Notes under the pieces: model-generated
Told to the model about the DNA's origin: nothing
Seen by the model: the letters and a program-made list of their open reading frames with translations, nothing else
The model's database searches: none
Position numbers and translations under genes: made by a program
Part shown: piece after piece, positions 1-64,000 of the stretch
Position numbering within the stretch: position 1 is the first letter of the stretch
Layout of the letters: every line of letters begins with the position of its first letter
NCBI GenBank assembly: GCA_023228995.1
Contig: JALOAD010000001.1
Location: 84,603-148,602, forward strand
Origin: Candidatus Muiribacterium halophilum
GTDB lineage: Bacteria; Muiribacteriota; Muiribacteriia; Muiribacteriales; Muiribacteriaceae
Direction: 5' to 3'
DNA: 64,000 bases

Positions 1-256
1 AGTGAGGTCTTTCCTTATAAGAAGGAAGATCGCCGAAATCACAAGCATTTTGAGCACAAAAAGTATTGAATTTTGTAACATGAGCATTAGTAGTATTAGA
101 GTCTTTTAATCTGTCTCTTAATCTAAGAAGTAATTTCCATCTTTTACCATCTTTCAAAAATTCTTCTGGATTTAAAAGCAAATCATCCACCATACCCTTA
201 AAGTTTTTGTTAGCCTCGATAAGACTATCAAATGTAACTTCTTCAACATTCATCAT
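1..256 (-). CDS. Hypothetical protein, N-terminal part (gene runs off the window start). It starts MMNVEEVTFDSLIEANKNF; a GGAGGGG SD lies upstream at about 262-268.
   Basis: Manual minus-strand translation of 1-256 gives an open frame from ATG at 256 with a strong RBS. No recognisable domain. Confidence 0.4.
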   Translation of the reverse strand, partial: MMNVEEVTFDSLIEANKNFKGMVDDLLLNPEEFLKDGKRWKLLLRLRDRLKDSNTTNAHVTKFNTFCAQNACDFGDLPSYKERPH

Positions 257-331
257 TTGGATTCCCCTCCAGAGTTTTTATCCATGGAGTTAATTATAAC
301 CTATGCTTATTATTTAATCAATACTTTTTTT

Positions 332-2254
332 TTATGACAATTTAATTCCACTATCCATATCTTTATCAAGCGTAATAAGACTTAGTTTATTCTTTTTTTT
401 ACAAGCTAGAAGCATACCTTCAGATAAAATCCCTCTTAATTTTGCAGGTTTAAGATTATAAATCATTATAACTTTTTTACCCTTAAGCTCTTCAGGGTTA
501 TAATAATCAGCAATTCCAGCAACAACTTGCCTGTTATATTCACCTACTTTAAGTTTTACAACAAGAAGTCTATCAGCATCTTTATGTTTTTGCGCACTTA
601 AAATTTCAGCAACTCTAAGATCAAGTTTTTCCCAATCAGCAAATTCAATCAAAGAAATACCTTCTTCTTTTTTACCTTCTTGTTTTTTATTATCTTCTGC
701 ATCAACTTCTATTTCAATTCTCGGGAAAAGCGGTTCTCCAACTTTTATTTGTGAAATTTCAGGAAATAATCCCCATTTTGATAAATTATTTAATAATAAT
801 TCCTCTTTTTTAAATTCAATACCAATTTCATCAAAAATCTTTTCAACAGTTTGAGGTATTATAGGAAACAGAAGAACAGAAGCTATTCTAAAGGATTCTA
901 AAATATTATACATAATAACAGACACAGTTTGTTTATCACCTTGTTTAAAACAGTTCCAAGGAGCACTATGATCAATATATTTATTAGCATCTTTGATAAT
1001 ATTCATAGCTTTTTCAATAGCTTGAGGAATATCAAATTCATCCATTAATTTTGTATAATCTGCAACATTTGAAAGTACATTATTTTTGTAATTACAAGTA
1101 TCAGCTATATTTTTATCACAATTACTAATATCAAGATTATTATCAAGATATTTTTTAACCATATTTTTAGTTCTATGTAAAAGATTACCAAGATCATTTG
1201 CAAGATCTGAATTAAATCTTTTAATAAATAAATCCCATGTAAAATCACCATCTCTAATCATACCAACTTCAGACATTGCATAATATCTCAAAGGATCTGG
1301 ACCATATTTTTTAATAATATCAAGCGGATTAATAACATTACCTAAGGATTTAGACATTTTTTCACCTTTAGTATAAATAAATCCATGAGATAAAATTCTA
1401 TAAGGAATTTCAATATCTGCCGCCATAAGCAATGCAGGCCAAATAATACAATGAAGTCTAGTAATATCTTTACCAATAACATGATGAACATTAGGCCAAT
1501 ATTTTTTGAATTTTTCATCATCAGGATAACCAATTACAGAAATATAATTAATAAGAGCATCAAACCAAACCCAAACAATATGTTCTTCATCTATAGGAAG
1601 TTTAATACCCCATTGAGAATTAGCTCTTGAAACAGAAACATCCTCAAGTCCACCTTCAATAATATTTATAATTTCATTTCTCCTTGATTCAGGAGTAAAT
1701 CTTTCAGGCTGAGTTTTATAAATTTCAAGCAATTTATCCTGGAATTTAGATAAAGCAAAAAAGTAATTTTCTTCAATTCTTTTTTCAGGTTCAGTATTAT
1801 GATTTGGACATTTACCATCTACAAGATCTTTTTCTTTTATATAAGTTTCACAACCAATGCAATAAAAACCTTCATATTTCGCTTTATATATAAAACCATT
1901 ATCATAAACTTTTTTAAATATTTCTCTTACAACTTTTTTATGTCTTTCATCAGTAGTTCTAATAAAATCATTGTAAGATATATTTAATTCTTTCCATGCT
2001 TGTTTAAAAATATCTGAATTAATATCACATAACTCTTTAGGAGTTTTTCCTTGTTCAAAAGCTAATTTTTCAATTTTAGCAGCATGTTCATCAGTTCCAA
2101 CTGTAAAATAAACATCATAACCTTTCATTCTCATATATCTAGCCATTACATCAGTACCAATTTTTTCAAGTGCATGACCAAGATGAGGTTTTCCATTAGC
2201 ATAATCAATAGCATCAGTTATATAAAATATTTTATTTTCCATAATTGCCTCCAT
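332..2254 (-). CDS. metG: Methionyl-tRNA synthetase with C-terminal EMAP/tRNA-binding domain
   Basis: 640 aa. Class I aaRS HIGH-like motif (GKPHLGHALE) and KMSKS (GEKMSKSLGN). The C-terminal tRNA-binding OB domain (DLRVAEILSAQKHKDADRLLVVKL...) is typical of MetG. Confidence 0.95.
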   Translation of the reverse strand: MEAIMENKIFYITDAIDYANGKPHLGHALEKIGTDVMARYMRMKGYDVYFTVGTDEHAAKIEKLAFEQGKTPKELCDINSDIFKQAWKELNISYNDFIRTTDERHKKVVREIFKKVYDNGFIYKAKYEGFYCIGCETYIKEKDLVDGKCPNHNTEPEKRIEENYFFALSKFQDKLLEIYKTQPERFTPESRRNEIINIIEGGLEDVSVSRANSQWGIKLPIDEEHIVWVWFDALINYISVIGYPDDEKFKKYWPNVHHVIGKDITRLHCIIWPALLMAADIEIPYRILSHGFIYTKGEKMSKSLGNVINPLDIIKKYGPDPLRYYAMSEVGMIRDGDFTWDLFIKRFNSDLANDLGNLLHRTKNMVKKYLDNNLDISNCDKNIADTCNYKNNVLSNVADYTKLMDEFDIPQAIEKAMNIIKDANKYIDHSAPWNCFKQGDKQTVSVIMYNILESFRIASVLLFPIIPQTVEKIFDEIGIEFKKEELLLNNLSKWGLFPEISQIKVGEPLFPRIEIEVDAEDNKKQEGKKEEGISLIEFADWEKLDLRVAEILSAQKHKDADRLLVVKLKVGEYNRQVVAGIADYYNPEELKGKKVIMIYNLKPAKLRGILSEGMLLACKKKNKLSLITLDKDMDSGIKLS

Positions 2255-2297
2255 TTTTTAAAAATATATCAAAAATACATTAATTTCTCAATAAAAA

Positions 2298-2376
2298 AAT
2301 CGTATAAGAACAGTATACGAATATGTGAAGCGTATGGGAGCAGTATAAAAGCAGTATAAGAACGGTATAAAAGCTA
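2298..2376. repeat. Degenerate 11-bp-period tandem repeat (CGTATAAGAAC AGTATACGAAT ATGTGAAGCGT ... AGTATAAGAAC GGTATAAAAGC)
   Basis: Read directly. Related units (GTATAAGA, ATGTGAAGCG and their complements) recur at 15921-15990, 28801-28870, 36585-36650 and 52651-52690. Confidence 0.7.
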
Positions 2377-2446
2377 TTGAAAAACAAAAAATAAAAGAGC
2401 TCATTAAACGAGCCCTTTTATATTAATAAATTCTTTTATTATTTTA

Positions 2447-5400
2447 TTAATTATTAAAATTTGGTTTGTATAAAGGTTCCCATTTAGTTGCATTTAAATC
2501 AAAATCATTTGAGTAAACATTTTCATTAAGTTGCCAACCTGATAAATTTTGATTAAATGCTATAGATTCACAAAACATAAAACTCATATCTGTAACATTT
2601 GAAGTCTTCCAATTTGATATATTTTGATTAAATGTTGTAGCATAAGAAAACATTCCATACATGTTTGTAACTTTTAAAGTATCCCAATTACCTATATCCT
2701 GATTAAATGCACTAGCATAAGAAAACATTAGCTTCATATCTGTAACATTTGAAGTATCCCAACTACTTATATCCTGATTAAATGCTGTTGCATTAAAAAA
2801 CATTCCATACATATTTGTAACTTTTGAAGTATCCCAATTACTTATATCCTGATTAAACACGCTAGCATAATCAAACATATAATACATATTACATTTTTCA
2901 CCAAAACCTTTATCCCACTTTAAAGAAACTCCACCATTATTAAATACACTTGCATTAGAAAACATAGAATTCATATTTATAACATTTGAAGTATCCCAAC
3001 TTCCTATATCCTGATTAAATGCTTTAGCATAACTAAACATACTAGTCATATCACAATTTTCACCAAAACCTTTATTCCAATTTAAAGAAACTCCATCATT
3101 ATTAAATACACTTGATTTATAAAACATTTTTTCAAAATTTTTAACTTTTGAAGTATCCCAACTTCCTATATCCTGATTAAATGCTATAGATTCACAAAAC
3201 ATAAAACTCATATCTGTAACATTTGAAGTATCCCAACTTCCTATATTCTGATTAAATGATCCTGTACTTTGAAACATTCGACTCATATTTATAACATTAG
3301 AAGTATCCCAATTACTTATATCCTGATTAAATACTGTAGCATAATAGAACATAAGACTCATATCTGTAACATTTGAAGTATTCCATACTGATAAATCCTG
3401 ATTAAATGCTTTAGCATGACCAAACATACCAGTCATATCACAATTTTCACCAAAACCTTTATTCCAATTTAAAGAAACTCCATCATTATTAAATACACTT
3501 GATTTATAAAACATTTTTTCAAAATTTTTAACTTTTGAAGTATCCCAACTTCCTATATCCTGATTAAATGCTATAGATTCACAAAACATAAAACTCATAT
3601 TTATAACATTAGAAGTATCCCAACTACTTATATCCTGATTAAATTTTTCAGCACAATAAAACATATAAGATAAATTCTCAACTGTTTTAGGAATGCTATT
3701 TGGTAATTTTTTAAAAAATATATAACTATCATCATTAAATGAACTCAAACAACCTTCAAGAGAATTTAAACCAATATCTCCAAATGAAATTATTTCAACA
3801 AGATAATTATGCCAAGGTGCATTTCCTGTTAGAGATTTTAATTCATCAGAAGTAAAGCCTAAATGATCAGCTTTGCCATATATTTTTACAGTATACTCAT
3901 TTATTGAAGTATAATTATGAGATGGTTGATCTATCTTTATATTCTCAATTTCACTACCATCACCCCAATCTATAAATACATTTAAATTACCTTTAAGAGG
4001 AATTACTAAAGCATCATTTGAATTTACTTTAAATTTTATTTCAAGAAGTTTTCCCCATTGAGCATATAATATTGTATCTTGAGTTATATTAAAAATAGTC
4101 CCTGGTAAATAAAATATTCCATTTCCATCACTTGATGTATTCCAAGCAAAAAATTCGTAATCTGTTTTTGTTAAATCTCCTTTCCCTGCTACTGAAACTT
4201 CTGGATTATAATCAGCGGAATTTACTAATGGTATTGTTCCACCTGTATTATCATTTCCATTATAAGTTAAATTATATTGTTTTATTTCAAAATCCGCTGT
4301 TATAATCACTTCTTTTGTTGGCATTGTGTAATTATAAGGATTTGAAGTTGATATAACTTTTTCACCAACTTTCCATTCTTTGAATTTATAATTTGTATTT
4401 GCTTCTGCTTTTATTTCTACTATCTGACCTTGAGAATAAAGTCCATTATTTGTTAATATTTTTCCATTATCGCCTGAATTAAAGGTTATTAAATATGTTT
4501 TATCCGATATAACAGTATTTTCAGTTATATTGTTAAAATATGTTGTTAATTCGGTCTTATCTGAAGAATTTAAAGTAGAAGTTACCTTTGTTATAATTGC
4601 ATTTTTATCTTTAATATCTACAAAATTATCAGTAATATAACATGCAATTCCAAGTTTTAATATTTTCTTAGTATTTTCAGTTTTGTTAATATTATCTATT
4701 GATGTATTAAGAGCATCTATTGTATTTCCAGTAATATTCTCAATATTTGTATTATTTACTGATACAACCGAACTTAATAAATTAATAATATCAAATTTAG
4801 GTTCATCAGTTGGAATTAACTCTTGAAGTTTTTCAAATTTTTCAACACTTAATAATGATTTAACATTATTTGCAAGAGGTTTTAAGATTTTTGTTATATT
4901 TGCAGTATTAATATCATCTTTATTTATTGCAGATTTTTCAAGCAATTCAATTAATCCATTAACTGCTATAGCTGATTGTAACCTTTTAATATGTTCAATA
5001 TTTAATTTTTCATTATCTTCAGGAAGAAATACCATTGGATTTGATAATATATCAGAAGAAGTAATTTTTATTTCAGCAGAAAAATCAAAAGCTTCATTCA
5101 GGATTATTGCAACTTCTTCTTTTGATAAATTATATTTAGAAACAAGAGTTGTTAATGGCGATAATACCACTCTTCCACTTATATCATTTTGTTCTGCAAT
5201 ACATTCAAGCAAAGGACCTGAATAATTTATACCATTATGTTTACCCTTAAATTCAGCATGCATTTTTATTTTTTGACCAATAATAATTTCGGTTGAAAAG
5301 TTAAATTCACCCTTATCATCAGAAATATCAGATATTATTTCATTAGTATCAATTATTCCATTATTATTAGAATCTATAAAAAACTTTGCACCAATAATAT

Positions 5401-5536
5401 ATGGATCAACCGCAACACCTGTTTTTGATAAAACCTTAGAATTATTAGTAACTCCACCACTACTTCCACCACATCCAATTAAAACCACAATTAACAATAA
5501 AGAAAATAATAATATTAGTTTGTTTTTATACAACAT
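2447..5536 (-). CDS. Large surface lipoprotein (lipobox LIGCGGSSGG). The N-terminal half has Listeria-Bacteroides-type repeat domains; the C-terminal half has more than 15 DUF285-type repeats (FNQDIxxWDTSNVTxMxxMF).
   Basis: Signal peptide + Cys lipobox. Reiterated ~26-aa FNQDI(S/G)xWDTSxVxxMxxMF units match the DUF285 (Mycoplasma/Listeria lipoprotein) repeat signature. YNLTYNGNDNTGG...FFAWNT and ITFNSGDNG...FKEWKVG segments resemble the Flg_new/InlB B-repeat. Confidence 0.8.
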   Translation of the reverse strand: MLYKNKLILLFSLLLIVVLIGCGGSSGGVTNNSKVLSKTGVAVDPYIIGAKFFIDSNNNGIIDTNEIISDISDDKGEFNFSTEIIIGQKIKMHAEFKGKHNGINYSGPLLECIAEQNDISGRVVLSPLTTLVSKYNLSKEEVAIILNEAFDFSAEIKITSSDILSNPMVFLPEDNEKLNIEHIKRLQSAIAVNGLIELLEKSAINKDDINTANITKILKPLANNVKSLLSVEKFEKLQELIPTDEPKFDIINLLSSVVSVNNTNIENITGNTIDALNTSIDNINKTENTKKILKLGIACYITDNFVDIKDKNAIITKVTSTLNSSDKTELTTYFNNITENTVISDKTYLITFNSGDNGKILTNNGLYSQGQIVEIKAEANTNYKFKEWKVGEKVISTSNPYNYTMPTKEVIITADFEIKQYNLTYNGNDNTGGTIPLVNSADYNPEVSVAGKGDLTKTDYEFFAWNTSSDGNGIFYLPGTIFNITQDTILYAQWGKLLEIKFKVNSNDALVIPLKGNLNVFIDWGDGSEIENIKIDQPSHNYTSINEYTVKIYGKADHLGFTSDELKSLTGNAPWHNYLVEIISFGDIGLNSLEGCLSSFNDDSYIFFKKLPNSIPKTVENLSYMFYCAEKFNQDISSWDTSNVINMSFMFCESIAFNQDIGSWDTSKVKNFEKMFYKSSVFNNDGVSLNWNKGFGENCDMTGMFGHAKAFNQDLSVWNTSNVTDMSLMFYYATVFNQDISNWDTSNVINMSRMFQSTGSFNQNIGSWDTSNVTDMSFMFCESIAFNQDIGSWDTSKVKNFEKMFYKSSVFNNDGVSLNWNKGFGENCDMTSMFSYAKAFNQDIGSWDTSNVINMNSMFSNASVFNNGGVSLKWDKGFGEKCNMYYMFDYASVFNQDISNWDTSKVTNMYGMFFNATAFNQDISSWDTSNVTDMKLMFSYASAFNQDIGNWDTLKVTNMYGMFSYATTFNQNISNWKTSNVTDMSFMFCESIAFNQNLSGWQLNENVYSNDFDLNATKWEPLYKPNFNN

Positions 5537-5709
5537 AATAACCTTACAAGTTAGATTTTAGTCATAGTAACACAATTTAATGATATAAACCAATAATAAC
5601 CCTCTTCAGGGTAGACCTGACCCCAATTTTTTTTAAAGTTAGATATTCCAAACAAATTAACTAGCTCTTATAACCCTATTATACATTTTTTTGTATTAAC
5701 AAATACTTT

Positions 5710-7068
5710 ATGTTATTATTTGCTATATATAATAATAGCAAACGAGGAAATCTGATGGAACAAGCTTTCTGGGTAATACTAACTTTATCCTCTGTAATAT
5801 CAATTCTAATATGTATTATATTTATATATTTTTACAATAAATTCAAGAAAACTTTCTTCTTAGAACTTGCTTTAGCATCATTTTTGTATGCTATACATAT
5901 ACCGGTAATAAATTTAATAACATCAATGACAAAACAAAGTTTAATAGGAATATTATCAGATAAAATCCTATTAATTTCAGCTTCTTATCTCTTCGTACAC
6001 GCAATATCAAAATTAACTGAAATAAAATTTTACAAAATAATACATTCTATATTCATTTTTGTTTTTTTCCTTGTTATAACACTTGAAATTTATTGCAATG
6101 AAATTTTCATTAAAGGTTCAGCTGGATTAATAATTTTTGCAACAGCATTTATTTATTGCGGAATACTTTTTTTTAGGAATAAAACTTTTATACGACATAA
6201 TCGAATTATACTCGGAAGTCTTTTTGTTATATGGGGATTAATACCATTTTTATATATACCTTATTATCTTAATGATAAACTTCCATTAATTCCTGTAATG
6301 CTTATTTTTACTGTTAAATTATTAATAAATTTTTTTATAATAATATTATTTTTTGAAGAAAGTAGAAAAGAAGTACTTATTAAAAATTTTGAAATTACAT
6401 CTTTGGAAAATACTAAAAAACAAATTCTATCAACAATAACACATGATATAAAATCTCCTCTTACATCATTAAGCGGTTATTGTGAACTTATAGTATCTGA
6501 AAAACTTGGAACTCTTACAAAAGAACAAAAAGAAAAAATATTAATAATGAAAAAAAATATCGATAAAATCAATTCAATTACTGATAGAATATCTTTTTAC
6601 TCAAAACTCACACGTTTTGAAAAAATCAATCAAGTTGAAAAAATATCAATAAAAAAACTTCTTTTTGATATTTCTGTTTATATTAGAAAAATAAACCCAG
6701 GAATATCAATCAATTTTGAATTTCCTGAAGATGAACTTATAATTCAAGTTGATTTCACCAAATTATCTGAACTTTTTTATATTTTAACCGATATAATGAC
6801 TAATTTTGAAAATAATCCATCAATTAATATATTATTTATAAGTTATCAAGATAAAGACAAAAACTATATTTTTGAAAATAAATTTTATTACAAAGAAAAA
6901 ATACAAAAAAATGAAATACTAAACATAACAGATGAGCAAAAGACATTTGGTGCTAATTTAATAAACAAAATATTTACTGATATTAATGCAAATATGAATT
7001 TAGATATAAAAGAAAATGAAAATTGTCTTATTATAAAAATAAAATTATTAGGATTTCCCCTTGATTGA
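5710..7068 (+). CDS. Polytopic membrane sensor histidine-kinase-like protein with a degenerate ATP-binding domain
   Basis: About 6-7 N-terminal hydrophobic helices, then a HisKA-like H-box (ILSTITHDIKSPLTSLSGYCELI). The C-terminal region has an N-box-like LTDIMTNFENN but lacks clear G1/G2 (DxGxG/GxGxG) motifs. Confidence 0.55.
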   Translation: MLLFAIYNNSKRGNLMEQAFWVILTLSSVISILICIIFIYFYNKFKKTFFLELALASFLYAIHIPVINLITSMTKQSLIGILSDKILLISASYLFVHAISKLTEIKFYKIIHSIFIFVFFLVITLEIYCNEIFIKGSAGLIIFATAFIYCGILFFRNKTFIRHNRIILGSLFVIWGLIPFLYIPYYLNDKLPLIPVMLIFTVKLLINFFIIILFFEESRKEVLIKNFEITSLENTKKQILSTITHDIKSPLTSLSGYCELIVSEKLGTLTKEQKEKILIMKKNIDKINSITDRISFYSKLTRFEKINQVEKISIKKLLFDISVYIRKINPGISINFEFPEDELIIQVDFTKLSELFYILTDIMTNFENNPSINILFISYQDKDKNYIFENKFYYKEKIQKNEILNITDEQKTFGANLINKIFTDINANMNLDIKENENCLIIKIKLLGFPLD

Positions 7069-8025
7069 ATCGATTATCGAATAATATTCATCATATTCAT
7101 CAACCCATATAACTTTTACACCAAGCTCGTTCAAAACACTTTCCTTAAGATAGTCATTAAGATATAAAAGACTTTTAATATCTTGATTATGAATATTTTT
7201 ATCATAAGAATGTTTTTGAACAGTATAATTAACAACACCTTGAAAATTAAGCTGAACAATTTCAAGAATTCTTCTTAAATTAGCATCATTAAAAGAAGTT
7301 CCAACAAAAAAAGAACCTGAATCCTTAAAACTAGTAAGCTGAACAATATTAGACCACGAAAACATTTCGGAAGAAGATTGTCTATTATAATCATCATCTG
7401 AAAAAACAATATTCATATTATCAAAATCTTTAATATGCTGAGGAAGATAACCATGAACATGATAAATTGGAAGAGAACTCTCTAAAAATTCAACATTACT
7501 ATCAAAAATACTCTTATGTTCAACATTATATTTATTAAGTTTTCTTTCAAGAAGATCATCAAAATTATAAGATATAACAGATTTTATATAATTAAACCTT
7601 GTAGGAACACAAAGCCGACCAATAGAACTAATAAGAGGGTTTTTCATAAAAACTTCTTTTGAATACAAAGCTCTTTCAATAGCTTCAAAAAAAGCTTCTG
7701 GACTACCAAATCCACTTTTTATATATCTAGCCTGTAAAATAAGCTCATCAGTTTTAAGTTTAAGGCTTTCCCAATCAGGCAAATCCATAACAACTTTATT
7801 AAGCACAAGGTCATTATAAAGAGCTTTAACAAGATCAGGCCACAAAGGAAGACCCGCAGCTTTTGAAACACCAGAACCCAGAACTAAAGTAAGTCTATTT
7901 GAATTATAAATTTTACGAATATCATAAATAAACTTATCTCGGTTTTTGTCCCAAGTTGTAAAACACTCTGTTAAGTCAAATGCACTAATTTTATTCATTC
8001 TATTATTATACCATTTATCAAGCAT
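7048..8025 (-). CDS. Stand-alone SIR2-like domain protein (SIR2_2 / defence-type sirtuin-like, predicted NAD+-consuming effector)
   Basis: 325 aa. Rossmann motif LVLGSGVSKAAGLPLWPDL (GxGxS..GlPxW), SYNFDDLLE (the TTNYDxLLE motif of SIR2_2) and YHVHGYL (HG motif). Same motif set as ThsA/DSR-type SIR2 domains. Last gene of the 12272->7048 operon. Confidence 0.7.
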   Translation of the reverse strand: MLDKWYNNRMNKISAFDLTECFTTWDKNRDKFIYDIRKIYNSNRLTLVLGSGVSKAAGLPLWPDLVKALYNDLVLNKVVMDLPDWESLKLKTDELILQARYIKSGFGSPEAFFEAIERALYSKEVFMKNPLISSIGRLCVPTRFNYIKSVISYNFDDLLERKLNKYNVEHKSIFDSNVEFLESSLPIYHVHGYLPQHIKDFDNMNIVFSDDDYNRQSSSEMFSWSNIVQLTSFKDSGSFFVGTSFNDANLRRILEIVQLNFQGVVNYTVQKHSYDKNIHNQDIKSLLYLNDYLKESVLNELGVKVIWVDEYDEYYSIIDSIKGKS

Positions 8026-8116
8026 AAAAACAATAGAATCCCGTGAATTGAGGTCAAACCCGCAGAGGCTGTTGATTTATTCAGAATCATGCAGGGATGA
8101 CAAAAATAAAGATAGT

Positions 8117-8524
8117 TTAAAGATTTAACTCAATATTATTCAATCCGTTTTCATAAAATTCATCCATATATTTTTTAAATATATTTTTGAATTCATCTAC
8201 CTGATCAGAATTCATCTTGTCTGAAAAATAAAGATTGTGTTTGTTTATTATATCTCTTTCAGATAATCTTCGTCCAAGTTGTTCCCAAAATATATTATCA
8301 ACAAACTTTTCTTTGAAATCTTTTATTTCCAATAGTGTATTGAGTTCATCTTGTCTTGATCTAAAGCCTTTTTCTTCAAGAGCTTTAATTACTTTTAATT
8401 CCAGTTCTTTTAAATTATCATCTTTCTCAAACACTGTAAGACATGGCTCATTAAATTTTTCATTACCAAGATGTATTAATTTTAAAAGTAGTTTATATTC
8501 TTTTTCTGACAAGTTTAGTGCCAT
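8117..8524 (-). CDS. Small predicted all-helical hypothetical protein (135 aa)
   Basis: Open frame overlapping the upstream gene by 32 nt (translational coupling). Lys/Glu-rich helical composition, no recognised motif. Confidence 0.5.
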   Translation of the reverse strand: MALNLSEKEYKLLLKLIHLGNEKFNEPCLTVFEKDDNLKELELKVIKALEEKGFRSRQDELNTLLEIKDFKEKFVDNIFWEQLGRRLSERDIINKHNLYFSDKMNSDQVDEFKNIFKKYMDEFYENGLNNIELNL

Positions 8525-8873
8525 GTTTTATCTTCCTCTCTTTTCTTGCAAAAAATACATCACCCGGAACCCAACCTCTTTCTCCAATAGCATTTTTACA
8601 ATAATACCACGAAGATGATTTTTCAAGAATTGCTAATTTTTCTCCAGTTTTAATATCAAGTTCTCCTGAATAATAATCTTTTTTTATTTTAACATGAAAA
8701 TCTTCGCCAAATTCAATATAATCAATAGGTACCCATGCTCTTTTACCGTTTTCTTTAACACACCATCTAAATCCTGGCCAAGGAGATTTCTTTTTTGTAT
8801 ATATACAAATCTCATCTTGCTCGTAAAAAATATTTTCATCTGTTGACTTTCTATAGTCTTTTAATGCTATCAT
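8493..8873 (-). CDS. Small cytoplasmic protein with two tandem SH3-like domains (126 aa)
   Basis: Two consecutive segments fit the SH3 pattern (ALxDY...E.xF..GD.I.....WW....GxxGxVPxxYV): ALKDYRKSTDENIFYEQDEICIY...WPGFRWCVKENGKRAWVPIDYIE and KIKKDYYSGELDIKTGEKLAILEKSSSWYYCKNAIGERGWVPGDVF. It starts 4 nt after the STAND gene stop. Confidence 0.55.
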   Translation of the reverse strand: MIALKDYRKSTDENIFYEQDEICIYTKKKSPWPGFRWCVKENGKRAWVPIDYIEFGEDFHVKIKKDYYSGELDIKTGEKLAILEKSSSWYYCKNAIGERGWVPGDVFFARKERKIKHGTKLVRKRI

Positions 8874-8877
8874 TCTT

Positions 8878-11439
8878 CTACTCCATTATAATACAATAAT
8901 CATTTTTTAATTCAAACATATATGTTTTAGTCTTTCTGGAATTTACAAGTGTATCCATAAATATCTTCCTAAGACTGTGTACACTTACTCTTAGAAGATT
9001 CAAGTCTGACAAATCTTCAAGTTTTCTTCCCCATACTTTTTCATAAATTTCATCTGAATTTAATTCTTTTCCTATATTAACACAAAAAAGTTTTAAAAGT
9101 TTTAATAATATGGTCTTTTTAAAAATATCATGTTTTTTTCCAAATACTAAAATTTCTTGATTAATAAAATCAATATAAATGTTATATTTCTCTTTTTTAC
9201 TGCTATATTCTTTCATTTCATAATATTCAATTTTTCTTTTAACACCGTTTACATTAATTTCAAAAAAACTACCACTTTGGTTTTTTTCAACAATAAATCT
9301 CAATCTATTTATTTCTCTAACTATAATAACAGAATTATAAAATGATAATCCTTGAATTATATTATTAATATCCTTGTTTTCTATCATATTTACTATTGAT
9401 TCAGCAAATACTTTCATATATTCCCAATCAGAAATATTTAAACTTTCTATTTCATTTTTTAAATTAATTTTATCTTTATCAATAATATATTTTAACACGA
9501 TATAATCTAAAAAAAACAAGTTATAAAATATGTAATAATTATTTTCTTTAAAAAATTTTAAGCTTTGCTCTATTTTAATATAAGCTTTGTAATAATCGTT
9601 TTTTAAAATATATATATGACCTAGTAATGCACTGTAAAAACCGTTTGTATTTTCCAATTCAAGAAATTTATCACCTGTTATTCCAAAAATTGATTTTTTT
9701 TCAAAAATTTTAATATATAAAATAACATATACAATTCTCTTATTAATAGTCTTTGCTTTATCATAATCTGCATAATATAAAAATTGTCTATAATACTCAT
9801 AAGCTTTCATTTTTGATCTTTTTGATAATTCAACAAGCGATAAATTAAAATATATATCTGATAATTTTTGTTTGTCATAATATGGATATTTTTCAATTAT
9901 ATCATTTAATACAAAATGACATTTATCATGTTCCATGAGATATAAATAACATTCACCCATTAATGCTTTTAAATTAATAAGTAATTTAAGCGAAACATTT
10001 TCACTTGATTTATCAATAAAATCTTTAAGATTTATTATACAGCTTTGAAGTAAACATAATTCTCTTTCTTTAAAAATTGTAATATATTGTATAATTATTT
10101 TTTCAGGTTTCGTTAAATTATCTGTTTTTAATTGTTCTTTAAATGAATTATTCAAATAAAAGGAATTTACTTTCAATAATAAATCTCTTTTTTTAGAATC
10201 ACATAATCTTTCTACATTTTCAATAAAAATATTTTTCTTTTCTTTTGTTAAAGCTTGTATCCACATATTATAATAATAAATTTCATCGTTAAATTCGCAA
10301 AGATATTCAATGTTTTCTTCAAGAAAAATATTCAAGTCAATATTATTTACAAAATCTATTGGAAAATTTTCAAAAGCATTTTTTATATATAAACAACATT
10401 TAAAATAATCTTCCGATGATTTAGAAAAAGTTATATATTCAAAAAAATTATCGACTGAAAATATATATTTTTCTTCGTAAAATTCAAGTATTTTTTTAGA
10501 TGTTTTTGTTATAATTTTTTTATCTGAATTATTAAGAATTGATATTTTCATCATATCTGAACATTTAATATTATTATCAATATCTTGTTCAATTACAAAA
10601 TGATTTTTTAAAAAATTTATATCATCTTCTTTAATATTAAAAAAATCAATAAAGTTTTTTTTATTTACTGCTATATTAAAAAAAGATAATAAAAACGTTA
10701 TTTCCTTCCTTTTTTGTGTAAGACCTTCATAATCAAGATAATTAATTTCTTTATTTATTGCATTAAGAAATGCATTTCCTTCAAATATATCATTTATTGA
10801 AAAATCATAACTTGTAAAAAGTGATATAAAAACTTTAATATATAAAGGAATTCCACCTGTTTTTTTATAAATTTTATTAAGCCAAAAAGAAGATATTTTT
10901 TTGTTATTTTGTCCTATAGAAATTTTTTCAACAAGTTTTACAAACTCAATATAATCAAGTTTTTTAACATTATAATGATAAATATCACTTTTTACACTTA
11001 AAGGAATTTCGATAAATTGTGAAGATAAAACAATAAGTTTTGAATTGTAAAAAATATCAAAAGCTTCTCTTATAAACTCTGAATGATCAATAAGACAAAA
11101 ATTGAAATTATCAAGTAAAATATAATTATTGTTTTTTTCTAAATATTCCAGAAATTCTCGAATATTGGCATTTTGATTGATTTTTAAATTATATTTAGTA
11201 TTTAGTAAATTGATTAATTCTTTAAAATCCATATTTCTTGTTACTTTAGCATATAATATTTTATTGTTTTTTCTATCAATATTAATATTTTCTAGAGCTT
11301 TTATAATAAAAGAAGTTTTACCAACTCCACGCATTCCATATATAAAAAAAATTGAAAAATCGTTGAATTTGTTTTTTAATCTTTCAATTTCATCTTTTCT
11401 ACCAGTAAAATTAACTAATTTTGAAAATTCTCTTTTCAT
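8878..11439 (-). CDS. STAND-type P-loop NTPase (AAA_16-like, helical/TPR-like middle) with a C-terminal OmpR/PhoB-type winged-helix DNA-binding domain
   Basis: 853 aa. FTGRKDEIERL + Walker A GMRGVGKTSF + Walker B-like YILLDNFNF in the first 120 aa. A long helical repeat region follows. The C-terminus (DIFKKTILLKLLKLF..GKELNSDEIYEKVWG....LLRVSVHSLRKIF) aligns with the Trans_reg_C motif (EF.LL.LL....G.V.sRe.L...VWG.......rtVdVHIrRLRKKL). Confidence 0.75.
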   Translation of the reverse strand: MKREFSKLVNFTGRKDEIERLKNKFNDFSIFFIYGMRGVGKTSFIIKALENINIDRKNNKILYAKVTRNMDFKELINLLNTKYNLKINQNANIREFLEYLEKNNNYILLDNFNFCLIDHSEFIREAFDIFYNSKLIVLSSQFIEIPLSVKSDIYHYNVKKLDYIEFVKLVEKISIGQNNKKISSFWLNKIYKKTGGIPLYIKVFISLFTSYDFSINDIFEGNAFLNAINKEINYLDYEGLTQKRKEITFLLSFFNIAVNKKNFIDFFNIKEDDINFLKNHFVIEQDIDNNIKCSDMMKISILNNSDKKIITKTSKKILEFYEEKYIFSVDNFFEYITFSKSSEDYFKCCLYIKNAFENFPIDFVNNIDLNIFLEENIEYLCEFNDEIYYYNMWIQALTKEKKNIFIENVERLCDSKKRDLLLKVNSFYLNNSFKEQLKTDNLTKPEKIIIQYITIFKERELCLLQSCIINLKDFIDKSSENVSLKLLINLKALMGECYLYLMEHDKCHFVLNDIIEKYPYYDKQKLSDIYFNLSLVELSKRSKMKAYEYYRQFLYYADYDKAKTINKRIVYVILYIKIFEKKSIFGITGDKFLELENTNGFYSALLGHIYILKNDYYKAYIKIEQSLKFFKENNYYIFYNLFFLDYIVLKYIIDKDKINLKNEIESLNISDWEYMKVFAESIVNMIENKDINNIIQGLSFYNSVIIVREINRLRFIVEKNQSGSFFEINVNGVKRKIEYYEMKEYSSKKEKYNIYIDFINQEILVFGKKHDIFKKTILLKLLKLFCVNIGKELNSDEIYEKVWGRKLEDLSDLNLLRVSVHSLRKIFMDTLVNSRKTKTYMFELKNDYCIIME

Positions 11440-12227
11440 TTTTTTTCCTTAAAACATTGTGATAAGATTTTAAATGCTTTACTTGGACAAGCAATAATAT
11501 CTTTTTTAAGCGGTTTTCCATTTAAAATATCATAATCAAAAAATAAATCTTCTCCATCTATATATTTCACACAAAGACCTGAAGCATAACAAATACTAAC
11601 AGCGCCTAAAATATCCCATATTTTAACTTTACCACAATGAGCAGCAAGTACACTTGATTTTGCAGCAAAAACAAGATGAAGAGCAGTCGAACCAAAAGAT
11701 CTTAATTTACCTGGAAATTTTATTGAAATATTTCTCATACTTTTGGAATCAATACATATAGAATCTGTTTTACAAAGATCTTCACGGTTAAAGACACAGG
11801 AATTAATTTCAGAATAATTAAGAAATGCACCAAAATCAGGTCCACCATAATAAAGTTCATCAAATATTGGAGAATATATAAGTCCAAAATAAGGTTTTTT
11901 ATCTTTCAGAAGTCCAATACTTATGCACCAGCCAGGAAGTTTCATTGCATAAGAATGAGTGCCATCGATTGGATCGACAGCCCATATAAATTCAGATTCT
12001 AAATTCAAATTATTATTATTACCTTCTTCACCTATAACAATTCCTTCAAATTCCTCTTCTAATTTACTTTTTATAAATATTTCAATTTCCTTATCAGCAA
12101 TTGTTACATGAGAACCATCTGGTTTTAAATCGTATCCAGTAAATGGATTTTTATAATATCTTAAAGCAATTTCACCTGCTTGTTTTATTATTTCTACAGT
12201 TTTTGTAATTAATTTTTCATTTTCCAT
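11436..12227 (-). CDS. Inositol-monophosphatase (FIG/IMPase) family phosphatase (SuhB/CysQ-like)
   Basis: Motifs IGEEG, WAVDPIDGTHSY (WxxDPxDGT) and KIWDILGAVSI (WDxxA). The ORF track begins at a TTG at 12272, but that TTGACT looks like a -35 box. The ATG at 12227 (MENEKL) has a GAGGA SD. Stop overlaps the STAND start (ATGA). Confidence 0.8.
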   Translation of the reverse strand: MENEKLITKTVEIIKQAGEIALRYYKNPFTGYDLKPDGSHVTIADKEIEIFIKSKLEEEFEGIVIGEEGNNNNLNLESEFIWAVDPIDGTHSYAMKLPGWCISIGLLKDKKPYFGLIYSPIFDELYYGGPDFGAFLNYSEINSCVFNREDLCKTDSICIDSKSMRNISIKFPGKLRSFGSTALHLVFAAKSSVLAAHCGKVKIWDILGAVSICYASGLCVKYIDGEDLFFDYDILNGKPLKKDIIACPSKAFKILSQCFKEKK

Positions 12228-12239
12228 AATATCCTCAAG

Positions 12240-12278
12240 ATAAATACTACAATTCCAATAGTATAAAGTCAAAAAAAA
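12240..12278 (-). promoter_or_regulatory. Putative sigma70-type promoter of the IMPase-STAND-SH3-SIR2 operon (TTGACT-17bp-TAGTAT, then GAGGA SD)
   Basis: Minus-strand read: tttttttttGACTttatactattggaattgTAGTATttatcttGAGGAtattATG. It sits immediately after the subtilase terminator. Confidence 0.35.
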
Positions 12279-12302
12279 AGTGCAGATTTCTCTGCACTTT
12301 TT
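12271..12302. terminator. Bidirectional rho-independent terminator (A-run, AGTGCAGA-tttc-TCTGCACT, T-run)
   Basis: Perfect 8-bp stem flanked by A9 and T5. On the minus strand it ends the subtilase gene. Confidence 0.65.
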
Positions 12303-12333
12303 GGAATTTTTAACTAGCTATACAATTTTGAAG

Positions 12334-13746
12334 TTAAAAAGCAAATTCAATTGCAAGTCTTTTTTCAAAATCAGTCATTGGAGCTCTTAAATGTAATGAT
12401 CTTGTGATGTTATCAGCAATTTCATCCATTGAAGCAGAAATTGCATCATTGATATTAGCAAGTGATTTTGAATATCTTGCTGCCTGAACTGCTCTGTTTA
12501 TATTTATTACTCCGCCTGAAATAACTTTATCTGAAAGCCAGTCTTTTTTGTCAACTGTTTTCATTATTATATCTTTAACTTCAACAGCTGTGAGTTCAGG
12601 GTTTTCATTAAGCATAAGTGTAGCAACTCTCGCAGCATAAGGAGCAGCCTGAGAAGTACCAGACATATAACCCATTTTACCATTAGGATAAGTTGATAAT
12701 ATATTAACACCAGGAACAGCTACATCAACTTTATTTATAGCAAAACATGAAAAAACAGCAAGGTTTTTATCATTATCAGTTGCTGCAACAACAAGTTTAT
12801 TGTCAATTTTTACATCATTTGGAGATGATACAATGTTTTCGAGATTTTCAGAAGAATTCCCAGCTGCTATTACAATTAAAGCATTAGGAACTTTTGAGAA
12901 AAGCTCTTTATCTTTTGGAAGTAGAGCAAGTTCAACAAAAAGATTGACCATTTCTTGAACATCTTCTTCAGTAGGATTTGCAAAACCCCATTGTTCAACC
13001 ATAGTTTGTTTAAAAGAAGCCATAAGCTGTTGGTTTTCAGTACCAAATGAACAGTTAATAACTCTAGGTGCTAATTCTCCAACATAATCTCTTTCTTTTG
13101 CAACACCTTGAGCCTGCTGCATACCCATATAAGCAAAATAATTTTTAATTTCTTCCATTGTAGGAGCTTTTTCTTCTCCACTTCTTGTAGTAAGAGATGC
13201 TCTTAAACCTCTTGCAGCATCTTCAATAAGCTGAGCTACTGGTGGTTCTCCAACTGGAATATGAGAAATTGCTTTCATATTAATTACATCGTTATTTCTA
13301 GCGATAATACCGCCAACATGTGAACCATGAGCCCATCCACCTGTAAAATTAACCCATGCATTGAATTCTTTATTTTGATAATTAGTTAAAAGAAAATTGA
13401 ATTCATCCGCACTTAAAGAATCTTTACCGTAAACTGTGAGTTTACCAATAAGTTCCATAAATCTAAGAACATCATCATATCTTGGTGGCTGATATTCTGA
13501 ATGAACAAGAGTTCCAGTGTTTTCTACAAAATTCCAACCATAAATATCATCAATATAACCGTTACCATCTTCATCTACACCTTCAATTCCATTAAATTCA
13601 GCTAAATTAATATCAGCAACAGGTCCAAGTTTTTCATGATTAAAATCAGTACCTGAATCCATTACTAATACTGGAATTTTTGAGTCAGCAAATGAATTTA
13701 AACTAAGAATTGCTACCATAGTTATTGCTATCATGCTTTTTTTCAT
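12334..13746 (-). CDS. Secreted subtilisin-like serine protease (peptidase S8)
   Basis: Signal peptide. Catalytic triad contexts VLVMDSGTD (Asp), GGWAHGSHVGGIIA (His), GTSQAAPYAARVATLM (Ser). Confidence 0.8.
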   Translation of the reverse strand: MKKSMIAITMVAILSLNSFADSKIPVLVMDSGTDFNHEKLGPVADINLAEFNGIEGVDEDGNGYIDDIYGWNFVENTGTLVHSEYQPPRYDDVLRFMELIGKLTVYGKDSLSADEFNFLLTNYQNKEFNAWVNFTGGWAHGSHVGGIIARNNDVINMKAISHIPVGEPPVAQLIEDAARGLRASLTTRSGEEKAPTMEEIKNYFAYMGMQQAQGVAKERDYVGELAPRVINCSFGTENQQLMASFKQTMVEQWGFANPTEEDVQEMVNLFVELALLPKDKELFSKVPNALIVIAAGNSSENLENIVSSPNDVKIDNKLVVAATDNDKNLAVFSCFAINKVDVAVPGVNILSTYPNGKMGYMSGTSQAAPYAARVATLMLNENPELTAVEVKDIIMKTVDKKDWLSDKVISGGVININRAVQAARYSKSLANINDAISASMDEIADNITRSLHLRAPMTDFEKRLAIEFAF

Positions 13747-13819
13747 ACTTTATTCCTCCATACAAAAATACTTACCATTATTATAATCGAATACAACAAA
13801 TATATCTACAACTTTTTTT

Positions 13820-15061
13820 TTAAGACTCTTGAATTGGAAGTTCTATTCTAAAACCAGCTCCACTTCCCTGTTTTGAATAAACGAAAAAATTACCATTGTG
13901 ATTTTCTGTAATAACAAAATAGCTTATTGCAAGACCTAATCCAGTACCTTTTCCAACATCTTTTGTAGTAAAAAAAGGCTCAAATATTCTTCTTTTTACC
14001 TCATCTTTAATATAAGGTCCATTATTCCATATATCAATTGTCAAATAAACTTCATCAGAAAATACATCAATCCTAATTTCAGGATTCAAAACTTCCGCAT
14101 AAAACAACTCATGAGCGGCATTTTTTAATATATTAACAATTACCTGTTCAATTTCAATTTTATTACATAAAATATCTTTAATATCACTATGTATATTTTT
14201 TCTAATTTTAACCTTTTTAAAATCATATTTATTTTCAGAATTATATTCATTATTTAAAAGATTTAAACAATCATCAAAAATCCCAGAAATATTGCATAAC
14301 ATTTTGCTTTTAGAACTTTTTCTTGAAAAAGAAAGCATATTTGAAATAATATTAGTTGCTTTTAAACTAGATTTTTTAATATCATTTATAAATTTAATTA
14401 CAGTTCTATTTTCAAGATATTGATCAATTTTTTTTATATCTACACCTATTTCTTCAGCAAATTTAATATTTTTAGGATTATTTTTATCAATTCTTCTTGT
14501 AATATTTTGAACAGCTTGATTTATACCAGATAATGGATTATTAATCTCGTGAGCCATACCAGCTGCAAGACTTCCAATACTAATCATTTTTTCATTTTGT
14601 AAAAGAATTTCTTGAAATTTCACCGAATTTGTAACATCATCAATTCTAATAACAGCACCAGCTCTATAATCAAAACTAATTGGAAATACAGTAATATCAA
14701 TATAAGTGTTTGTTGATTTAATAAAAATTTTAGATAATGTTTCAGTAATTCCGCCTAATAAAGTTCTTTTTACAATTTCAAATGAACCTGGAATATCTTC
14801 AAGAATAGTTTCTATTTTTTGTCCAACTAATTTTTCTTCAGGTAAATCAAAAAAATCTATTGCTCCAAGATTAACTTTTTCAATTGTAAAATCATCTTTT
14901 ACACTTATTATAACCGATGGCATAAAGTTAAATATGCTGTAAAAATATTTTGTAGTATCATCAAGAGCTTTAGTTCTTTTAATAACTTCTCTTCTTAATT
15001 TTTTATTAATATAATAAAAAAAGGTAAATATCATAATACTAATTCCAATAAGCATAACCAT
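13820..15061 (-). CDS. Sensor histidine kinase, PAS + HisKA + HATPase_c portion (C-terminal part of a frameshifted binding-domain/kinase fusion)
   Basis: H-box MAHEINNPLSGINQAVQNI. ATPase G-boxes DIWNNGPYI and GKGTGLGLAISY. N-terminal TM helix. Confidence 0.85.
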   Translation of the reverse strand: MVMLIGISIMIFTFFYYINKKLRREVIKRTKALDDTTKYFYSIFNFMPSVIISVKDDFTIEKVNLGAIDFFDLPEEKLVGQKIETILEDIPGSFEIVKRTLLGGITETLSKIFIKSTNTYIDITVFPISFDYRAGAVIRIDDVTNSVKFQEILLQNEKMISIGSLAAGMAHEINNPLSGINQAVQNITRRIDKNNPKNIKFAEEIGVDIKKIDQYLENRTVIKFINDIKKSSLKATNIISNMLSFSRKSSKSKMLCNISGIFDDCLNLLNNEYNSENKYDFKKVKIRKNIHSDIKDILCNKIEIEQVIVNILKNAAHELFYAEVLNPEIRIDVFSDEVYLTIDIWNNGPYIKDEVKRRIFEPFFTTKDVGKGTGLGLAISYFVITENHNGNFFVYSKQGSGAGFRIELPIQES

Positions 15062-15279
15062 AGAAATTGCAAAAATTCTTGAAAATCTATCTGCGTTATT
15101 TAAAAGATTATAATTAATCCATTTTCTGTATATTTCAAGTTTTTTTTCATAATCAATTTCATTTAAAGCTTTATTAAAAATATCTCTTAAAATAACATTA
15201 TCTTTTGAAAATCCAAATGTATTTTTAATTCTAAAATTAATTTCTCCTGAAATATATAAATTAGTAAAATTCTCTTTTT

Positions 15280-15885
15280 CTAAAAAAAAGAAATTGGAGC
15301 AATATTATCAATAAAATAATCAACAATACCCAAAGAAACCATCTTTAATCCAGTAGATATATCATGAACAAGATTAAAATTTAATTCTGGATATTTATCG
15401 CTAAGATAATCATAACTTGAATAACCTTTAACCAAAGCTATTGTTTTATTTGCAAGCATTTCTTCGCTTATAGCAGTTTTTATTCTGTTTCTTGAAACAA
15501 TAACAGCTGGAAAATCAAGATAAAAATCAGAAAAAATATATTTTTGAAGCTTTATATTTGTTATTGCAACACTAGTCATTAAATGTGATTTTTTTTCATC
15601 AATTTTTGATAAATAATCTCTATCATAATAAATATTAAATTTAATATTTAATAATTTAGAAATCTCAATTAAATAATCAGAAGAAATACCTTGATATATT
15701 CCATTATTATCAAAAAATTCAATTGGACTATAAGAACCGTCTGTATATATTGTGAGAATTGGATTTTCTTTTAAATATTGAATTTCTTCATTTGTTAAAT
15801 TAATTCCAAAAGTATTATATGAAAAAAATATCAATAAAAATATAAATTTGAAAACAAAAGATTTACAACAAAAAGTATTTTTCAT
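15280..15885 (-). CDS. Periplasmic solute-binding domain (SBP_bac_3-like), N-terminal part of the same sensor kinase, truncated by a frameshift
   Basis: Signal peptide + LTIYTDGSYSPIEFFDNNGIYQGISSDYLIEISKLLN (family-3 SBP fold). The frame continuing after the T8 run at 15282-15289 reads ...DIFNKALNEIDYEKKLEIYRKW... straight into the kinase start MVMLIGIS. Confidence 0.7.
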   Translation of the reverse strand: MKNTFCCKSFVFKFIFLLIFFSYNTFGINLTNEEIQYLKENPILTIYTDGSYSPIEFFDNNGIYQGISSDYLIEISKLLNIKFNIYYDRDYLSKIDEKKSHLMTSVAITNIKLQKYIFSDFYLDFPAVIVSRNRIKTAISEEMLANKTIALVKGYSSYDYLSDKYPELNFNLVHDISTGLKMVSLGIVDYFIDNIAPISFF

Positions 15886-16054
15886 AAATAGGATAATATC
15901 ATATTATTAGTAAAAAGCATAGTAAAAACAACAATTAAGTAGTATGTAAAGCGTATAAGAACAGTATGCGAGTATATGGTGCGTATAAGAGCGTGAAATA
16001 GTGAAGTGGTGAGATAGGAAAATCTTTAAATCCATTTCACTATTTCTCTATCTT

Positions 16055-19045
16055 TTAATAACTAACTCTTACAACAGTAAATTCTCCAACTCCACCTTCA
16101 TAATTCTCAGTTACAAATATTATTTTGCGATTAACTTCATCTCTTATAGTATTTGTTACAGAATCAGCCGAATTAGGATCTAAAGATTTGGAAAATTCAG
16201 TGCCGAGCTTTATTATAGGAAATCCAGCTTGATCTGGAATTAAAAACACATAGTTTTTTCCATCTGCTTGCATAATAGAATACATCTGATTATCAGTAAG
16301 ACTTGTAATATCATTTATTATATTATTTTCTAAATCAAGTAAATTAACAGAATCGCCATAATTTTCTTCGAATATTAAAAATCCATTATTGTTTTCATCT
16401 TCAAAATATTTAAGCTGATTAAACTGATTACATGTAAGATTGTTAAAACTATTTTCAATAACTTTTGAAGGTGTTTGCCATACACCATTATCAAGCTCAG
16501 AAAACCATATATGATCAAGTTCATTCTGATCTCTTGCAGAAAAATATATTTTTTCAACATTAGATAAATTTTTATAATAAAATGCAAAACCCGATTCTCT
16601 AATATCTATATCAGAAAGATTCTCAGTCGGAGTTGAATATACTTCCACTGTATCACTAAATGAATTTCCATCAAATGTATTATATATAAGCGAGTGTTTA
16701 TTACTATCCCATTCTGCTTTTACAAAAATTTGATGAAAAACACCATCTTTATAAATAGCACTTGGCACTGGAGAATAAGTATAATTAAAATCAGTATAAT
16801 TTGTAAAATTATTACTATTATAATTAAAGAATACAGTTCTATAACCCAAAGAAGGATTCGTTCCATTAGGAGATTCAAATACTAAGTAAGCTCCCAAAGA
16901 ATTATAGAAAATATCATGAAAGCAATTAATATCTTCACCAGGAGAAACTGTATAAATAATCTCAGTACCATCTGCCAAACAAGCTACAATGTCACATGAA
17001 CTATTCATATAAAATATTATAACATCTCCCGAATTATCAAGAGCAATTTTTATTTGTGAAGAAACATCAGCCAAAGTTATTTCTTCAAAAGTAATATTAT
17101 TTATATTTATTGAATAAGATTCACTAATATCATTTTCAAATCTATTATAAGCTTTAAATGAAAGATCGCATGAATAATCAAACTCTAATGGATAAACATT
17201 TCTTGTATCATAAAAATATGAATAATGACCTGGTTTAAGATTAATTAATCCTTCAGTTAACGGTGCATATTGTGCAGGTTCATAAACGCTTATATCAACT
17301 GAAACTGTATCATATAAAACATCAAAGCTAAATTGTATAATCCTAGAATCATTTAATTGAGTAAAATTCGCTATTTGTGAAGTTCTATTATCTATGCTGA
17401 AAGTTTGAGATTCAACAAATGCTAAAGGGTTTTCAGAAGGTGTAATTTTTATTTTAATTTCAGATATAGTTTCTGCTACTTCATTAAAACTTTCCCACAT
17501 TACTGTATATGTTCCAGGAGAAAGATTTGTAATATTATCAGAAGAATTCAAAGTTATAGCCTGATATTCTTGATTATTAATTTTAGCTTCTAATAAAACT
17601 GAAGTTCTTTTATATAAAACAGTAAAAGCTATAGGAATATCAAATCTATTATGATTAACATTTAATTGCGTTATAATCGGAATTATTTCTCCACCAGTGT
17701 TTACAACTACTCCAGTCAAATTTTCAAGTATTGTATAATCTGTAATATTAGGATTATTTTGAAGATCAATCCTTTTTAAATTAGGCATATCAAGCAACAC
17801 AGATAAATCTGATATATTAGTATTTGATAAAGATAAATTTTCAAGATTTGAAAGTCCTGCTAGAGATGTTATATCTGATATTCCATTTCCAGATAGATTT
17901 AGCGAATTTATAGTTGAAAGATTTGCTAAAGATGTTATATCAGATATTTTATTTCCAGACAAATTTAAAGCTTTAACTGATGTTAAAGCTGAAAGTGCTG
18001 AAATATCTGAAATATCATTATTTGAAAGATCAATGTTTTCAAGATTTTTACAAAATTCAAGCCCATTAAGACTTATTAAAGAAGTTTGGTTAGCTTTATT
18101 TGGTGCTGTTTTGGATGGACCAGGTAATGGTCCAGTTCCAGAATATGCTAGTGATATAAACTCAGCATGTGAAAGAAGTTCATCTGTAAGATAATCTTCA
18201 GATAGTACAGAAACTCCGTTAATTGTATTTAAAGTTTCTATAACTTTATTTCGTAAATTAGGATCTGTAAAATAATAAGTTTTTGTGTTGATTTCACTTA
18301 ATAAAACCCTATCATTTGTATCATTTTGATAAACATCGATTTTATAATCTTTGCCATTATCAAGATCAGTTAATACATAAATAATATTTTCAATAGTTCC
18401 GGAATAAGTAAAATTATAAGTATCAAACAAAATATTATTAACTTCAATATCATAATTGGTTGAAAATGAAGGTGATTGCCATGCAATACCAATACTATTT
18501 GAACTTTTTTCAAAAACTTCAGGAGTTTTATTTAAAGGAATTTCAATTTCCCATGAATTATATGAAATACTAACATAAGTAGTGTTATTATCGATTATTT
18601 TTATTTGTTCATTATAGTAAAATGGTATTGCATCATTTGAATTAATTGGTATAAAAAAGAAAAAATAATCTCCAGCAGCTATTTCCCCAATATTAACTCC
18701 ATTCTCATGTGGACTACCCGGTTTTACATCATATGTTTTAAAAAAAACATCATCTCTTTTACTTAAAATATCTGCAATTATAAGATTACTATGTTCTGAA
18801 GTAACTAAATCACTTACTGCATTATATACACCTAATGGAGCAAGAATAACTTCTATAGTATTAATTCCAAGATGTCTTGGTGGAGCTTTACGGTTTGTAC
18901 TATTTACAGGCCATTCAACATTAACATTAAGAGAATTTCCTGTGAATTTAGGACTTATATCAACACTGCGATTGCTACCGCATCCAGCAATAAAAAGCAT
19001 AAAAACAACCAAAATGCTTAAAGAAAAAATATATTTTTTACACAT
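16055..19045 (-). CDS. Large surface lipoprotein with leucine-rich repeats (internalin-like) and Ig/FN3-like domains
   Basis: Lipobox FIAGCGS. 22-aa LRR units (LSNNDISDISALSALTSVKALNLSGNKISDITSLANLSTINSLNLSGNGISDITSLAGLSNLENLSLSNTNISDLS). Confidence 0.8.
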   Translation of the reverse strand: MCKKYIFSLSILVVFMLFIAGCGSNRSVDISPKFTGNSLNVNVEWPVNSTNRKAPPRHLGINTIEVILAPLGVYNAVSDLVTSEHSNLIIADILSKRDDVFFKTYDVKPGSPHENGVNIGEIAAGDYFFFFIPINSNDAIPFYYNEQIKIIDNNTTYVSISYNSWEIEIPLNKTPEVFEKSSNSIGIAWQSPSFSTNYDIEVNNILFDTYNFTYSGTIENIIYVLTDLDNGKDYKIDVYQNDTNDRVLLSEINTKTYYFTDPNLRNKVIETLNTINGVSVLSEDYLTDELLSHAEFISLAYSGTGPLPGPSKTAPNKANQTSLISLNGLEFCKNLENIDLSNNDISDISALSALTSVKALNLSGNKISDITSLANLSTINSLNLSGNGISDITSLAGLSNLENLSLSNTNISDLSVLLDMPNLKRIDLQNNPNITDYTILENLTGVVVNTGGEIIPIITQLNVNHNRFDIPIAFTVLYKRTSVLLEAKINNQEYQAITLNSSDNITNLSPGTYTVMWESFNEVAETISEIKIKITPSENPLAFVESQTFSIDNRTSQIANFTQLNDSRIIQFSFDVLYDTVSVDISVYEPAQYAPLTEGLINLKPGHYSYFYDTRNVYPLEFDYSCDLSFKAYNRFENDISESYSININNITFEEITLADVSSQIKIALDNSGDVIIFYMNSSCDIVACLADGTEIIYTVSPGEDINCFHDIFYNSLGAYLVFESPNGTNPSLGYRTVFFNYNSNNFTNYTDFNYTYSPVPSAIYKDGVFHQIFVKAEWDSNKHSLIYNTFDGNSFSDTVEVYSTPTENLSDIDIRESGFAFYYKNLSNVEKIYFSARDQNELDHIWFSELDNGVWQTPSKVIENSFNNLTCNQFNQLKYFEDENNNGFLIFEENYGDSVNLLDLENNIINDITSLTDNQMYSIMQADGKNYVFLIPDQAGFPIIKLGTEFSKSLDPNSADSVTNTIRDEVNRKIIFVTENYEGGVGEFTVVRVSY

Positions 19046-19120
19046 AATTATACTCCATTAATTATCAATTATTTAATCTAATATATTTATAACATAAAAA
19101 TGAATAAAAATAAAGAAAAT

Positions 19121-19232
19121 TTAAGGGTTTAAGGGTTGAGGGTTGAGGGTTATGGGTTAAAAACCCGAATCCCTGTTTTTCCTCAGTTTTTACCAGGTTT
19201 TTCCCCGGTATCTCCCCGGTATCTCCCCGACG
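19121..19232. repeat. G-tract telomere-like heptamer repeats (GGTTTAAGGGTTGAGGGTTGAGGGTTATGGGTT), then a C-tract repeat (CCCCGGTATCT x2 + CCCC)
   Basis: Read directly. Five G3 tracts on the plus strand and three C4 tracts 60 bp downstream, in the promoter region of the LRR lipoprotein gene. Confidence 0.6.
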
Positions 19233-19241
19233 CTTTAAAAT

Positions 19242-20663
19242 CTATTTATAAAACAACAAACCTATTCCAGCTTTTGCTTTTCTTTTAAATTCACCAAAAC
19301 TTCTAACAGATAAAACTCTTTTAAGCAAATAAAACGGTCTAAAATAAAAAGATTTATAAGCTTTTTTTACAAGACTATGAAGTTTTTCTTCTGAAATAAT
19401 CTCATTCCAATGAGGAGGAATAAAATCTTTATTAGGATTTTGGGCAAATTCTTTCCAAATATCTTTTTTAAAAACATTATTTTTTAAACCTAAAAAATAT
19501 AACTCGGTTGCAGGAAACGGACTTGTAATAGTAACATGTACATAGTCAGGATTTAATTTTTTCATAAATTTAATTGTTTTTTCAACATCTTCAACAGTTT
19601 CTTCAGGAGAACCAATCATAAAATACGCTAAAGTCTGAATTTTAGCTTTTTTAGTTTCTTTAAAAACTTTTAAAGCTTGTTCTAAAGTTATACCTTTTCT
19701 CAAAACTTTAAGAATTTTTTCACTTCCAGACTCAACTCCATAATGAATTCTCTCACAACCAGCTTTTTTCATAAGACAAAGAAGCTCATAATCTACAGTA
19801 TTAACTCTGGCTCTTACATCCCAACCGATTTTTTTATGTAAGTTTTTTTTTATAAGAATTTCACAAATTTCAACAACTCTTTCTCTTATAATCGTAAAAG
19901 TATCATCATATATTAGAAATTCATTAATACCCATTTCATAACATTTTTCAATTTCATCAACAACATTTTTTGCAGTTCTTGCTCTAAATTTATCTCCTAA
20001 ATGAGGTCTATCACAAAAAAGACATTTATATGGACAACCTCTGCTTGTAAACATTGTTGTAACAGGAGTTCTTTTGGCAATTACTGAATTATATTTTTTA
20101 AAAAAAGTTAATTCTCTTGCAGGAAATTGAACTGTATCAAGATTTTCAATTAATGGTGGTGGCGGATTTTTGTGAATATTTCCGTCTTTTTTGACAAAAC
20201 AAGCACCAGGTACTTTTTTAAGTAATTCTTCATTATTTATATTTTTAAAAAAATCAGGAGCTGTAAAATCAGCTTCTCCAATAAGAACTGCATCTACCCA
20301 AGACAATCTTGCTGTTTCTTCTGGATAAATATAAATATGAGGTCCACCTAATATAATTTTAATATTTGGATTTATGCTTTTGCATAATTGAGCTGTTTTT
20401 TTAACATCAAATATACAAAATGTCATAAGTGTCATTCCTACAACATCAGGTTTGATAGTTTCAATTCGTTTTTTTAATTGTTTATAATTTAATTCTTCAA
20501 CTTGACAATCTAAAACTTGTACATCCATACCTGCATTTTTTAAAGAACTAGCAATATATAAAAGTCCTAATGGAGGATTATAACCTCGTGATTCTTCAAG
20601 AATTTCAGGATTATTAGCAATTAGAGTATTTCTATCAGGTTGATTTATAAGAAGAATTCTCAT
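19242..20663 (-). CDS. B12-binding-domain radical SAM protein
   Basis: N-terminal cobalamin-binding-like domain. CxxxCxxC radical SAM motif (TSRGCPYKCLFCD). Confidence 0.85.
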   Translation of the reverse strand: MRILLINQPDRNTLIANNPEILEESRGYNPPLGLLYIASSLKNAGMDVQVLDCQVEELNYKQLKKRIETIKPDVVGMTLMTFCIFDVKKTAQLCKSINPNIKIILGGPHIYIYPEETARLSWVDAVLIGEADFTAPDFFKNINNEELLKKVPGACFVKKDGNIHKNPPPPLIENLDTVQFPARELTFFKKYNSVIAKRTPVTTMFTSRGCPYKCLFCDRPHLGDKFRARTAKNVVDEIEKCYEMGINEFLIYDDTFTIIRERVVEICEILIKKNLHKKIGWDVRARVNTVDYELLCLMKKAGCERIHYGVESGSEKILKVLRKGITLEQALKVFKETKKAKIQTLAYFMIGSPEETVEDVEKTIKFMKKLNPDYVHVTITSPFPATELYFLGLKNNVFKKDIWKEFAQNPNKDFIPPHWNEIISEEKLHSLVKKAYKSFYFRPFYLLKRVLSVRSFGEFKRKAKAGIGLLFYK

Positions 20664-21575
20664 TTATTTACCTCTTTTGACAATAAGTTCTGCAAGAAGT
20701 CCCATACAAAAAGTCTGTACAGAAGTTAAAATTGTTATAAGAACTGTCATATCCAACACTTTATCCATATAAAAAAATGAATATAAAAAAACTGCTATTC
20801 CAGCAAGAAATATCATTAAAGATAAAGGAAGAAAAAATCTTAATGGTGAAAAATAAAAAACTGTTTTCCAAACTAAAATAAAAAAATTAATTGTATCCCT
20901 TATAGGTCTAATTTTAGAATTTCCTTCTCTGATTTTATAATCTATTTCTCTATAATCTATAAAAAATTTTTCTGAAAAAGTCACTAATGTTGTTGTTGAA
21001 GTAAATGAAAAACCATCTGGAATTATCTTTAAATTTCTCAATGCTATATCTTTTTTAAATATTCTAAATCCTGAATTAAGATCTGGAATACTAAAACCTG
21101 ATATATAACTTGCAAATAATCTCAAAACAGCTTTTGCAGGTCTTCTTATTAATGGAATATGAGAACGTTTCCTTGCGCCTACAAGCATATCAAGAGAATT
21201 TTTTGTGTAAATCTCATAAAATTCAGCCATTCTTTCATTTGGATATGTTCCATCTGCATCTGTTATAAATATATTTTGACTAAGACTTTCTTTTATACCT
21301 CTTTTTAATGAATATCCATAACCTGAATTTACTCTATTTCTTAATACTTTTACATCTTTGAAATTTTCTCTGATTATTTCAGAAGAACCATCATTGCTTC
21401 CATCATCAATTGCGATTATTTCATAACTAATTTCTTTATTTAAAAATGATTTTTTAATTTCATTTATTGTTGATACAATTGATTCTTTTTCATTATATAC
21501 AGGTATTAATATAGTTAAGTTCATAATGTAGTGATTATACACTAATACCATGGATTTTTCAAAATCATACCACAT
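20664..21575 (-). CDS. Family 2 glycosyltransferase (polyprenol-phosphate sugar transferase-like) with C-terminal TM helices
   Basis: LTILIPVYNE...IAIDDGSNDGS...ITDADG motifs of GT2 (DPM1-like). Confidence 0.85.
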   Translation of the reverse strand: MWYDFEKSMVLVYNHYIMNLTILIPVYNEKESIVSTINEIKKSFLNKEISYEIIAIDDGSNDGSSEIIRENFKDVKVLRNRVNSGYGYSLKRGIKESLSQNIFITDADGTYPNERMAEFYEIYTKNSLDMLVGARKRSHIPLIRRPAKAVLRLFASYISGFSIPDLNSGFRIFKKDIALRNLKIIPDGFSFTSTTTLVTFSEKFFIDYREIDYKIREGNSKIRPIRDTINFFILVWKTVFYFSPLRFFLPLSLMIFLAGIAVFLYSFFYMDKVLDMTVLITILTSVQTFCMGLLAELIVKRGK

Positions 21576-21694
21576 AACCTCAGCAAAACCTCATGTATAT
21601 TAAGTTTCAATTCATAAAACTTTAAATTATTCAATACAGTTAACGATAAAGTCGATAATGTTAGTGAAACAATTTCTATCCTGATGAGGTTTTT

Positions 21695-21991
21695 ATGTGC
21701 GAAGATGATATTTATATTCAGTTTAAGAAAAATTTTAATGAAAAGATAAAACTAATTGAAAATATTCTTAATAAACAAGAAATTGACATTTCTGAATCTG
21801 ATATTATCACTCTAGAACAAATGTTTCATTCTTTAAAAGGAAATTTGGTATCTTTACATTTTGAAAAATCATTTGTGAATGATTCAGGTGCCAAAATTCA
21901 TAATTTACTTTCAAAGAGTAAAACTTGTAACAAATCTTTAATAAAAGAATATTTCAACGAACTTAAAGTCAGGGCGGAAAGCGAACTTTAA
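21695..21991 (+). CDS. Small Hpt-like (histidine phosphotransfer) domain protein, tentative
   Basis: FHSLKGNLVSLHF resembles the Hpt consensus HxLKGxxxxxG. 98 aa, helical. Confidence 0.35.
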   Translation: MCEDDIYIQFKKNFNEKIKLIENILNKQEIDISESDIITLEQMFHSLKGNLVSLHFEKSFVNDSGAKIHNLLSKSKTCNKSLIKEYFNELKVRAESEL

Positions 21992-22009
21992 TTAAAGGGA
22001 GGAATTCAG

Positions 22010-22516
22010 ATGTATATTACCGGCGATAAAGTACTTCATCCGCTACATGGTGCAGGTATAATTGAAGGCATCGAAGCTAAAAAAGTTCTTGTTAAAACCA
22101 TGAAGTTTTATATTTTCAATCCAGCAGATATTTCTGTTGAAAAAATTTATATTCCTGTAAATAATGCAGACAACATTGGAATTAGATATCTTGTTGAAGA
22201 TAAAATGCTTAAACTTGTTGAGGATTATTTGAAAGATCCTTATGATCTAATTATTGATGAACCTTGGAAATCACAGTTTAAAAAACAAGAAACATTAGTA
22301 AATTCAGGAAATATCATGGAAGTTGCTAAAGCTTTTAAATTTTTATTTTATAAAAGTCTAAAGAAAAAATTAGGTGAAATGGATAAATGGCTTTTTAGAA
22401 AAGCTAGAGATATTATATCATCTGAAATGCATCTTGTAAGAAATATCACAATCGAAAAATGCAGTGAATTTATTATAGAAATAGTAAATTCTTCTGTTAT
22501 AGACGAAGTTGCATAA
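22010..22516 (+). CDS. CarD/CdnL-family RNA-polymerase-binding transcription factor
   Basis: N-terminal Tudor-like GDKVLHPLHGAGIIEGIE motif typical of the CarD_CdnL_TRCF domain. ~165 aa. SD GGGAGGA upstream. Confidence 0.75.
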   Translation: MYITGDKVLHPLHGAGIIEGIEAKKVLVKTMKFYIFNPADISVEKIYIPVNNADNIGIRYLVEDKMLKLVEDYLKDPYDLIIDEPWKSQFKKQETLVNSGNIMEVAKAFKFLFYKSLKKKLGEMDKWLFRKARDIISSEMHLVRNITIEKCSEFIIEIVNSSVIDEVA

Positions 22517-22539
22517 AATTTAATATAAACATATATATA

Positions 22540-22572
22540 AAAAAAAAGCCACCGAAACGGTGGCTTTTTTGC
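22540..22572. terminator. Bidirectional rho-independent terminator (A9-GCCACCG-aaa-CGGTGGC-T6)
   Basis: Perfect 7-bp GC-rich stem flanked by A and T runs between convergent genes. Confidence 0.85.
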
Positions 22573-22596
22573 TTTCTTGTTATATAAGTAATTAAC

Positions 22597-24066
22597 TTAT
22601 TTTACTATAAAACTTAATACTCCAGCTTGTGGAGCTTTGTCTGGAAGTGTTTCATACATTCCATTGATGTTTTCTGCTTCAATGAAATAATAAACTTCAG
22701 TTCCATTACTCTGAGCAGGAATTGCAGCTATAAATTTACCATCAATTTCAACAGCTTCAGTTTTAGCAAATGGACCTTCTGAATCATTTGAATAATAAAC
22801 ACTTACATTGTCTTTATCAAGTTCTTTTGTTGAAAAAACTTCAAATTCAATGTAAATCTCTTCTCCACTTCTTGCATCAACAATTTCATTAGCTCTGATT
22901 TCAAGAGGGTCTTTCATAACCATTTTAGTAATACAATGAATTGCTCCATTAGCCTGAATTACATCTTTTGCCATAAATCCTCTAACATCATATCCAGGAA
23001 GAGCTTTTCTGTATATATCAAGAGCTACTTTATCAAGATCAAAACCATAAATAGGAACAAGCACTTTATTATTACAAATAAGTGAATTTGTATAAGAATA
23101 TGAAGTTCCGTTATATCTTGGCATAGGCATTCTTATAACTTTGAATTTTTCACCTTTACCATTGGTTTCATTAGCCATTTTTTCAGCATTTCTATTTAAA
23201 ATATAATAATTATCTTCAGCACCATCTGAAGGTTTTGCGTATTCACCAATTATTATTGTTTTATCATCAAGCAATTTTGAGAACATATCAACATGTCCAG
23301 TACCATCTCTTTTCATTTGCTCAAGTATAATAGTTTTTTTGACATTAAAAAGTTGTTTCATGTATTTTTCAAGCTGTGGAACTGAAAGTTCAGGCATTCC
23401 ACCCTGACTTGGATCAAAAACAACATCTGTCATTATTGCAACATTATGTCCATCAAGCTGAAAATTTCCACCAGGCATAATAAGATCAGTAACATTGTTT
23501 TTAACATTCAATATTGAAGCTATTTTTTCAGGAAATCTATCATCTAATGGTCTAGGTCTGTTATATTTAAAATCAATAACTTCTCTATCTCCATCTTCAG
23601 TATATATCCACCAAGGACCGTAATCTCTCATCCATACTGAGTTTAAACCATACTCTAATATAACAACATTTGTCATATTAACACCAGCATTTCTAAGTTC
23701 AGTTTTTACTGATTCAGCAGATGCTCCACCATACCATGAAGACCCACCACTAGCTACAACCCATGCAATTTCATCTTCAGCAACAAATTTAATCAATTGT
23801 TTTATAAGTGAAGTGTATGACATATAAGAAAAACATACGCCATCTGAAGGTTCAAATTCTGCTGGTCCATAAAAATTCCCTTGAGGAAGTCTTAATCCAG
23901 CTCTAGTTAAAGGTTCTAGTTTACTTTCTCGATACTCTTGATAATGGTTTGTAATAAAATCTTTTTCCGCTTCAGTCATTGATTTTGGAAGAGGTTTAAC
24001 CTGTCCAAAAGCAGCAGAAGCTGAAAAAACCATTGCCAAAGCTAATAGCAAGGTTCTTTTTTTCAT
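22597..24066 (-). CDS. Secreted agmatine-deiminase / Porphyromonas-type peptidylarginine deiminase family protein with extra C-terminal beta domain
   Basis: Signal peptide. Guanidino-modifying fold with the catalytic-Cys context NGAIHCITKMV near the core C-terminus. About 90 extra C-terminal residues. Confidence 0.65.
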   Translation of the reverse strand: MKKRTLLLALAMVFSASAAFGQVKPLPKSMTEAEKDFITNHYQEYRESKLEPLTRAGLRLPQGNFYGPAEFEPSDGVCFSYMSYTSLIKQLIKFVAEDEIAWVVASGGSSWYGGASAESVKTELRNAGVNMTNVVILEYGLNSVWMRDYGPWWIYTEDGDREVIDFKYNRPRPLDDRFPEKIASILNVKNNVTDLIMPGGNFQLDGHNVAIMTDVVFDPSQGGMPELSVPQLEKYMKQLFNVKKTIILEQMKRDGTGHVDMFSKLLDDKTIIIGEYAKPSDGAEDNYYILNRNAEKMANETNGKGEKFKVIRMPMPRYNGTSYSYTNSLICNNKVLVPIYGFDLDKVALDIYRKALPGYDVRGFMAKDVIQANGAIHCITKMVMKDPLEIRANEIVDARSGEEIYIEFEVFSTKELDKDNVSVYYSNDSEGPFAKTEAVEIDGKFIAAIPAQSNGTEVYYFIEAENINGMYETLPDKAPQAGVLSFIVK

Positions 24067-24172
24067 ACTACCCCCTGAATAATAAAATTCTTGATTTAAT
24101 TATAAAAGATAAAAAAACTATAAGCAAGTGATTTTTTTTTAAAAATTTTTTTAGTTTTTTTGAAAAGTTTTT

Positions 24173-24571
24173 TTATCTATATAAATTCAAATATACATAA
24201 ATACAAGCTGTATGAACAACTTTCACATTGTTTTTTTCAAATATATTGAGTAATTCATCGCTTATTGCACCTGGCTGAAGCCAAACAAATTTAATATTTT
24301 TTTTTATTATATCTTCCGCAATTTTAATACCAATTTCCGGATTAACTACAAAAACAGCTCCATCAATGTTACTTTCAATATCTAAAACTGAATTATATAC
24401 TTTATTACCCTCAATTTCTTTTAAGGATTTATGCACAGGAACAACTTCATAACCTTTTTCAGATAATTTTTTGAAAATTTTATAACCCCATTTATCAGGT
24501 TTAGATGAAGCTCCAATTACAGCAATTTTTTTTAGTTCAACAAAACTTTCAATTATTTCAGATTGATTCAT
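24173..24571 (-). CDS. CoA-binding domain protein (YccU-like)
   Basis: KIAVIGASSKPDKWGYKIF Rossmann-like CoA_binding_2 signature. 132 aa. Confidence 0.75.
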   Translation of the reverse strand: MNQSEIIESFVELKKIAVIGASSKPDKWGYKIFKKLSEKGYEVVPVHKSLKEIEGNKVYNSVLDIESNIDGAVFVVNPEIGIKIAEDIIKKNIKFVWLQPGAISDELLNIFEKNNVKVVHTACIYVYLNLYR

Positions 24572-24604
24572 AAAAACACCTCCATAGAAAATTATAAAAC
24601 TGTT

Positions 24605-25495
24605 TTATTGTGATATTAGTCTTAAAACAGCTTTTTCTTTCATTTTAGCTTCAACCATAATATCGCAACAAATATTTACTGGAATATTATTAATTATATC
24701 AGTAAATTCATTAAAATCATAATCTTCAATATAATCAGTATGAGAACAACCTTTCACACCTTTTTTAGACGAAATATGAAAAATAGGAATATCACCTTTC
24801 CACGAATTAACAACTTTTTTTATATTATCAATAATATTTAAACGCCAATTATCTTTAAAATCAGCATTACATTTATGATGCAGAATATCAAAAACAACCG
24901 GAATATCTAATTTTTGAGAAATTTCAAGAACATCAACAATATTATAACTTTTATCATCATTTTCAATAATAAGTTTTTTTTGAGCCCTTTCAGATAATCT
25001 ATAAAAATTCTTACAAAATCTTTCAATTGCTGAAATTTTATCTCCGTATACTCCGCCAATATGAATAACTATTTTACCTTTATCAGGATATAAAAAATCA
25101 AGAAAATCAGAATGAAATTCAATTTCTTTCAAAGCATTAAAGACAACATTATCATTAAGAGAATTCAAAACAGTATATTGACCAGGATGCATAGAAAATC
25201 TCATATCAGAAACTTGAGCAAGTTTTCTTAAAGATTTTATCTTATCACCAAAATCAGCTTTCCAGTCAAAGTTAAAATCTCTATGAGAAGCAAGAGGAAT
25301 AATCTCAGAACCAATTCTAAAAAAGTTAATTTTATTCGCTTGATTCCATAAAATAATATCTTTCAAAGAATCAAGATTATAATTAACAATGTCAAAATAT
25401 TTATCATAATTAAGATTTTTTAACCTTAAAGTCTTGTTTGTAGTTCTACCAAGTCCTGTATTAATACAAGCATAACCTAAATATCTAATTTTCAT
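24605..25495 (-). CDS. uvsE: UV DNA damage endonuclease (UvsE/UVDE family)
   Basis: N-terminal KIRYLGYACIN and overall TIM-barrel UVDE-like conservation (~296 aa). Confidence 0.65.
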   Translation of the reverse strand: MKIRYLGYACINTGLGRTTNKTLRLKNLNYDKYFDIVNYNLDSLKDIILWNQANKINFFRIGSEIIPLASHRDFNFDWKADFGDKIKSLRKLAQVSDMRFSMHPGQYTVLNSLNDNVVFNALKEIEFHSDFLDFLYPDKGKIVIHIGGVYGDKISAIERFCKNFYRLSERAQKKLIIENDDKSYNIVDVLEISQKLDIPVVFDILHHKCNADFKDNWRLNIIDNIKKVVNSWKGDIPIFHISSKKGVKGCSHTDYIEDYDFNEFTDIINNIPVNICCDIMVEAKMKEKAVLRLISQ

Positions 25496-25787
25496 TTGTT
25501 AACCTCTTGGGGTCGGTCCACTATTTGTTTACAACCAAAATAATTATAAGTATATATAAATTTGCAATTTTGACTTTTTTTAGTAAAAAAACATGTTTAT
25601 AACGATTTAACCAAACAAAAATTTATAAGAATTAAAAAAAATTAATAATAATTTTTAATAAATTTTTGATTTTTGCAATTATTAAATAGTATATAACAAT
25701 TTTTATCTTAAAATTTCTTAATCCCTTGCAAAATCTATAAAAAACAATATTTTTTTATATTTTGTCAAGAATTAAGGTCCGACACCA

Positions 25788-27152
25788 TCACTTTACAAAA
25801 TTTCCTATTTTTTTAATTATTTTGTCATTATCTACTACTATTTCACCTGATATAAAAACTCTTTTGATTTTTCCTTTGAATTTTCTTCCTTCAAATGGTG
25901 TGTATTTGCCTATACTTTCAAATAATTGTCCTTCTACTGTAAAGTTTTCGTCTGGATTAAATAAAATAAAATCTGCATCTGCTCCTGGATTTATATTTCC
26001 TTTTGCTGGATAAAGTCCGAAAAATTTTGCAGCATTTTGTGAACTTATTTCTATTAATCTTTTTAATGATAATTTCCCTGATATATATCCTTCTGATAAA
26101 ATATATGCAAATACTATTTCAACTCCTGGTATTCCAGCATAGTCTTTCCATATATCTCCTGTGTTTTTTTCTGTTTTTACATTACAAGGAGCATGATCTG
26201 TTGTTATAAACGATATATTACCTTTTTTTAAATAATTCCATAATGCTTCGGAATCTTCTTGATTTTTAACAACAGGTGCTGTTTTTAATATTCCTCCAAA
26301 AGTATTTAAATCATTTTCATTAAATTCAAGATAATGTGGGCAAGTTTCACATGTAATAAAAGTTCCTTTTTTTTGCCATTCATTTACAAGCTCTACTCCT
26401 TCTGCTGAACTTATATGTACAATATGTATTTTCGCACCTGTGAGTTTTGCCATATATGCTACATTATTTATTGCTAATAATTCGACTTCTACTGGTCTGG
26501 AATCTGCATAATCTAAAGGTGATTTTTTGCCTGAATTTTTAATTTTTGTTGTAAGTGTATTTACAATTGAAGGATCTTCTGCATGAATCATTATTGGTAT
26601 ATCATTTAAAACCGCAGCTTTCATTGTTTCAAAAATCTGAAAATTATCTAGTGCTTTGAATGTTTCCATTCCTGAAACAGTATATATTTTTAATGCTGTT
26701 ACTCCAAGTGTTTTTAATTGTTTTACTCTGCTATAAACATCAAAATAATTATCTTCAAATAAATTTCCTGATATTCCTCCGTGAAGTGCAAAATTACACC
26801 ATGCATTATCTTTTATTATATTTAATTTATTATTAAATCCTTTTTCATCAACTACTGGCGGAAGTGATGTGCATGGCATATCAATAATTGTTGTTACGCC
26901 ACCTTTAACTGCTCCTTTTGTACCTTTTTCAAAAGTCTCATGATTTTCAAATCCAGGAGTATTAAAATGAACATGGGAATCAATTCCACCTGGCAACATA
27001 TATTCGCCATTTCCTTCAATGATTTCAACATTTTCAAGCAATATATCATCTTTATATATAAAAGTTCTTATTTTTTGGTCAAAAAGTACATTTCCTTTTT
27101 CAAATCTATCATTTACTGGGTAATAAACATTTTTTAACAATTTTTTCTTCAT
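25788..27152 (-). CDS. Cyclic amidohydrolase (dihydroorotase/allantoinase/dihydropyrimidinase family)
   Basis: Metal-binding GGIDSHVHF motif near the N-terminus. Amidohydrolase length/pattern. Confidence 0.75.
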   Translation of the reverse strand: MKKKLLKNVYYPVNDRFEKGNVLFDQKIRTFIYKDDILLENVEIIEGNGEYMLPGGIDSHVHFNTPGFENHETFEKGTKGAVKGGVTTIIDMPCTSLPPVVDEKGFNNKLNIIKDNAWCNFALHGGISGNLFEDNYFDVYSRVKQLKTLGVTALKIYTVSGMETFKALDNFQIFETMKAAVLNDIPIMIHAEDPSIVNTLTTKIKNSGKKSPLDYADSRPVEVELLAINNVAYMAKLTGAKIHIVHISSAEGVELVNEWQKKGTFITCETCPHYLEFNENDLNTFGGILKTAPVVKNQEDSEALWNYLKKGNISFITTDHAPCNVKTEKNTGDIWKDYAGIPGVEIVFAYILSEGYISGKLSLKRLIEISSQNAAKFFGLYPAKGNINPGADADFILFNPDENFTVEGQLFESIGKYTPFEGRKFKGKIKRVFISGEIVVDNDKIIKKIGNFVK

Positions 27153-27167
27153 ATTTTACCTCTTTAT

Positions 27168-28538
27168 TTAGTTTGAATTCTCATCAAGTCGTCTTGCAGC
27201 AAGAATTCCTGTTGCTGCAGCACTTACTATGTTTCCAGCTACTCCAGCTCCGTCACCTGCTATAAAAAGTCCAGCTATATCTGTTTTTAGACAATCATTA
27301 TGTATTTCTGTAGAAAAAAACTTTATTTCAGGAGCATATAAAAGAGTGGACGGAGATGCTATTCCATGAATTACTTTATCTAATTTTTCAAGCCCTTCTA
27401 TGAGATTAACTACAATTCTTTGAGGTAAAGCCATTCCAATATCACCTGGAATTACATCTTTAAAAGTTGGAATAATATGACTATTATTAATTCTCTGCCA
27501 TGTACTTCTTCTGCCTTTTTTTAAATCTATAAATCTCTGAACAATTGGTTTTCCGCCACCAACCATTGTTGCTAATTGTCCTATTGATTTACCATAGGCA
27601 AAAGTATCGTTTACTGGTTCAGTCAAAGTAACTTTGCTTAAAAATGCAAAATTTGTATTATTCGATTTTTTATTTTTTTCAGCATGACCATTTACACAAA
27701 CAAAATCTTGATAATTTTCTTTTGCAACAAAACCACCTTTATTGGTGCAAAAAGTTCTAAGCTGATCATCATAAGTATCACCATAAATAAAAAATGTAGG
27801 ATCATAAACAACATCGGTTATATCATCCATTATTTGATTAGGAACTTCAACTCTTACACCAATTTCAACTGGTTGATAATCTACTTTTAATCCTAATCTA
27901 ATACATTCTTTATAAAACCATTTAGCACCAACTCTTCCAGGTGCTGCAATAATATTTTCGCAAAATATCTCTTCTTTTGAAGTAGTTACACTTTTTACTT
28001 TTCCGTTTTCAGTATTTATATTATGAACTTTTTCAGATAATCTAAATTCAACACCATTTTTTTTCAAATAATCCATCATATTTGTCATATAAGTTGGAAG
28101 CATATCAGAACCAAGATGTTTTTGTTTTATAAGCATAAGGTCAAAACCATTTTTTAAAGCAGATTGCCTGATTTTACGAGCTTTTTCCATATCTGTTGGA
28201 AAAACTTTGCCATCCATTCCAAATTTAGTAAATATTTTTTCAGAATCTTCTATAAGTAAAGATGCTTGATCATAGGAAAGGTATTTTGTAAGGTCAGTTT
28301 TGCCTAAAGTTGGTATAAAATTAAGTTTTCCATCAGAAAACAATCCAGCTCCACCAACACCAGACATAATATTACATGGATTACAATTAATGCAATCCTT
28401 ATCATACTTAACAGGACAATTTCTTTTTGCTGGAGATTTTCCTTCATCTATAATAATTACTTTTCGTCCAATAAGAGTAAAAGCTGCAAAAAGTCCAGCT
28501 GGTCCAGCTCCGATTATAACAATATCTGCTTTTTTCAT
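27168..28538 (-). CDS. FAD-dependent oxidoreductase (NAD(FAD)-utilising dehydrogenase family)
   Basis: N-terminal ADIVIIGAGPAGLFAA dinucleotide-binding motif. Second GDGAGVAGNI motif near the C-terminus. Confidence 0.7.
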   Translation of the reverse strand: MKKADIVIIGAGPAGLFAAFTLIGRKVIIIDEGKSPAKRNCPVKYDKDCINCNPCNIMSGVGGAGLFSDGKLNFIPTLGKTDLTKYLSYDQASLLIEDSEKIFTKFGMDGKVFPTDMEKARKIRQSALKNGFDLMLIKQKHLGSDMLPTYMTNMMDYLKKNGVEFRLSEKVHNINTENGKVKSVTTSKEEIFCENIIAAPGRVGAKWFYKECIRLGLKVDYQPVEIGVRVEVPNQIMDDITDVVYDPTFFIYGDTYDDQLRTFCTNKGGFVAKENYQDFVCVNGHAEKNKKSNNTNFAFLSKVTLTEPVNDTFAYGKSIGQLATMVGGGKPIVQRFIDLKKGRRSTWQRINNSHIIPTFKDVIPGDIGMALPQRIVVNLIEGLEKLDKVIHGIASPSTLLYAPEIKFFSTEIHNDCLKTDIAGLFIAGDGAGVAGNIVSAAATGILAARRLDENSN

Positions 28539-28725
28539 TATTTTCCGCCTTAAATATTTTGTTTTTTAAAAGATTTTTAATAAAATTACTAAAATATAAT
28601 AACCAGATAATTGTTTTTTTTCAACACAACTGATTTATAGATAACAGGGTTTTATATATCTCCTATAAAGCTTTATTACAAATCCCAGCCCAGAACTTAA
28701 TCGGAATGAAAAACCTTAAATCTGC

Positions 28726-28773
28726 GAAATAGCCAAATAGCGAGATTGCGAAGTAGATTTAAAGCTTTTTAAT
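28726..28773. repeat. Conserved intergenic element, family B copy 1 (AAATCTGCGAAATAGCCAAATAGCGAGATTGCGAAGTAGATTTAAAGC)
   Basis: Shares AAATCTGCGAA(A)TAGC and GAGATTGCGAARTAGATTTAAA with 52752-52821. Both lie ~180-190 bp upstream of a minus-strand start and next to short tandem repeats. Confidence 0.75.
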
Positions 28774-28877
28774 TCTTTTATAATTTAACATTCCAAATTA
28801 AACATTGCTTTTGTACTGCTTCTATACGCTTCACATACCGCTTCTATACGCTCTTATACTCTTCTTATACTTCTTCT

Positions 28878-30359
28878 CTAATAATCAAAATCAAAATCTT
28901 TTATTGGTATATATTCTTCATAAGATTGATAAACTCCAGCTTTAATAAAATTATCAACCCACCAAAAAATATCATACTTTTTTATTGAATTTCTCATTTT
29001 TTTCATTTTTTTTCTTTTTATTTTATAATCCATTTTGTAAGCTTCATAAATTGTATCTGCTGTTTTTTCAACATCAAAAGGATTAACTAACAAACATTCT
29101 TTACCTAGTTGAGCAGAAGCACCAGCAAATTCAGATAAAATAACAATACCTGTTTCTTCAATATTAGCTGCACAAAATTCTTTTACAACTAGATTCATTC
29201 CATCTTTTAATGGTGTAACCAGAGCTATTTCTGAAGTTCTATAATAAGCTAGCAATTCTTCTCTTTTTAATGAACGAAATATATAATATATTGGAACCCA
29301 TCCTAATTCTGTAAATCTACCGTTTATTTCTCCAACCATTCTCTCGATATTATCTTTAAGTTCTTTATATTTTGGTATATAAACTCTTGATGGAACTAAA
29401 ATCTGTACTAATGAGACTTTTTTTTGCATATCAGGATATTTTTCTAGTGCTCTTGCAAATGCTTTAAGCTTAAATGGTATTCCTTTTGTATAATCAAGCC
29501 TATCTATTCCTAATATTAGTTTTCTATTTGGTAAATTTTCATGCAAAAACCACGCTCTTTCTGCAACATTTGCACTATCTGCTCCATCTTTAAAAGCTTC
29601 ATAATCTATACTTATTGGAAAAGAACCAACCAGAACATCTCTGCTTTGACTTTTAATAAATACAAGATTTTCTCTTCCTCTTGCCTGTACTTTGTTTCTT
29701 AGAATTCTTCTAACACATTGTAGAAAATTTCTTTTATCTCTTGGAGTCTGAAATCCTATAAGATCATATTCTAAAAGGCTTTCAAGTATTTTTTTTCGCC
29801 AAGGTAATTTACTAAATATATCTAATGATGGAAATGGTATATGTAGAAAAAATCCAATTCTATTATTATAACCTTTTTGTCTTAATTCACTTGCTACATT
29901 AAGTAAATGATAGTCATGAACCCATATAAAATCATCTTTTATTATTTTTGACATTATTTTATTTGAAATTTTTTTATTTACGCTTAAATAAGTTTCCCAA
30001 TATTTATCTTTAAAATTACATAGTGATATTAAATCATGAAAAAGTGGCCATATTATCTCATTTGAAAAACCTTCATAGTAATTATCTCTTTCTTTTTTTG
30101 TTAAAATAATCGGTTCAAGTTCATAACCACTATCTTTAACACCTTTTGAAATAAGTTCTCCAAGGTTCTGCTCTGTTATGCCATCTTCTTCAATTATTCC
30201 AGGCCACCCTATCCAAACACCGCCTCGATTTTTTAAAACTGGTGCCATTGCAGTAACAAGTCCGCCTTTACCAGCAGAAATAGAAAAACTACCATCTTTT
30301 TTTTTGTCTATTACAACTGGCAATCGATTGGATACAATAATCAATCTTCCTTCAGACAT
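28878..30359 (-). CDS. otsA: Alpha,alpha-trehalose-phosphate synthase (GT20)
   Basis: RLIIVSNRLPV start, WVHDYHL, GT20 conservation over 493 aa. Confidence 0.9.
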   Translation of the reverse strand: MSEGRLIIVSNRLPVVIDKKKDGSFSISAGKGGLVTAMAPVLKNRGGVWIGWPGIIEEDGITEQNLGELISKGVKDSGYELEPIILTKKERDNYYEGFSNEIIWPLFHDLISLCNFKDKYWETYLSVNKKISNKIMSKIIKDDFIWVHDYHLLNVASELRQKGYNNRIGFFLHIPFPSLDIFSKLPWRKKILESLLEYDLIGFQTPRDKRNFLQCVRRILRNKVQARGRENLVFIKSQSRDVLVGSFPISIDYEAFKDGADSANVAERAWFLHENLPNRKLILGIDRLDYTKGIPFKLKAFARALEKYPDMQKKVSLVQILVPSRVYIPKYKELKDNIERMVGEINGRFTELGWVPIYYIFRSLKREELLAYYRTSEIALVTPLKDGMNLVVKEFCAANIEETGIVILSEFAGASAQLGKECLLVNPFDVEKTADTIYEAYKMDYKIKRKKMKKMRNSIKKYDIFWWVDNFIKAGVYQSYEEYIPIKDFDFDY

Positions 30360-31153
30360 TTTTCCTCCAAAAACTCATTTTTTAAAACTCTGTAAAATTC
30401 CTGATGAGAATTTATCCATATATCCGCATAAGTATTTCTGAAAGTATCTTTTATCAAAAAACTAATTCCTGAACCTTTCACTTCTAAAAAAGCATCTTCA
30501 TCAGTTATATCATCTCCAAAATACACTGGAAAACAATTTTTATTTTCTTTAATTATCTGTGAAACTGCATAACCTTTATTAAAAGATGGAATAATAAATT
30601 CATATCCACCATCAAATTCAAGAATTTTGATATTATTGAATTTATTTAATATCTGTTTTTTTAATCTTTCAATATTTTCTCTGATATTTTGTGGAATTTC
30701 TCTATAATGCAAAGCTATTGAACTAACCTTTTTTTCAGTATGTTCAACGATTTTATCAAGTTCAAGATAATCCCAGATTTTTTGTAATAAAACTTTATTT
30801 TGAGGATTAAGATTTAAATAATCACCATTAGATTTAAGAACTTCATTACCATGACTTCCCCATATACATGGAGGAAAATCAAGACAATACAAAAGTTTTT
30901 TTAGTGAATCAACTGTCCTGCCTGTAATAAAATATATTTTGTATTTTTTAGCAAGTTTATTTATTAAATCAGCAAATCCTTCATACATAAAAGCTTTTTC
31001 TCTATCTTTTACAAACGGAGCAAGCGTACCATCATAATCAAATAAAAGTATTTTATCTTTATTAATTAAAACCTTTTGATAATCTTTATAATCAAAAATG
31101 TCTTTATTCAAAAATTCCATAATCCCAGTTTTATCCTTGTTTTTACTAATCAT
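30341..31153 (-). CDS. otsB: Trehalose-6-phosphate phosphatase (HAD-IIB)
   Basis: HAD motif I LLFDYDGTL. Overlaps otsA start. Confidence 0.8.
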   Translation of the reverse strand: MISKNKDKTGIMEFLNKDIFDYKDYQKVLINKDKILLFDYDGTLAPFVKDREKAFMYEGFADLINKLAKKYKIYFITGRTVDSLKKLLYCLDFPPCIWGSHGNEVLKSNGDYLNLNPQNKVLLQKIWDYLELDKIVEHTEKKVSSIALHYREIPQNIRENIERLKKQILNKFNNIKILEFDGGYEFIIPSFNKGYAVSQIIKENKNCFPVYFGDDITDEDAFLEVKGSGISFLIKDTFRNTYADIWINSHQEFYRVLKNEFLEEKCLKED

Positions 31154-31266
31154 TAATTAGATGCAAATCATCGCTAATTAGCAATTTATTGCGTTAATTG
31201 CTTTCAATCTTCAACTCTTTAACCCATTAACCCTTTAACCATCTCACTATCTCACTATCTCACTTT

Positions 31267-32535
31267 TCACAACTCTATTCTATCTTTATCTTGATAATGA
31301 ATTGCAGCAAGCATTAAAGTAAGATATTCTCTCAAATGTCTTGTTATAAGAAAGTTTTCTCTTACAAATTCTTTTGCATTTTTGCCAATTTCAAGCATTC
31401 TTTTTTTATGATTAAAAAGATATCTAATTCTCAAAGCAGCACCTTCAGGTGTATTTACAAGATATCCAGTATGATGATTAATAACTTGAAGTCTTATTCC
31501 ACCAGTATCACCACCAATCATTGGTTTTCCTTTCCACATTCCCTCGGTTACCGTTAACCCAAAACCTTCTTTAACTGATTTTTGCAAAATTATATCTGAA
31601 CCTCTCTGAATTGCATTTATAGTTCTATGAGCATCTGCCGGAAGAAGAAGTATTTTAATGTCAGAATCTCCATAAGCAGCTTCTCTAACTTCGTTTAGTA
31701 CAGCTTCACCTTCAGGATCATCTGTTGCACCACCACCTGCAAGGACAAGTTGAAGGTCAGGAGTAAATTTTTTGACAATTTTATAAGCTTTAATAACTCC
31801 AATAGGATCTTTGAATCTATCAAATCTTGAAATCTGCGACATAATAGGTCTTGAAAGATCAATTCCATAACTAATACAAGTTTGCTTTACTTCTTTAATG
31901 TCAAGATCAATGTTTTTTTCACTTAAAGGATCTATACTTGGAAGTATAAGATATTGAGTGTGTGGCAATTTTTGAGCATAATCAGCTAAAGAAAAAACAC
32001 TAGCATCATAATCTGCTACTTTATTTTTGATATAATTCCATAAAGGTCTATATGGTTTACTAACATCAATATGGCATCTCCAAATCCATTTTCCTTTTCT
32101 TTCTGGAATATATTTCAAAAGCATAGCTGGTTGCGGATCATGAATAAAAACAACATCAGCATCTTTGAGACTATTTCTTAATTTATCAGCGTTTTCCTCA
32201 TTTGTTTTTTCATAAATATCAAGAAGCTTTTTATTCATACTAACAACATTTCCTTGTAATCCATTATGAAAATTTTTAGTACAATTATAAAATTCTTGTT
32301 CTCCTGTAACAACTTCCCATTTTGTATTAATACCTAATTCTTCTTTTAAAGGTATAAGTTTATGCAGAATTTCAGCAACACCTCCGCCAACTTTTGTAGA
32401 ATTAACATGAACTACATTTATACCTTTTAATGGAGCAGCAAGCTGATAAAGAGAATCTATAATAGGATTTCCAACTATATCTCTATAAAGATCAAGTTTA
32501 TTCATTAATTTTACCTCCTTTAAAAAAATCATCAA
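31267..32535 (-). CDS. GT4-family glycosyltransferase, TreT (trehalose glycosyltransferring synthase)-like
   Basis: N-terminal GT4_4-like region (VVHVNSTKVGGGVAEIL) and C-terminal GT1 region with the EGFGLTVTEGMWKGKP (E-x7-E) motif. Lies in the trehalose cluster. Confidence 0.55.
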   Translation of the reverse strand: MMIFLKEVKLMNKLDLYRDIVGNPIIDSLYQLAAPLKGINVVHVNSTKVGGGVAEILHKLIPLKEELGINTKWEVVTGEQEFYNCTKNFHNGLQGNVVSMNKKLLDIYEKTNEENADKLRNSLKDADVVFIHDPQPAMLLKYIPERKGKWIWRCHIDVSKPYRPLWNYIKNKVADYDASVFSLADYAQKLPHTQYLILPSIDPLSEKNIDLDIKEVKQTCISYGIDLSRPIMSQISRFDRFKDPIGVIKAYKIVKKFTPDLQLVLAGGGATDDPEGEAVLNEVREAAYGDSDIKILLLPADAHRTINAIQRGSDIILQKSVKEGFGLTVTEGMWKGKPMIGGDTGGIRLQVINHHTGYLVNTPEGAALRIRYLFNHKKRMLEIGKNAKEFVRENFLITRHLREYLTLMLAAIHYQDKDRIEL

Positions 32536-33172
32536 ATATATTGACTAATTGTTCTTTAAGTGTGTTTAATGATACAAAATAAGGATCAAGAGATGATATT
32601 TTATCGCATATTGGATTATATTTTCCATCAAGCCCCATAAGCCATTGTCTAAAATCATCAACATTATCTTTAGTTCTTCTTCTTGCATCAATAAAATGAT
32701 AAAATATAGAGCTTGTTGACATTTCTTTGATTACTTCAGAAAACTTTGAAGGATCTTTTAATGCAATATTCGTATCAAAAACAACAATATGAGATTTTTT
32801 AAAATGAAATTTATTTTGCGGTCTAACAAAATTAATCCATTCATCCTCATCTAATCTCTCTTGAATAGTATCAACTAATTCATTTCTTAATTCATCAAGT
32901 AAACCAAAATCTGTAGGATCAACAACAGATAATCTTTCTGCAAGTATTGAATCATGCAGAGAACTTTTTACCCATAAAGCAAATTCGTTATTATATTCAC
33001 TATCCATAAATCTTGGTTTTAACAACATACCCCAAAAATGATAATAAATACTACCTTGATCAATATTTTGAATAATATCTTTTAACTCTCTTAGGTTATG
33101 AGCTTTTTTCCCTGTAGCAATAGCAACAAGAGCACAATCTTTGACATTGAATGCTGGGGTTTCTTTAATCAT
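32498..33172 (-). CDS. Hypothetical protein (224 aa), first gene of the trehalose cluster
   Basis: Open frame overlapping the GT4 start. No recognised motif. Confidence 0.4.
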   Translation of the reverse strand: MIKETPAFNVKDCALVAIATGKKAHNLRELKDIIQNIDQGSIYYHFWGMLLKPRFMDSEYNNEFALWVKSSLHDSILAERLSVVDPTDFGLLDELRNELVDTIQERLDEDEWINFVRPQNKFHFKKSHIVVFDTNIALKDPSKFSEVIKEMSTSSIFYHFIDARRRTKDNVDDFRQWLMGLDGKYNPICDKISSLDPYFVSLNTLKEQLVNIFDDFFKGGKINE

Positions 33173-33334
33173 TTACAATATCCTCCCCTTTTTTAATATA
33201 AAAAACCTAATAAATCACAGGTTTTTTATAAATTATAACACAAAAAAGTATATTTAACAAAAACTATCAGCTAGTTCCAACCATTTTATTAATTATAATA
33301 TTCCTTATGGTTTATTTGAGGTTTATTATTTTTA

Positions 33335-34654
33335 TTGAATATGCCAAAGTTCAACAAAAACTTATGTTTTACCGATTTAAGGCTAATGCGAAATTTTTTT
33401 ATAATATTTTTTATTTTTATACTTTTGTTTTTATCATTATTTAATACTGTTAAATACCATGTTATTAAATTTAATGATTTCTCAAAAGCTAGACAAGATT
33501 ATCTTGAAGCTGCTTTTTATATTGAATATTATGGGAATTTTTTAAAAACTGGAAATCAATCCGATAAGTTTTTAAATATAATAAAGTATTTTGGAGAAAA
33601 AAAAGATATAGATAGATTAAAAAATTTAGTTAAATCAAAAAATATTTCTCATAAAACAAGATCACTTATATTTATTGAAATGTTCAGATACTATAGAAAT
33701 GTTAATTTTCCCCATCTTGGTGAACCATATCTTGAAAAAGCTCTTGAAAATATACAAAATTCAGGTGATATAAAGGAAAAACTTGAAATATTCACATTAG
33801 CTGTACAAGATTATAAAAATATTTTCAAACAGCAGCAAAGTGAAATTAATGAAGAAAAAGTTATTGAACTGTTAAATAAATACTCGTATTTTGATTATTC
33901 TGATAATCCTGATGTTTTTTTTAAAGCTTGTTTTGCAGTTAAAGAAAATAATTTTGATAAAATTCAATCAATAAAAGATATTGAAAAATATTTCATAGAA
34001 AGTAATTTAATAGAAAATAACTTTCTGAAACTTTCAGATTTTTATTTTTATTATTCAAAATATATACCAGATAAAATCACAAAATCACAAAAGAATAAAA
34101 TCAAAAATTTATTAAAAACTCTAATTTCAAAAAAATCTTTAACACCTGAAGAAATATTCGTGATGACAAATCTATTATACGCAAATATGAAAATAGAAAA
34201 TAATCTTGATACTTTCAATTATTTAAAAAAATATTTTGAAAACAATTACTTTGACGAAAGAATTATTGATGTTTTCAAATTATGTGTAGAACAAGAACAG
34301 GAAAAATGTACTAAATATATATATGACAACTTAACTTTAAAATATGAAGTTTCACAGTATTATTTATCATCAATAATGGGTAATAAATTAATTGAAACAA
34401 ATAAACATATTAAAGCAGTAAAGGAAATATACAGAACATATCAGGATTTTAAAGATTCTGAGGAGAAAAACCCTGAATATATAATGTTTCTTGCTAAAAT
34501 CGGAGAAATCGACAAAGCAATAGAATGTTCACAATTTTATCATGACAGCATGACCTTAGCAGAGATCGGGAATCAAATGATAAAATACAAAAAAAGAGCT
34601 ACACCAAATTCAAATAAAATTCTAAGAGAAATTCTTCAAAAGTATGATAAATAA
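33335..34654 (+). CDS. Membrane-anchored helical-repeat (TPR-like) hypothetical protein
   Basis: N-terminal TM helix, long helical Lys/Glu/Tyr-rich body. Confidence 0.5.
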   Translation: MNMPKFNKNLCFTDLRLMRNFFIIFFIFILLFLSLFNTVKYHVIKFNDFSKARQDYLEAAFYIEYYGNFLKTGNQSDKFLNIIKYFGEKKDIDRLKNLVKSKNISHKTRSLIFIEMFRYYRNVNFPHLGEPYLEKALENIQNSGDIKEKLEIFTLAVQDYKNIFKQQQSEINEEKVIELLNKYSYFDYSDNPDVFFKACFAVKENNFDKIQSIKDIEKYFIESNLIENNFLKLSDFYFYYSKYIPDKITKSQKNKIKNLLKTLISKKSLTPEEIFVMTNLLYANMKIENNLDTFNYLKKYFENNYFDERIIDVFKLCVEQEQEKCTKYIYDNLTLKYEVSQYYLSSIMGNKLIETNKHIKAVKEIYRTYQDFKDSEEKNPEYIMFLAKIGEIDKAIECSQFYHDSMTLAEIGNQMIKYKKRATPNSNKILREILQKYDK

Positions 34655-34682
34655 TTGAGTCTTCTGATTAAATAAACAAAAA

Positions 34683-35609
34683 TCATTCTTCATCTTCTTT
34701 AAGCTGTCTAAAACCTCTACCCATAACACTAAATGCTTCTGTTACAACAACAAATGCCATTGGATCAAACATATTAATAATACCTTTAAGTTCAAATATT
34801 TGTCTTTTTCCAATAACAATCATAAGCATTTTTTTATCATTTTCAGAATACATGCCTTTTACTTCAAGCTGAGTAACTCCTCTTTGAAGTTTACCCATAA
34901 CAGTTTCACCAATTATTTGATATTGATCTGAAATAACATAAACAACTCTTGAATAATTAAGTCCACTCTGAACCATATCAACAATTTTTGAATTAAAAAA
35001 TATTGTAATTATACCATAAAGTGAAAATTCAAAATTTCCTAAAAACACTCCTGCCGAAATAGCAATAGCTGGATCAATAACAGAAAGAACACGCCCAATT
35101 GAAATTTTAAGATATTTTGAAAGAACCTGAGCAAGTATATCAGTCCCGCCTGTACTTCCACCAACTTTTATTACAACTCCCATTCCAAGACCTGTAAGAA
35201 CACCTCCAAAAAGACATGCAAGCATTCTATCTTCAGTAACATGAAATAAATGATTATATTTTAGCATAATTTCTATAACAACAGGTTGAAGTAAAACAAC
35301 ATATAAAGTTTTAATAGAAGATGATGAACCAAGAACTTTATATTGTATAATCATCAAAATTGCATTAATCACAATAAGAGTAACTGAAACAGGTATTCCT
35401 AAGGTATAAAATAAAATAGTACAAACACCTGTCAAACCTCCTCCAACAATCTTATTTGGAAGAAGAAAATAAACATATCCGACAAGATAAATAATAAATC
35501 CAAAATTTAATAAAATAAAATCAAAAAGAGTTTGATACAATGGCTTTTTATATGTATGCATGCTATCTCCATAATGCTTTAACAACATTCTGCAATAACA
35601 CTCAACCAT
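34683..35609 (-). CDS. YitT-family membrane protein (DUF161 + DUF2179)
   Basis: Multi-TM N-terminal part with GGLTGV motif and a C-terminal soluble DUF2179-like domain. Confidence 0.7.
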   Translation of the reverse strand: MVECYCRMLLKHYGDSMHTYKKPLYQTLFDFILLNFGFIIYLVGYVYFLLPNKIVGGGLTGVCTILFYTLGIPVSVTLIVINAILMIIQYKVLGSSSSIKTLYVVLLQPVVIEIMLKYNHLFHVTEDRMLACLFGGVLTGLGMGVVIKVGGSTGGTDILAQVLSKYLKISIGRVLSVIDPAIAISAGVFLGNFEFSLYGIITIFFNSKIVDMVQSGLNYSRVVYVISDQYQIIGETVMGKLQRGVTQLEVKGMYSENDKKMLMIVIGKRQIFELKGIINMFDPMAFVVVTEAFSVMGRGFRQLKEDEE

Positions 35610-35731
35610 TTTTTTATGTAAAAAGCAAGCAAATTAATAATATTTTCAAATATTGTTCTATGTACCAAAAAAAATATATTAATTAACAGAAAATTTTAGA
35701 AGTTTTTATCCCTATATCCCCTTCACTTTTT

Positions 35732-36562
35732 TTAAAACTTTGTAAAAAAGTTTTTAGATATTGTAATGAGAATTTTATAAAAAAGATAAAACACAATAAA
35801 TGGAATAACAAATATATCAAGAAAAAATACAATTGAAAATGTAAGTATTGAATCTAATATTTCAAGACCTTTATTAGCCATATTATTTAATTTTAATGTT
35901 ATTTTTTCAATTAAATCAAGCGAAACGCTTTCTTCTTTAAGATTTTTTACATCAAGACTATTAACTTCATCTGAAAAATCACCAATATTTTTTTCATAAT
36001 TTTGTGCGTATTTAGTAGTTATTAGAGATGAAAATTTCCCTGATATATAGACTGTTGTAGGAAATACAATGTAAAACATAGTTATAACAAGAAAAATAAA
36101 TAAAGATATTTTTTTTACTTTTTCAAATTTATACTTTTTAATATCAAAAAACTGTATTATTACACAAAACATAACAATTCCAAATAACAAACTATTCCAA
36201 TCCCCAGAAATACTTCTTAAAATTATCATGCTTTTTATAACAATCATGCTAAAAAAAGAAATTTTCCAACCATAATCAACAACATCAAGCACACTTTGAA
36301 CAATATCACCAATCTCAATTTGACTACCCATTGAGCCTTTTAAAATAAAATTTACACCACCTTCCATAGTAATTGAACTGCCTTCAATAATGCTCAAAGT
36401 AGTCTTTATACCGGTTAATAATGTAAATGTAGTTATACTTCTTTTCATCAAAGTATCAAGATAATTACCAGAACCATTCATAACAAAAGGAACAAAACAA
36501 TGCTGAATTATAAACATTATTATCAAAGCTGGAATAATCTTTTTTAAAATCTCATGCTTCAT
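35732..36562 (-). CDS. Polytopic membrane hypothetical protein
   Basis: Six or more hydrophobic helices, no motif. Confidence 0.5.
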   Translation of the reverse strand: MKHEILKKIIPALIIMFIIQHCFVPFVMNGSGNYLDTLMKRSITTFTLLTGIKTTLSIIEGSSITMEGGVNFILKGSMGSQIEIGDIVQSVLDVVDYGWKISFFSMIVIKSMIILRSISGDWNSLLFGIVMFCVIIQFFDIKKYKFEKVKKISLFIFLVITMFYIVFPTTVYISGKFSSLITTKYAQNYEKNIGDFSDEVNSLDVKNLKEESVSLDLIEKITLKLNNMANKGLEILDSILTFSIVFFLDIFVIPFIVFYLFYKILITISKNFFTKF

Positions 36563-36664
36563 AAAACCCTCTTTATGTGTTTTAAAGTTTCTATACCGAT
36601 TTTATACGTTTTTATACGCTTCACATAATGCTTCTTAAATTATTATAACATAAATTGTTTTACT

Positions 36665-39600
36665 TCAAAACAATTGTTGATTTTCTAATTTTTCTGTTCT
36701 AAATATTGATTTTTCAAGATTTTCATCCAAAGATATATTTTCAGAGTTTTTTATTTGTCTATCAATTTTCAAATATTCATCTTTTTCAAAAGTGCTTTTT
36801 TTAATTTTAAGCATATAAATTAGATTAAAACAGTTAAATATTGAATTTTGTTTAAGATCAGATAAACATATAAGCTGAGTATTAAATTTTTTGGCAATTT
36901 CAAATAAAGGAATAAGAAGATGTTGACTTGATATTGGACCGAATGGATTGTCCATTATAAGTATTCTTGAATCTTTTCCTGCTAAATTCTCAGAATTATT
37001 TATCATAGTATTATTTCTTATATATGCCATTAAAGCTGATATAACTGCAAAAAATACTACAAATTTTTCACCACCAGAATTTTCACTTATTGCACTTTCC
37101 CATTTTTTCCAACGATTATTTGCTGTATTAAGATCAATTTTATAAACACTTACTGGAATTGAATTTCTTCCTGAATACTGATTTATCAATTCTCTTGTAG
37201 ACATTAATCTAAAAATACTTTTATTTATTTTTTCGTTTTCATAATTTTGTCTTTTTTCTTCTCTAATATTTTGTATACAAGAATCAATATATTTTTCTAT
37301 TCTTTTTTTAGCATTTTCTTCATTATCAATATCTGTGTTTATCTTTATCATCTGAATTGGTCTGATTTTTTCTGATAATTTCACAGAAGATGATAATGCT
37401 ATTTTACCAAGTTCTTCAAATACTCTTTGAGCATGCACAAAACATTGAAATACAACATCATTTCTATTTTTTTCAACATTTTCAAGTCTTATTCTATTTA
37501 TTTCTATTAATTCACTTATTTTTATTATATAATCTTTTAATCTTTCAAAAAGATAATAATATTCATTGTATTTTTTATTTTTCCTTTCAATCATACTATC
37601 AATTGAAGTAAAAAGATTATCTATATTTTGATTTTTATGTTTAAATTCAGATCTTAATAATGAATAATTACCAATAAGCTGTTTTTCTTCATTATCCATT
37701 TGTTCTTTAAACAATTTATAATTACTTTCAAGATTTTTATAAATTATTTCAATGTTATCTTTTATATCAAATTCAATTATAGAGCTTGAAGGTAAATTTA
37801 AAATATCAATTCTTTGTTTAATTTTTTTAAATTCAGCAATTTCTTTTCTTAACTTTTTTTCAAGTAATATGTAATCTTTGCGATTTGAATTAATTGTATT
37901 TTTTCTTGCAATAAAATCTTGTTTGATATTTTCTCTTGGACAAGCTTTATCATAATCTAATCTTTCAATTTCCTTAAAAGCTTGTTCTTTCCCTCTATTT
38001 TCAGAACTTATATCTTTATCAACTATATTATAATCAGATATAATAGAATTTAGTTTATTATTTTGTAAATAGATATCAATTTCTGTTTTTTCTTCAATTT
38101 CTATGTTATATTCAATGTTATTCACTTCTTCTTCGTTAAATTTAAATCTTGAAAGTTCTTTTGTAAATTCTGATATTTCATTAATTGATTTTTCTTTTAA
38201 GATTATTAATGCTGAAAAATCTTTTGAATATTCTTTTTTCAAATTCTCATATATACTTAAAAGTTCTTCAATATTTTCTTTGAGTATTTCAGATTTTTCT
38301 TGAGCATTTGAGAATTTTAATTTATATTTTTCACATTCTGTTAATTTATTTTTTATAATTTCAATATTTTTATTTAATCCTGAAATTTCATTATTTATTT
38401 TTATAATTTCATTTTCATTTAATAAAATATCTTTATTGAGTTTTTCTATTGTTTTTTGAAGATTTTTTCTTTTTTCTAATATTCTGACATATTCTGAATC
38501 TTTCACTATAAATTCATTGAAATCATGTAATTTGACATTTAATAAATTGAGTTTATTTTGTTTTTCATTTAATTTATTTATATTATTCCTGATATTTATT
38601 TCTGCATTTTTATTTTCATTATTTAAAATTTCAATTTTTTTTTCTATTTCATTAGTTTTTTGTAATAAATCTCTTTCATTTTTTTCAGCTTGATATAAAA
38701 AATCCTCTTTATAATCAAATTCTTGAAGAATTCTAAAATCATTTGATGCAATATTATAAGAATTAGCAATATCCTTATATATATTTTCAAGAGATTTTTT
38801 TTCATTTTCTTTTTCATTAAGAAATTTTTCAGTTTTATCAATTTCAAATATTCGTTTTTCAACATTAACAATAAAATTCAAATCTTCATTGATTTTAATA
38901 AATACATTATTGTTTTCAAAATCAACATTTGTATTTTCATAAAAAAATAAAGGAATTGAACTTTTAATAAATTTATCTTTAAATACATCTTTAACTTTAT
39001 TAATTTGATCTTTTTTTAATATAATTGAATAAGCAAGAAGAGGATTTTTTTCAAGTAAAGAATTTCTATTATCTTTTTTTTGATTTTTAATAAAATTCTC
39101 ACCAGTTTCAAATTCAATATTATTATTAATCAAAATATCAATTATATTTTGATCTATATGAAGAGAATTTTGTTTAATTCCTTTAATAATATTTTCAATT
39201 AATTTTATATCAGAAGAAAGTTCTTTTTTTCTATTATCATAATCAATAAGAATATTTTTAAATTCAAATTCAATATGTTTTTTATCAAAAATTCTTTGTT
39301 TTTTTAATTCATATTTTTTTAATATTTCATAAGATTTATCTCTTTTATCTGTGAATAATGCAATTTCATCTATTTTTTTTTGATAAAGTAAAATATTATC
39401 TCTAACTTTATTAGAAAAGTCTTTGATTAAATCAGAATTATTTTGCAATTTATTTTCTAATTTTAAATTTTGCTCATTTATTTGTAAAATCTCATTATTA
39501 TGATTTGCAATTTTATTTTCAATTTCACTTATAAATAAATTAAACTCATCTATATCAATCTGCCCAAGAATATTTCTTAATATTTTAACATTATTATTTT

Positions 39601-41074
39601 TTTCAAAATCCAATTGATATTTTTCAAATATAATAGCTTTTTCATTTACAGAACCAAGACTAATATTAGAAGAATTAATTGTTTTTTTAAATTCTTTTTG
39701 TTTAATTAAAATTTCTTCAAGATTTTGCTTTGAAATTTGTTTATTATTTTCAATATTTTTATATTGATTTTGTAAATTTACAATTCTTTCATCAAACTTT
39801 ATTTTTAGAGAATATTCAATATGAGATAATCTTTCTTGTATATTGGAATTTTTTTCAAGACTTAAAATTTTTTCATTATAACCTTTTAAATCATTTTCAC
39901 AATTGATTTTTTTATCATAAATCTTTTTAAATCGAAGTTTTTCAAGAAATATATTAAGTTTTTTTATATTATCTTTTAAAATATTAATCTTTTCTAATAA
40001 TGTGATTTTTCTTTTTTCCAAAATTTCAAGCTTATCAACAGAATTATAATAATCAAGACTTCTTTCTTCATAATCAATATTTTTAAGAGAATATTCAGCT
40101 TGAATTAAAAATTTAGAAATATCATTTTCCTCTTTTTCAAGTTGTTCTATTTTATCACTTAAAATATTTTCAATATATTTAATTTTCTTTTCAGTATTTT
40201 CTTTATTTTCAATAATTGCAGTAAAAATCTCAATATCTTTTGAAAAATCCTCAAGTTTTTCTGAAAAATTCTGCAAAAGCTCTTTTTCAATAAGAAATTC
40301 CTCATTTCTAATTATTTCATCAACAAGATTAGACATCATTTGTCCAAGATGCCCAGCTTGATTTTTATCTTTATAGAAAACCTTTAATATTGTTTTATTT
40401 AAAAACCATTCATTAATCAATTGATCTGAATTTTTACATTTTTGAAAAATCTCATCAAGACCACCTTCACTATCATTTATACCAATGATTATATTTTTCC
40501 ATTCATCCTGAGAAATTCCATATTCAGATAAATGCTCTCTATATTCTTCCATATTTTCCTGAGAAAATATCCTAAAATCCATTGAAGATTTTTTAGCTCT
40601 TTCATCAGCAAATTCTCTAGCTTTTTTATAATTCATAACATTAATAACATTTCCTTTCCTAGCAGAAAAACCAATATTACTAATATCATAAGAATTTGAC
40701 TGTGAATATTTTGATGTAAACATAAAAAATCTAAGCCTTGAGTTTTTTTCTCCATCCATTCCATGAAACTCATGATTTTCACAAACAATACCTGTTAAAA
40801 GATAATCAGAAGAATAATCAAGTTTCCATTCTATCATTATAAAACAAGGTAATTTAGAAGTTTTAAAAAAATCAGCAAATTTTCTACCTTGAATCTTTGC
40901 CCCAGGTACAATTGGTTGAAGCATAACTTGAACAAGAACACTCTTTCCTCCACCATTTGCAAGACTTAAAAGAGCATTTTCACCTTTATAAAAATCAAAC
41001 ATTTCATCAGTAATATGTCTTGTAAAATTATTATATGAAAAATTAAGAACTCTTATTCGATTGATTTTAGGCAT
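36665..41074 (-). CDS. jetC: Wadjet JetC / MksB-like SMC-family ABC ATPase (1469 aa)
   Basis: N-terminal Walker A LANGGGKSVLVQV. Very long coiled-coil middle. C-terminal signature NSGGEKF and Walker B ILIMDNPFG. Last gene of the jetDABC operon. Confidence 0.75.
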   Translation of the reverse strand: MPKINRIRVLNFSYNNFTRHITDEMFDFYKGENALLSLANGGGKSVLVQVMLQPIVPGAKIQGRKFADFFKTSKLPCFIMIEWKLDYSSDYLLTGIVCENHEFHGMDGEKNSRLRFFMFTSKYSQSNSYDISNIGFSARKGNVINVMNYKKAREFADERAKKSSMDFRIFSQENMEEYREHLSEYGISQDEWKNIIIGINDSEGGLDEIFQKCKNSDQLINEWFLNKTILKVFYKDKNQAGHLGQMMSNLVDEIIRNEEFLIEKELLQNFSEKLEDFSKDIEIFTAIIENKENTEKKIKYIENILSDKIEQLEKEENDISKFLIQAEYSLKNIDYEERSLDYYNSVDKLEILEKRKITLLEKINILKDNIKKLNIFLEKLRFKKIYDKKINCENDLKGYNEKILSLEKNSNIQERLSHIEYSLKIKFDERIVNLQNQYKNIENNKQISKQNLEEILIKQKEFKKTINSSNISLGSVNEKAIIFEKYQLDFEKNNNVKILRNILGQIDIDEFNLFISEIENKIANHNNEILQINEQNLKLENKLQNNSDLIKDFSNKVRDNILLYQKKIDEIALFTDKRDKSYEILKKYELKKQRIFDKKHIEFEFKNILIDYDNRKKELSSDIKLIENIIKGIKQNSLHIDQNIIDILINNNIEFETGENFIKNQKKDNRNSLLEKNPLLAYSIILKKDQINKVKDVFKDKFIKSSIPLFFYENTNVDFENNNVFIKINEDLNFIVNVEKRIFEIDKTEKFLNEKENEKKSLENIYKDIANSYNIASNDFRILQEFDYKEDFLYQAEKNERDLLQKTNEIEKKIEILNNENKNAEINIRNNINKLNEKQNKLNLLNVKLHDFNEFIVKDSEYVRILEKRKNLQKTIEKLNKDILLNENEIIKINNEISGLNKNIEIIKNKLTECEKYKLKFSNAQEKSEILKENIEELLSIYENLKKEYSKDFSALIILKEKSINEISEFTKELSRFKFNEEEVNNIEYNIEIEEKTEIDIYLQNNKLNSIISDYNIVDKDISSENRGKEQAFKEIERLDYDKACPRENIKQDFIARKNTINSNRKDYILLEKKLRKEIAEFKKIKQRIDILNLPSSSIIEFDIKDNIEIIYKNLESNYKLFKEQMDNEEKQLIGNYSLLRSEFKHKNQNIDNLFTSIDSMIERKNKKYNEYYYLFERLKDYIIKISELIEINRIRLENVEKNRNDVVFQCFVHAQRVFEELGKIALSSSVKLSEKIRPIQMIKINTDIDNEENAKKRIEKYIDSCIQNIREEKRQNYENEKINKSIFRLMSTRELINQYSGRNSIPVSVYKIDLNTANNRWKKWESAISENSGGEKFVVFFAVISALMAYIRNNTMINNSENLAGKDSRILIMDNPFGPISSQHLLIPLFEIAKKFNTQLICLSDLKQNSIFNCFNLIYMLKIKKSTFEKDEYLKIDRQIKNSENISLDENLEKSIFRTEKLENQQLF

Positions 41075-41766
41075 TATATTGCATCCTCAAATATTTCTCT
41101 AATATCTTTAACTCTATCCTGATCAAGATAATAATTTATCATTATATCATCAAGCTTAGATGTAGATCTAATTTCTCTATTATCATCAAGTATAATAATA
41201 AGATCTTCTTTTTGCATAAATCTTGCAGCTTTAATAACAGTATAAGTTTTAGTTTTTCTTGAATTTTCATCATATCCTTGTTTTGAATCCCATTCTTGAG
41301 CTATTTTTATAAAATTAATACTATATTTTTCTTCCATTTTTTCATAATCTTCCGAATTTGAAAGAATACGAATAAATCTTTCATCAAGTTTTTCAACAAT
41401 TTCATGAATTCTAATAAAATCTCTTTGTTTTGGATTACGATTTTTACCACCATAAAAAATATGAAGAATAAACATAGATATATACGAATTAAGAAATACA
41501 TCAACAAGTCTTGCATCACTTCCTAACCATTCTCTCATATTTTTAGAAGTCCATCCCAAAAGATCATTTGAAGAATTCGGGATAATATAAGCTATATGAG
41601 AAAGTTCAACAATATCAAATTCAAAAACTTCTTCAAAATCATATAGAATAGTTCTAATATCAGGATTTTTAAATTCAATAAATAATTCAAGATCATTATC
41701 CTTAGATAATTCACCTTTTTTTAGAAGTATTCTAAATATATTAAGAGCTGTTTTTAATTCACTCAT
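41074..41766 (-). CDS. jetB: Wadjet JetB / MksE-like (DUF4194-type) subunit
   Basis: 230-aa acidic helical protein between the kleisin-like and SMC-like genes. 1-nt and 4-nt start/stop overlaps. Confidence 0.55.
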   Translation of the reverse strand: MSELKTALNIFRILLKKGELSKDNDLELFIEFKNPDIRTILYDFEEVFEFDIVELSHIAYIIPNSSNDLLGWTSKNMREWLGSDARLVDVFLNSYISMFILHIFYGGKNRNPKQRDFIRIHEIVEKLDERFIRILSNSEDYEKMEEKYSINFIKIAQEWDSKQGYDENSRKTKTYTVIKAARFMQKEDLIIILDDNREIRSTSKLDDIMINYYLDQDRVKDIREIFEDAI

Positions 41767-43376
41767 ATTTGAACCTCAATAAGAAAATCAGACAATATTA
41801 TTTTTTTATTAATATTTAAATTATTTTCAGATATTGTATATTCACATTCAAAATTCACATTGTCATCCTTTGATATTTTAATACTAATAACATTATAAAT
41901 ATCAGGATTTTCATCCTCAATAGCATATAAACAAACATTAGCATCAAACTCGCCAGATATATCAGCAATAATATTTTCTCTTTCTTTCTTCCAAGCTATA
42001 ATATCAAGCAATCCAATATCATAAAGCTTTAACATTGTTCTAAATATTCTTTCTTCACTTGTAAAAACATCAATATTTTCATATTTTTCATTAAGAAAAC
42101 TAAAAAAATCAGAAAATCTAAATTTATTAAACTCTTTTCCATAAATCATAATATTTTTCACAATATCAATATAAGCATTTGTTCTTTCTTTTTCAAGAAA
42201 AATAATACTTTCATCATTTTCAGTTAAATTTTCCACAATATCAGAAAAATTAGCAAATTCTTTTTCCCTAAGCTTGTATTGTCTTTCATATAATTTAATT
42301 AAATTAAGTATATTTTTAATATCTGGTTTAAAAATTGGATTAAAAAGTTTCCATAAACAACAATATTTATCCTCAGATAATTTTTCCATAACACAAAGAA
42401 TTTCATCTTCAATATCAAATCTTCTATTAATTGTTTTTGAAAAAGAATCTCCAATTGTGTCAATATATATTTTAGATAAATTATGCCTATTTATAATCAA
42501 TTCTCTCTGTTCAGAAACAGTTCTATCAATGTTTTTTAGAATTTCAGCAATATCATTTTTAGCTTTTCTAATTTCCACATTATCACTATCAGAATTTTCA
42601 TCTTTAAACAAATTAAATTCAGATAATTTCACAGTTTTATGAATATCATCCATAACTTTATACTCATCTTCAAGAAGAGCATAAGTACCCTTGATAATAA
42701 TTTCATACTCAGCAACATCAACTGAATAAATATTTTCACGAAGTTTTTCAAGAAATCTTAAAATCTCTGATTTTTTTTGCCTAACCATTTGAACAAGACT
42801 TCTGCTTTGCAATACAGCTTTTTTGTAATTTTTACGCTTAATAAGTTCTTTAAGTTTTAATTCTTCAATAGTAAAACTAATTTCATCATCAACTTCCTTT
42901 GTCCTAAAAAGAAAATCATAACCTTGATCAGTAAGTCTATAAATAACTTTATAACTTTTTTCAGTATAAATAACTTTATCATCAATAAGTTTAACCCTAT
43001 ATTTAATTTTTCCAGCAGAATAATCCATAATATCAAAAAATCTTGGTTTACCACCATTTTGAAGAATATCCTTAACAAGATATTCAGCCAAAATTAAATT
43101 ATCAATATCAATTTCACCATAAAAAGGAAGAATTAAACCAAGAAAATCCGCAATATTATTAATACTACATTCATTATCTTCTGAAAGAGTTTTTTCCATT
43201 ATAAAAACAAGAAGAGAAAAAAGAATATTTTCCAAATCACCTGAATTAAAACGATTTTCAATATCCATTTTACGCTCTCTGCGATTAACAATAGAATCAA
43301 CAGCCCCAGAAACCTGCATTCTTTTATAAAAACCCTCAAGATATTCAGGATATTTAGCAATCACAATTTTCTCCAA
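41763..43376 (-). CDS. jetA: Wadjet JetA / MksF-like kleisin-type subunit (DUF3375-type)
   Basis: 537 aa. Position and size fit jetA. Helical with winged-helix-like segments. Confidence 0.55.
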   Translation of the reverse strand: MEKIVIAKYPEYLEGFYKRMQVSGAVDSIVNRRERKMDIENRFNSGDLENILFSLLVFIMEKTLSEDNECSINNIADFLGLILPFYGEIDIDNLILAEYLVKDILQNGGKPRFFDIMDYSAGKIKYRVKLIDDKVIYTEKSYKVIYRLTDQGYDFLFRTKEVDDEISFTIEELKLKELIKRKNYKKAVLQSRSLVQMVRQKKSEILRFLEKLRENIYSVDVAEYEIIIKGTYALLEDEYKVMDDIHKTVKLSEFNLFKDENSDSDNVEIRKAKNDIAEILKNIDRTVSEQRELIINRHNLSKIYIDTIGDSFSKTINRRFDIEDEILCVMEKLSEDKYCCLWKLFNPIFKPDIKNILNLIKLYERQYKLREKEFANFSDIVENLTENDESIIFLEKERTNAYIDIVKNIMIYGKEFNKFRFSDFFSFLNEKYENIDVFTSEERIFRTMLKLYDIGLLDIIAWKKERENIIADISGEFDANVCLYAIEDENPDIYNVISIKISKDDNVNFECEYTISENNLNINKKIILSDFLIEVQI

Positions 43377-44418
43377 GAAATTTCATAAAAACCTCATAAT
43401 TAACAATTTCTTGCGGAATATACAACTTAGAATTAAGAATAAATTTAATATTATTTTGAATTTCAAAGTTAAAATAATCTAAAAAAACATCAATATCAAT
43501 ATTTTTCTTCCTTAAAGAAAAACATTTAGGCAAATTAATATTATAAGATAATTTTATCATTAATTCGTATAATCGCATAAACGGATATACCAAACATTCA
43601 GAATTATTACTCAAAATCCTCATAAAAATATCAACACCCTCAAAATCCAAATCACCAAAATATAAAAAATCAACTTTATCAGCAATATTATTTTCTAAAA
43701 TATACAATCTATAATAATCAAGAGCATTTTTTCTTGTAATTTTATTACCCTCACCGTAAATCAAAACATCAATATAAAGACCAAAAATCAAATTCTCACC
43801 TTTATTTTGAATAGCTTTTTTCAAAGAAAACCAAGTATCTTTATTTTCAATAACAAGAATTTTCATATCTTTATTTTTCCCACAAACATATTCAAAAAAC
43901 GGTTCATAAGTATCAAAAAAATTAAGAAAATTCAATTCAAGCTTATTAAATTTAAAAACCTGTTCTAAAAGAGATAAATTTTTTTCAATAAATTTTTCAT
44001 AAAGAAATATTTCAAAAGATCTTTCATTTCTTGAAATCTTCAATTTAGGAATACAATTATTTTGCCATAAATAATCAGAAATAGGTTCTAAAACACATTT
44101 ATGAATATTATATTTTTGAGGATATTTAAGATATTTTTCAATACAAAAAACAGGATTCAACCTTCTAATTTCTTCAAAAACAACATTATTATAAGGTTTA
44201 TCAGCAACAATTCTATATCTATTAAATAAAGGAAATTTAATATTACCATCAGTATTAGAAGCTTTTATCCTACAAATAATATTTTCATTTTCAAGAATTG
44301 AAATTTTTTGAAAAAGTTCACAATTCTGTTTTTCGTCAATAATAACAGCAATTTCTTTAAGAGTAATTGTCTTTTTTTTATATTTTTGTAATTTTTTCCT
44401 AATCAAATTTATATTCAA
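43354..44418 (-). CDS. jetD: Wadjet JetD / MksG-like nuclease subunit (C-terminal Toprim, DUF2220-type)
   Basis: Toprim acidic motifs ILVIENKDTW (Glu) and LYFGDLDFEGVDIF (DxD) about 54 aa apart in the C-terminal half. First gene of the operon, as in mksGFEB. Confidence 0.65.
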   Translation of the reverse strand: MNINLIRKKLQKYKKKTITLKEIAVIIDEKQNCELFQKISILENENIICRIKASNTDGNIKFPLFNRYRIVADKPYNNVVFEEIRRLNPVFCIEKYLKYPQKYNIHKCVLEPISDYLWQNNCIPKLKISRNERSFEIFLYEKFIEKNLSLLEQVFKFNKLELNFLNFFDTYEPFFEYVCGKNKDMKILVIENKDTWFSLKKAIQNKGENLIFGLYIDVLIYGEGNKITRKNALDYYRLYILENNIADKVDFLYFGDLDFEGVDIFMRILSNNSECLVYPFMRLYELMIKLSYNINLPKCFSLRKKNIDIDVFLDYFNFEIQNNIKFILNSKLYIPQEIVNYEVFMKFLGENCDC

Positions 44419-44450
44419 AACAAAAACCCCTAAATTTAATTTCCCCGATT

Positions 44451-45302
44451 TTATACCGATTTTAAAGCTATTTCCCTAAATCCTTCTCCTACCATTTTTT
44501 GTCTATATTCTCTAGTTGACCTAATATCACTAATTGGTTTTGATTCTTCACTCACCATATTTGCAACTTTTTCAATAAGTTCAGGAGAAAGTTTCTGACC
44601 TTTTAACATTTGTTCAGCTTTTTCACATCTCAAAGCCCTTACTGCAACTGCTCCAATAGCTATTTTTGCTTTTTTAATTGTAATTTCATCATTTTCATAT
44701 TCAAATACTACTGCTGTTGAACATTTCTGAATTGAAACTTCAGGTCTTTGAGCAAATTTTCTATAAGCTTGATAATTTTTTGAATTAATTATAGGAATTT
44801 CAAGTTTTTCAATTATTTCACCAGTTTCTAAAGCAGTTTGACAAACTCCTTTTGGAAAATCTTTTAATTCAATTATTTTTCTGTTATTTTCTGAAACTAT
44901 ATGGATTTTTGCATCAAGTGCCATTAAAATCGGCATTGAATCAGAAACAGGAGAACAATTCGCTAAATTTCCACCCAAAGTTGCTTGATTTCTAATCTGT
45001 AATGAACCAATTAATTCAATTGCTTGAATTAATCCAGGAAAGTTTTCTTTTACAATAGTATTTTTGATTATATCTGTAAGTTTTTCAGCAGCTCCGATAA
45101 ATATACTATTATCTTTTTTTTCAATTCCTTTAAGTTCTAGCATATCTCCAATATACAAAAGTCCAGAAGTTCGTAAATATCCTTCTTTTACTTTTATCAT
45201 AACATCAGTTCCACCAGCAAATGGAAGATAATTTTTTTTCATATAATTAAAAACATCGGTATAACCTTCAGCTTTATAAAATTCAAATTCTTTTTCTATC
45301 AT
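44451..45302 (-). CDS. Molybdo-hydroxylase FAD-binding subunit (XdhB/CoxM family)
   Basis: FAD_binding_5 motif LPFAGGTDVMIKVKEG. CO-dehydrogenase-flavoprotein C-terminal domain. Confidence 0.8.
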   Translation of the reverse strand: MIEKEFEFYKAEGYTDVFNYMKKNYLPFAGGTDVMIKVKEGYLRTSGLLYIGDMLELKGIEKKDNSIFIGAAEKLTDIIKNTIVKENFPGLIQAIELIGSLQIRNQATLGGNLANCSPVSDSMPILMALDAKIHIVSENNRKIIELKDFPKGVCQTALETGEIIEKLEIPIINSKNYQAYRKFAQRPEVSIQKCSTAVVFEYENDEITIKKAKIAIGAVAVRALRCEKAEQMLKGQKLSPELIEKVANMVSEESKPISDIRSTREYRQKMVGEGFREIALKSV

Positions 45303-45314
45303 AATTCACTCCCT

Positions 45315-46085
45315 TTAATCTTTCATAGGACAAACTGATTTGCCTGTATTTTTTACTGCAATAATTTCAGCAAGTATTGAAATAGCTATTTCAAAAGGTG
45401 AATCTCCGCCTAATTTAACTCCAATTGGTGTAAAAATAGTATTGATAAAATTCTGACTTACACCATGTTCTAAAAGATCTGATTTTAATTTTGCAACTTT
45501 ACTTTTAGAACCAATACAACCAACATAGGAAGTTTTTTTACCTTTTGAAACATACAATAAAGCTTGCATATCAAAAGCATGACCATGTGTTAAAACAACA
45601 ACATAATCTCCTTCTTCAATACAATTTTCAAGTCCAATAAAATCTTCAAGATATTCAACTTTATATTCATTACTTAAACTCTCAACTCTATCTTTTCTAT
45701 TATCAAAAGCTATAATATCAAAATCCCTTGTTTCATTTACTATTCTTAAGAGTTCTTTACCGATATGTCCTGCTCCTGCAATAACAATTCTTGATTTTCT
45801 TTTAATAACTTCAATATACACAGATGTTTTTCCTCCACAAGTCATATTAACATCAGAAAGTGTGAACTCTTCAAATGAAGTAATATTCTTTTTGATATTT
45901 TCAACAGCTTTTTTAATAATAAGTTTTTCAAGATTTCCTCCACCTACAGTTCCTTCAATAGAACTATCTGGAAAAACTATCATTCTAAACCCTGATTTAC
46001 CCGGAGATGAACCATCAATACTTACAATTGTACATATTGCAAATTCTATATTCTGTCTTACAAGTTCTGCTATTTTATTAAACAT
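45315..46085 (-). CDS. XdhC/CoxI-family molybdenum cofactor insertion accessory protein
   Basis: XdhC_CoxI N-domain + Rossmann-like C-domain (IVIAGAGHIGKEL). Confidence 0.75.
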   Translation of the reverse strand: MFNKIAELVRQNIEFAICTIVSIDGSSPGKSGFRMIVFPDSSIEGTVGGGNLEKLIIKKAVENIKKNITSFEEFTLSDVNMTCGGKTSVYIEVIKRKSRIVIAGAGHIGKELLRIVNETRDFDIIAFDNRKDRVESLSNEYKVEYLEDFIGLENCIEEGDYVVVLTHGHAFDMQALLYVSKGKKTSYVGCIGSKSKVAKLKSDLLEHGVSQNFINTIFTPIGVKLGGDSPFEIAISILAEIIAVKNTGKSVCPMKD

Positions 46086-46180
46086 TATTTACCTCAACTT
46101 TAATACAATTAGTACATTAGATGAAATTAACGACTACTAAAGTAGTCTAATTAACGCAACTTCGTTATAATATAACTTCG

Positions 46181-46223
46181 TTGCTAATTAGGTGCAAAGC
46201 ACCGCTAATGCTCTTTCTTGCTT
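46181..46223. repeat. Conserved 43-bp intergenic element, copy 1 (TTGCTAATTAGGTGCAAAGCACCGCTAATGCTCTTTCTTGCTT), containing the hairpin GGTGC-aaa-GCACC
   Basis: 42/43 identical to 58387-58429. Lies inside the xdh operon between the FeS-subunit and xdhC genes. Confidence 0.8.
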
Positions 46224-46277
46224 CTTTAATTTTTCATTATTAATTTTTAATTATTCATTATCAGACTTTAGTCTGAT

Positions 46278-46739
46278 CTATTTCCTTGTTTTTAATGCTT
46301 CATCTATTCCATTAACTATATATTCATAACCAGTACATCTGCAAAGATTTCCAGAAATAGCTCTTTTAATTTCATCTCTTGAAAAATCTCTATCCTGAAT
46401 AAAAAGTGCATAAGCTGACATAACCATACCTGGTGTGCAAAATCCACATTGAACAGCTCCTGCTTCGACAAGTTTTTGTTGAATAATATGAAGTTGTCCG
46501 TTTTTGGAAATTCCTTCAATTGTTAAAACTTCTTTACCATGAACAACTGGAGCTAAAACAGTGCATGAAGTAACAGCTTTATTATCCATTACAACAGTAC
46601 AAGCTCCACATTCTCCTTTATCACAGCCTTTTTTTGTACCTGTAAGTCCAAAAATATCTCTAATCATTCTTAATAGTGAAAAATGTTCAGGAACATCACA
46701 TTTCACCTTTTCATTATTTAATGTAAATTCAACAATCAT
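46278..46739 (-). CDS. Molybdo-hydroxylase [2Fe-2S]-binding small subunit
   Basis: Plant-type ferredoxin motif CDKGECGACTV and second cluster motif CGFCTPGM...CRCTGY. Confidence 0.9.
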   Translation of the reverse strand: MIVEFTLNNEKVKCDVPEHFSLLRMIRDIFGLTGTKKGCDKGECGACTVVMDNKAVTSCTVLAPVVHGKEVLTIEGISKNGQLHIIQQKLVEAGAVQCGFCTPGMVMSAYALFIQDRDFSRDEIKRAISGNLCRCTGYEYIVNGIDEALKTRK

Positions 46740-49000
46740 TCTTTCCCCCTGATACTTTCCAAAACTCTTTCTGGAATTGCTGGAATATTTTTAATTCTAC
46801 CACCACATGCATTATAAATTGAATTTGTTAATGCTGGAGCCATTCCCATCAGAGGTTGCTCAGCAAAACCTTTAGCACCATAAGGTCCTTTAGGATATTT
46901 TTCTTCAACAATAATAGGATTCCATTCAGGATAATCACAAGCTGTTGGTATTGTATAAGTAGAAAAATTATTTGTTAAAAATTTACCTTGACTTGAAACT
47001 TGCATATTTTCCATAAGACCATAACCTAAACCCTGTAAAGAACCGCCCATTATCTGACCTTTAACTTCTCTTGGATTAACAGCTTTTCCAACATCATGAG
47101 CACAAGTTGCTTTTATTATTTTCACCTCACCAGTCCTTGTATTAACTTCTGTTTCAACAACATTTGCCCCCCAAGCATAAGTATAATAAGCATCACCTTG
47201 ACCATGTTCATCAAAACTACATTCTGGTGGAATATGTAGAGCTGCTGCATGTAATGTAAGTTTTTTATCAGTTGCCCATTTAATAACATCAAAATAGCTT
47301 TCTTCATGATTTCCAAATAACACTTTCCCGTCTTTATAATGTATATCTTCAAATTTTTCATTAAATTTTTCTTCAAGAAATTTATGAATTCTCTTTTTGA
47401 TTTTATTAAGAGCTTTTAAAATTCCCCAACCAGCAGTTATTGTACCTCTGGAAGCAACTGTAGGACCTGAATCAAGAACTCTTGAAGTATCAACCTGTGA
47501 AACAACAATATTATCTTCCAAAATACCAAGAAATTCAGCAGCCATTTGTGCAGCCACAGTTCTCATTCCCTGACCCATATCAACTACACCAACAGAAACA
47601 GTAACAGAACCATCTCCATCAATCTTTGCAGTTCCAGCAGCTCTTGACATGTGTTTACCAGCATCACCAAGACCAACTCCATAATAAACAGCTGAAACTC
47701 CAATACCTTTTTTAATATTATCTGAAACATTATTATATTCTTTAAATTCTTTGATTTTATTATAATAATCAGATTCATCAATACATTTATCAAAAGCTTC
47801 CAAAAGCCCAACAGAATCTTCTAAAACTTGATTAGTACAAGTTCTATCCCCAAGCTTCAAAAGGTTTTTTTGACGAATATCAGCCGGATCCATATTAAGT
47901 TTTTCAGCCATTTGATCAATTATAGATTCCATAGCAAAAATAGTTTGAGGAGATCCAAAACCTCTATAAGCACCATTAGGAGCAGTGTTTGTAGCAACAG
48001 CTTCACCTATAACATCAACGTTTTCAATATTATATGGACCTGAAAGATGAATTGTACCACGATAAAGTACAGCAGGAGTAAGAGTTGCAAATGCTCCAGC
48101 ATTTTCAAGATAATAACCTTTTACTGCAACAAATTTACCAGTTTTATCAGCCCATAAAGTAATATCTGTTCTAGCTGGATGTCTTTTTGACATTGTTTGC
48201 ATATCTTCTTCTCTATTATAAATAATCTTAACAGGTTGTCTTAAATGATAAGCACAAATTGCAGCCTGAGAACAAACTATATTTGGAACATCTTCCTTAC
48301 CACCAAAAGCTCCACCAGTCATCTGTTGAATAACCCTGACTCTTGATTTTTTCATATTAAGAACTTCAGTAACAGCCTGCTGAACATAAAACGGAGCCTG
48401 CATAGAACCACGAATTGTAAGAGTATTGTCTTCCCAATAAACCACAGCTCCCTGAGGTTCAATATAAGCATGTTCTTGATGTTGAGTATAATATGAATCA
48501 CTAATACTAATAAGATCACTATCGTTAATAATATCCATATTTCCATGATCAATATGATATTTACAAAAAATATTATCATCACCATAAAGTTTTATAGAAT
48601 TATTTTTAGATTTTTCAAAATCAAGAAGAGGTTCAAGTTCTTCAATTTCCAGTTTAATTTTTTTAATAGCTTCTTTACAAGCTTCTTCACTATTTGCAGC
48701 AATAACCGCAATTGGTTGACCCGGATATTTAACAAAATCTGAAGCTAAAAATATTTGATCATCATAAATAACATGAATTATATTTTTTCCAGGAACATCC
48801 TTATAAGTAAAAATTCCTTTAACACCAGGTACTTTTTTAGCAAGTTCAAGGTCTAGATTTTTTATTTTACCATAAGCCACAGGAGATCTAAACACTTTAG
48901 CATAAAGCATATTAGACATTTTAATATCTTCAACATAAAGAGTTTTTCCAGTAACCTTTTCCACAGAATCAAGTCTGATAATTGATTTTCCAACTCCCAT
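46736..49000 (-). CDS. Molybdopterin-binding large subunit of a xanthine-dehydrogenase-family hydroxylase
   Basis: 754 aa. Ald_Xan_dh_C/C2 conservation (GGAFGGKE, AHDVGKAVNP). Confidence 0.9.
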   Translation of the reverse strand: MGVGKSIIRLDSVEKVTGKTLYVEDIKMSNMLYAKVFRSPVAYGKIKNLDLELAKKVPGVKGIFTYKDVPGKNIIHVIYDDQIFLASDFVKYPGQPIAVIAANSEEACKEAIKKIKLEIEELEPLLDFEKSKNNSIKLYGDDNIFCKYHIDHGNMDIINDSDLISISDSYYTQHQEHAYIEPQGAVVYWEDNTLTIRGSMQAPFYVQQAVTEVLNMKKSRVRVIQQMTGGAFGGKEDVPNIVCSQAAICAYHLRQPVKIIYNREEDMQTMSKRHPARTDITLWADKTGKFVAVKGYYLENAGAFATLTPAVLYRGTIHLSGPYNIENVDVIGEAVATNTAPNGAYRGFGSPQTIFAMESIIDQMAEKLNMDPADIRQKNLLKLGDRTCTNQVLEDSVGLLEAFDKCIDESDYYNKIKEFKEYNNVSDNIKKGIGVSAVYYGVGLGDAGKHMSRAAGTAKIDGDGSVTVSVGVVDMGQGMRTVAAQMAAEFLGILEDNIVVSQVDTSRVLDSGPTVASRGTITAGWGILKALNKIKKRIHKFLEEKFNEKFEDIHYKDGKVLFGNHEESYFDVIKWATDKKLTLHAAALHIPPECSFDEHGQGDAYYTYAWGANVVETEVNTRTGEVKIIKATCAHDVGKAVNPREVKGQIMGGSLQGLGYGLMENMQVSSQGKFLTNNFSTYTIPTACDYPEWNPIIVEEKYPKGPYGAKGFAEQPLMGMAPALTNSIYNACGGRIKNIPAIPERVLESIRGKE

Positions 49001-49061
49001 ACAATACCCCTTTTTCTGTTTTTTTAAATTATATCACAAAAAACTACTTTAAATAAAAAAA

Positions 49062-49490
49062 TTGTTTTTTGTAAAGCTCTGGGGTCGGTCCACTTTAGGT
49101 TTTCAACTGAAATATTTATAAGTATAATTTATGATTTTTAATTTTAACGATTATAAGGTTTATTTATCCATAAAAAAAACAAATTTTATAAAATTTTATT
49201 AACAATATAGACATTATTTATTTAGTAAATTAAATTAAATTTATTGTATTTTATAAAATCCTGAAATCATAATATTTTGTTTTCTATCAATCCTTTCAGA
49301 ATTAAAAATGTTGATAATTCTTGAAAATTAAATTTAAAAAACATCATTTTATAAAAAATTTATTTTTTCATTTTAAATTCTAAGTTGCAATTCAATTTCA
49401 AATTGAAATTTGACCATTATAATCAGCAATTTTAATTCTCGCAGTGAAATTTGTAAACATTTCAAGCACCGACCCCAAGCTTTACAAAAT
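49062..49490. repeat. 24-bp inverted-repeat pair (TTTTGTAAAGCTCTGGGGTCGGTCC at 49062-49086; GCACCGACCCCAAGCTTTACAAAA at 49467-49490) bracketing a 380-bp AT-rich segment
   Basis: The arms are 24/25 identical as reverse complements. A third arm-like copy (CTTGGGGTCGGTCCACTATTTGTTTACAACC) is at 25497-25530. Confidence 0.75.
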
Positions 49491-49504
49491 TTATATTATA
49501 GAAA

Positions 49505-50587
49505 TTGAAAATTTATGCCGATTTTGTCTTTATGAGAAAAAATATTTTTTTATTTTTTATTATTTTAATTCTTTTATCAAAAATTTTTGCACAAAGTGCA
49601 AAAGATCCTGTAAAGGAAACTTTTAGTTATTTTGATAAATTTGGTCTTATTCAGACTACTTCTCAACTTTATAATTCGCAATTAAATATTTCTTCTCTTG
49701 AAAAAGCTGAAATTATTATTGAAATTTGTGAAAGGCTTTTTTCAAAAGAAAAAAAAGTTCCATTAAATATGAATGTTTTACAAAATCTTAAAACTTCAAT
49801 TGAAAATTATTCTACTGAAATATTACTTACTGGAAGATTAGACCCAGATGAAGCTCTTAGAAAAATCAGACAATTTATGCTTGATAAAAGAGATATGCAA
49901 TTTGGATATCAACCTTCTCTTGAAAAAGGTATTTATGCAAAAGAATTTTTAAAAAAAGTTCAAGTATCGCAAGAAAGCAGTGATATTGATGGTAATTTTA
50001 TTGCTGTTGACCGTGAAAATATTATAAAAAGTGGTAAGATTAAAATTAAAAATATTATTGGTTTTGATTTAAATAAAAAAAGTTATTTTTCTTTAAGAGG
50101 TGGTTTTTTTGAACCAGATTCTTCTCTGCCATACATTAAATCAGATTACATTTATGGTATTAATCTAGGTTTTCATAGAACTTCAAGAATGTCATTTGAT
50201 ATAAGCTCAACTTCTTATGAAATTAACGATTCTGGTAATTTCTTTGGAAATATCAACGATAAATACAGTTTAAAAATAAATCCTATATCTTTTAGTGTTA
50301 GATATTTTTTATTTAAACTTCATAAAATTCTTCCTTATGGGGGATACGGAATATCAAAGGTTAGATTAAAACATAAACTAAACAGCATTGTAAATGAAAA
50401 AACATTTTATACTCCGCATATTCTTTATGGTGCTGAATATTTTGAAAAAGATAGATTTTCAATTTTTTCTGAGCTAAATTATTATCTTTCAAAAACTGAA
50501 AGTCTTAATATTAATGGAAAACGATATAATTTTGATATTGATAAGTTTACAATTCATTTTGGTATTAAATTTTATTTTAATGGATAA
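49505..50587 (+). CDS. Outer-membrane beta-barrel protein with N-terminal soluble domain (start possibly at 49532, MRKNIF...)
   Basis: Signal peptide (FIILILLSKIFAQS). C-terminal amphipathic beta-strand region ending in ...FTIHFGIKFYF (terminal aromatic), typical of OMP barrels. Confidence 0.5.
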   Translation: MKIYADFVFMRKNIFLFFIILILLSKIFAQSAKDPVKETFSYFDKFGLIQTTSQLYNSQLNISSLEKAEIIIEICERLFSKEKKVPLNMNVLQNLKTSIENYSTEILLTGRLDPDEALRKIRQFMLDKRDMQFGYQPSLEKGIYAKEFLKKVQVSQESSDIDGNFIAVDRENIIKSGKIKIKNIIGFDLNKKSYFSLRGGFFEPDSSLPYIKSDYIYGINLGFHRTSRMSFDISSTSYEINDSGNFFGNINDKYSLKINPISFSVRYFLFKLHKILPYGGYGISKVRLKHKLNSIVNEKTFYTPHILYGAEYFEKDRFSIFSELNYYLSKTESLNINGKRYNFDIDKFTIHFGIKFYFNG

Positions 50588-50591
50588 AAAA

Positions 50592-51131
50592 ATGAGAGTT
50601 TTTGCTGCTTTTGATATATCAAATGAATTCAAAATCAAGTTATATAATTCTATAGAAGATTTAACTTTAAAATATTCTGATATTAATTGGGTTAAACCTG
50701 AGAATTTTCATATTACACTGAAATTTTACGAAAATATTGGTGATATTCAAAAAGTTAAAGATGAAATAATTGATTTTTCTAATAATATTACAAAAATACC
50801 TGTTAAATTCAGAAAATTTTCTTTTTTTTCACATAAAGTATTTTATGCTCAGCTTAAATTTACTCCTTTTAAAATTGTAAAAACTATAAAAAATCAATTA
50901 AATACCAATTTTACTCCTCATATAACTCTTGCAAGAAATAAATTTGGAATAGAAATTAAAGAAAATATTGTTGAATCAATGCAGAATATTGATTTTAATC
51001 ATTCAGAAATTTTAGATAATATAACAATATACGAAAGTATTTTAAAAAAGACAGGTTCAGAGTATAGAATAATTGAAAAAATTTATTTAAAAAACTCTTC
51101 GCAAAAATCCTGCACATTTTGCTCAAGATAA
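50592..51131 (+). CDS. thpR: RNA 2',3'-cyclic phosphodiesterase (LigT/ThpR, 2H phosphoesterase)
   Basis: Two H-x-T-x motifs: NFHITLKFY and TPHITLARN. The ATG at 50592 follows the upstream stop. Confidence 0.85.
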   Translation: MRVFAAFDISNEFKIKLYNSIEDLTLKYSDINWVKPENFHITLKFYENIGDIQKVKDEIIDFSNNITKIPVKFRKFSFFSHKVFYAQLKFTPFKIVKTIKNQLNTNFTPHITLARNKFGIEIKENIVESMQNIDFNHSEILDNITIYESILKKTGSEYRIIEKIYLKNSSQKSCTFCSR

Positions 51132-52573
51132 GAGCATAATGCTATATAACAAGGACAATCTTCATAAAGACGAAATTCATACGGTGAATCAAGACCAATT
51201 ACAATAGTGTTTTCATTAGCTCTCGTAACAGCAATACCTAGGTTTTCCCTACCTTCATCATAATGAGCATTTATACTATACAAAATTACAGCTTCATATT
51301 GAGTTGCTTTTTCTTTTATTATTTCAATCTCATTATTATCAGGGCTTAATGAATATTCTATAAGTTCAGATTTTCTTTTAAAATATTTAACACTTCTATG
51401 AAAATAATTTACTCCTTCTTCACCATAAATTGCCTTATAATCTGGTGCTATAACAAGAATATCTTTTACATCTTTTATTTTATGAACAAAATCTTTGCCT
51501 TTAAAATATTTTATACATTCTTTCATTATAGATTGAACTATTTCTCTATTTTGTTTTTTTATATTATAAAGAGTTTTTTTGTTTGCACTTATATTTTCTG
51601 ACAAAGTATTAAAAGAATCTAGTTTTTGTAATGATTTTTCTTTTATATTACCTTTTTTTATTTCCATATAAAGACCATTATAAGCTTCAATATTTTCTCT
51701 AAGTCCACCAGGCATTATAATTAGATTACATCCTGCTTTATAAGCATTAATAACACTATGAGAAGGTTTTATACCTGAAAATTCTTTCCTATATAAAGAT
51801 GATGACATTACAATACCTTTGTATTCAAGTGTATTTCTTAAAAGGTCTATTATTTCTTCTGAAAAACATGCTGGTTCTTTAACTGTTTTTGATTCTTTAA
51901 AATAATAAACATCAGAAACTTCAATTACTGGAATATTTTCTTGAAAAGCTTTTTTAAAAGAAAGAATTTCATCTTCAAACATACTTTCAAATCCTCTATG
52001 AACTGTGTTAAATTGTATATTTGAAAATTCTTCTAATGAACCAATTCCTGGAAAATTCATGCCACAAAGTATTACACCTGTATCTTTAAATGCTTTAATG
52101 AAATTTGCAATATATTCAGAGTTTTCTCCGATTGTATCATTAAAAGATGATGTTCCAACAAACATATTATGATTATTCATATTAATATTTAAAAAATCTG
52201 AAATCACCATGTTAATTCCAAGGGATTTTAATTCTTCAGCCATTATTTTTGCTATTTTATAAGCATTTTGAGGATTTTCTGATAATCCTACGGTCATATT
52301 TGAAGGTATATGAGTTATATTTTTATTAACAGGCATTTGAGTTCCACCACCTGCATGAATTGCAAATATATAATCATTATCTGGATATTTTTTATTAATT
52401 TTTGAAATTGCATTTTTTATATCTGCTGGATTGTTTAAGTTGAGAGTTGATAATAGAAAAAAACAAGCTCTATATTTTTCAATATACATCTGAATTTCAA
52501 GCTCAATATCTCCAGATGAATCTCCCATTAAAGGATACATAAGTATTTGTGATAACTTGTTTTTAACTTCCAT
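51083..52573 (-). CDS. Glycoside hydrolase family 3 protein (NagZ-like beta-N-acetylhexosaminidase) with C-terminal extension
   Basis: GH3 N-domain pattern (YPLMGDSSGDIELE...FAIHAGGGT...LKSLGINMVISDFLNI). Confidence 0.7.
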   Translation of the reverse strand: MEVKNKLSQILMYPLMGDSSGDIELEIQMYIEKYRACFFLLSTLNLNNPADIKNAISKINKKYPDNDYIFAIHAGGGTQMPVNKNITHIPSNMTVGLSENPQNAYKIAKIMAEELKSLGINMVISDFLNINMNNHNMFVGTSSFNDTIGENSEYIANFIKAFKDTGVILCGMNFPGIGSLEEFSNIQFNTVHRGFESMFEDEILSFKKAFQENIPVIEVSDVYYFKESKTVKEPACFSEEIIDLLRNTLEYKGIVMSSSLYRKEFSGIKPSHSVINAYKAGCNLIIMPGGLRENIEAYNGLYMEIKKGNIKEKSLQKLDSFNTLSENISANKKTLYNIKKQNREIVQSIMKECIKYFKGKDFVHKIKDVKDILVIAPDYKAIYGEEGVNYFHRSVKYFKRKSELIEYSLSPDNNEIEIIKEKATQYEAVILYSINAHYDEGRENLGIAVTRANENTIVIGLDSPYEFRLYEDCPCYIALCSYLEQNVQDFCEEFFK

Positions 52574-52660
52574 TTATTGTTTAAACCTCTAATTAAAAAT
52601 GTAGTTGTACAGAAAATATCTATTAACGACTGCAAAAACATTATAAATAATACTTAGTAT

Positions 52661-52691
<31 letters not shown>

Positions 52692-52751
52692 CAGTATGAT
52701 TAAGTTAAAACAAAATCAAATCCTGGCTCAAAATCATACCGGGATGACACT

Positions 52752-52821
52752 AAAATCTGCGAATAGCAAATTAAAATGTTCAGTGAACATTTTTGTGTGA
52801 GATTGCGAAATAGATTTAAAA
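52752..52821. repeat. Conserved intergenic element, family B copy 2, with a 27-bp insertion carrying the palindrome ATGTTCA-g-TGAACAT
   Basis: Read directly and compared with 28726-28773. Confidence 0.75.
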
Positions 52822-52837
52822 TTTTTCCTACTTCGCC

Positions 52838-53232
52838 ATTTCACTCTTTCACTCTTTCACTCTTTCACCATTTCGCCATTTCACTCTTTCACTCTTTCAC
52901 TCTTTCACTCTTTCACCATTTCGCCATTTCACTCTTTCACCATTTCACTCTTTCACCATTTCACTCTTTCACCATTTCACTCTTTCACCATTTCACTCTT
53001 TCACTCTTTCACCATTTCACTCTTTCACCATTTCACTCTTTCACCATTTCGCCATTTCACTCTTTCACCATTTCACTCTTTCACCATTTCGCCATTTCAC
53101 TCTTTCACCATTTCACTCTTTCACCATTTCGCCATTTCACTCTTTCATCATTTCACTCTTTCACCATTTCACTCTTTCACCATTTCACTCTTTCACCATT
53201 TCACTCTTTCACCATTTCACTCTTTCACCCAT
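52838..53232. repeat. About 50 tandem copies of a degenerate octamer (TCACTCTT / TCACCATT / TCGCCATT)
   Basis: Read directly. Units of 8 bp with three variants. No stop codons in any frame, which explains the artefactual 160-aa ORF 52776-53258. Confidence 0.9.
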
Positions 53233-53254
53233 GCTCTTTAGCTTCTATACTTTA

Positions 53255-54352
53255 TTAATACAACAAAAGTTTTTCTCTTTTTCCTGTATATTCATCAAGT
53301 GTTTTCATTGCTTTATAATAAACTTCAGATAGCGGAATATATCTTTCAAGAGATTTCCTTATTCTATCATCTGAAAACAACTCATCAATAACATAATTAT
53401 CTCTATTGTTCATTACAAACTCAAATTCACCAAATGTATTATAACATATTTCTATAATATTCAAAAATAATTCAATAGAATTTAATAATTCCTTGTTAAT
53501 AACTTTAAATTGAATTCCTTTGCATAATTTATTTGAATAAACTCCATTTTCTGGTATAAATTCACATGTTTCCATTTCAAAACCTTCCATTCCAAGATAA
53601 ATTATCTGATCAAATACATTATCTGAATCAATCCATGGTGCTCCAAAAACTGAATAACTTTTTTCAGTTCCAATACCAATTGAAAGATTTGTACCTTCAA
53701 GAAGATGAAATCCTGGATAAAGAAAAAACGCATTATAATCCTTAATATCAGGAAATTGAAATTCAAATACTGGTTTTATATCATCTAAAAATTTTTCTCT
53801 ATTATAACCTTCCATTTTTATAACATTAATTTTTGCTTCTCTAAAAAGTTCTTCTTGTAAAAAAAGCCCTATTTCTCCAATTGTAAGACCATGTCTCAAA
53901 GGTATATTAATTCTTGAATATTGACCTATTATACCGTCAAATATATTACCATTTATAGGATTTGGTCTGTCGAGAATATAAAGTTGAATATCTTTTCCAT
54001 TTATAAATTCAATTATTTCATAAAGTGCTTTTATTACATCAGTATTTTTTACTCCATAATTTTGTATATCAAAAAGAATAACTTTGACTTTAAGTAATTT
54101 TTTGTATGTTTCTTCAGAAAAAGCTGGAAGAATCGGGATTTTATTATATTCAGTTAAATTTTCATCTTTATTAATAAAAAAACCAAATGATGGTTCAATA
54201 ATGTATTTTAAATTGTAATTAGGATTAAAAAAATTATCAATAACTCTCTCACCATTGCAATCATACATGTTATAAGAGGTAAATATTGCAAGCGGTATAT
54301 CTTTTATAAAATGCGATTTTTTTAATAGTAAAACATCAATTCCATTTAACAT
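53255..54352 (-). CDS. DUF1343 family protein (NamZ/YbbC-like exo-beta-N-acetylmuramidase)
   Basis: N-terminal LNGIDVLL and LDRPNPINGN motifs characteristic of DUF1343. Adjacent to the GH3 gene, as in nagZ-ybbC clusters. Confidence 0.7.
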   Translation of the reverse strand: MLNGIDVLLLKKSHFIKDIPLAIFTSYNMYDCNGERVIDNFFNPNYNLKYIIEPSFGFFINKDENLTEYNKIPILPAFSEETYKKLLKVKVILFDIQNYGVKNTDVIKALYEIIEFINGKDIQLYILDRPNPINGNIFDGIIGQYSRINIPLRHGLTIGEIGLFLQEELFREAKINVIKMEGYNREKFLDDIKPVFEFQFPDIKDYNAFFLYPGFHLLEGTNLSIGIGTEKSYSVFGAPWIDSDNVFDQIIYLGMEGFEMETCEFIPENGVYSNKLCKGIQFKVINKELLNSIELFLNIIEICYNTFGEFEFVMNNRDNYVIDELFSDDRIRKSLERYIPLSEVYYKAMKTLDEYTGKREKLLLY

Positions 54353-54416
54353 AATACTTTATCCTCTATTACTATTGAAAACTCAATTATATACTTAAAA
54401 AGTAATAATATTTAAA

Positions 54417-55436
54417 TTACAATAAAAAATCAACATAATCAACTGTTTTAACACTATATTTTAATGTTGATATGTTATTTATGATTTTTTTGCCATTAAT
54501 AATATTAATAGAATTACTGCTTATTAGAATAATATTTTCATTAATTTTCCCAAAAAAAACTTTTTCTCCGAGATTAAATGAATCTATAACAATTTCTTCT
54601 TTATTTAAATTTTCAATTATTACAAGTATATTTTTATCTTTTTCAATATTATATCTAACTTCATACTTATAGCTTTTATCTATATATGTGTTAACTATTT
54701 TATATCCAGATTTTTTTTCTTCTGGAAAATATTCCCTACTTCCGGTCTGAATTCGTTCAATCTTATCATTTATTACTTTGTTTAAACTATAAAAAGAACC
54801 TCTTTTATTGCTTTCTTGAGATGTAAAATTCCAAATATTGTTTTCAATAAATTGAGTATTAAGATGACCATTTACAAGATTCACCTTTATATCTTCTATA
54901 AGTTTTAAATTATTTAAATCATTAATTGAAATTTTAAATATATGATATGGAAACATAATATTATCTAATAAATAAAGAATATTATGTTTAATCATAATAT
55001 CATGAGCATTTTTTTTAATAGGTAATTTAAGAACATTTATATTATTTAATTTATCATCAAGAACAAAAACACTGTTTTCTGTACATAAAATTATATTATC
55101 TTTATAAATATCACAATCAAATATAATATCGTTAAATTTTTTTGAAATTCCATTGAACTCAAGGTGTTTTTGTTTAACAATTAGAAATGAATCTTTTAAA
55201 AAAAGTACTTTTTTAACAGTATTATCATTAAAAAATCCAAATCCACTTGTATTTTCTTCAGTTTTATGATCTTTAATAAGTATTTGCTTTGATTCTATAA
55301 TATCAATATTGTTAAATTTAAGCACAACAAAAGAATATTTATTTCCAATTAATATATTTTGATTATAAATATCTTTTCCCGATAAACAATATACTATGGC
55401 TATAAAAACAATAAGCAAAAAAAAGATTTTTTTCAT
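54417..55436 (-). CDS. Secreted hypothetical protein
   Basis: Signal peptide, Asn/Lys-rich, no motif. Confidence 0.45.
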   Translation of the reverse strand: MKKIFFLLIVFIAIVYCLSGKDIYNQNILIGNKYSFVVLKFNNIDIIESKQILIKDHKTEENTSGFGFFNDNTVKKVLFLKDSFLIVKQKHLEFNGISKKFNDIIFDCDIYKDNIILCTENSVFVLDDKLNNINVLKLPIKKNAHDIMIKHNILYLLDNIMFPYHIFKISINDLNNLKLIEDIKVNLVNGHLNTQFIENNIWNFTSQESNKRGSFYSLNKVINDKIERIQTGSREYFPEEKKSGYKIVNTYIDKSYKYEVRYNIEKDKNILVIIENLNKEEIVIDSFNLGEKVFFGKINENIILISSNSINIINGKKIINNISTLKYSVKTVDYVDFLL

Positions 55437-55643
55437 TTCAACATTGTATCATTATATAAGGTTTTTTTTTGAACCTGTTACCAGATATAAATAATTAATA
55501 CAAAAAACTAGTAATAGAACAGATTTTTCATATTTATAAAAAATATCAATTAAAATAGTAAATTTTCTAATCAACCCTTCAAAACCTGCCGATAATTCAA
55601 TTGTATAAAAGTTAATTAAGCGCGAATATACAGGAGGAGAGTT

Positions 55644-57113
55644 ATGAACAGAAAAAAAGTTCTGAAAAAACTGGTTTTATTGACTGCGATGCTATTTGTA
55701 ACATTTCTACTCGCAGGATGTGGATCAGCTGGGGTATCTTCAGGTTCTATCAAAGTACAAGTTGTAGAAATGGTAGATTTATCTGAAAGTATTATTACAA
55801 ACGCAATTGTTGGAGTAGAATCTGATTCTACTGGTTCTGGACCTGCTTTGCACAGGCAAGTTGTAAAAGCTAATGGTTCAGGTAATACATTTATTTTTGA
55901 AGATCTTCCACCATCTGTAACTTATCAGGTTTATGTGGAAGCTTCAGGTTATGTAAATGATGAACAAATTTCTCAAGGTAAGGCAACTGGTGGAGCACCT
56001 ATGAGAGCTACAGAAATTGCAGACCGAGCATATAAGACAGTAAAAGTTGAAGATGGTCAGGATTATTTTGTTAAAATTTATATGAAAAAAAATCCAACCC
56101 CTTCTACAGGAAGCATCGAAGGTATTGTTCGTGGTGTTGATCCAAACAATGTCGCAAACAGTGTTATATTAGCAAATTCGACAGTTGTTGTTAGAAACAG
56201 CGATGATTCTATGGCTTTTTCAGCAAAAACTGATCAGACTGGATTTTATATAATTTCTAATATACCAATTGATGCTCAAGGTTATAAATTACAATGTTAT
56301 GCTGCAAATGATCAGGGACCGACTCAGATTTATAGACCTCTTGAATCAACTGGTGGCGGAGAAAACGAAACTGGTAACGGTTCTAATTCAGAAATATTCC
56401 TTGTTCCTGGAGATGTTGTAAGAAAAGATATATTTCTTCAAAAATCAGTTATCGAAGCAACACCTGAAACAGGTGGTATAATTACAGCTGTTGTACAATC
56501 AAACAATGGACTTGCAATAGATTTTAATACAACTCCAATGTTTGCAACCTTATATAGAGATGGAAGTGCATATCATACTAAAAGAGTTGGAGATGGTGGG
56601 CTTATAGAATTCTCTGACCTTCCTATAACTGAAGGTGGAATTAATTACAATAAACTTGAAGTTCATTCATCATTTATTGAAAATAGTCCAGTTATCTTTG
56701 CAGGTTTTAATGCAACTTTAACAAAAAACAGTAAATCTTTTGCAGCTCCTGCTCCAGCAGAAGTTATATTAAGAACTGGTAATTGTAATGTAACAATAAG
56801 TGGAACATTCGCCGGTACTAATCTTTCTGGTGCACAGGTACAGACAAGAGTTACTGCTGAAGGTTCTCCTTCAACTGCATTAGTAACTTTAACAAGCACA
56901 AGTGCTGGAAGCAATTCTGCATCTGGAAATGGTAGTCTTACAAGTATACCAATCGGTAAGAGAAAAGTTAGTGCTGTTGCAACAGTTACTAATAATGGTG
57001 TTGGTGGAACAACTGCTCTTTCTGTTACAATGGCTAACAATGAACAGGAAGTAATTATAATATCAGGAACCGATGCATCAGCTGCATTTAGTTTCCAAGC
57101 AACAAAACAATAA
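55644..57113 (+). CDS. Lipoprotein with carboxypeptidase-regulatory-like/Cna-B-like beta-sandwich domains
   Basis: Lipobox LLAGCGS. GSIEGIVRGVD...TDQTGFYIISNIPIDAQGYKL matches the CarbopepD_reg-like pattern. AGGAGG SD. Confidence 0.6.
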   Translation: MNRKKVLKKLVLLTAMLFVTFLLAGCGSAGVSSGSIKVQVVEMVDLSESIITNAIVGVESDSTGSGPALHRQVVKANGSGNTFIFEDLPPSVTYQVYVEASGYVNDEQISQGKATGGAPMRATEIADRAYKTVKVEDGQDYFVKIYMKKNPTPSTGSIEGIVRGVDPNNVANSVILANSTVVVRNSDDSMAFSAKTDQTGFYIISNIPIDAQGYKLQCYAANDQGPTQIYRPLESTGGGENETGNGSNSEIFLVPGDVVRKDIFLQKSVIEATPETGGIITAVVQSNNGLAIDFNTTPMFATLYRDGSAYHTKRVGDGGLIEFSDLPITEGGINYNKLEVHSSFIENSPVIFAGFNATLTKNSKSFAAPAPAEVILRTGNCNVTISGTFAGTNLSGAQVQTRVTAEGSPSTALVTLTSTSAGSNSASGNGSLTSIPIGKRKVSAVATVTNNGVGGTTALSVTMANNEQEVIIISGTDASAAFSFQATKQ

Positions 57114-57178
57114 ATAGTGTATAATTATATAAGGGTGTTTTTAAGTTACTCTTATTTATAAAGAAAAGCGAGGTGTAA

Positions 57179-58306
57179 ATGATGAAAAAGCTTGGTGCAA
57201 TATTCGGCCTTTTAGCTCTATGTGTCTTTTCCTTCGCAAGTGACGGTGGGGCCGGTCAGGCAGGTGCATATCTCAAAATGGGTGTTGGTGCCCGTGCACT
57301 CGGCATGGGTGGAGCTTTTGTAGCTGTCTCGGATGATGCAACCGCATCATACTGGAATCCAGCCGGACTTGCAAAATTAAAAAAAGACCAAGCAAGTTTT
57401 ATGCATGCAAAACTAAAACTTGATAGAAATTTCGATTTTATAAACTATGTAAAAAAACAGGGTGAAAACCAAGCAATTGCGTTTTCTGTAATTCGCTTTG
57501 GTGTTGATAACATACCTGAAACCAGAATATGGAGATTTGATTCAAGTGGGAATTTAAAATCTAATCTTACTTTTGGTAATCCATATTATTATATCGATAC
57601 AGCAACTGGAGATGCAAGAGCTATACCTGTAACTACTACAGGTGCTAATAGTGAAGCAACTCCACCTACAGTTAATCCTACTTATGATAATACTTGGACT
57701 AAAGAGCAGGTAGAAGGTGTTCAAGCTGGTGGAGATTCAAGCAGTGCATTACAAACAGATATTGTAGGACCTGAACCGGTTAAAATATTTTCTAATTTTG
57801 ATGATAATGAAGATACTATGTTTGTGTCATGGTCAAAAGGTTTTGATAATTTATATTTAGGTGCAAACTTTAAATATATGACTCAGAGTCTTTTTGGATA
57901 TGATGCTGATTCTTTTGGTATGGATATTGGATTATTATATGATTATACATCAAAATTAACATTTGGTCTTTCAATAAGGGATCTTTTTGGTGAAATGAAA
58001 TGGGATACTCCATCTAAAACAGCAGATAAGATTCCAGTAACAACTCAACTTGGTATTGCTTACAGACCTATGTCAACATGGTTAATCGCGCTTGATTATA
58101 ACAAGGTTGAAAATATGAGCTCTGAGTTCTATTTTGGTGCTGAAAAAGCAATCAACGATATACTAAGTGTAAGAATAGGTTCAAATGACAGTGATTTTTC
58201 TGCTGGACTTTCATTCTATAATGAAGAATGGGTTTTTGAATATGCCTATGCTGAACAAGAATTAGGTAATATTCACAGATTCTCGACAACAAGAAGCTTT
58301 AAGTAA
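57179..58306 (+). CDS. Outer-membrane beta-barrel protein, FadL/OmpP1-like N-terminal motif
   Basis: Signal peptide then GVGARALGMGGAFVAVSDDATASYWNPAGLA, matching the conserved N-terminal FadL/TodX-type motif. C-terminal ...FSTTRSFK. Confidence 0.5.
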   Translation: MMKKLGAIFGLLALCVFSFASDGGAGQAGAYLKMGVGARALGMGGAFVAVSDDATASYWNPAGLAKLKKDQASFMHAKLKLDRNFDFINYVKKQGENQAIAFSVIRFGVDNIPETRIWRFDSSGNLKSNLTFGNPYYYIDTATGDARAIPVTTTGANSEATPPTVNPTYDNTWTKEQVEGVQAGGDSSSALQTDIVGPEPVKIFSNFDDNEDTMFVSWSKGFDNLYLGANFKYMTQSLFGYDADSFGMDIGLLYDYTSKLTFGLSIRDLFGEMKWDTPSKTADKIPVTTQLGIAYRPMSTWLIALDYNKVENMSSEFYFGAEKAINDILSVRIGSNDSDFSAGLSFYNEEWVFEYAYAEQELGNIHRFSTTRSFK

Positions 58307-58334
58307 AACTCTACTCCTTTTTTAAATAAAAAAA

Positions 58335-58357
58335 AGCCTGGGAAACTAGGCTTTTTT
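58335..58357 (+). terminator. Rho-independent terminator (AGCCTGG-gaaa-CTAGGCT + T6)
   Basis: 7-bp stem (one G-U) followed by TTTTTT, 30 nt after the stop at 58306. Confidence 0.7.
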
Positions 58358-58386
58358 ACTTTATATGATTATTATATTGTTTTTCT

Positions 58387-58429
58387 CACTAGATTTGCTA
58401 GCAAATTGCTAATTAGGTGCAAAGCACCG
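58387..58429. repeat. Conserved 43-bp intergenic element, copy 2, preceded by the perfect palindrome TTTGCTAGCAAA
   Basis: Read directly and compared with 46181-46223. Confidence 0.8.
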
Positions 58430-58554
58430 CTAATGTTCTTTCTTGCTTTTCTAATTGTCTATTTATAGACATTAATGCTCCTTCGCTATTTCACTAGTTC
58501 TTAAATTGCTTTTATAATTCTTAATTTTTAATTATTAATTGTTATTTGTTTATA

Positions 58555-59133
58555 TTAATACTTCTGCAATAGCATTTCATCAGGATTAACTGGTCCTGAT
58601 GTCATAATATGAGATATAAGCACATCTGTATCTTCGCCATTAATAAGAAATTTAACTGATTTTACCGCATCAATCTGACAAACTGTATTTGCAATACCAT
58701 AAATAAACAATAATTCAGGTAATATTCCACCTTGGAAATTTGACCTAACTTCTCTTGATAAATCAATATAAAGAACATTTTCAGATAAAAAATAATTTCT
58801 CAAAGTAACTTTTTCAGGAATAACATTAAAAAGATCGGAGTTTTCAGGACCTTTGAAATATTCATCAAGTACAATTCCAGAAAGAACAAGTGGATTATGG
58901 GACAATCTTATCTTTCTATCTTCTCTAATTAATTTATTACCATCTGTATAATAAAAAGACATATTAAGAATTTCAAAATTCTGTTCATTAATTTCTTTTT
59001 GCTCAAATTTATCAGGCATTTCAGAAGAATAATCCTCAATTTCATAATAAAAAATAAAATATGAACTTACACATAAAATTGCAAGCCAAAATATTTTAAA
59101 AACTAATTTTATAAATCCAAAACTATCTTTCAT
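58555..59133 (-). CDS. GerMN-domain protein (membrane-anchored)
   Basis: N-terminal TM helix. Body fits the GerMN domain pattern (...LVLSGIVLDEYFKGPENSD...VLYIDLSREV). Confidence 0.5.
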   Translation of the reverse strand: MKDSFGFIKLVFKIFWLAILCVSSYFIFYYEIEDYSSEMPDKFEQKEINEQNFEILNMSFYYTDGNKLIREDRKIRLSHNPLVLSGIVLDEYFKGPENSDLFNVIPEKVTLRNYFLSENVLYIDLSREVRSNFQGGILPELLFIYGIANTVCQIDAVKSVKFLINGEDTDVLISHIMTSGPVNPDEMLLQKY

Positions 59134-60755
59134 TGATTATCTCCAGATTTAAAAAATATTTCAATAGATGAAACTATGTTTTCTGCTATTTTCTGCTGAA
59201 CAATACTATCTTTTAAAAATTCAGCACTTTCTCTATTTGTCAAAGACTCAACTTCAAATACAATACCAGGACAATTAATTTCAGAAAGAACTCTAATTTC
59301 AGCAGGAAATGTACCTTTTTCAGTCCAATGCATATTATCACTAATAATTCTTGATAAAATCCTCGCAAATTTTCTTGAAGATTCAACTATTGACATTTGT
59401 CTTAATTCCATAAGAACACGCTGAGTATTATCTTCATTGTTAAGTTTTTCATTAATCAGTTTTTTTTCATTTTCATATTTAGAATTAGCATAATAATATA
59501 TATAAAAACCTCTTGAATTAACTTGAGAAGATGCTCCAGCATGAATTGATATAAATAATTCAGCTTTATTACCATTTGCTGTATAAATTCTATCTTCTGA
59601 TGAAACATTTGAATTACCAGTTCTTGTAATAAAAGGTCTTGCGAGTTTTCCTTTTAATATATCATAAATTTTTCTTGAAATTTCAAGAGTTATGTCTTTT
59701 TCATATATACCATATCTAGTAATACCATAATCGTTTCCACCATGACCAGGATCAATTACTATAACATGATCTTCAAGATAATTTTCATTTGTATCAAATG
59801 CCAAAGTGTTTTGATCAAGCAAAGTATCCTCAACTTTTTCAAGCAAACTTTCGTCAACAAAAATTTCATCCGAACTATATAATTGATTTTCAAATGTATC
59901 AATATCAAGTTCAAAAATTTCAGGTTCATAAACACTTTCTTTTAAATTAGAATCATTAGTTTTAATTTTTATTTCTGTTGTTATTTTTGTTAAATTGATA
60001 TTTTTTTCAATTTCAGAATCAACTCTGTTTTCAGGTAAAACTTCATTTTTATCCAATCCTGTAACTACTTTAATAAGCAATCCTGTAGGTTGCATAGAAG
60101 GTCCGGTTTGTATATCGTATTCTTCGTTAAATTCAATTCTTAAAACAGTAATATTGTTTTCAGTCATTATAATATTTGAAATAATAAAATCAGAAAAAGG
60201 AATATCTTCTGTCATAACATTTGTTTGGGTTTCAGGAAAAGTAATATTTAATATATTTCTATTTTTACTAATCATATATTCATTTTTTGAGTAAGTTTTA
60301 TCACCTACAACAAATATATTTAATTCTTCACCAGTTTCTCTAATAATAATATTAGAAATTTTGGCAAGTTTATCAAACTCTTCAGGTTTCCAAGTAATCT
60401 CAAAGCCAAAATACTTTTGAAAAAACTTAACATCAAAATAAACTTTCCTATTAATTAATCTTGGAGCAATTTCCAATTCTTTATAATTGCTATTTATAAG
60501 AAGTTCTTTTTGATCTACAACAGTACTCATCATATTATTATTGTAATTTATAGCAATTATTCCTGTATCTGGAAAATATCCAAATTTTATATCAAATTTT
60601 CTGCAAACATCTTCAAGTGGAAGATATACAATATCGTTTTCAATCTGTCCTTGAATTTTTTCAGAATTAATATTAACCTGAATACTATTATAAGCATATA
60701 AATTACAAAATAAAAACAAAATAAATATTAATAATAAGCTTTTTTTCTTTGCCAT
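59130..60755 (-). CDS. N-acetylmuramoyl-L-alanine amidase (Amidase_3, AmiC-like) with N-terminal AMIN-like region
   Basis: HVIVIDPGHGGNDYG zinc-binding start of Amidase_3. ELFISIHAGAS second motif. Confidence 0.8.
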   Translation of the reverse strand: MAKKKSLLLIFILFLFCNLYAYNSIQVNINSEKIQGQIENDIVYLPLEDVCRKFDIKFGYFPDTGIIAINYNNNMMSTVVDQKELLINSNYKELEIAPRLINRKVYFDVKFFQKYFGFEITWKPEEFDKLAKISNIIIRETGEELNIFVVGDKTYSKNEYMISKNRNILNITFPETQTNVMTEDIPFSDFIISNIIMTENNITVLRIEFNEEYDIQTGPSMQPTGLLIKVVTGLDKNEVLPENRVDSEIEKNINLTKITTEIKIKTNDSNLKESVYEPEIFELDIDTFENQLYSSDEIFVDESLLEKVEDTLLDQNTLAFDTNENYLEDHVIVIDPGHGGNDYGITRYGIYEKDITLEISRKIYDILKGKLARPFITRTGNSNVSSEDRIYTANGNKAELFISIHAGASSQVNSRGFYIYYYANSKYENEKKLINEKLNNEDNTQRVLMELRQMSIVESSRKFARILSRIISDNMHWTEKGTFPAEIRVLSEINCPGIVFEVESLTNRESAEFLKDSIVQQKIAENIVSSIEIFFKSGDNQ

Positions 60756-61183
60756 TCTCTATCAATATCCTTTTTTTTAATATCTTCTCTCTTGTCAAAA
60801 AGTTGTTTTCCTTTTGCAAGTCCGATCTCGACTTTTAACATACCATTTTTAAAATATATACTCAATGGAACAATTGTCAAACCTTTTTCCTGAACTTTTG
60901 CAAGTAATTTTCTCAATTCCTTTTTATGAAGAAGAAGTTTTCTATCTCTAACCGGATCATGAGTTGTAATACTTGCCATTTTATATTTTGCAATATGAAG
61001 ATTGACAATAAATGCTTCTCCTCTAATTAATTTAACAAAACTATCATTAAAATTAATACCATGATTTCTTGCAGATTTAATTTCAGTTCCAGTAAGAACA
61101 ATACCAGCCTCAAATCTTTCAAGTATTGAATATTCATGAAACGCTTTTCTATTTTTTAATAATTCACTAGTTTTTTTACTCAT
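60728..61183 (-). CDS. smpB: SsrA-binding protein
   Basis: 151 aa. KAFHEYSILERFEAGIVLTGTEIKS and C-terminal basic tail. Characteristic SmpB. Confidence 0.9.
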   Translation of the reverse strand: MSKKTSELLKNRKAFHEYSILERFEAGIVLTGTEIKSARNHGINFNDSFVKLIRGEAFIVNLHIAKYKMASITTHDPVRDRKLLLHKKELRKLLAKVQEKGLTIVPLSIYFKNGMLKVEIGLAKGKQLFDKREDIKKKDIDREWQRKKAYY

Positions 61184-62250
61184 AGACCTTTTACATAATC
61201 TCCAATTCTTATTTTATTATCATTTTCTATAGTAATCTGACCATAAGTCAGTTTTTCATCAACTTTAGTAATAAGTATTTCTCCAACTACAATTTCATCA
61301 GTCCAACCAAGCAGTTCTCCACTTTCAAGATCTTTAACTTCTGAACCACCTCTATATAAAGTAAGATGAGACCTAAATTCCATACCTTTTTTTAAACCAT
61401 CTCTAAAACCTGAGTTTATAATTACTTCTTTACCATTTCTTTTTATAATTACAAACAATGATTTAGTTTTAATAAATTTTGATATTTCAACAATCATATC
61501 TCTTAAATATGGTCTATACTCAGCAAAATCCTCACTTCCTTTTTTAAGAATTCTGACAGCTTCTTCATATTCACCAGCATCAGAAAGAAGTTTTGCAATC
61601 ATTTTATATCTTTTCATATCAGGTTTGATTTTTAAACCTTTTTTTATTTCTATAGCTGCAAGTGCAGGAAAACCTCTATCCATATAAACATCGCTTAATC
61701 TATAATAATATTCAGAAATATTAGGATTTTTTTCAATAGCATATTTAAGAGAATTTTCAGCTTCAAAAAAATTCCCATCCTCAATATAAATCAACGCTTG
61801 ATTACATAATAACTCAGCTTCCTGTTCAGATGATATTACATCTTTTATTTTTGATCCTAAATCTGGATTTTCTTCTAACTCTTTAAGATTTTTTTCATTT
61901 TGTAAAATATCATTTCTAACAATAACAGCTCTTTCAAAATAAAACATAGCTTTTTCAAAATCATTATTTTCGCGATATATTTTACCAAGAAAATAATATG
62001 CTTCAATAAATCTAGGATCAATATCAATAATATTTTTCAAAGAAATTTCAGCTAGTCCTATTTTACCATTTTTATAATAATCTTCAGCTTGTTTGTATAA
62101 TTCATGAATATCAGTTTCAATATTAACCGATGTAACTATTTCACCTATATCACAAAAAACAGATAATTGTATAAAAAATATATATAAAAGTGAAATAATA
62201 AAAAACTTTTTCATAATATATATATAAACAGATTTATTTTTTAGAGTCAA
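61180..62250 (-). CDS. TPR-repeat protein (membrane-anchored/secreted)
   Basis: N-terminal hydrophobic segment. Several 34-aa TPR-like units (AEISLKNIIDIDPRFIEAYYFLGKIY...). Confidence 0.6.
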   Translation of the reverse strand: MTLKNKSVYIYIMKKFFIISLLYIFFIQLSVFCDIGEIVTSVNIETDIHELYKQAEDYYKNGKIGLAEISLKNIIDIDPRFIEAYYFLGKIYRENNDFEKAMFYFERAVIVRNDILQNEKNLKELEENPDLGSKIKDVISSEQEAELLCNQALIYIEDGNFFEAENSLKYAIEKNPNISEYYYRLSDVYMDRGFPALAAIEIKKGLKIKPDMKRYKMIAKLLSDAGEYEEAVRILKKGSEDFAEYRPYLRDMIVEISKFIKTKSLFVIIKRNGKEVIINSGFRDGLKKGMEFRSHLTLYRGGSEVKDLESGELLGWTDEIVVGEILITKVDEKLTYGQITIENDNKIRIGDYVKGL

Positions 62251-62309
62251 TTGACAAAGTGTAGTTTTTACATTATCATATTCTAATATAATATTTCTCT
62301 GGAGGATTT

Positions 62310-63713
62310 ATGAAAAAATTTGATCTTATTGTTATTGGATTAGGACCTGCTGGTATGGCAGTATCTATAATGGCTTCTGAAATGGGTCTTAAAGTCGCTG
62401 GAATTGAAAAACATAAGATCGGCGGTGAATGCATGAATGTTGGTTGTATTCCAAGCAAAGCTATATTAAGAGAAGCATTAAATTATTATCATTCTATTAA
62501 TTTTCTAAATATTGAAAATCCAACTTATACAAAACAACATCTTTTTGAAAATATAAATAAAAGTCTTGAATATATTAATGACAAAAAAACAATTGGTATG
62601 TTTTCAAAAGTAAAACTTTATCTAGGAAATGACGCAAAATTTATTAATAAAAAAACTGTTAAAGTTGGTGAAGAAACAATAACTGCTCCTAAAATATTTA
62701 TATGTACCGGTACAAAACCTTTCATACCTCCAATTCCAGGAATTGATTCAGTTGATTATTTAACAAATGAAACAATATTTTCTCTTGATAAACTTCCAAA
62801 ATCAATGATTATAATAGGTGGTGGAGCAATAGGTTCAGAAATGGCCCAAGCTTTTTCAAGATTAGGTACAAAAATAAGTATAGTTCACATGGATCCTAAT
62901 CTTATGTATGGACCAAATAAACATAGTAAATTTATTATGGAAGACATTCTTTTAAAAGAAGGTATTGATATATTTAATTCAAGAAAAATATTATCAATAG
63001 AAAAATCTAATAATAATATAATTCTAAAAACAGATAAAAATGAAAGTATTATTGGCGAAAAACTTCTTGTTGCAGCAGGAAGAACTAGAGATTTTACATC
63101 TATGGAACTTGAAAAAGCAAATATAAAATATGACAGAAACGGTATAAAAGTTAATAATTATCTTCAAACAAATATAAAACATATATATGCAGCAGGTGAT
63201 GTAAATGGACATTTTCTTTTATCTCATGCAGCAATGCATCAAGGAATGATTTCACTTATAAATAGTATGCTTCCATGGGTTTTTAAAATGAATTTCAAAA
63301 AATTCATCGTACCATGGACTGTTTTCACCGATCCACAGATTTCTTATGCTGGAATGAGCGAGTATGAGCTTAAAGAAAAAAATATTTATTATGAAACTTA
63401 TATAAGTAAATATCAAGATTATGGTGCAGCAATCGCAGAAAACATTGCTGTTGGTCATGTTAAAATATTATGTTCAAAATGGGGCAAAATATATGGAGCT
63501 GAAATTGCTGGCGAAGGTAGCGGAGAAATGATAAATGAAATTGCACTTGCTATACAAAATAATTTAAAAATGCATAATATAATGTTTTTACAACATTCTT
63601 TCCCAACAATGGGTTTTTTAATAAAAAGAGTTGCAGAAAGCTGGATGATGAAGAGAATGGAAAGTAAATTTTTAAAAAAATCAGCTAAATTTTTCTTTAA
63701 AATTTTTAAATAA
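62310..63713 (+). CDS. Pyridine nucleotide-disulfide oxidoreductase, dihydrolipoyl dehydrogenase/mercuric-reductase-like
   Basis: FAD motif DLIVIGLGPAG. Redox-active disulfide GGECMNVGCIPSK. NAD motif IIGGGAIGSEMAQ. GGAGGA SD. Confidence 0.8.
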   Translation: MKKFDLIVIGLGPAGMAVSIMASEMGLKVAGIEKHKIGGECMNVGCIPSKAILREALNYYHSINFLNIENPTYTKQHLFENINKSLEYINDKKTIGMFSKVKLYLGNDAKFINKKTVKVGEETITAPKIFICTGTKPFIPPIPGIDSVDYLTNETIFSLDKLPKSMIIIGGGAIGSEMAQAFSRLGTKISIVHMDPNLMYGPNKHSKFIMEDILLKEGIDIFNSRKILSIEKSNNNIILKTDKNESIIGEKLLVAAGRTRDFTSMELEKANIKYDRNGIKVNNYLQTNIKHIYAAGDVNGHFLLSHAAMHQGMISLINSMLPWVFKMNFKKFIVPWTVFTDPQISYAGMSEYELKEKNIYYETYISKYQDYGAAIAENIAVGHVKILCSKWGKIYGAEIAGEGSGEMINEIALAIQNNLKMHNIMFLQHSFPTMGFLIKRVAESWMMKRMESKFLKKSAKFFFKIFK

Positions 63714-63870
63714 AAAGGTCGGTGGTATTTTTAAACAATAATTTTTTTGAATAATCTTACCGATTAATATAATATATACTTGAAGCTTAGAAATTATAAT
63801 TATTTTTTAAGCTTCAACCTTACCAATAAGATGAGTTTAATACTCAATAAGCGTATAATCTGGAGGGAAG

Positions 63871-64000
63871 ATGAAAAAAACAGTTATTATTCTATTAGTG
63901 TTTCTAATGACAAATCTATGTTTTGCAGGTGAAAAACCATGTATTATTGATTTTTTCAACAATGTACAAGAATATCTTAATTACATGGCTACATTAAAAA
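63871..64000 (+). CDS. Secreted hypothetical protein, N-terminal part (runs off the window end)
   Basis: MKKTVIILLVFLMTNLCFAG signal peptide. GGAGGG SD upstream. Confidence 0.4.
   Translation, partial: MKKTVIILLVFLMTNLCFAGEKPCIIDFFNNVQEYLNYMATLK

Follow-up and report, generated by a model that had tools for sequence, protein, structure and literature searches.

The window, i.e. the whole 64,000-nucleotide stretch of Candidatus Muiribacterium halophilum DNA that was analysed, contains two peptidoglycan-recycling genes of the same orientation, NamZ followed by GH3, which are separated by a spacer of 681 nt. This spacer is occupied by a long array of octamers, and the locus comprises the following features.

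51083 to 52573, minus strand: GH3, a NagZ-like beta-N-acetylhexosaminidase (Pfam Glyco_hydro_3)
52656 to 52691, minus strand: heptamer repeat reading (TTTATAC)x5 in the sense direction, detected with Tandem Repeats Finder; four copies in another assembly
52700 to 52826, minus strand: conserved intergenic element ("family B"), with a second copy at 28660-28775 (76% column identity)
52773 to 52793, minus strand: predicted stem-loop 2 (AAAAUGUUC ACU GAACAUUUU), then AAUUU; missing from the other family-B copy
52797 to 52844, minus strand: predicted stem-loop 1, formed by the two final array units (GUGAAAUGGCGAAGUAG) and an inverted partner present once (CUAUUUCGCAAUCUCAC), with a 14-nt loop between them
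52833 to 53232, minus strand: octamer array of 50 units, sense AAGAGTGA / AATGGTGA / AATGGCGA, plus strand TCACTCTT / TCACCATT / TCGCCATT
52776 to 53258, plus strand: artefactual ORF of 160 aa on the stop-free strand of the array, with FHHFTLSP-type repeats
53255 to 54352, minus strand: NamZ (exo-beta-N-acetylmuramidase family, DUF1343; Pfam NamZ_N and NamZ_C)

An NCBI protein of Ca. Muirbacterium halophilum matches NamZ with 100% identity. GH3 matches the NCBIfam beta-N-acetylhexosaminidase model weakly, under the curated cut-off, and JGI annotates a relative with 89% identity as a beta-N-acetylhexosaminidase. The neighbours of the array according to Pfam are NamZ, GH3, a LigT-like protein and one protein without a Pfam match; no partition or repressor gene was found among these annotated neighbours. 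The array starts 22 nt past the NamZ stop codon (53255-53257), and 259 nt separate its end from the GH3 start codon (52573). An earlier note on this DNA had placed it between a family-B element and a NamZ-like gene, in agreement with the Pfam calls and the alignment of the element. The same note had framed it as lying upstream of GH3; with the GH3 start 259 nt away, a position immediately downstream of NamZ is the better description.

Parsed in steps of eight bases, the tract from 52833 to 53232 consists of 50 octamers arranged head-to-tail over 400 bp with zero register shift. On the plus strand, 25 units read TCACTCTT (A), 17 read TCACCATT (B), six TCGCCATT (C) and one TCATCATT (D), while the final, 50th unit (E) is degenerate and reads TCACCCAT. 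The resulting unit string is CAAABCAAAABCABABABABAABABABCABABCABABCADABABABABAE. The perfect 8-bp periodicity of about 50 copies, the three unit variants and the higher-order pattern claimed earlier are all recovered in this parse and string; of the claimed extent (52838-53232), the end is correct and the true start, 52833, lies five bases earlier. Higher-order blocks of the types (AB)n and (ABABC)x3, with periods of 16 and 40 bp, point to growth of the array in several registers. Tandem Repeats Finder, which had been proposed as a check, detected the array with periods of 16, 40 and 56 and scores of 481-542, the highest among all short-unit arrays in the window. The sequence TTTCACNNTTTCAC occurs 36 times in the window, every time inside the array, while shuffles predict 0.03 occurrences. 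The tract is hence a short-unit tandem repeat, with one unit repeated head-to-tail in non-coding DNA far above chance.

As NamZ and GH3 are both encoded on the minus strand, their sense strand reads AAGAGTGA/AATGGTGA. This strand carries TGA in all three frames (13-16 stops per frame) and is nearly devoid of C. The plus strand has no stop in any of its three frames, which bears out the artefactual stop-free ORF described previously: for the 160-aa ORF, there was neither a Pfam match nor, in an exact look-up, a gene call on record, and its "homologues" are other octamer arrays only. The octamers form a tandem array without coding function, and the ORF on the plus strand is artefactual. The openness of all three plus-strand frames, and the four short-read assemblies that end inside the array, might speak for a genuine coding repeat or an assembly artefact, respectively. 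Either is barely credible: the ORF lacks a family match and a gene call, resembles only arrays and runs antisense to the local gene orientation, and two contigs of an independent sample (L121 and L123 of ENA sample ERZ27247346), joined through their overlap at the single TCATCATT unit, yield 50 units in identical order, the longest exact repeat internal to the array being 96 nt. The array is real and not an artefact of assembly. Besides ERZ27247346, the samples containing the organism include ERZ27247376, SRR8449813 and JGI 3300015214.

Comparison with a JGI/NCBI contig (L192) revealed 10,851 identical nucleotides, save that the TCATCATT marker lies 16 bp nearer to the NamZ end; L192 carries (AB)3 where the window and L121 carry (AB)4. 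The difference is best read as a 16-bp indel of two units. In principle, a single base change might instead have generated an additional TCATCATT unit, L192 ending too early to distinguish this from an indel. The neighbouring heptamer is present in four instead of five copies in L123, which is the lone difference over 8,084 aligned nucleotides. The probable two-unit difference in L192, the one-unit difference in the heptamer and the four broken assemblies support the proneness to whole-unit copy-number change postulated in the earlier note. Its suggestion of a hypervariable typing locus holds for the use in typing and fails for hypervariability, as one sample kept 50 units while the five-copy heptamer changed: the array is variable, not extremely unstable. 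Short-read assemblies of Ca. Muiribacterium are interrupted by the array, which probably varies among populations that are otherwise identical and may therefore serve as a strain-typing marker with long reads.

Phase variation is known to employ repeats placed between promoter hexamers or upstream of them, and the array does lie upstream of GH3; an altered promoter spacing had accordingly been among the roles proposed for it. Within the (TTTATAC)x5 heptamers at 52656-52691, promoter-like pairs of the form TTTATA-N17-TATACT occur, 83-118 nt ahead of the GH3 start codon, and no other sigma-70-like hexamer pairs were found on the minus strand from the array to GH3. The array lies outside both genes and outside these -35/-10 pairs, with two stem-loops and the conserved element in between, and thus corresponds neither to a promoter-spacer repeat nor to an in-frame repeat of phase-variable genes. 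Since the only promoter-like hexamers reside inside a different repeat, beyond the array, the number of octamers would not alter the -35/-10 spacing, and a promoter-spacing phase switch for GH3 is extremely improbable.

A consensus scan of 52300-53500 for intrinsic (Rho-independent) terminators gave 0 sites. Clear terminators are visible by eye in other spacers of the window. Three further candidate signals at the locus were dropped: a BoxA-like sequence (GCTCTTTAGC, 53235-53244), which is located on the antisense strand and probably due to chance; a Shine-Dalgarno-like decoy, to which GGUGA and AAGAG match only partly; and tandem five-codon mini-ORFs (ATG GTG AAA GAG TGA), which exist in the sequence here and are missing from the arrays of other phyla.

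Two stem-loops were predicted at the array end and in its downstream flank. Stem-loop 1, an imperfect stem of 17 positions in which only two of the 50 units take part, had a predicted folding energy of -15.3 kcal/mol (z = -2.9; two of 200 shuffles equally good), and in a less refined duplex test the terminal hairpin fell short of significance (z -1.5). Stem-loop 2 is rich in A+U and followed by a short U-rich stretch, was predicted at -10.5 kcal/mol (46-nt segment, z = -3.8) and appears as a 23-nt insertion in the alignment of the two family-B copies. The whole sense spacer contains no extra structure relative to shuffles (z +1.0), and hairpins at the upstream arrays of relatives (L124, L125) and at 31154-31266 were no better than shuffles. 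A G-quadruplex was ruled out, the longest G run on the sense strand being GG, with the exception of one GGG at the NamZ end. Rfam gave 0 matches at the gathering score in the window and, within 52400-53400, only sub-threshold chance matches.

The pairing of the array end with a single-copy partner, the canonical terminator not found between NamZ and GH3 and the probable difference in copy number between populations would agree with a tuning of expression for which the hmw1A (ATCTTTC)n repeat provides a precedent (PMC12721329). The copy number of the transcribed array would then set the amount of GH3 or the stability of the NamZ mRNA via a repeat-arm hairpin and processing by a double-strand RNase. 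This is unlikely: two units pair here versus ten in hmw, the spacer as a whole does not exceed shuffles in structure, GH3 has promoter-like sequences of its own downstream of the array, and NamZ and GH3 are housekeeping-type recycling enzymes rather than surface antigens. Furthermore, similar repeats follow unrelated genes across the window, which argues against a gene-specific tuning.

Rho prefers C-rich, G-poor, unstructured RNA. The plus strand of the array (T175 C150 A69 G6) has 37.5% C and 1.5% G, versus 15.6% C for the plus strand of the window, contains 101 YC dinucleotides and has a predicted minimum free energy of 0 kcal/mol as RNA; it fits a Rho utilisation site (at least 80 nt, C-rich, G-poor, unstructured) as a compositional match only. 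A plus-strand transcript entering from the GH3 side might load Rho, and antisense transcription would stop before NamZ. The same orientation bias was seen in other bacteria among the matches listed. Such an antisense insulator is nevertheless very unlikely, since a promoter scan found no antisense promoter of any quality, 80 nt would be enough and leave the length of 400 nt unexplained, and the composition is equally explained by an avoidance of Rho loading on the sense strand.

The octamer array is one of several repeats in the window. Over the 64 kb surveyed, similar short repeats rich in purines are numerous in the intergenic regions of the genome, immediately behind stop codons. Short-unit arrays were located at 2328-2374, 15993-16021, 19121-19229, 28818-28870, 31219-31264, 36587-36618 and 52656-52691, with varied units that are not all related to GTGAAA, and most of them lie 30 nt or less from a stop codon. 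Three loci are of particular relevance.

15995 to 16046, minus strand: post-stop hairpin with arms of GUGAAAU-type units and their complement (-15.7 kcal/mol, z = -3.5)
28818 to 28870, minus strand: post-stop array of GTATAGAAGC-type units (sense), 7 nt past a stop codon, then the second family-B copy
31219 to 31264, minus strand: post-stop arrays of GTGAGATA x3 and GGTTAAAG-type x3 (sense); the stop of the upstream gene is 2 nt away

The hairpin at 15995-16046 belongs to the unit family of the octamer array. The family-B element, claimed as conserved in the earlier note, is real: 52700-52826 aligns with 28660-28775, and on the sense strand each copy follows a post-stop tandem repeat (28818-28870 for the second copy). 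A search of metagenome contigs for more copies with the pattern TTCGCAATCTC-N(10-40)-TTCGCAGATTT yielded eight unrelated GC-rich, coding-looking matches. Literature searches on Ca. Muiribacterium yielded nothing concerning repeats, and those on the motif and on octamer repeats were uninformative.

In two relatives identified via GH3 (89% and 74% identity), the contigs start in short-unit arrays upstream of GH3; that of the 74% relative begins with GCGAAAGA GTGAAATA GTGAATG GTGAATG GTGAAAGC. NamZ relatives were not detected in the metagenome scan, and the next-best match after the self-match in a protein search was only about 29% identical, which makes a comparison of the NamZ side across species impossible.

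For other bacteria, a sample of at least 120 loci with at least four TTTCACNN units was compiled, a set that is defined by the search pattern and relies on crude ORF calling. Single arrays number 85 among the matches listed. In 61 of them, GTGAAA lies on the sense strand of an ORF (100 aa or longer) whose stop codon the array faces (p = 7e-5); co-oriented gene pairs split 32 to 10. A complementary partner is located downstream of the GTGAAA arm in 47 of the 131 arrays among these matches and upstream in none (0/131). One locus (L187) has the same architecture as the NamZ-GH3 spacer, with about 35 units directly past a stop codon and a five-unit inverted partner some 370 nt further. The position after stop codons, the purine-rich, stop-filled and C-free mRNA strand and the inverted partner restricted to the downstream side suggest a common constraint at the 3' ends of genes. 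A bolder interpretation would see in GTGAAA-type octamer arrays a conserved polar post-stop element common to distant phyla (Bacteroidota, Acidobacteriota, Muiribacteriota and others), with a purine-rich 5' arm and a TTTCAC 3' arm forming a many-register hairpin that ends or stabilises transcripts or recruits an RNA-binding factor shared by these phyla. The array of 50 units would in that case represent a 5' arm expanded beyond control, with its length adjusting how NamZ is coupled to GH3. We regard this interpretation as tentative and rather improbable.

Recurrence across phyla also bears on a role of the array as a binding platform, either for an S1, cold-shock or CsrA-like protein on the sense (GUGAAAGA/GUGAAAUG)n RNA or for a ribbon-helix-helix DNA binder at 8-bp spacing. 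TTTCAC cores with the last two bases variable recur in many phyla among the matches listed, GTGAAA-type units persist at the locus in the 74% relative, and MacGregor proposed such binders for the TAACTGA heptamers (PMC4679880). The 8-bp register formally matches that of the ACTC boxes in the ParG operator and parH (PMC3130281), and 25 of the 50 units consist here of ACTC and a TTTC spacer; the other units read ACCA or GCCA, and all 50 share one orientation. Such a platform appears doubtful, however. The flanking genes are NamZ and GH3, without a partition or ribbon-helix-helix gene, and fifty sites far exceed known operators. The cross-phylum sample is defined by the search pattern itself, and TTTCAC-core arrays in viral contigs (30 loci) were merely 1.5-2.5 times commoner than arrays of two shuffled cores (12 and 20 loci), an excess too small for TTTCAC as a dedicated motif. 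As the unit variants amount to three linked haplotypes, constrained and free positions cannot be told apart.

In our preferred reading, which has about an even chance of being correct as a whole, the array is a slippage-driven, non-coding VNTR in the NamZ 3' UTR or intercistronic spacer, an expanded 5' arm of a post-stop hairpin that is carried along as an orientation-tolerated passenger. Its ancestor would be a short post-stop hairpin module like that at 15995-16046, with GTGAAA-type arms as seen in many other bacteria. Slippage would have enlarged the 5' arm of this module, and the array would expand and contract via slipped-strand mispairing or unequal exchange. It would be transcribed as the 3' UTR of NamZ or as the NamZ-GH3 intercistronic spacer, in line with the absence of a canonical terminator from the scan of the spacer. 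We infer transcription, operon status and the effect of Rho from the nucleotide sequence. Mostly a passenger, the array would be tolerated in its present orientation only: the sense strand is untranslatable and without a C-rich Rho loading site, and therefore need not impose polarity on GH3, whereas the opposite orientation would lengthen reading frames and expose 400 nt of G-free, unstructured, C-rich RNA. A phenotypic effect, if any, would probably stem from the length of the array as a spacer rather than from a sequence-specific activity.

Two observations qualify the passenger character. GTGAAA-type units persist at the orthologous site beside the 74%-identical GH3, which exceeds the prediction for a purely neutral passenger, unless concerted evolution maintains the array. 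Moreover, the orientation bias may instead reflect a purine skew of the leading strand or of mRNA; the GC skew of the plus strand is negative over the whole window. If the array is merely a tolerated passenger, it calls for caution in gene calling, as the 160-aa ORF is readily called, and in assembly.

The array is an octamer member of the class of intergenic repeats with units of 6-9 nt, a poorly understood class previously reported from cyanobacteria, Xanthomonas, Beggiatoa and Bacteroidetes; it provides an example from a barely studied candidate phylum. The cyanobacterial STRR sequences, attributed to Mazel et al. in 1990, are reportedly families of tandem heptamers in non-coding DNA, present at many loci per genome, used in strain fingerprinting and of unknown function. 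The octamer array shares with them the tandem short units in non-coding DNA. It differs in phylum and unit sequences, and STRR comprise few genome-wide unit families, whereas 64 kb were surveyed here.

The ParG operator OF and the parH centromere of plasmid TP228 consist of 8-20 ACTC boxes with 4-bp AT-rich spacers (PMC3130281). The likeness is formal and one of spacing only, with an 8-bp register and half of the octamer units reading ACTC then TTTC; unlike that system, the array has no parF or parG nearby, a chromosomal housekeeping setting, 50 units and a single orientation. Three published heptamer repeats are close precedents. The (ATCTTTC)n repeat of hmw1A and hmw2A in Haemophilus influenzae is transcribed within a UTR and supplies the left arm of a long hairpin, the right arm being non-repeat sequence. 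RNase III cleaves this hairpin, and expression drops with rising copy number (PMC12721329). The octamer array has a comparable predicted pairing of repeat units with a non-repeat partner, limited to two units, and a probable copy-number variation by whole units. The hmw repeat, however, resides in the 5'-UTR of a surface adhesin with a proven inverse dosage effect and dependence on RNase III (PMC12721329), whereas the octamer array, described from its sequence, belongs to a 3' UTR or intercistronic spacer.

The GGGNATC / GGGGA(C/T)T heptamers of Xanthomonas and Nostoc are intergenic, distributed genome-wide and favour co-oriented ORFs (Rehm et al. 2015, PMC4692102). On the coding strand they occur no further than 50 bp past stop codons, most are transcribed, and their length and sequence vary among close relatives; a tie to phase-variable surface genes was not found (PMC4692102). 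The octamer array is likewise intergenic, post-stop and of the 6-9-nt unit class. In contrast to its 8-bp units in 50 copies, the heptamers have G3-4 tracts, a preference for four units, G-quadruplexes and a maximum of 26 copies (PMC4692102); the G runs of the array do not exceed GG, apart from one GGG, and it therefore forms no G-quadruplex.

The TAACTGA heptamers of Beggiatoaceae, Cyanobacteria and Bacteroidetes are also intergenic and occur across distant phyla (MacGregor 2015, PMC4679880). Their arrays reach up to 43 copies and share spacers with other short repeats, close relatives have different ones or none, and contigs end partway through them (PMC4679880). The octamer array resembles them in its length, in the presence of another short repeat in the same spacer and in the contigs that end inside it. 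In Beggiatoa, most TAACTGA sets directly precede start codons and are oriented forward, a placement suggestive of translational control (PMC4679880), whereas the octamer array hugs the stop codon of the upstream gene and is separated by 259 nt from the next start.

The array occupies 52833-53232 and consists of 50 octamers joined end to end, with zero register shifts when parsed in 8-base steps. Its units are the following:

Unit A, TCACTCTT, 25 copies
Unit B, TCACCATT, 17 copies
Unit C, TCGCCATT, 6 copies
Unit D, TCATCATT, 1 copy
Unit E, TCACCCAT, degenerate, at the last position

Their order, CAAABCAAAABCABABABABAABABABCABABCABABCADABABABABAE, contains (AB)n runs with a period of 16 bp and three ABABC blocks with a period of 40 bp. 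Tandem Repeats Finder reported periods of 16, 40 and 56 (scores 481-542), and the longest exact repeat internal to the array measures 96 nt. All 36 matches of TTTCACNNTTTCAC in the window are located inside the array (0.03 expected from shuffles). The 8-base parse, Tandem Repeats Finder and the shuffle counts bear out the octamer repeat described in the earlier note; its start was corrected from 52838 to 52833, and one singleton variant was added to those claimed. The plus strand of the array is free of stop codons in all three frames and hence gives rise to a 160-aa ORF (52776-53258), while the minus strand has 13-16 stops in each frame.

The array is hosted by a spacer of 681 nt between two minus-strand genes:

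51083-52573, minus strand, GH3 enzyme (Glyco_hydro_3; weak sub-threshold NagZ-like match)
53255-54352, minus strand, NamZ (Pfam NamZ_N and NamZ_C)

At the protein level, NamZ matches an NCBI entry from the metagenome-assembled genome Candidatus Muirbacterium halophilum with 100% identity (current spelling Ca. Muiribacterium halophilum, phylum Ca. Muiribacteriota), and a JGI/NCBI contig belonging to this genome agrees with the window along 10.8 kb. On the sense strand, the array begins 22 nt after the NamZ stop codon and its units read AAGAGTGA, AATGGTGA and AATGGCGA. The final two units are predicted to form a stem-loop with CUAUUUCGCAAUCUCAC, an inverted partner present as a single copy (-15.3 kcal/mol, z -2.9), followed on the 3' side by a second predicted, A+U-rich stem-loop (z -3.8), the remainder of a conserved element termed family B, a (TTTATAC)x5 heptamer repeat, an AGAGG ribosome-binding site and the GH3 start codon. 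In the NamZ-GH3 spacer no canonical terminator was predicted; some of the window's other spacers show clear terminators by eye. NamZ and a GH3 N-acetylglucosaminidase act in one peptidoglycan-recycling pathway and are encoded in one operon in Bacillus subtilis, and co-transcription across the spacer is plausible by this analogy. The array would be transcribed either as NamZ 3' UTR or as NamZ-GH3 spacer.

The most attractive functional alternative is a dosage device similar to the hmw repeat, which is transcribed, forms a hairpin arm and is processed by RNase III (PMC12721329); against it, just two array units pair, and repeats of this kind are also found behind unrelated genes. A platform for RNA-binding proteins would have S1, Csp or CsrA-like proteins as putative binders, as MacGregor proposed for heptamer repeats (PMC4679880), and a putative DNA-binding platform would resemble the ParG arrays with their ACTC boxes at 8-bp spacing (PMC3130281), but no cognate genes adjoin the array.

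Contigs from four short-read assemblies stop inside the array (L121, L122 and L123 from ENA, L191 from Logan and L192 from JGI/NCBI). In the ENA sample ERZ27247346, L121 covers the NamZ-proximal part of the array and L123 the GH3-proximal part; the two overlap over the unique D unit, and the rebuilt order is exactly that of the 50 units of the window. The array is thus genuine and no product of assembly; both the artefact reading and that of a coding repeat are excluded to our satisfaction. L123 and the window are identical over 8,084 aligned positions bar one 7-nt gap, the sole difference in 8 kb, where the heptamer repeat has four copies in place of five. L192 is identical over 10,851 nt bar one apparent mismatch; expressed in units, its D marker is located two units closer to the NamZ end (EABABABAD vs EABABABABAD in the window). 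The simplest reading of this alignment is a two-unit (16-bp) indel, although a point substitution could also have created a second D unit at this spot, where the contig ends. As all differences in these near-clonal comparisons fall within repeats, the alignments support slippage-prone repeats. The copy-number change postulated in the earlier note thus gains from the marker shift in L192, which makes whole-unit variation probable, and from the neighbouring heptamer in L123. Since the 50-unit array stayed constant in ERZ27247346, where the 5-unit heptamer had changed, it appears variable rather than wildly unstable; the interspersed unit variants probably damp slippage.

An influence of the octamer array on promoter spacing, also suggested previously, is contradicted by geometry. 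The repeat that may affect the GH3 promoter is instead the (TTTATAC)x5 heptamer (52656-52691): on the sense strand, 83-118 nt ahead of the GH3 start codon, it comprises two TTTATA-N17-TATACT promoter-like pairs that overlap. The family-B element has two copies of 76% identity (52700-52826 and 28660-28775), each preceded by a post-stop tandem repeat and followed by the next gene after 100-190 nt; the 52.7-kb copy carries an extra 23-nt hairpin insertion. The element had no match in Rfam, and a pattern scan of metagenomes found no further copies.

Short repeats form a population in the window, of which the 50-unit array is the most extreme; others include:

15995-16046, GUGAAAU/AUUUCAC hairpin (z -3.5)
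19175-19229, repeat of GGGGAGATACC
28818-28870, post-stop repeat of the GTATAGAAGC type, then the second family-B copy
31219-31264, post-stop repeats GTGAGATA and GGTTAAAG

Complementary TTATAC-type runs in the window are located closer to start codons. The stretches 19121-19160 and 19175-19229 comprise TTAAGGG/TTGAGGG heptamers and, beside them, CCCCGGTATCT 11-mers, 75-185 nt upstream of a start codon at 19045. Read on the plus strand, which is antisense to the genes, the heptamers contain five G3 runs at 4-5-nt spacing, a formal G-quadruplex motif by sequence; they are similar to the GGGNATC class that Rehm et al. described. The motif ATTAGCG(G/A)TG(C/A)TTTGCA(C/T)CTAATTA, resembling a small hairpin, occurs in three spacers (46120-46200, 58380-58460 and 31154-31200) downstream of purine-rich post-stop sequence.

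A large protein collection contained only two close relatives of the GH3 protein (89 and 74% identity), both on short contigs that start about 200 nt upstream of GH3 within runs of other short units (e.g. CCCTACAAA, CCACCAAC, GTTAGNGG and GTAC/TTATAC types). The contig of the 74% relative opens with GCGAAAGA GTGAAATA GTGAATG GTGAATG GTGAAAGC. Because both contigs begin in such arrays, the spacer is taken to be full of repeats across the lineage; its content changes quickly, yet GTGAAA-type units have been retained at the site. A literature search found no reports on repeats in the Ca. Muiribacterium lineage.

Elsewhere, the window encodes on the minus strand (36665-44418) a complete Wadjet anti-plasmid system of type III, with its genes ordered JetD, JetA, JetB and JetC (PADLOC E-values 1e-78, 3e-167, 1e-81 and 4e-144). 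Imperfect inverted repeats of about 40 nt with GGGGTCGGT(C/G)C surround some 345 nt of very A+T-rich sequence (49067-49489) in the 504-nt spacer upstream of a xanthine-dehydrogenase-like operon. This element looks like a MITE, and similar end sequences occur in the 25.5-kb spacer, possibly at 25496-25787. Two large proteins are a DUF285/Listeria-Bacteroides-repeat protein (2447-5536, 1029 aa) with 75-nt and 387-nt tandem coding repeats (2550-3665), and an NB-ARC/STAND NTPase with a C-terminal OmpR/PhoB-type DNA-binding domain (8878-11439, 853 aa), the latter without a PADLOC match.

When one genome per species was scanned for four TTTCACNN units, at least 120 loci were obtained. Among the matches listed, most of the 80 loci with record titles belong to Bacteroidota and Acidobacteriota, and the majority have 4-5 units. 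Among these matches, with ORFs called crudely, 61 of 85 single arrays face an ORF of at least 100 aa at its stop-codon end and have GTGAAA on the sense strand of that ORF (p = 7e-5); they lie a median of a few nucleotides from the stop, and pairs of co-oriented genes split 32 vs 10. In 47 of 131 listed arrays the GTGAAA arm is followed within 120 nt by a strongly complementary partner, and in none does such a partner lie upstream; paired arms always read GTGAAA-loop-TTTCAC, the order expected of hairpins whose 5' side is A-rich and whose 3' side is U-rich. In a genome of 57% G+C (L187), about 35 GTGAAAT(G/A) units directly follow a stop codon, with a five-unit inverted partner about 370 nt beyond the array, and a Sphingobacteriales genome has a mixed TCACTC/TCACCA/TCGCCA array. 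These samples were chosen by search pattern or by similarity to the pseudo-peptide of the array, and arrays built on either of two shuffled cores were only 1.5-2.5 times rarer in viral contigs than TTTCAC arrays. For these reasons TTTCAC is not claimed as a dedicated motif, and the claim is limited to a position and polarity that arrays of this type share with the array in the window. If any single aspect merits a census, it may be the polarity that GTGAAA-type arrays have in common across phyla.

In Prevotella, other Bacteroidota and Acidobacteriota, GTGAAA/TTTCAC octamers often form perfect long hairpins between convergent genes, and Prevotella spacers hold further octamer arrays, e.g. of GAGTTGAC types, with a recurring GGCGCWAGCCAT junction. 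On a 350-kb contig of 38% G+C with almost no called genes (L188), about 23 TTTCACTC units at 4040-4240 adjoin tRNA-like sequences. This contig may be eukaryotic, in which case such arrays would not be limited to bacteria.

The array may have originated as the 5' arm of a short post-stop hairpin module that was expanded by slippage. In its present orientation its transcript would be untranslatable and nearly C-free, with nothing for Rho to load on, and for these reasons it would be tolerated; if reversed, the array would be open in every frame and would present 400 nt of C-rich RNA, G-free and unstructured. An antisense Rho insulator agrees with the composition of the array, but not with its length. 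A sequence-specific function is probably absent. The joint explanation of a slippage-expanded, transcribed post-stop hairpin arm tolerated in this orientation has, in our judgement, an even chance of being correct.

Most likely, the array is a member of the known class of intergenic tandem repeats of 6-9 nt, since its anatomy, its variation, the genome-wide habit and published precedents agree, and a specialist would in principle find it unsurprising. New are its octameric unit in place of a heptamer, its unusual length and its occurrence in a candidate phylum without earlier reports of such repeats. The GGGNATC heptamers of Xanthomonas and Nostoc are transcribed, differ between close relatives and have no assigned function (Rehm et al., PMC4692102). 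The TAACTGA heptamers of Beggiatoaceae, Cyanobacteria and Bacteroidetes reach up to 43 copies, are intermixed with other heptamers, and contigs end within them (MacGregor, PMC4679880).
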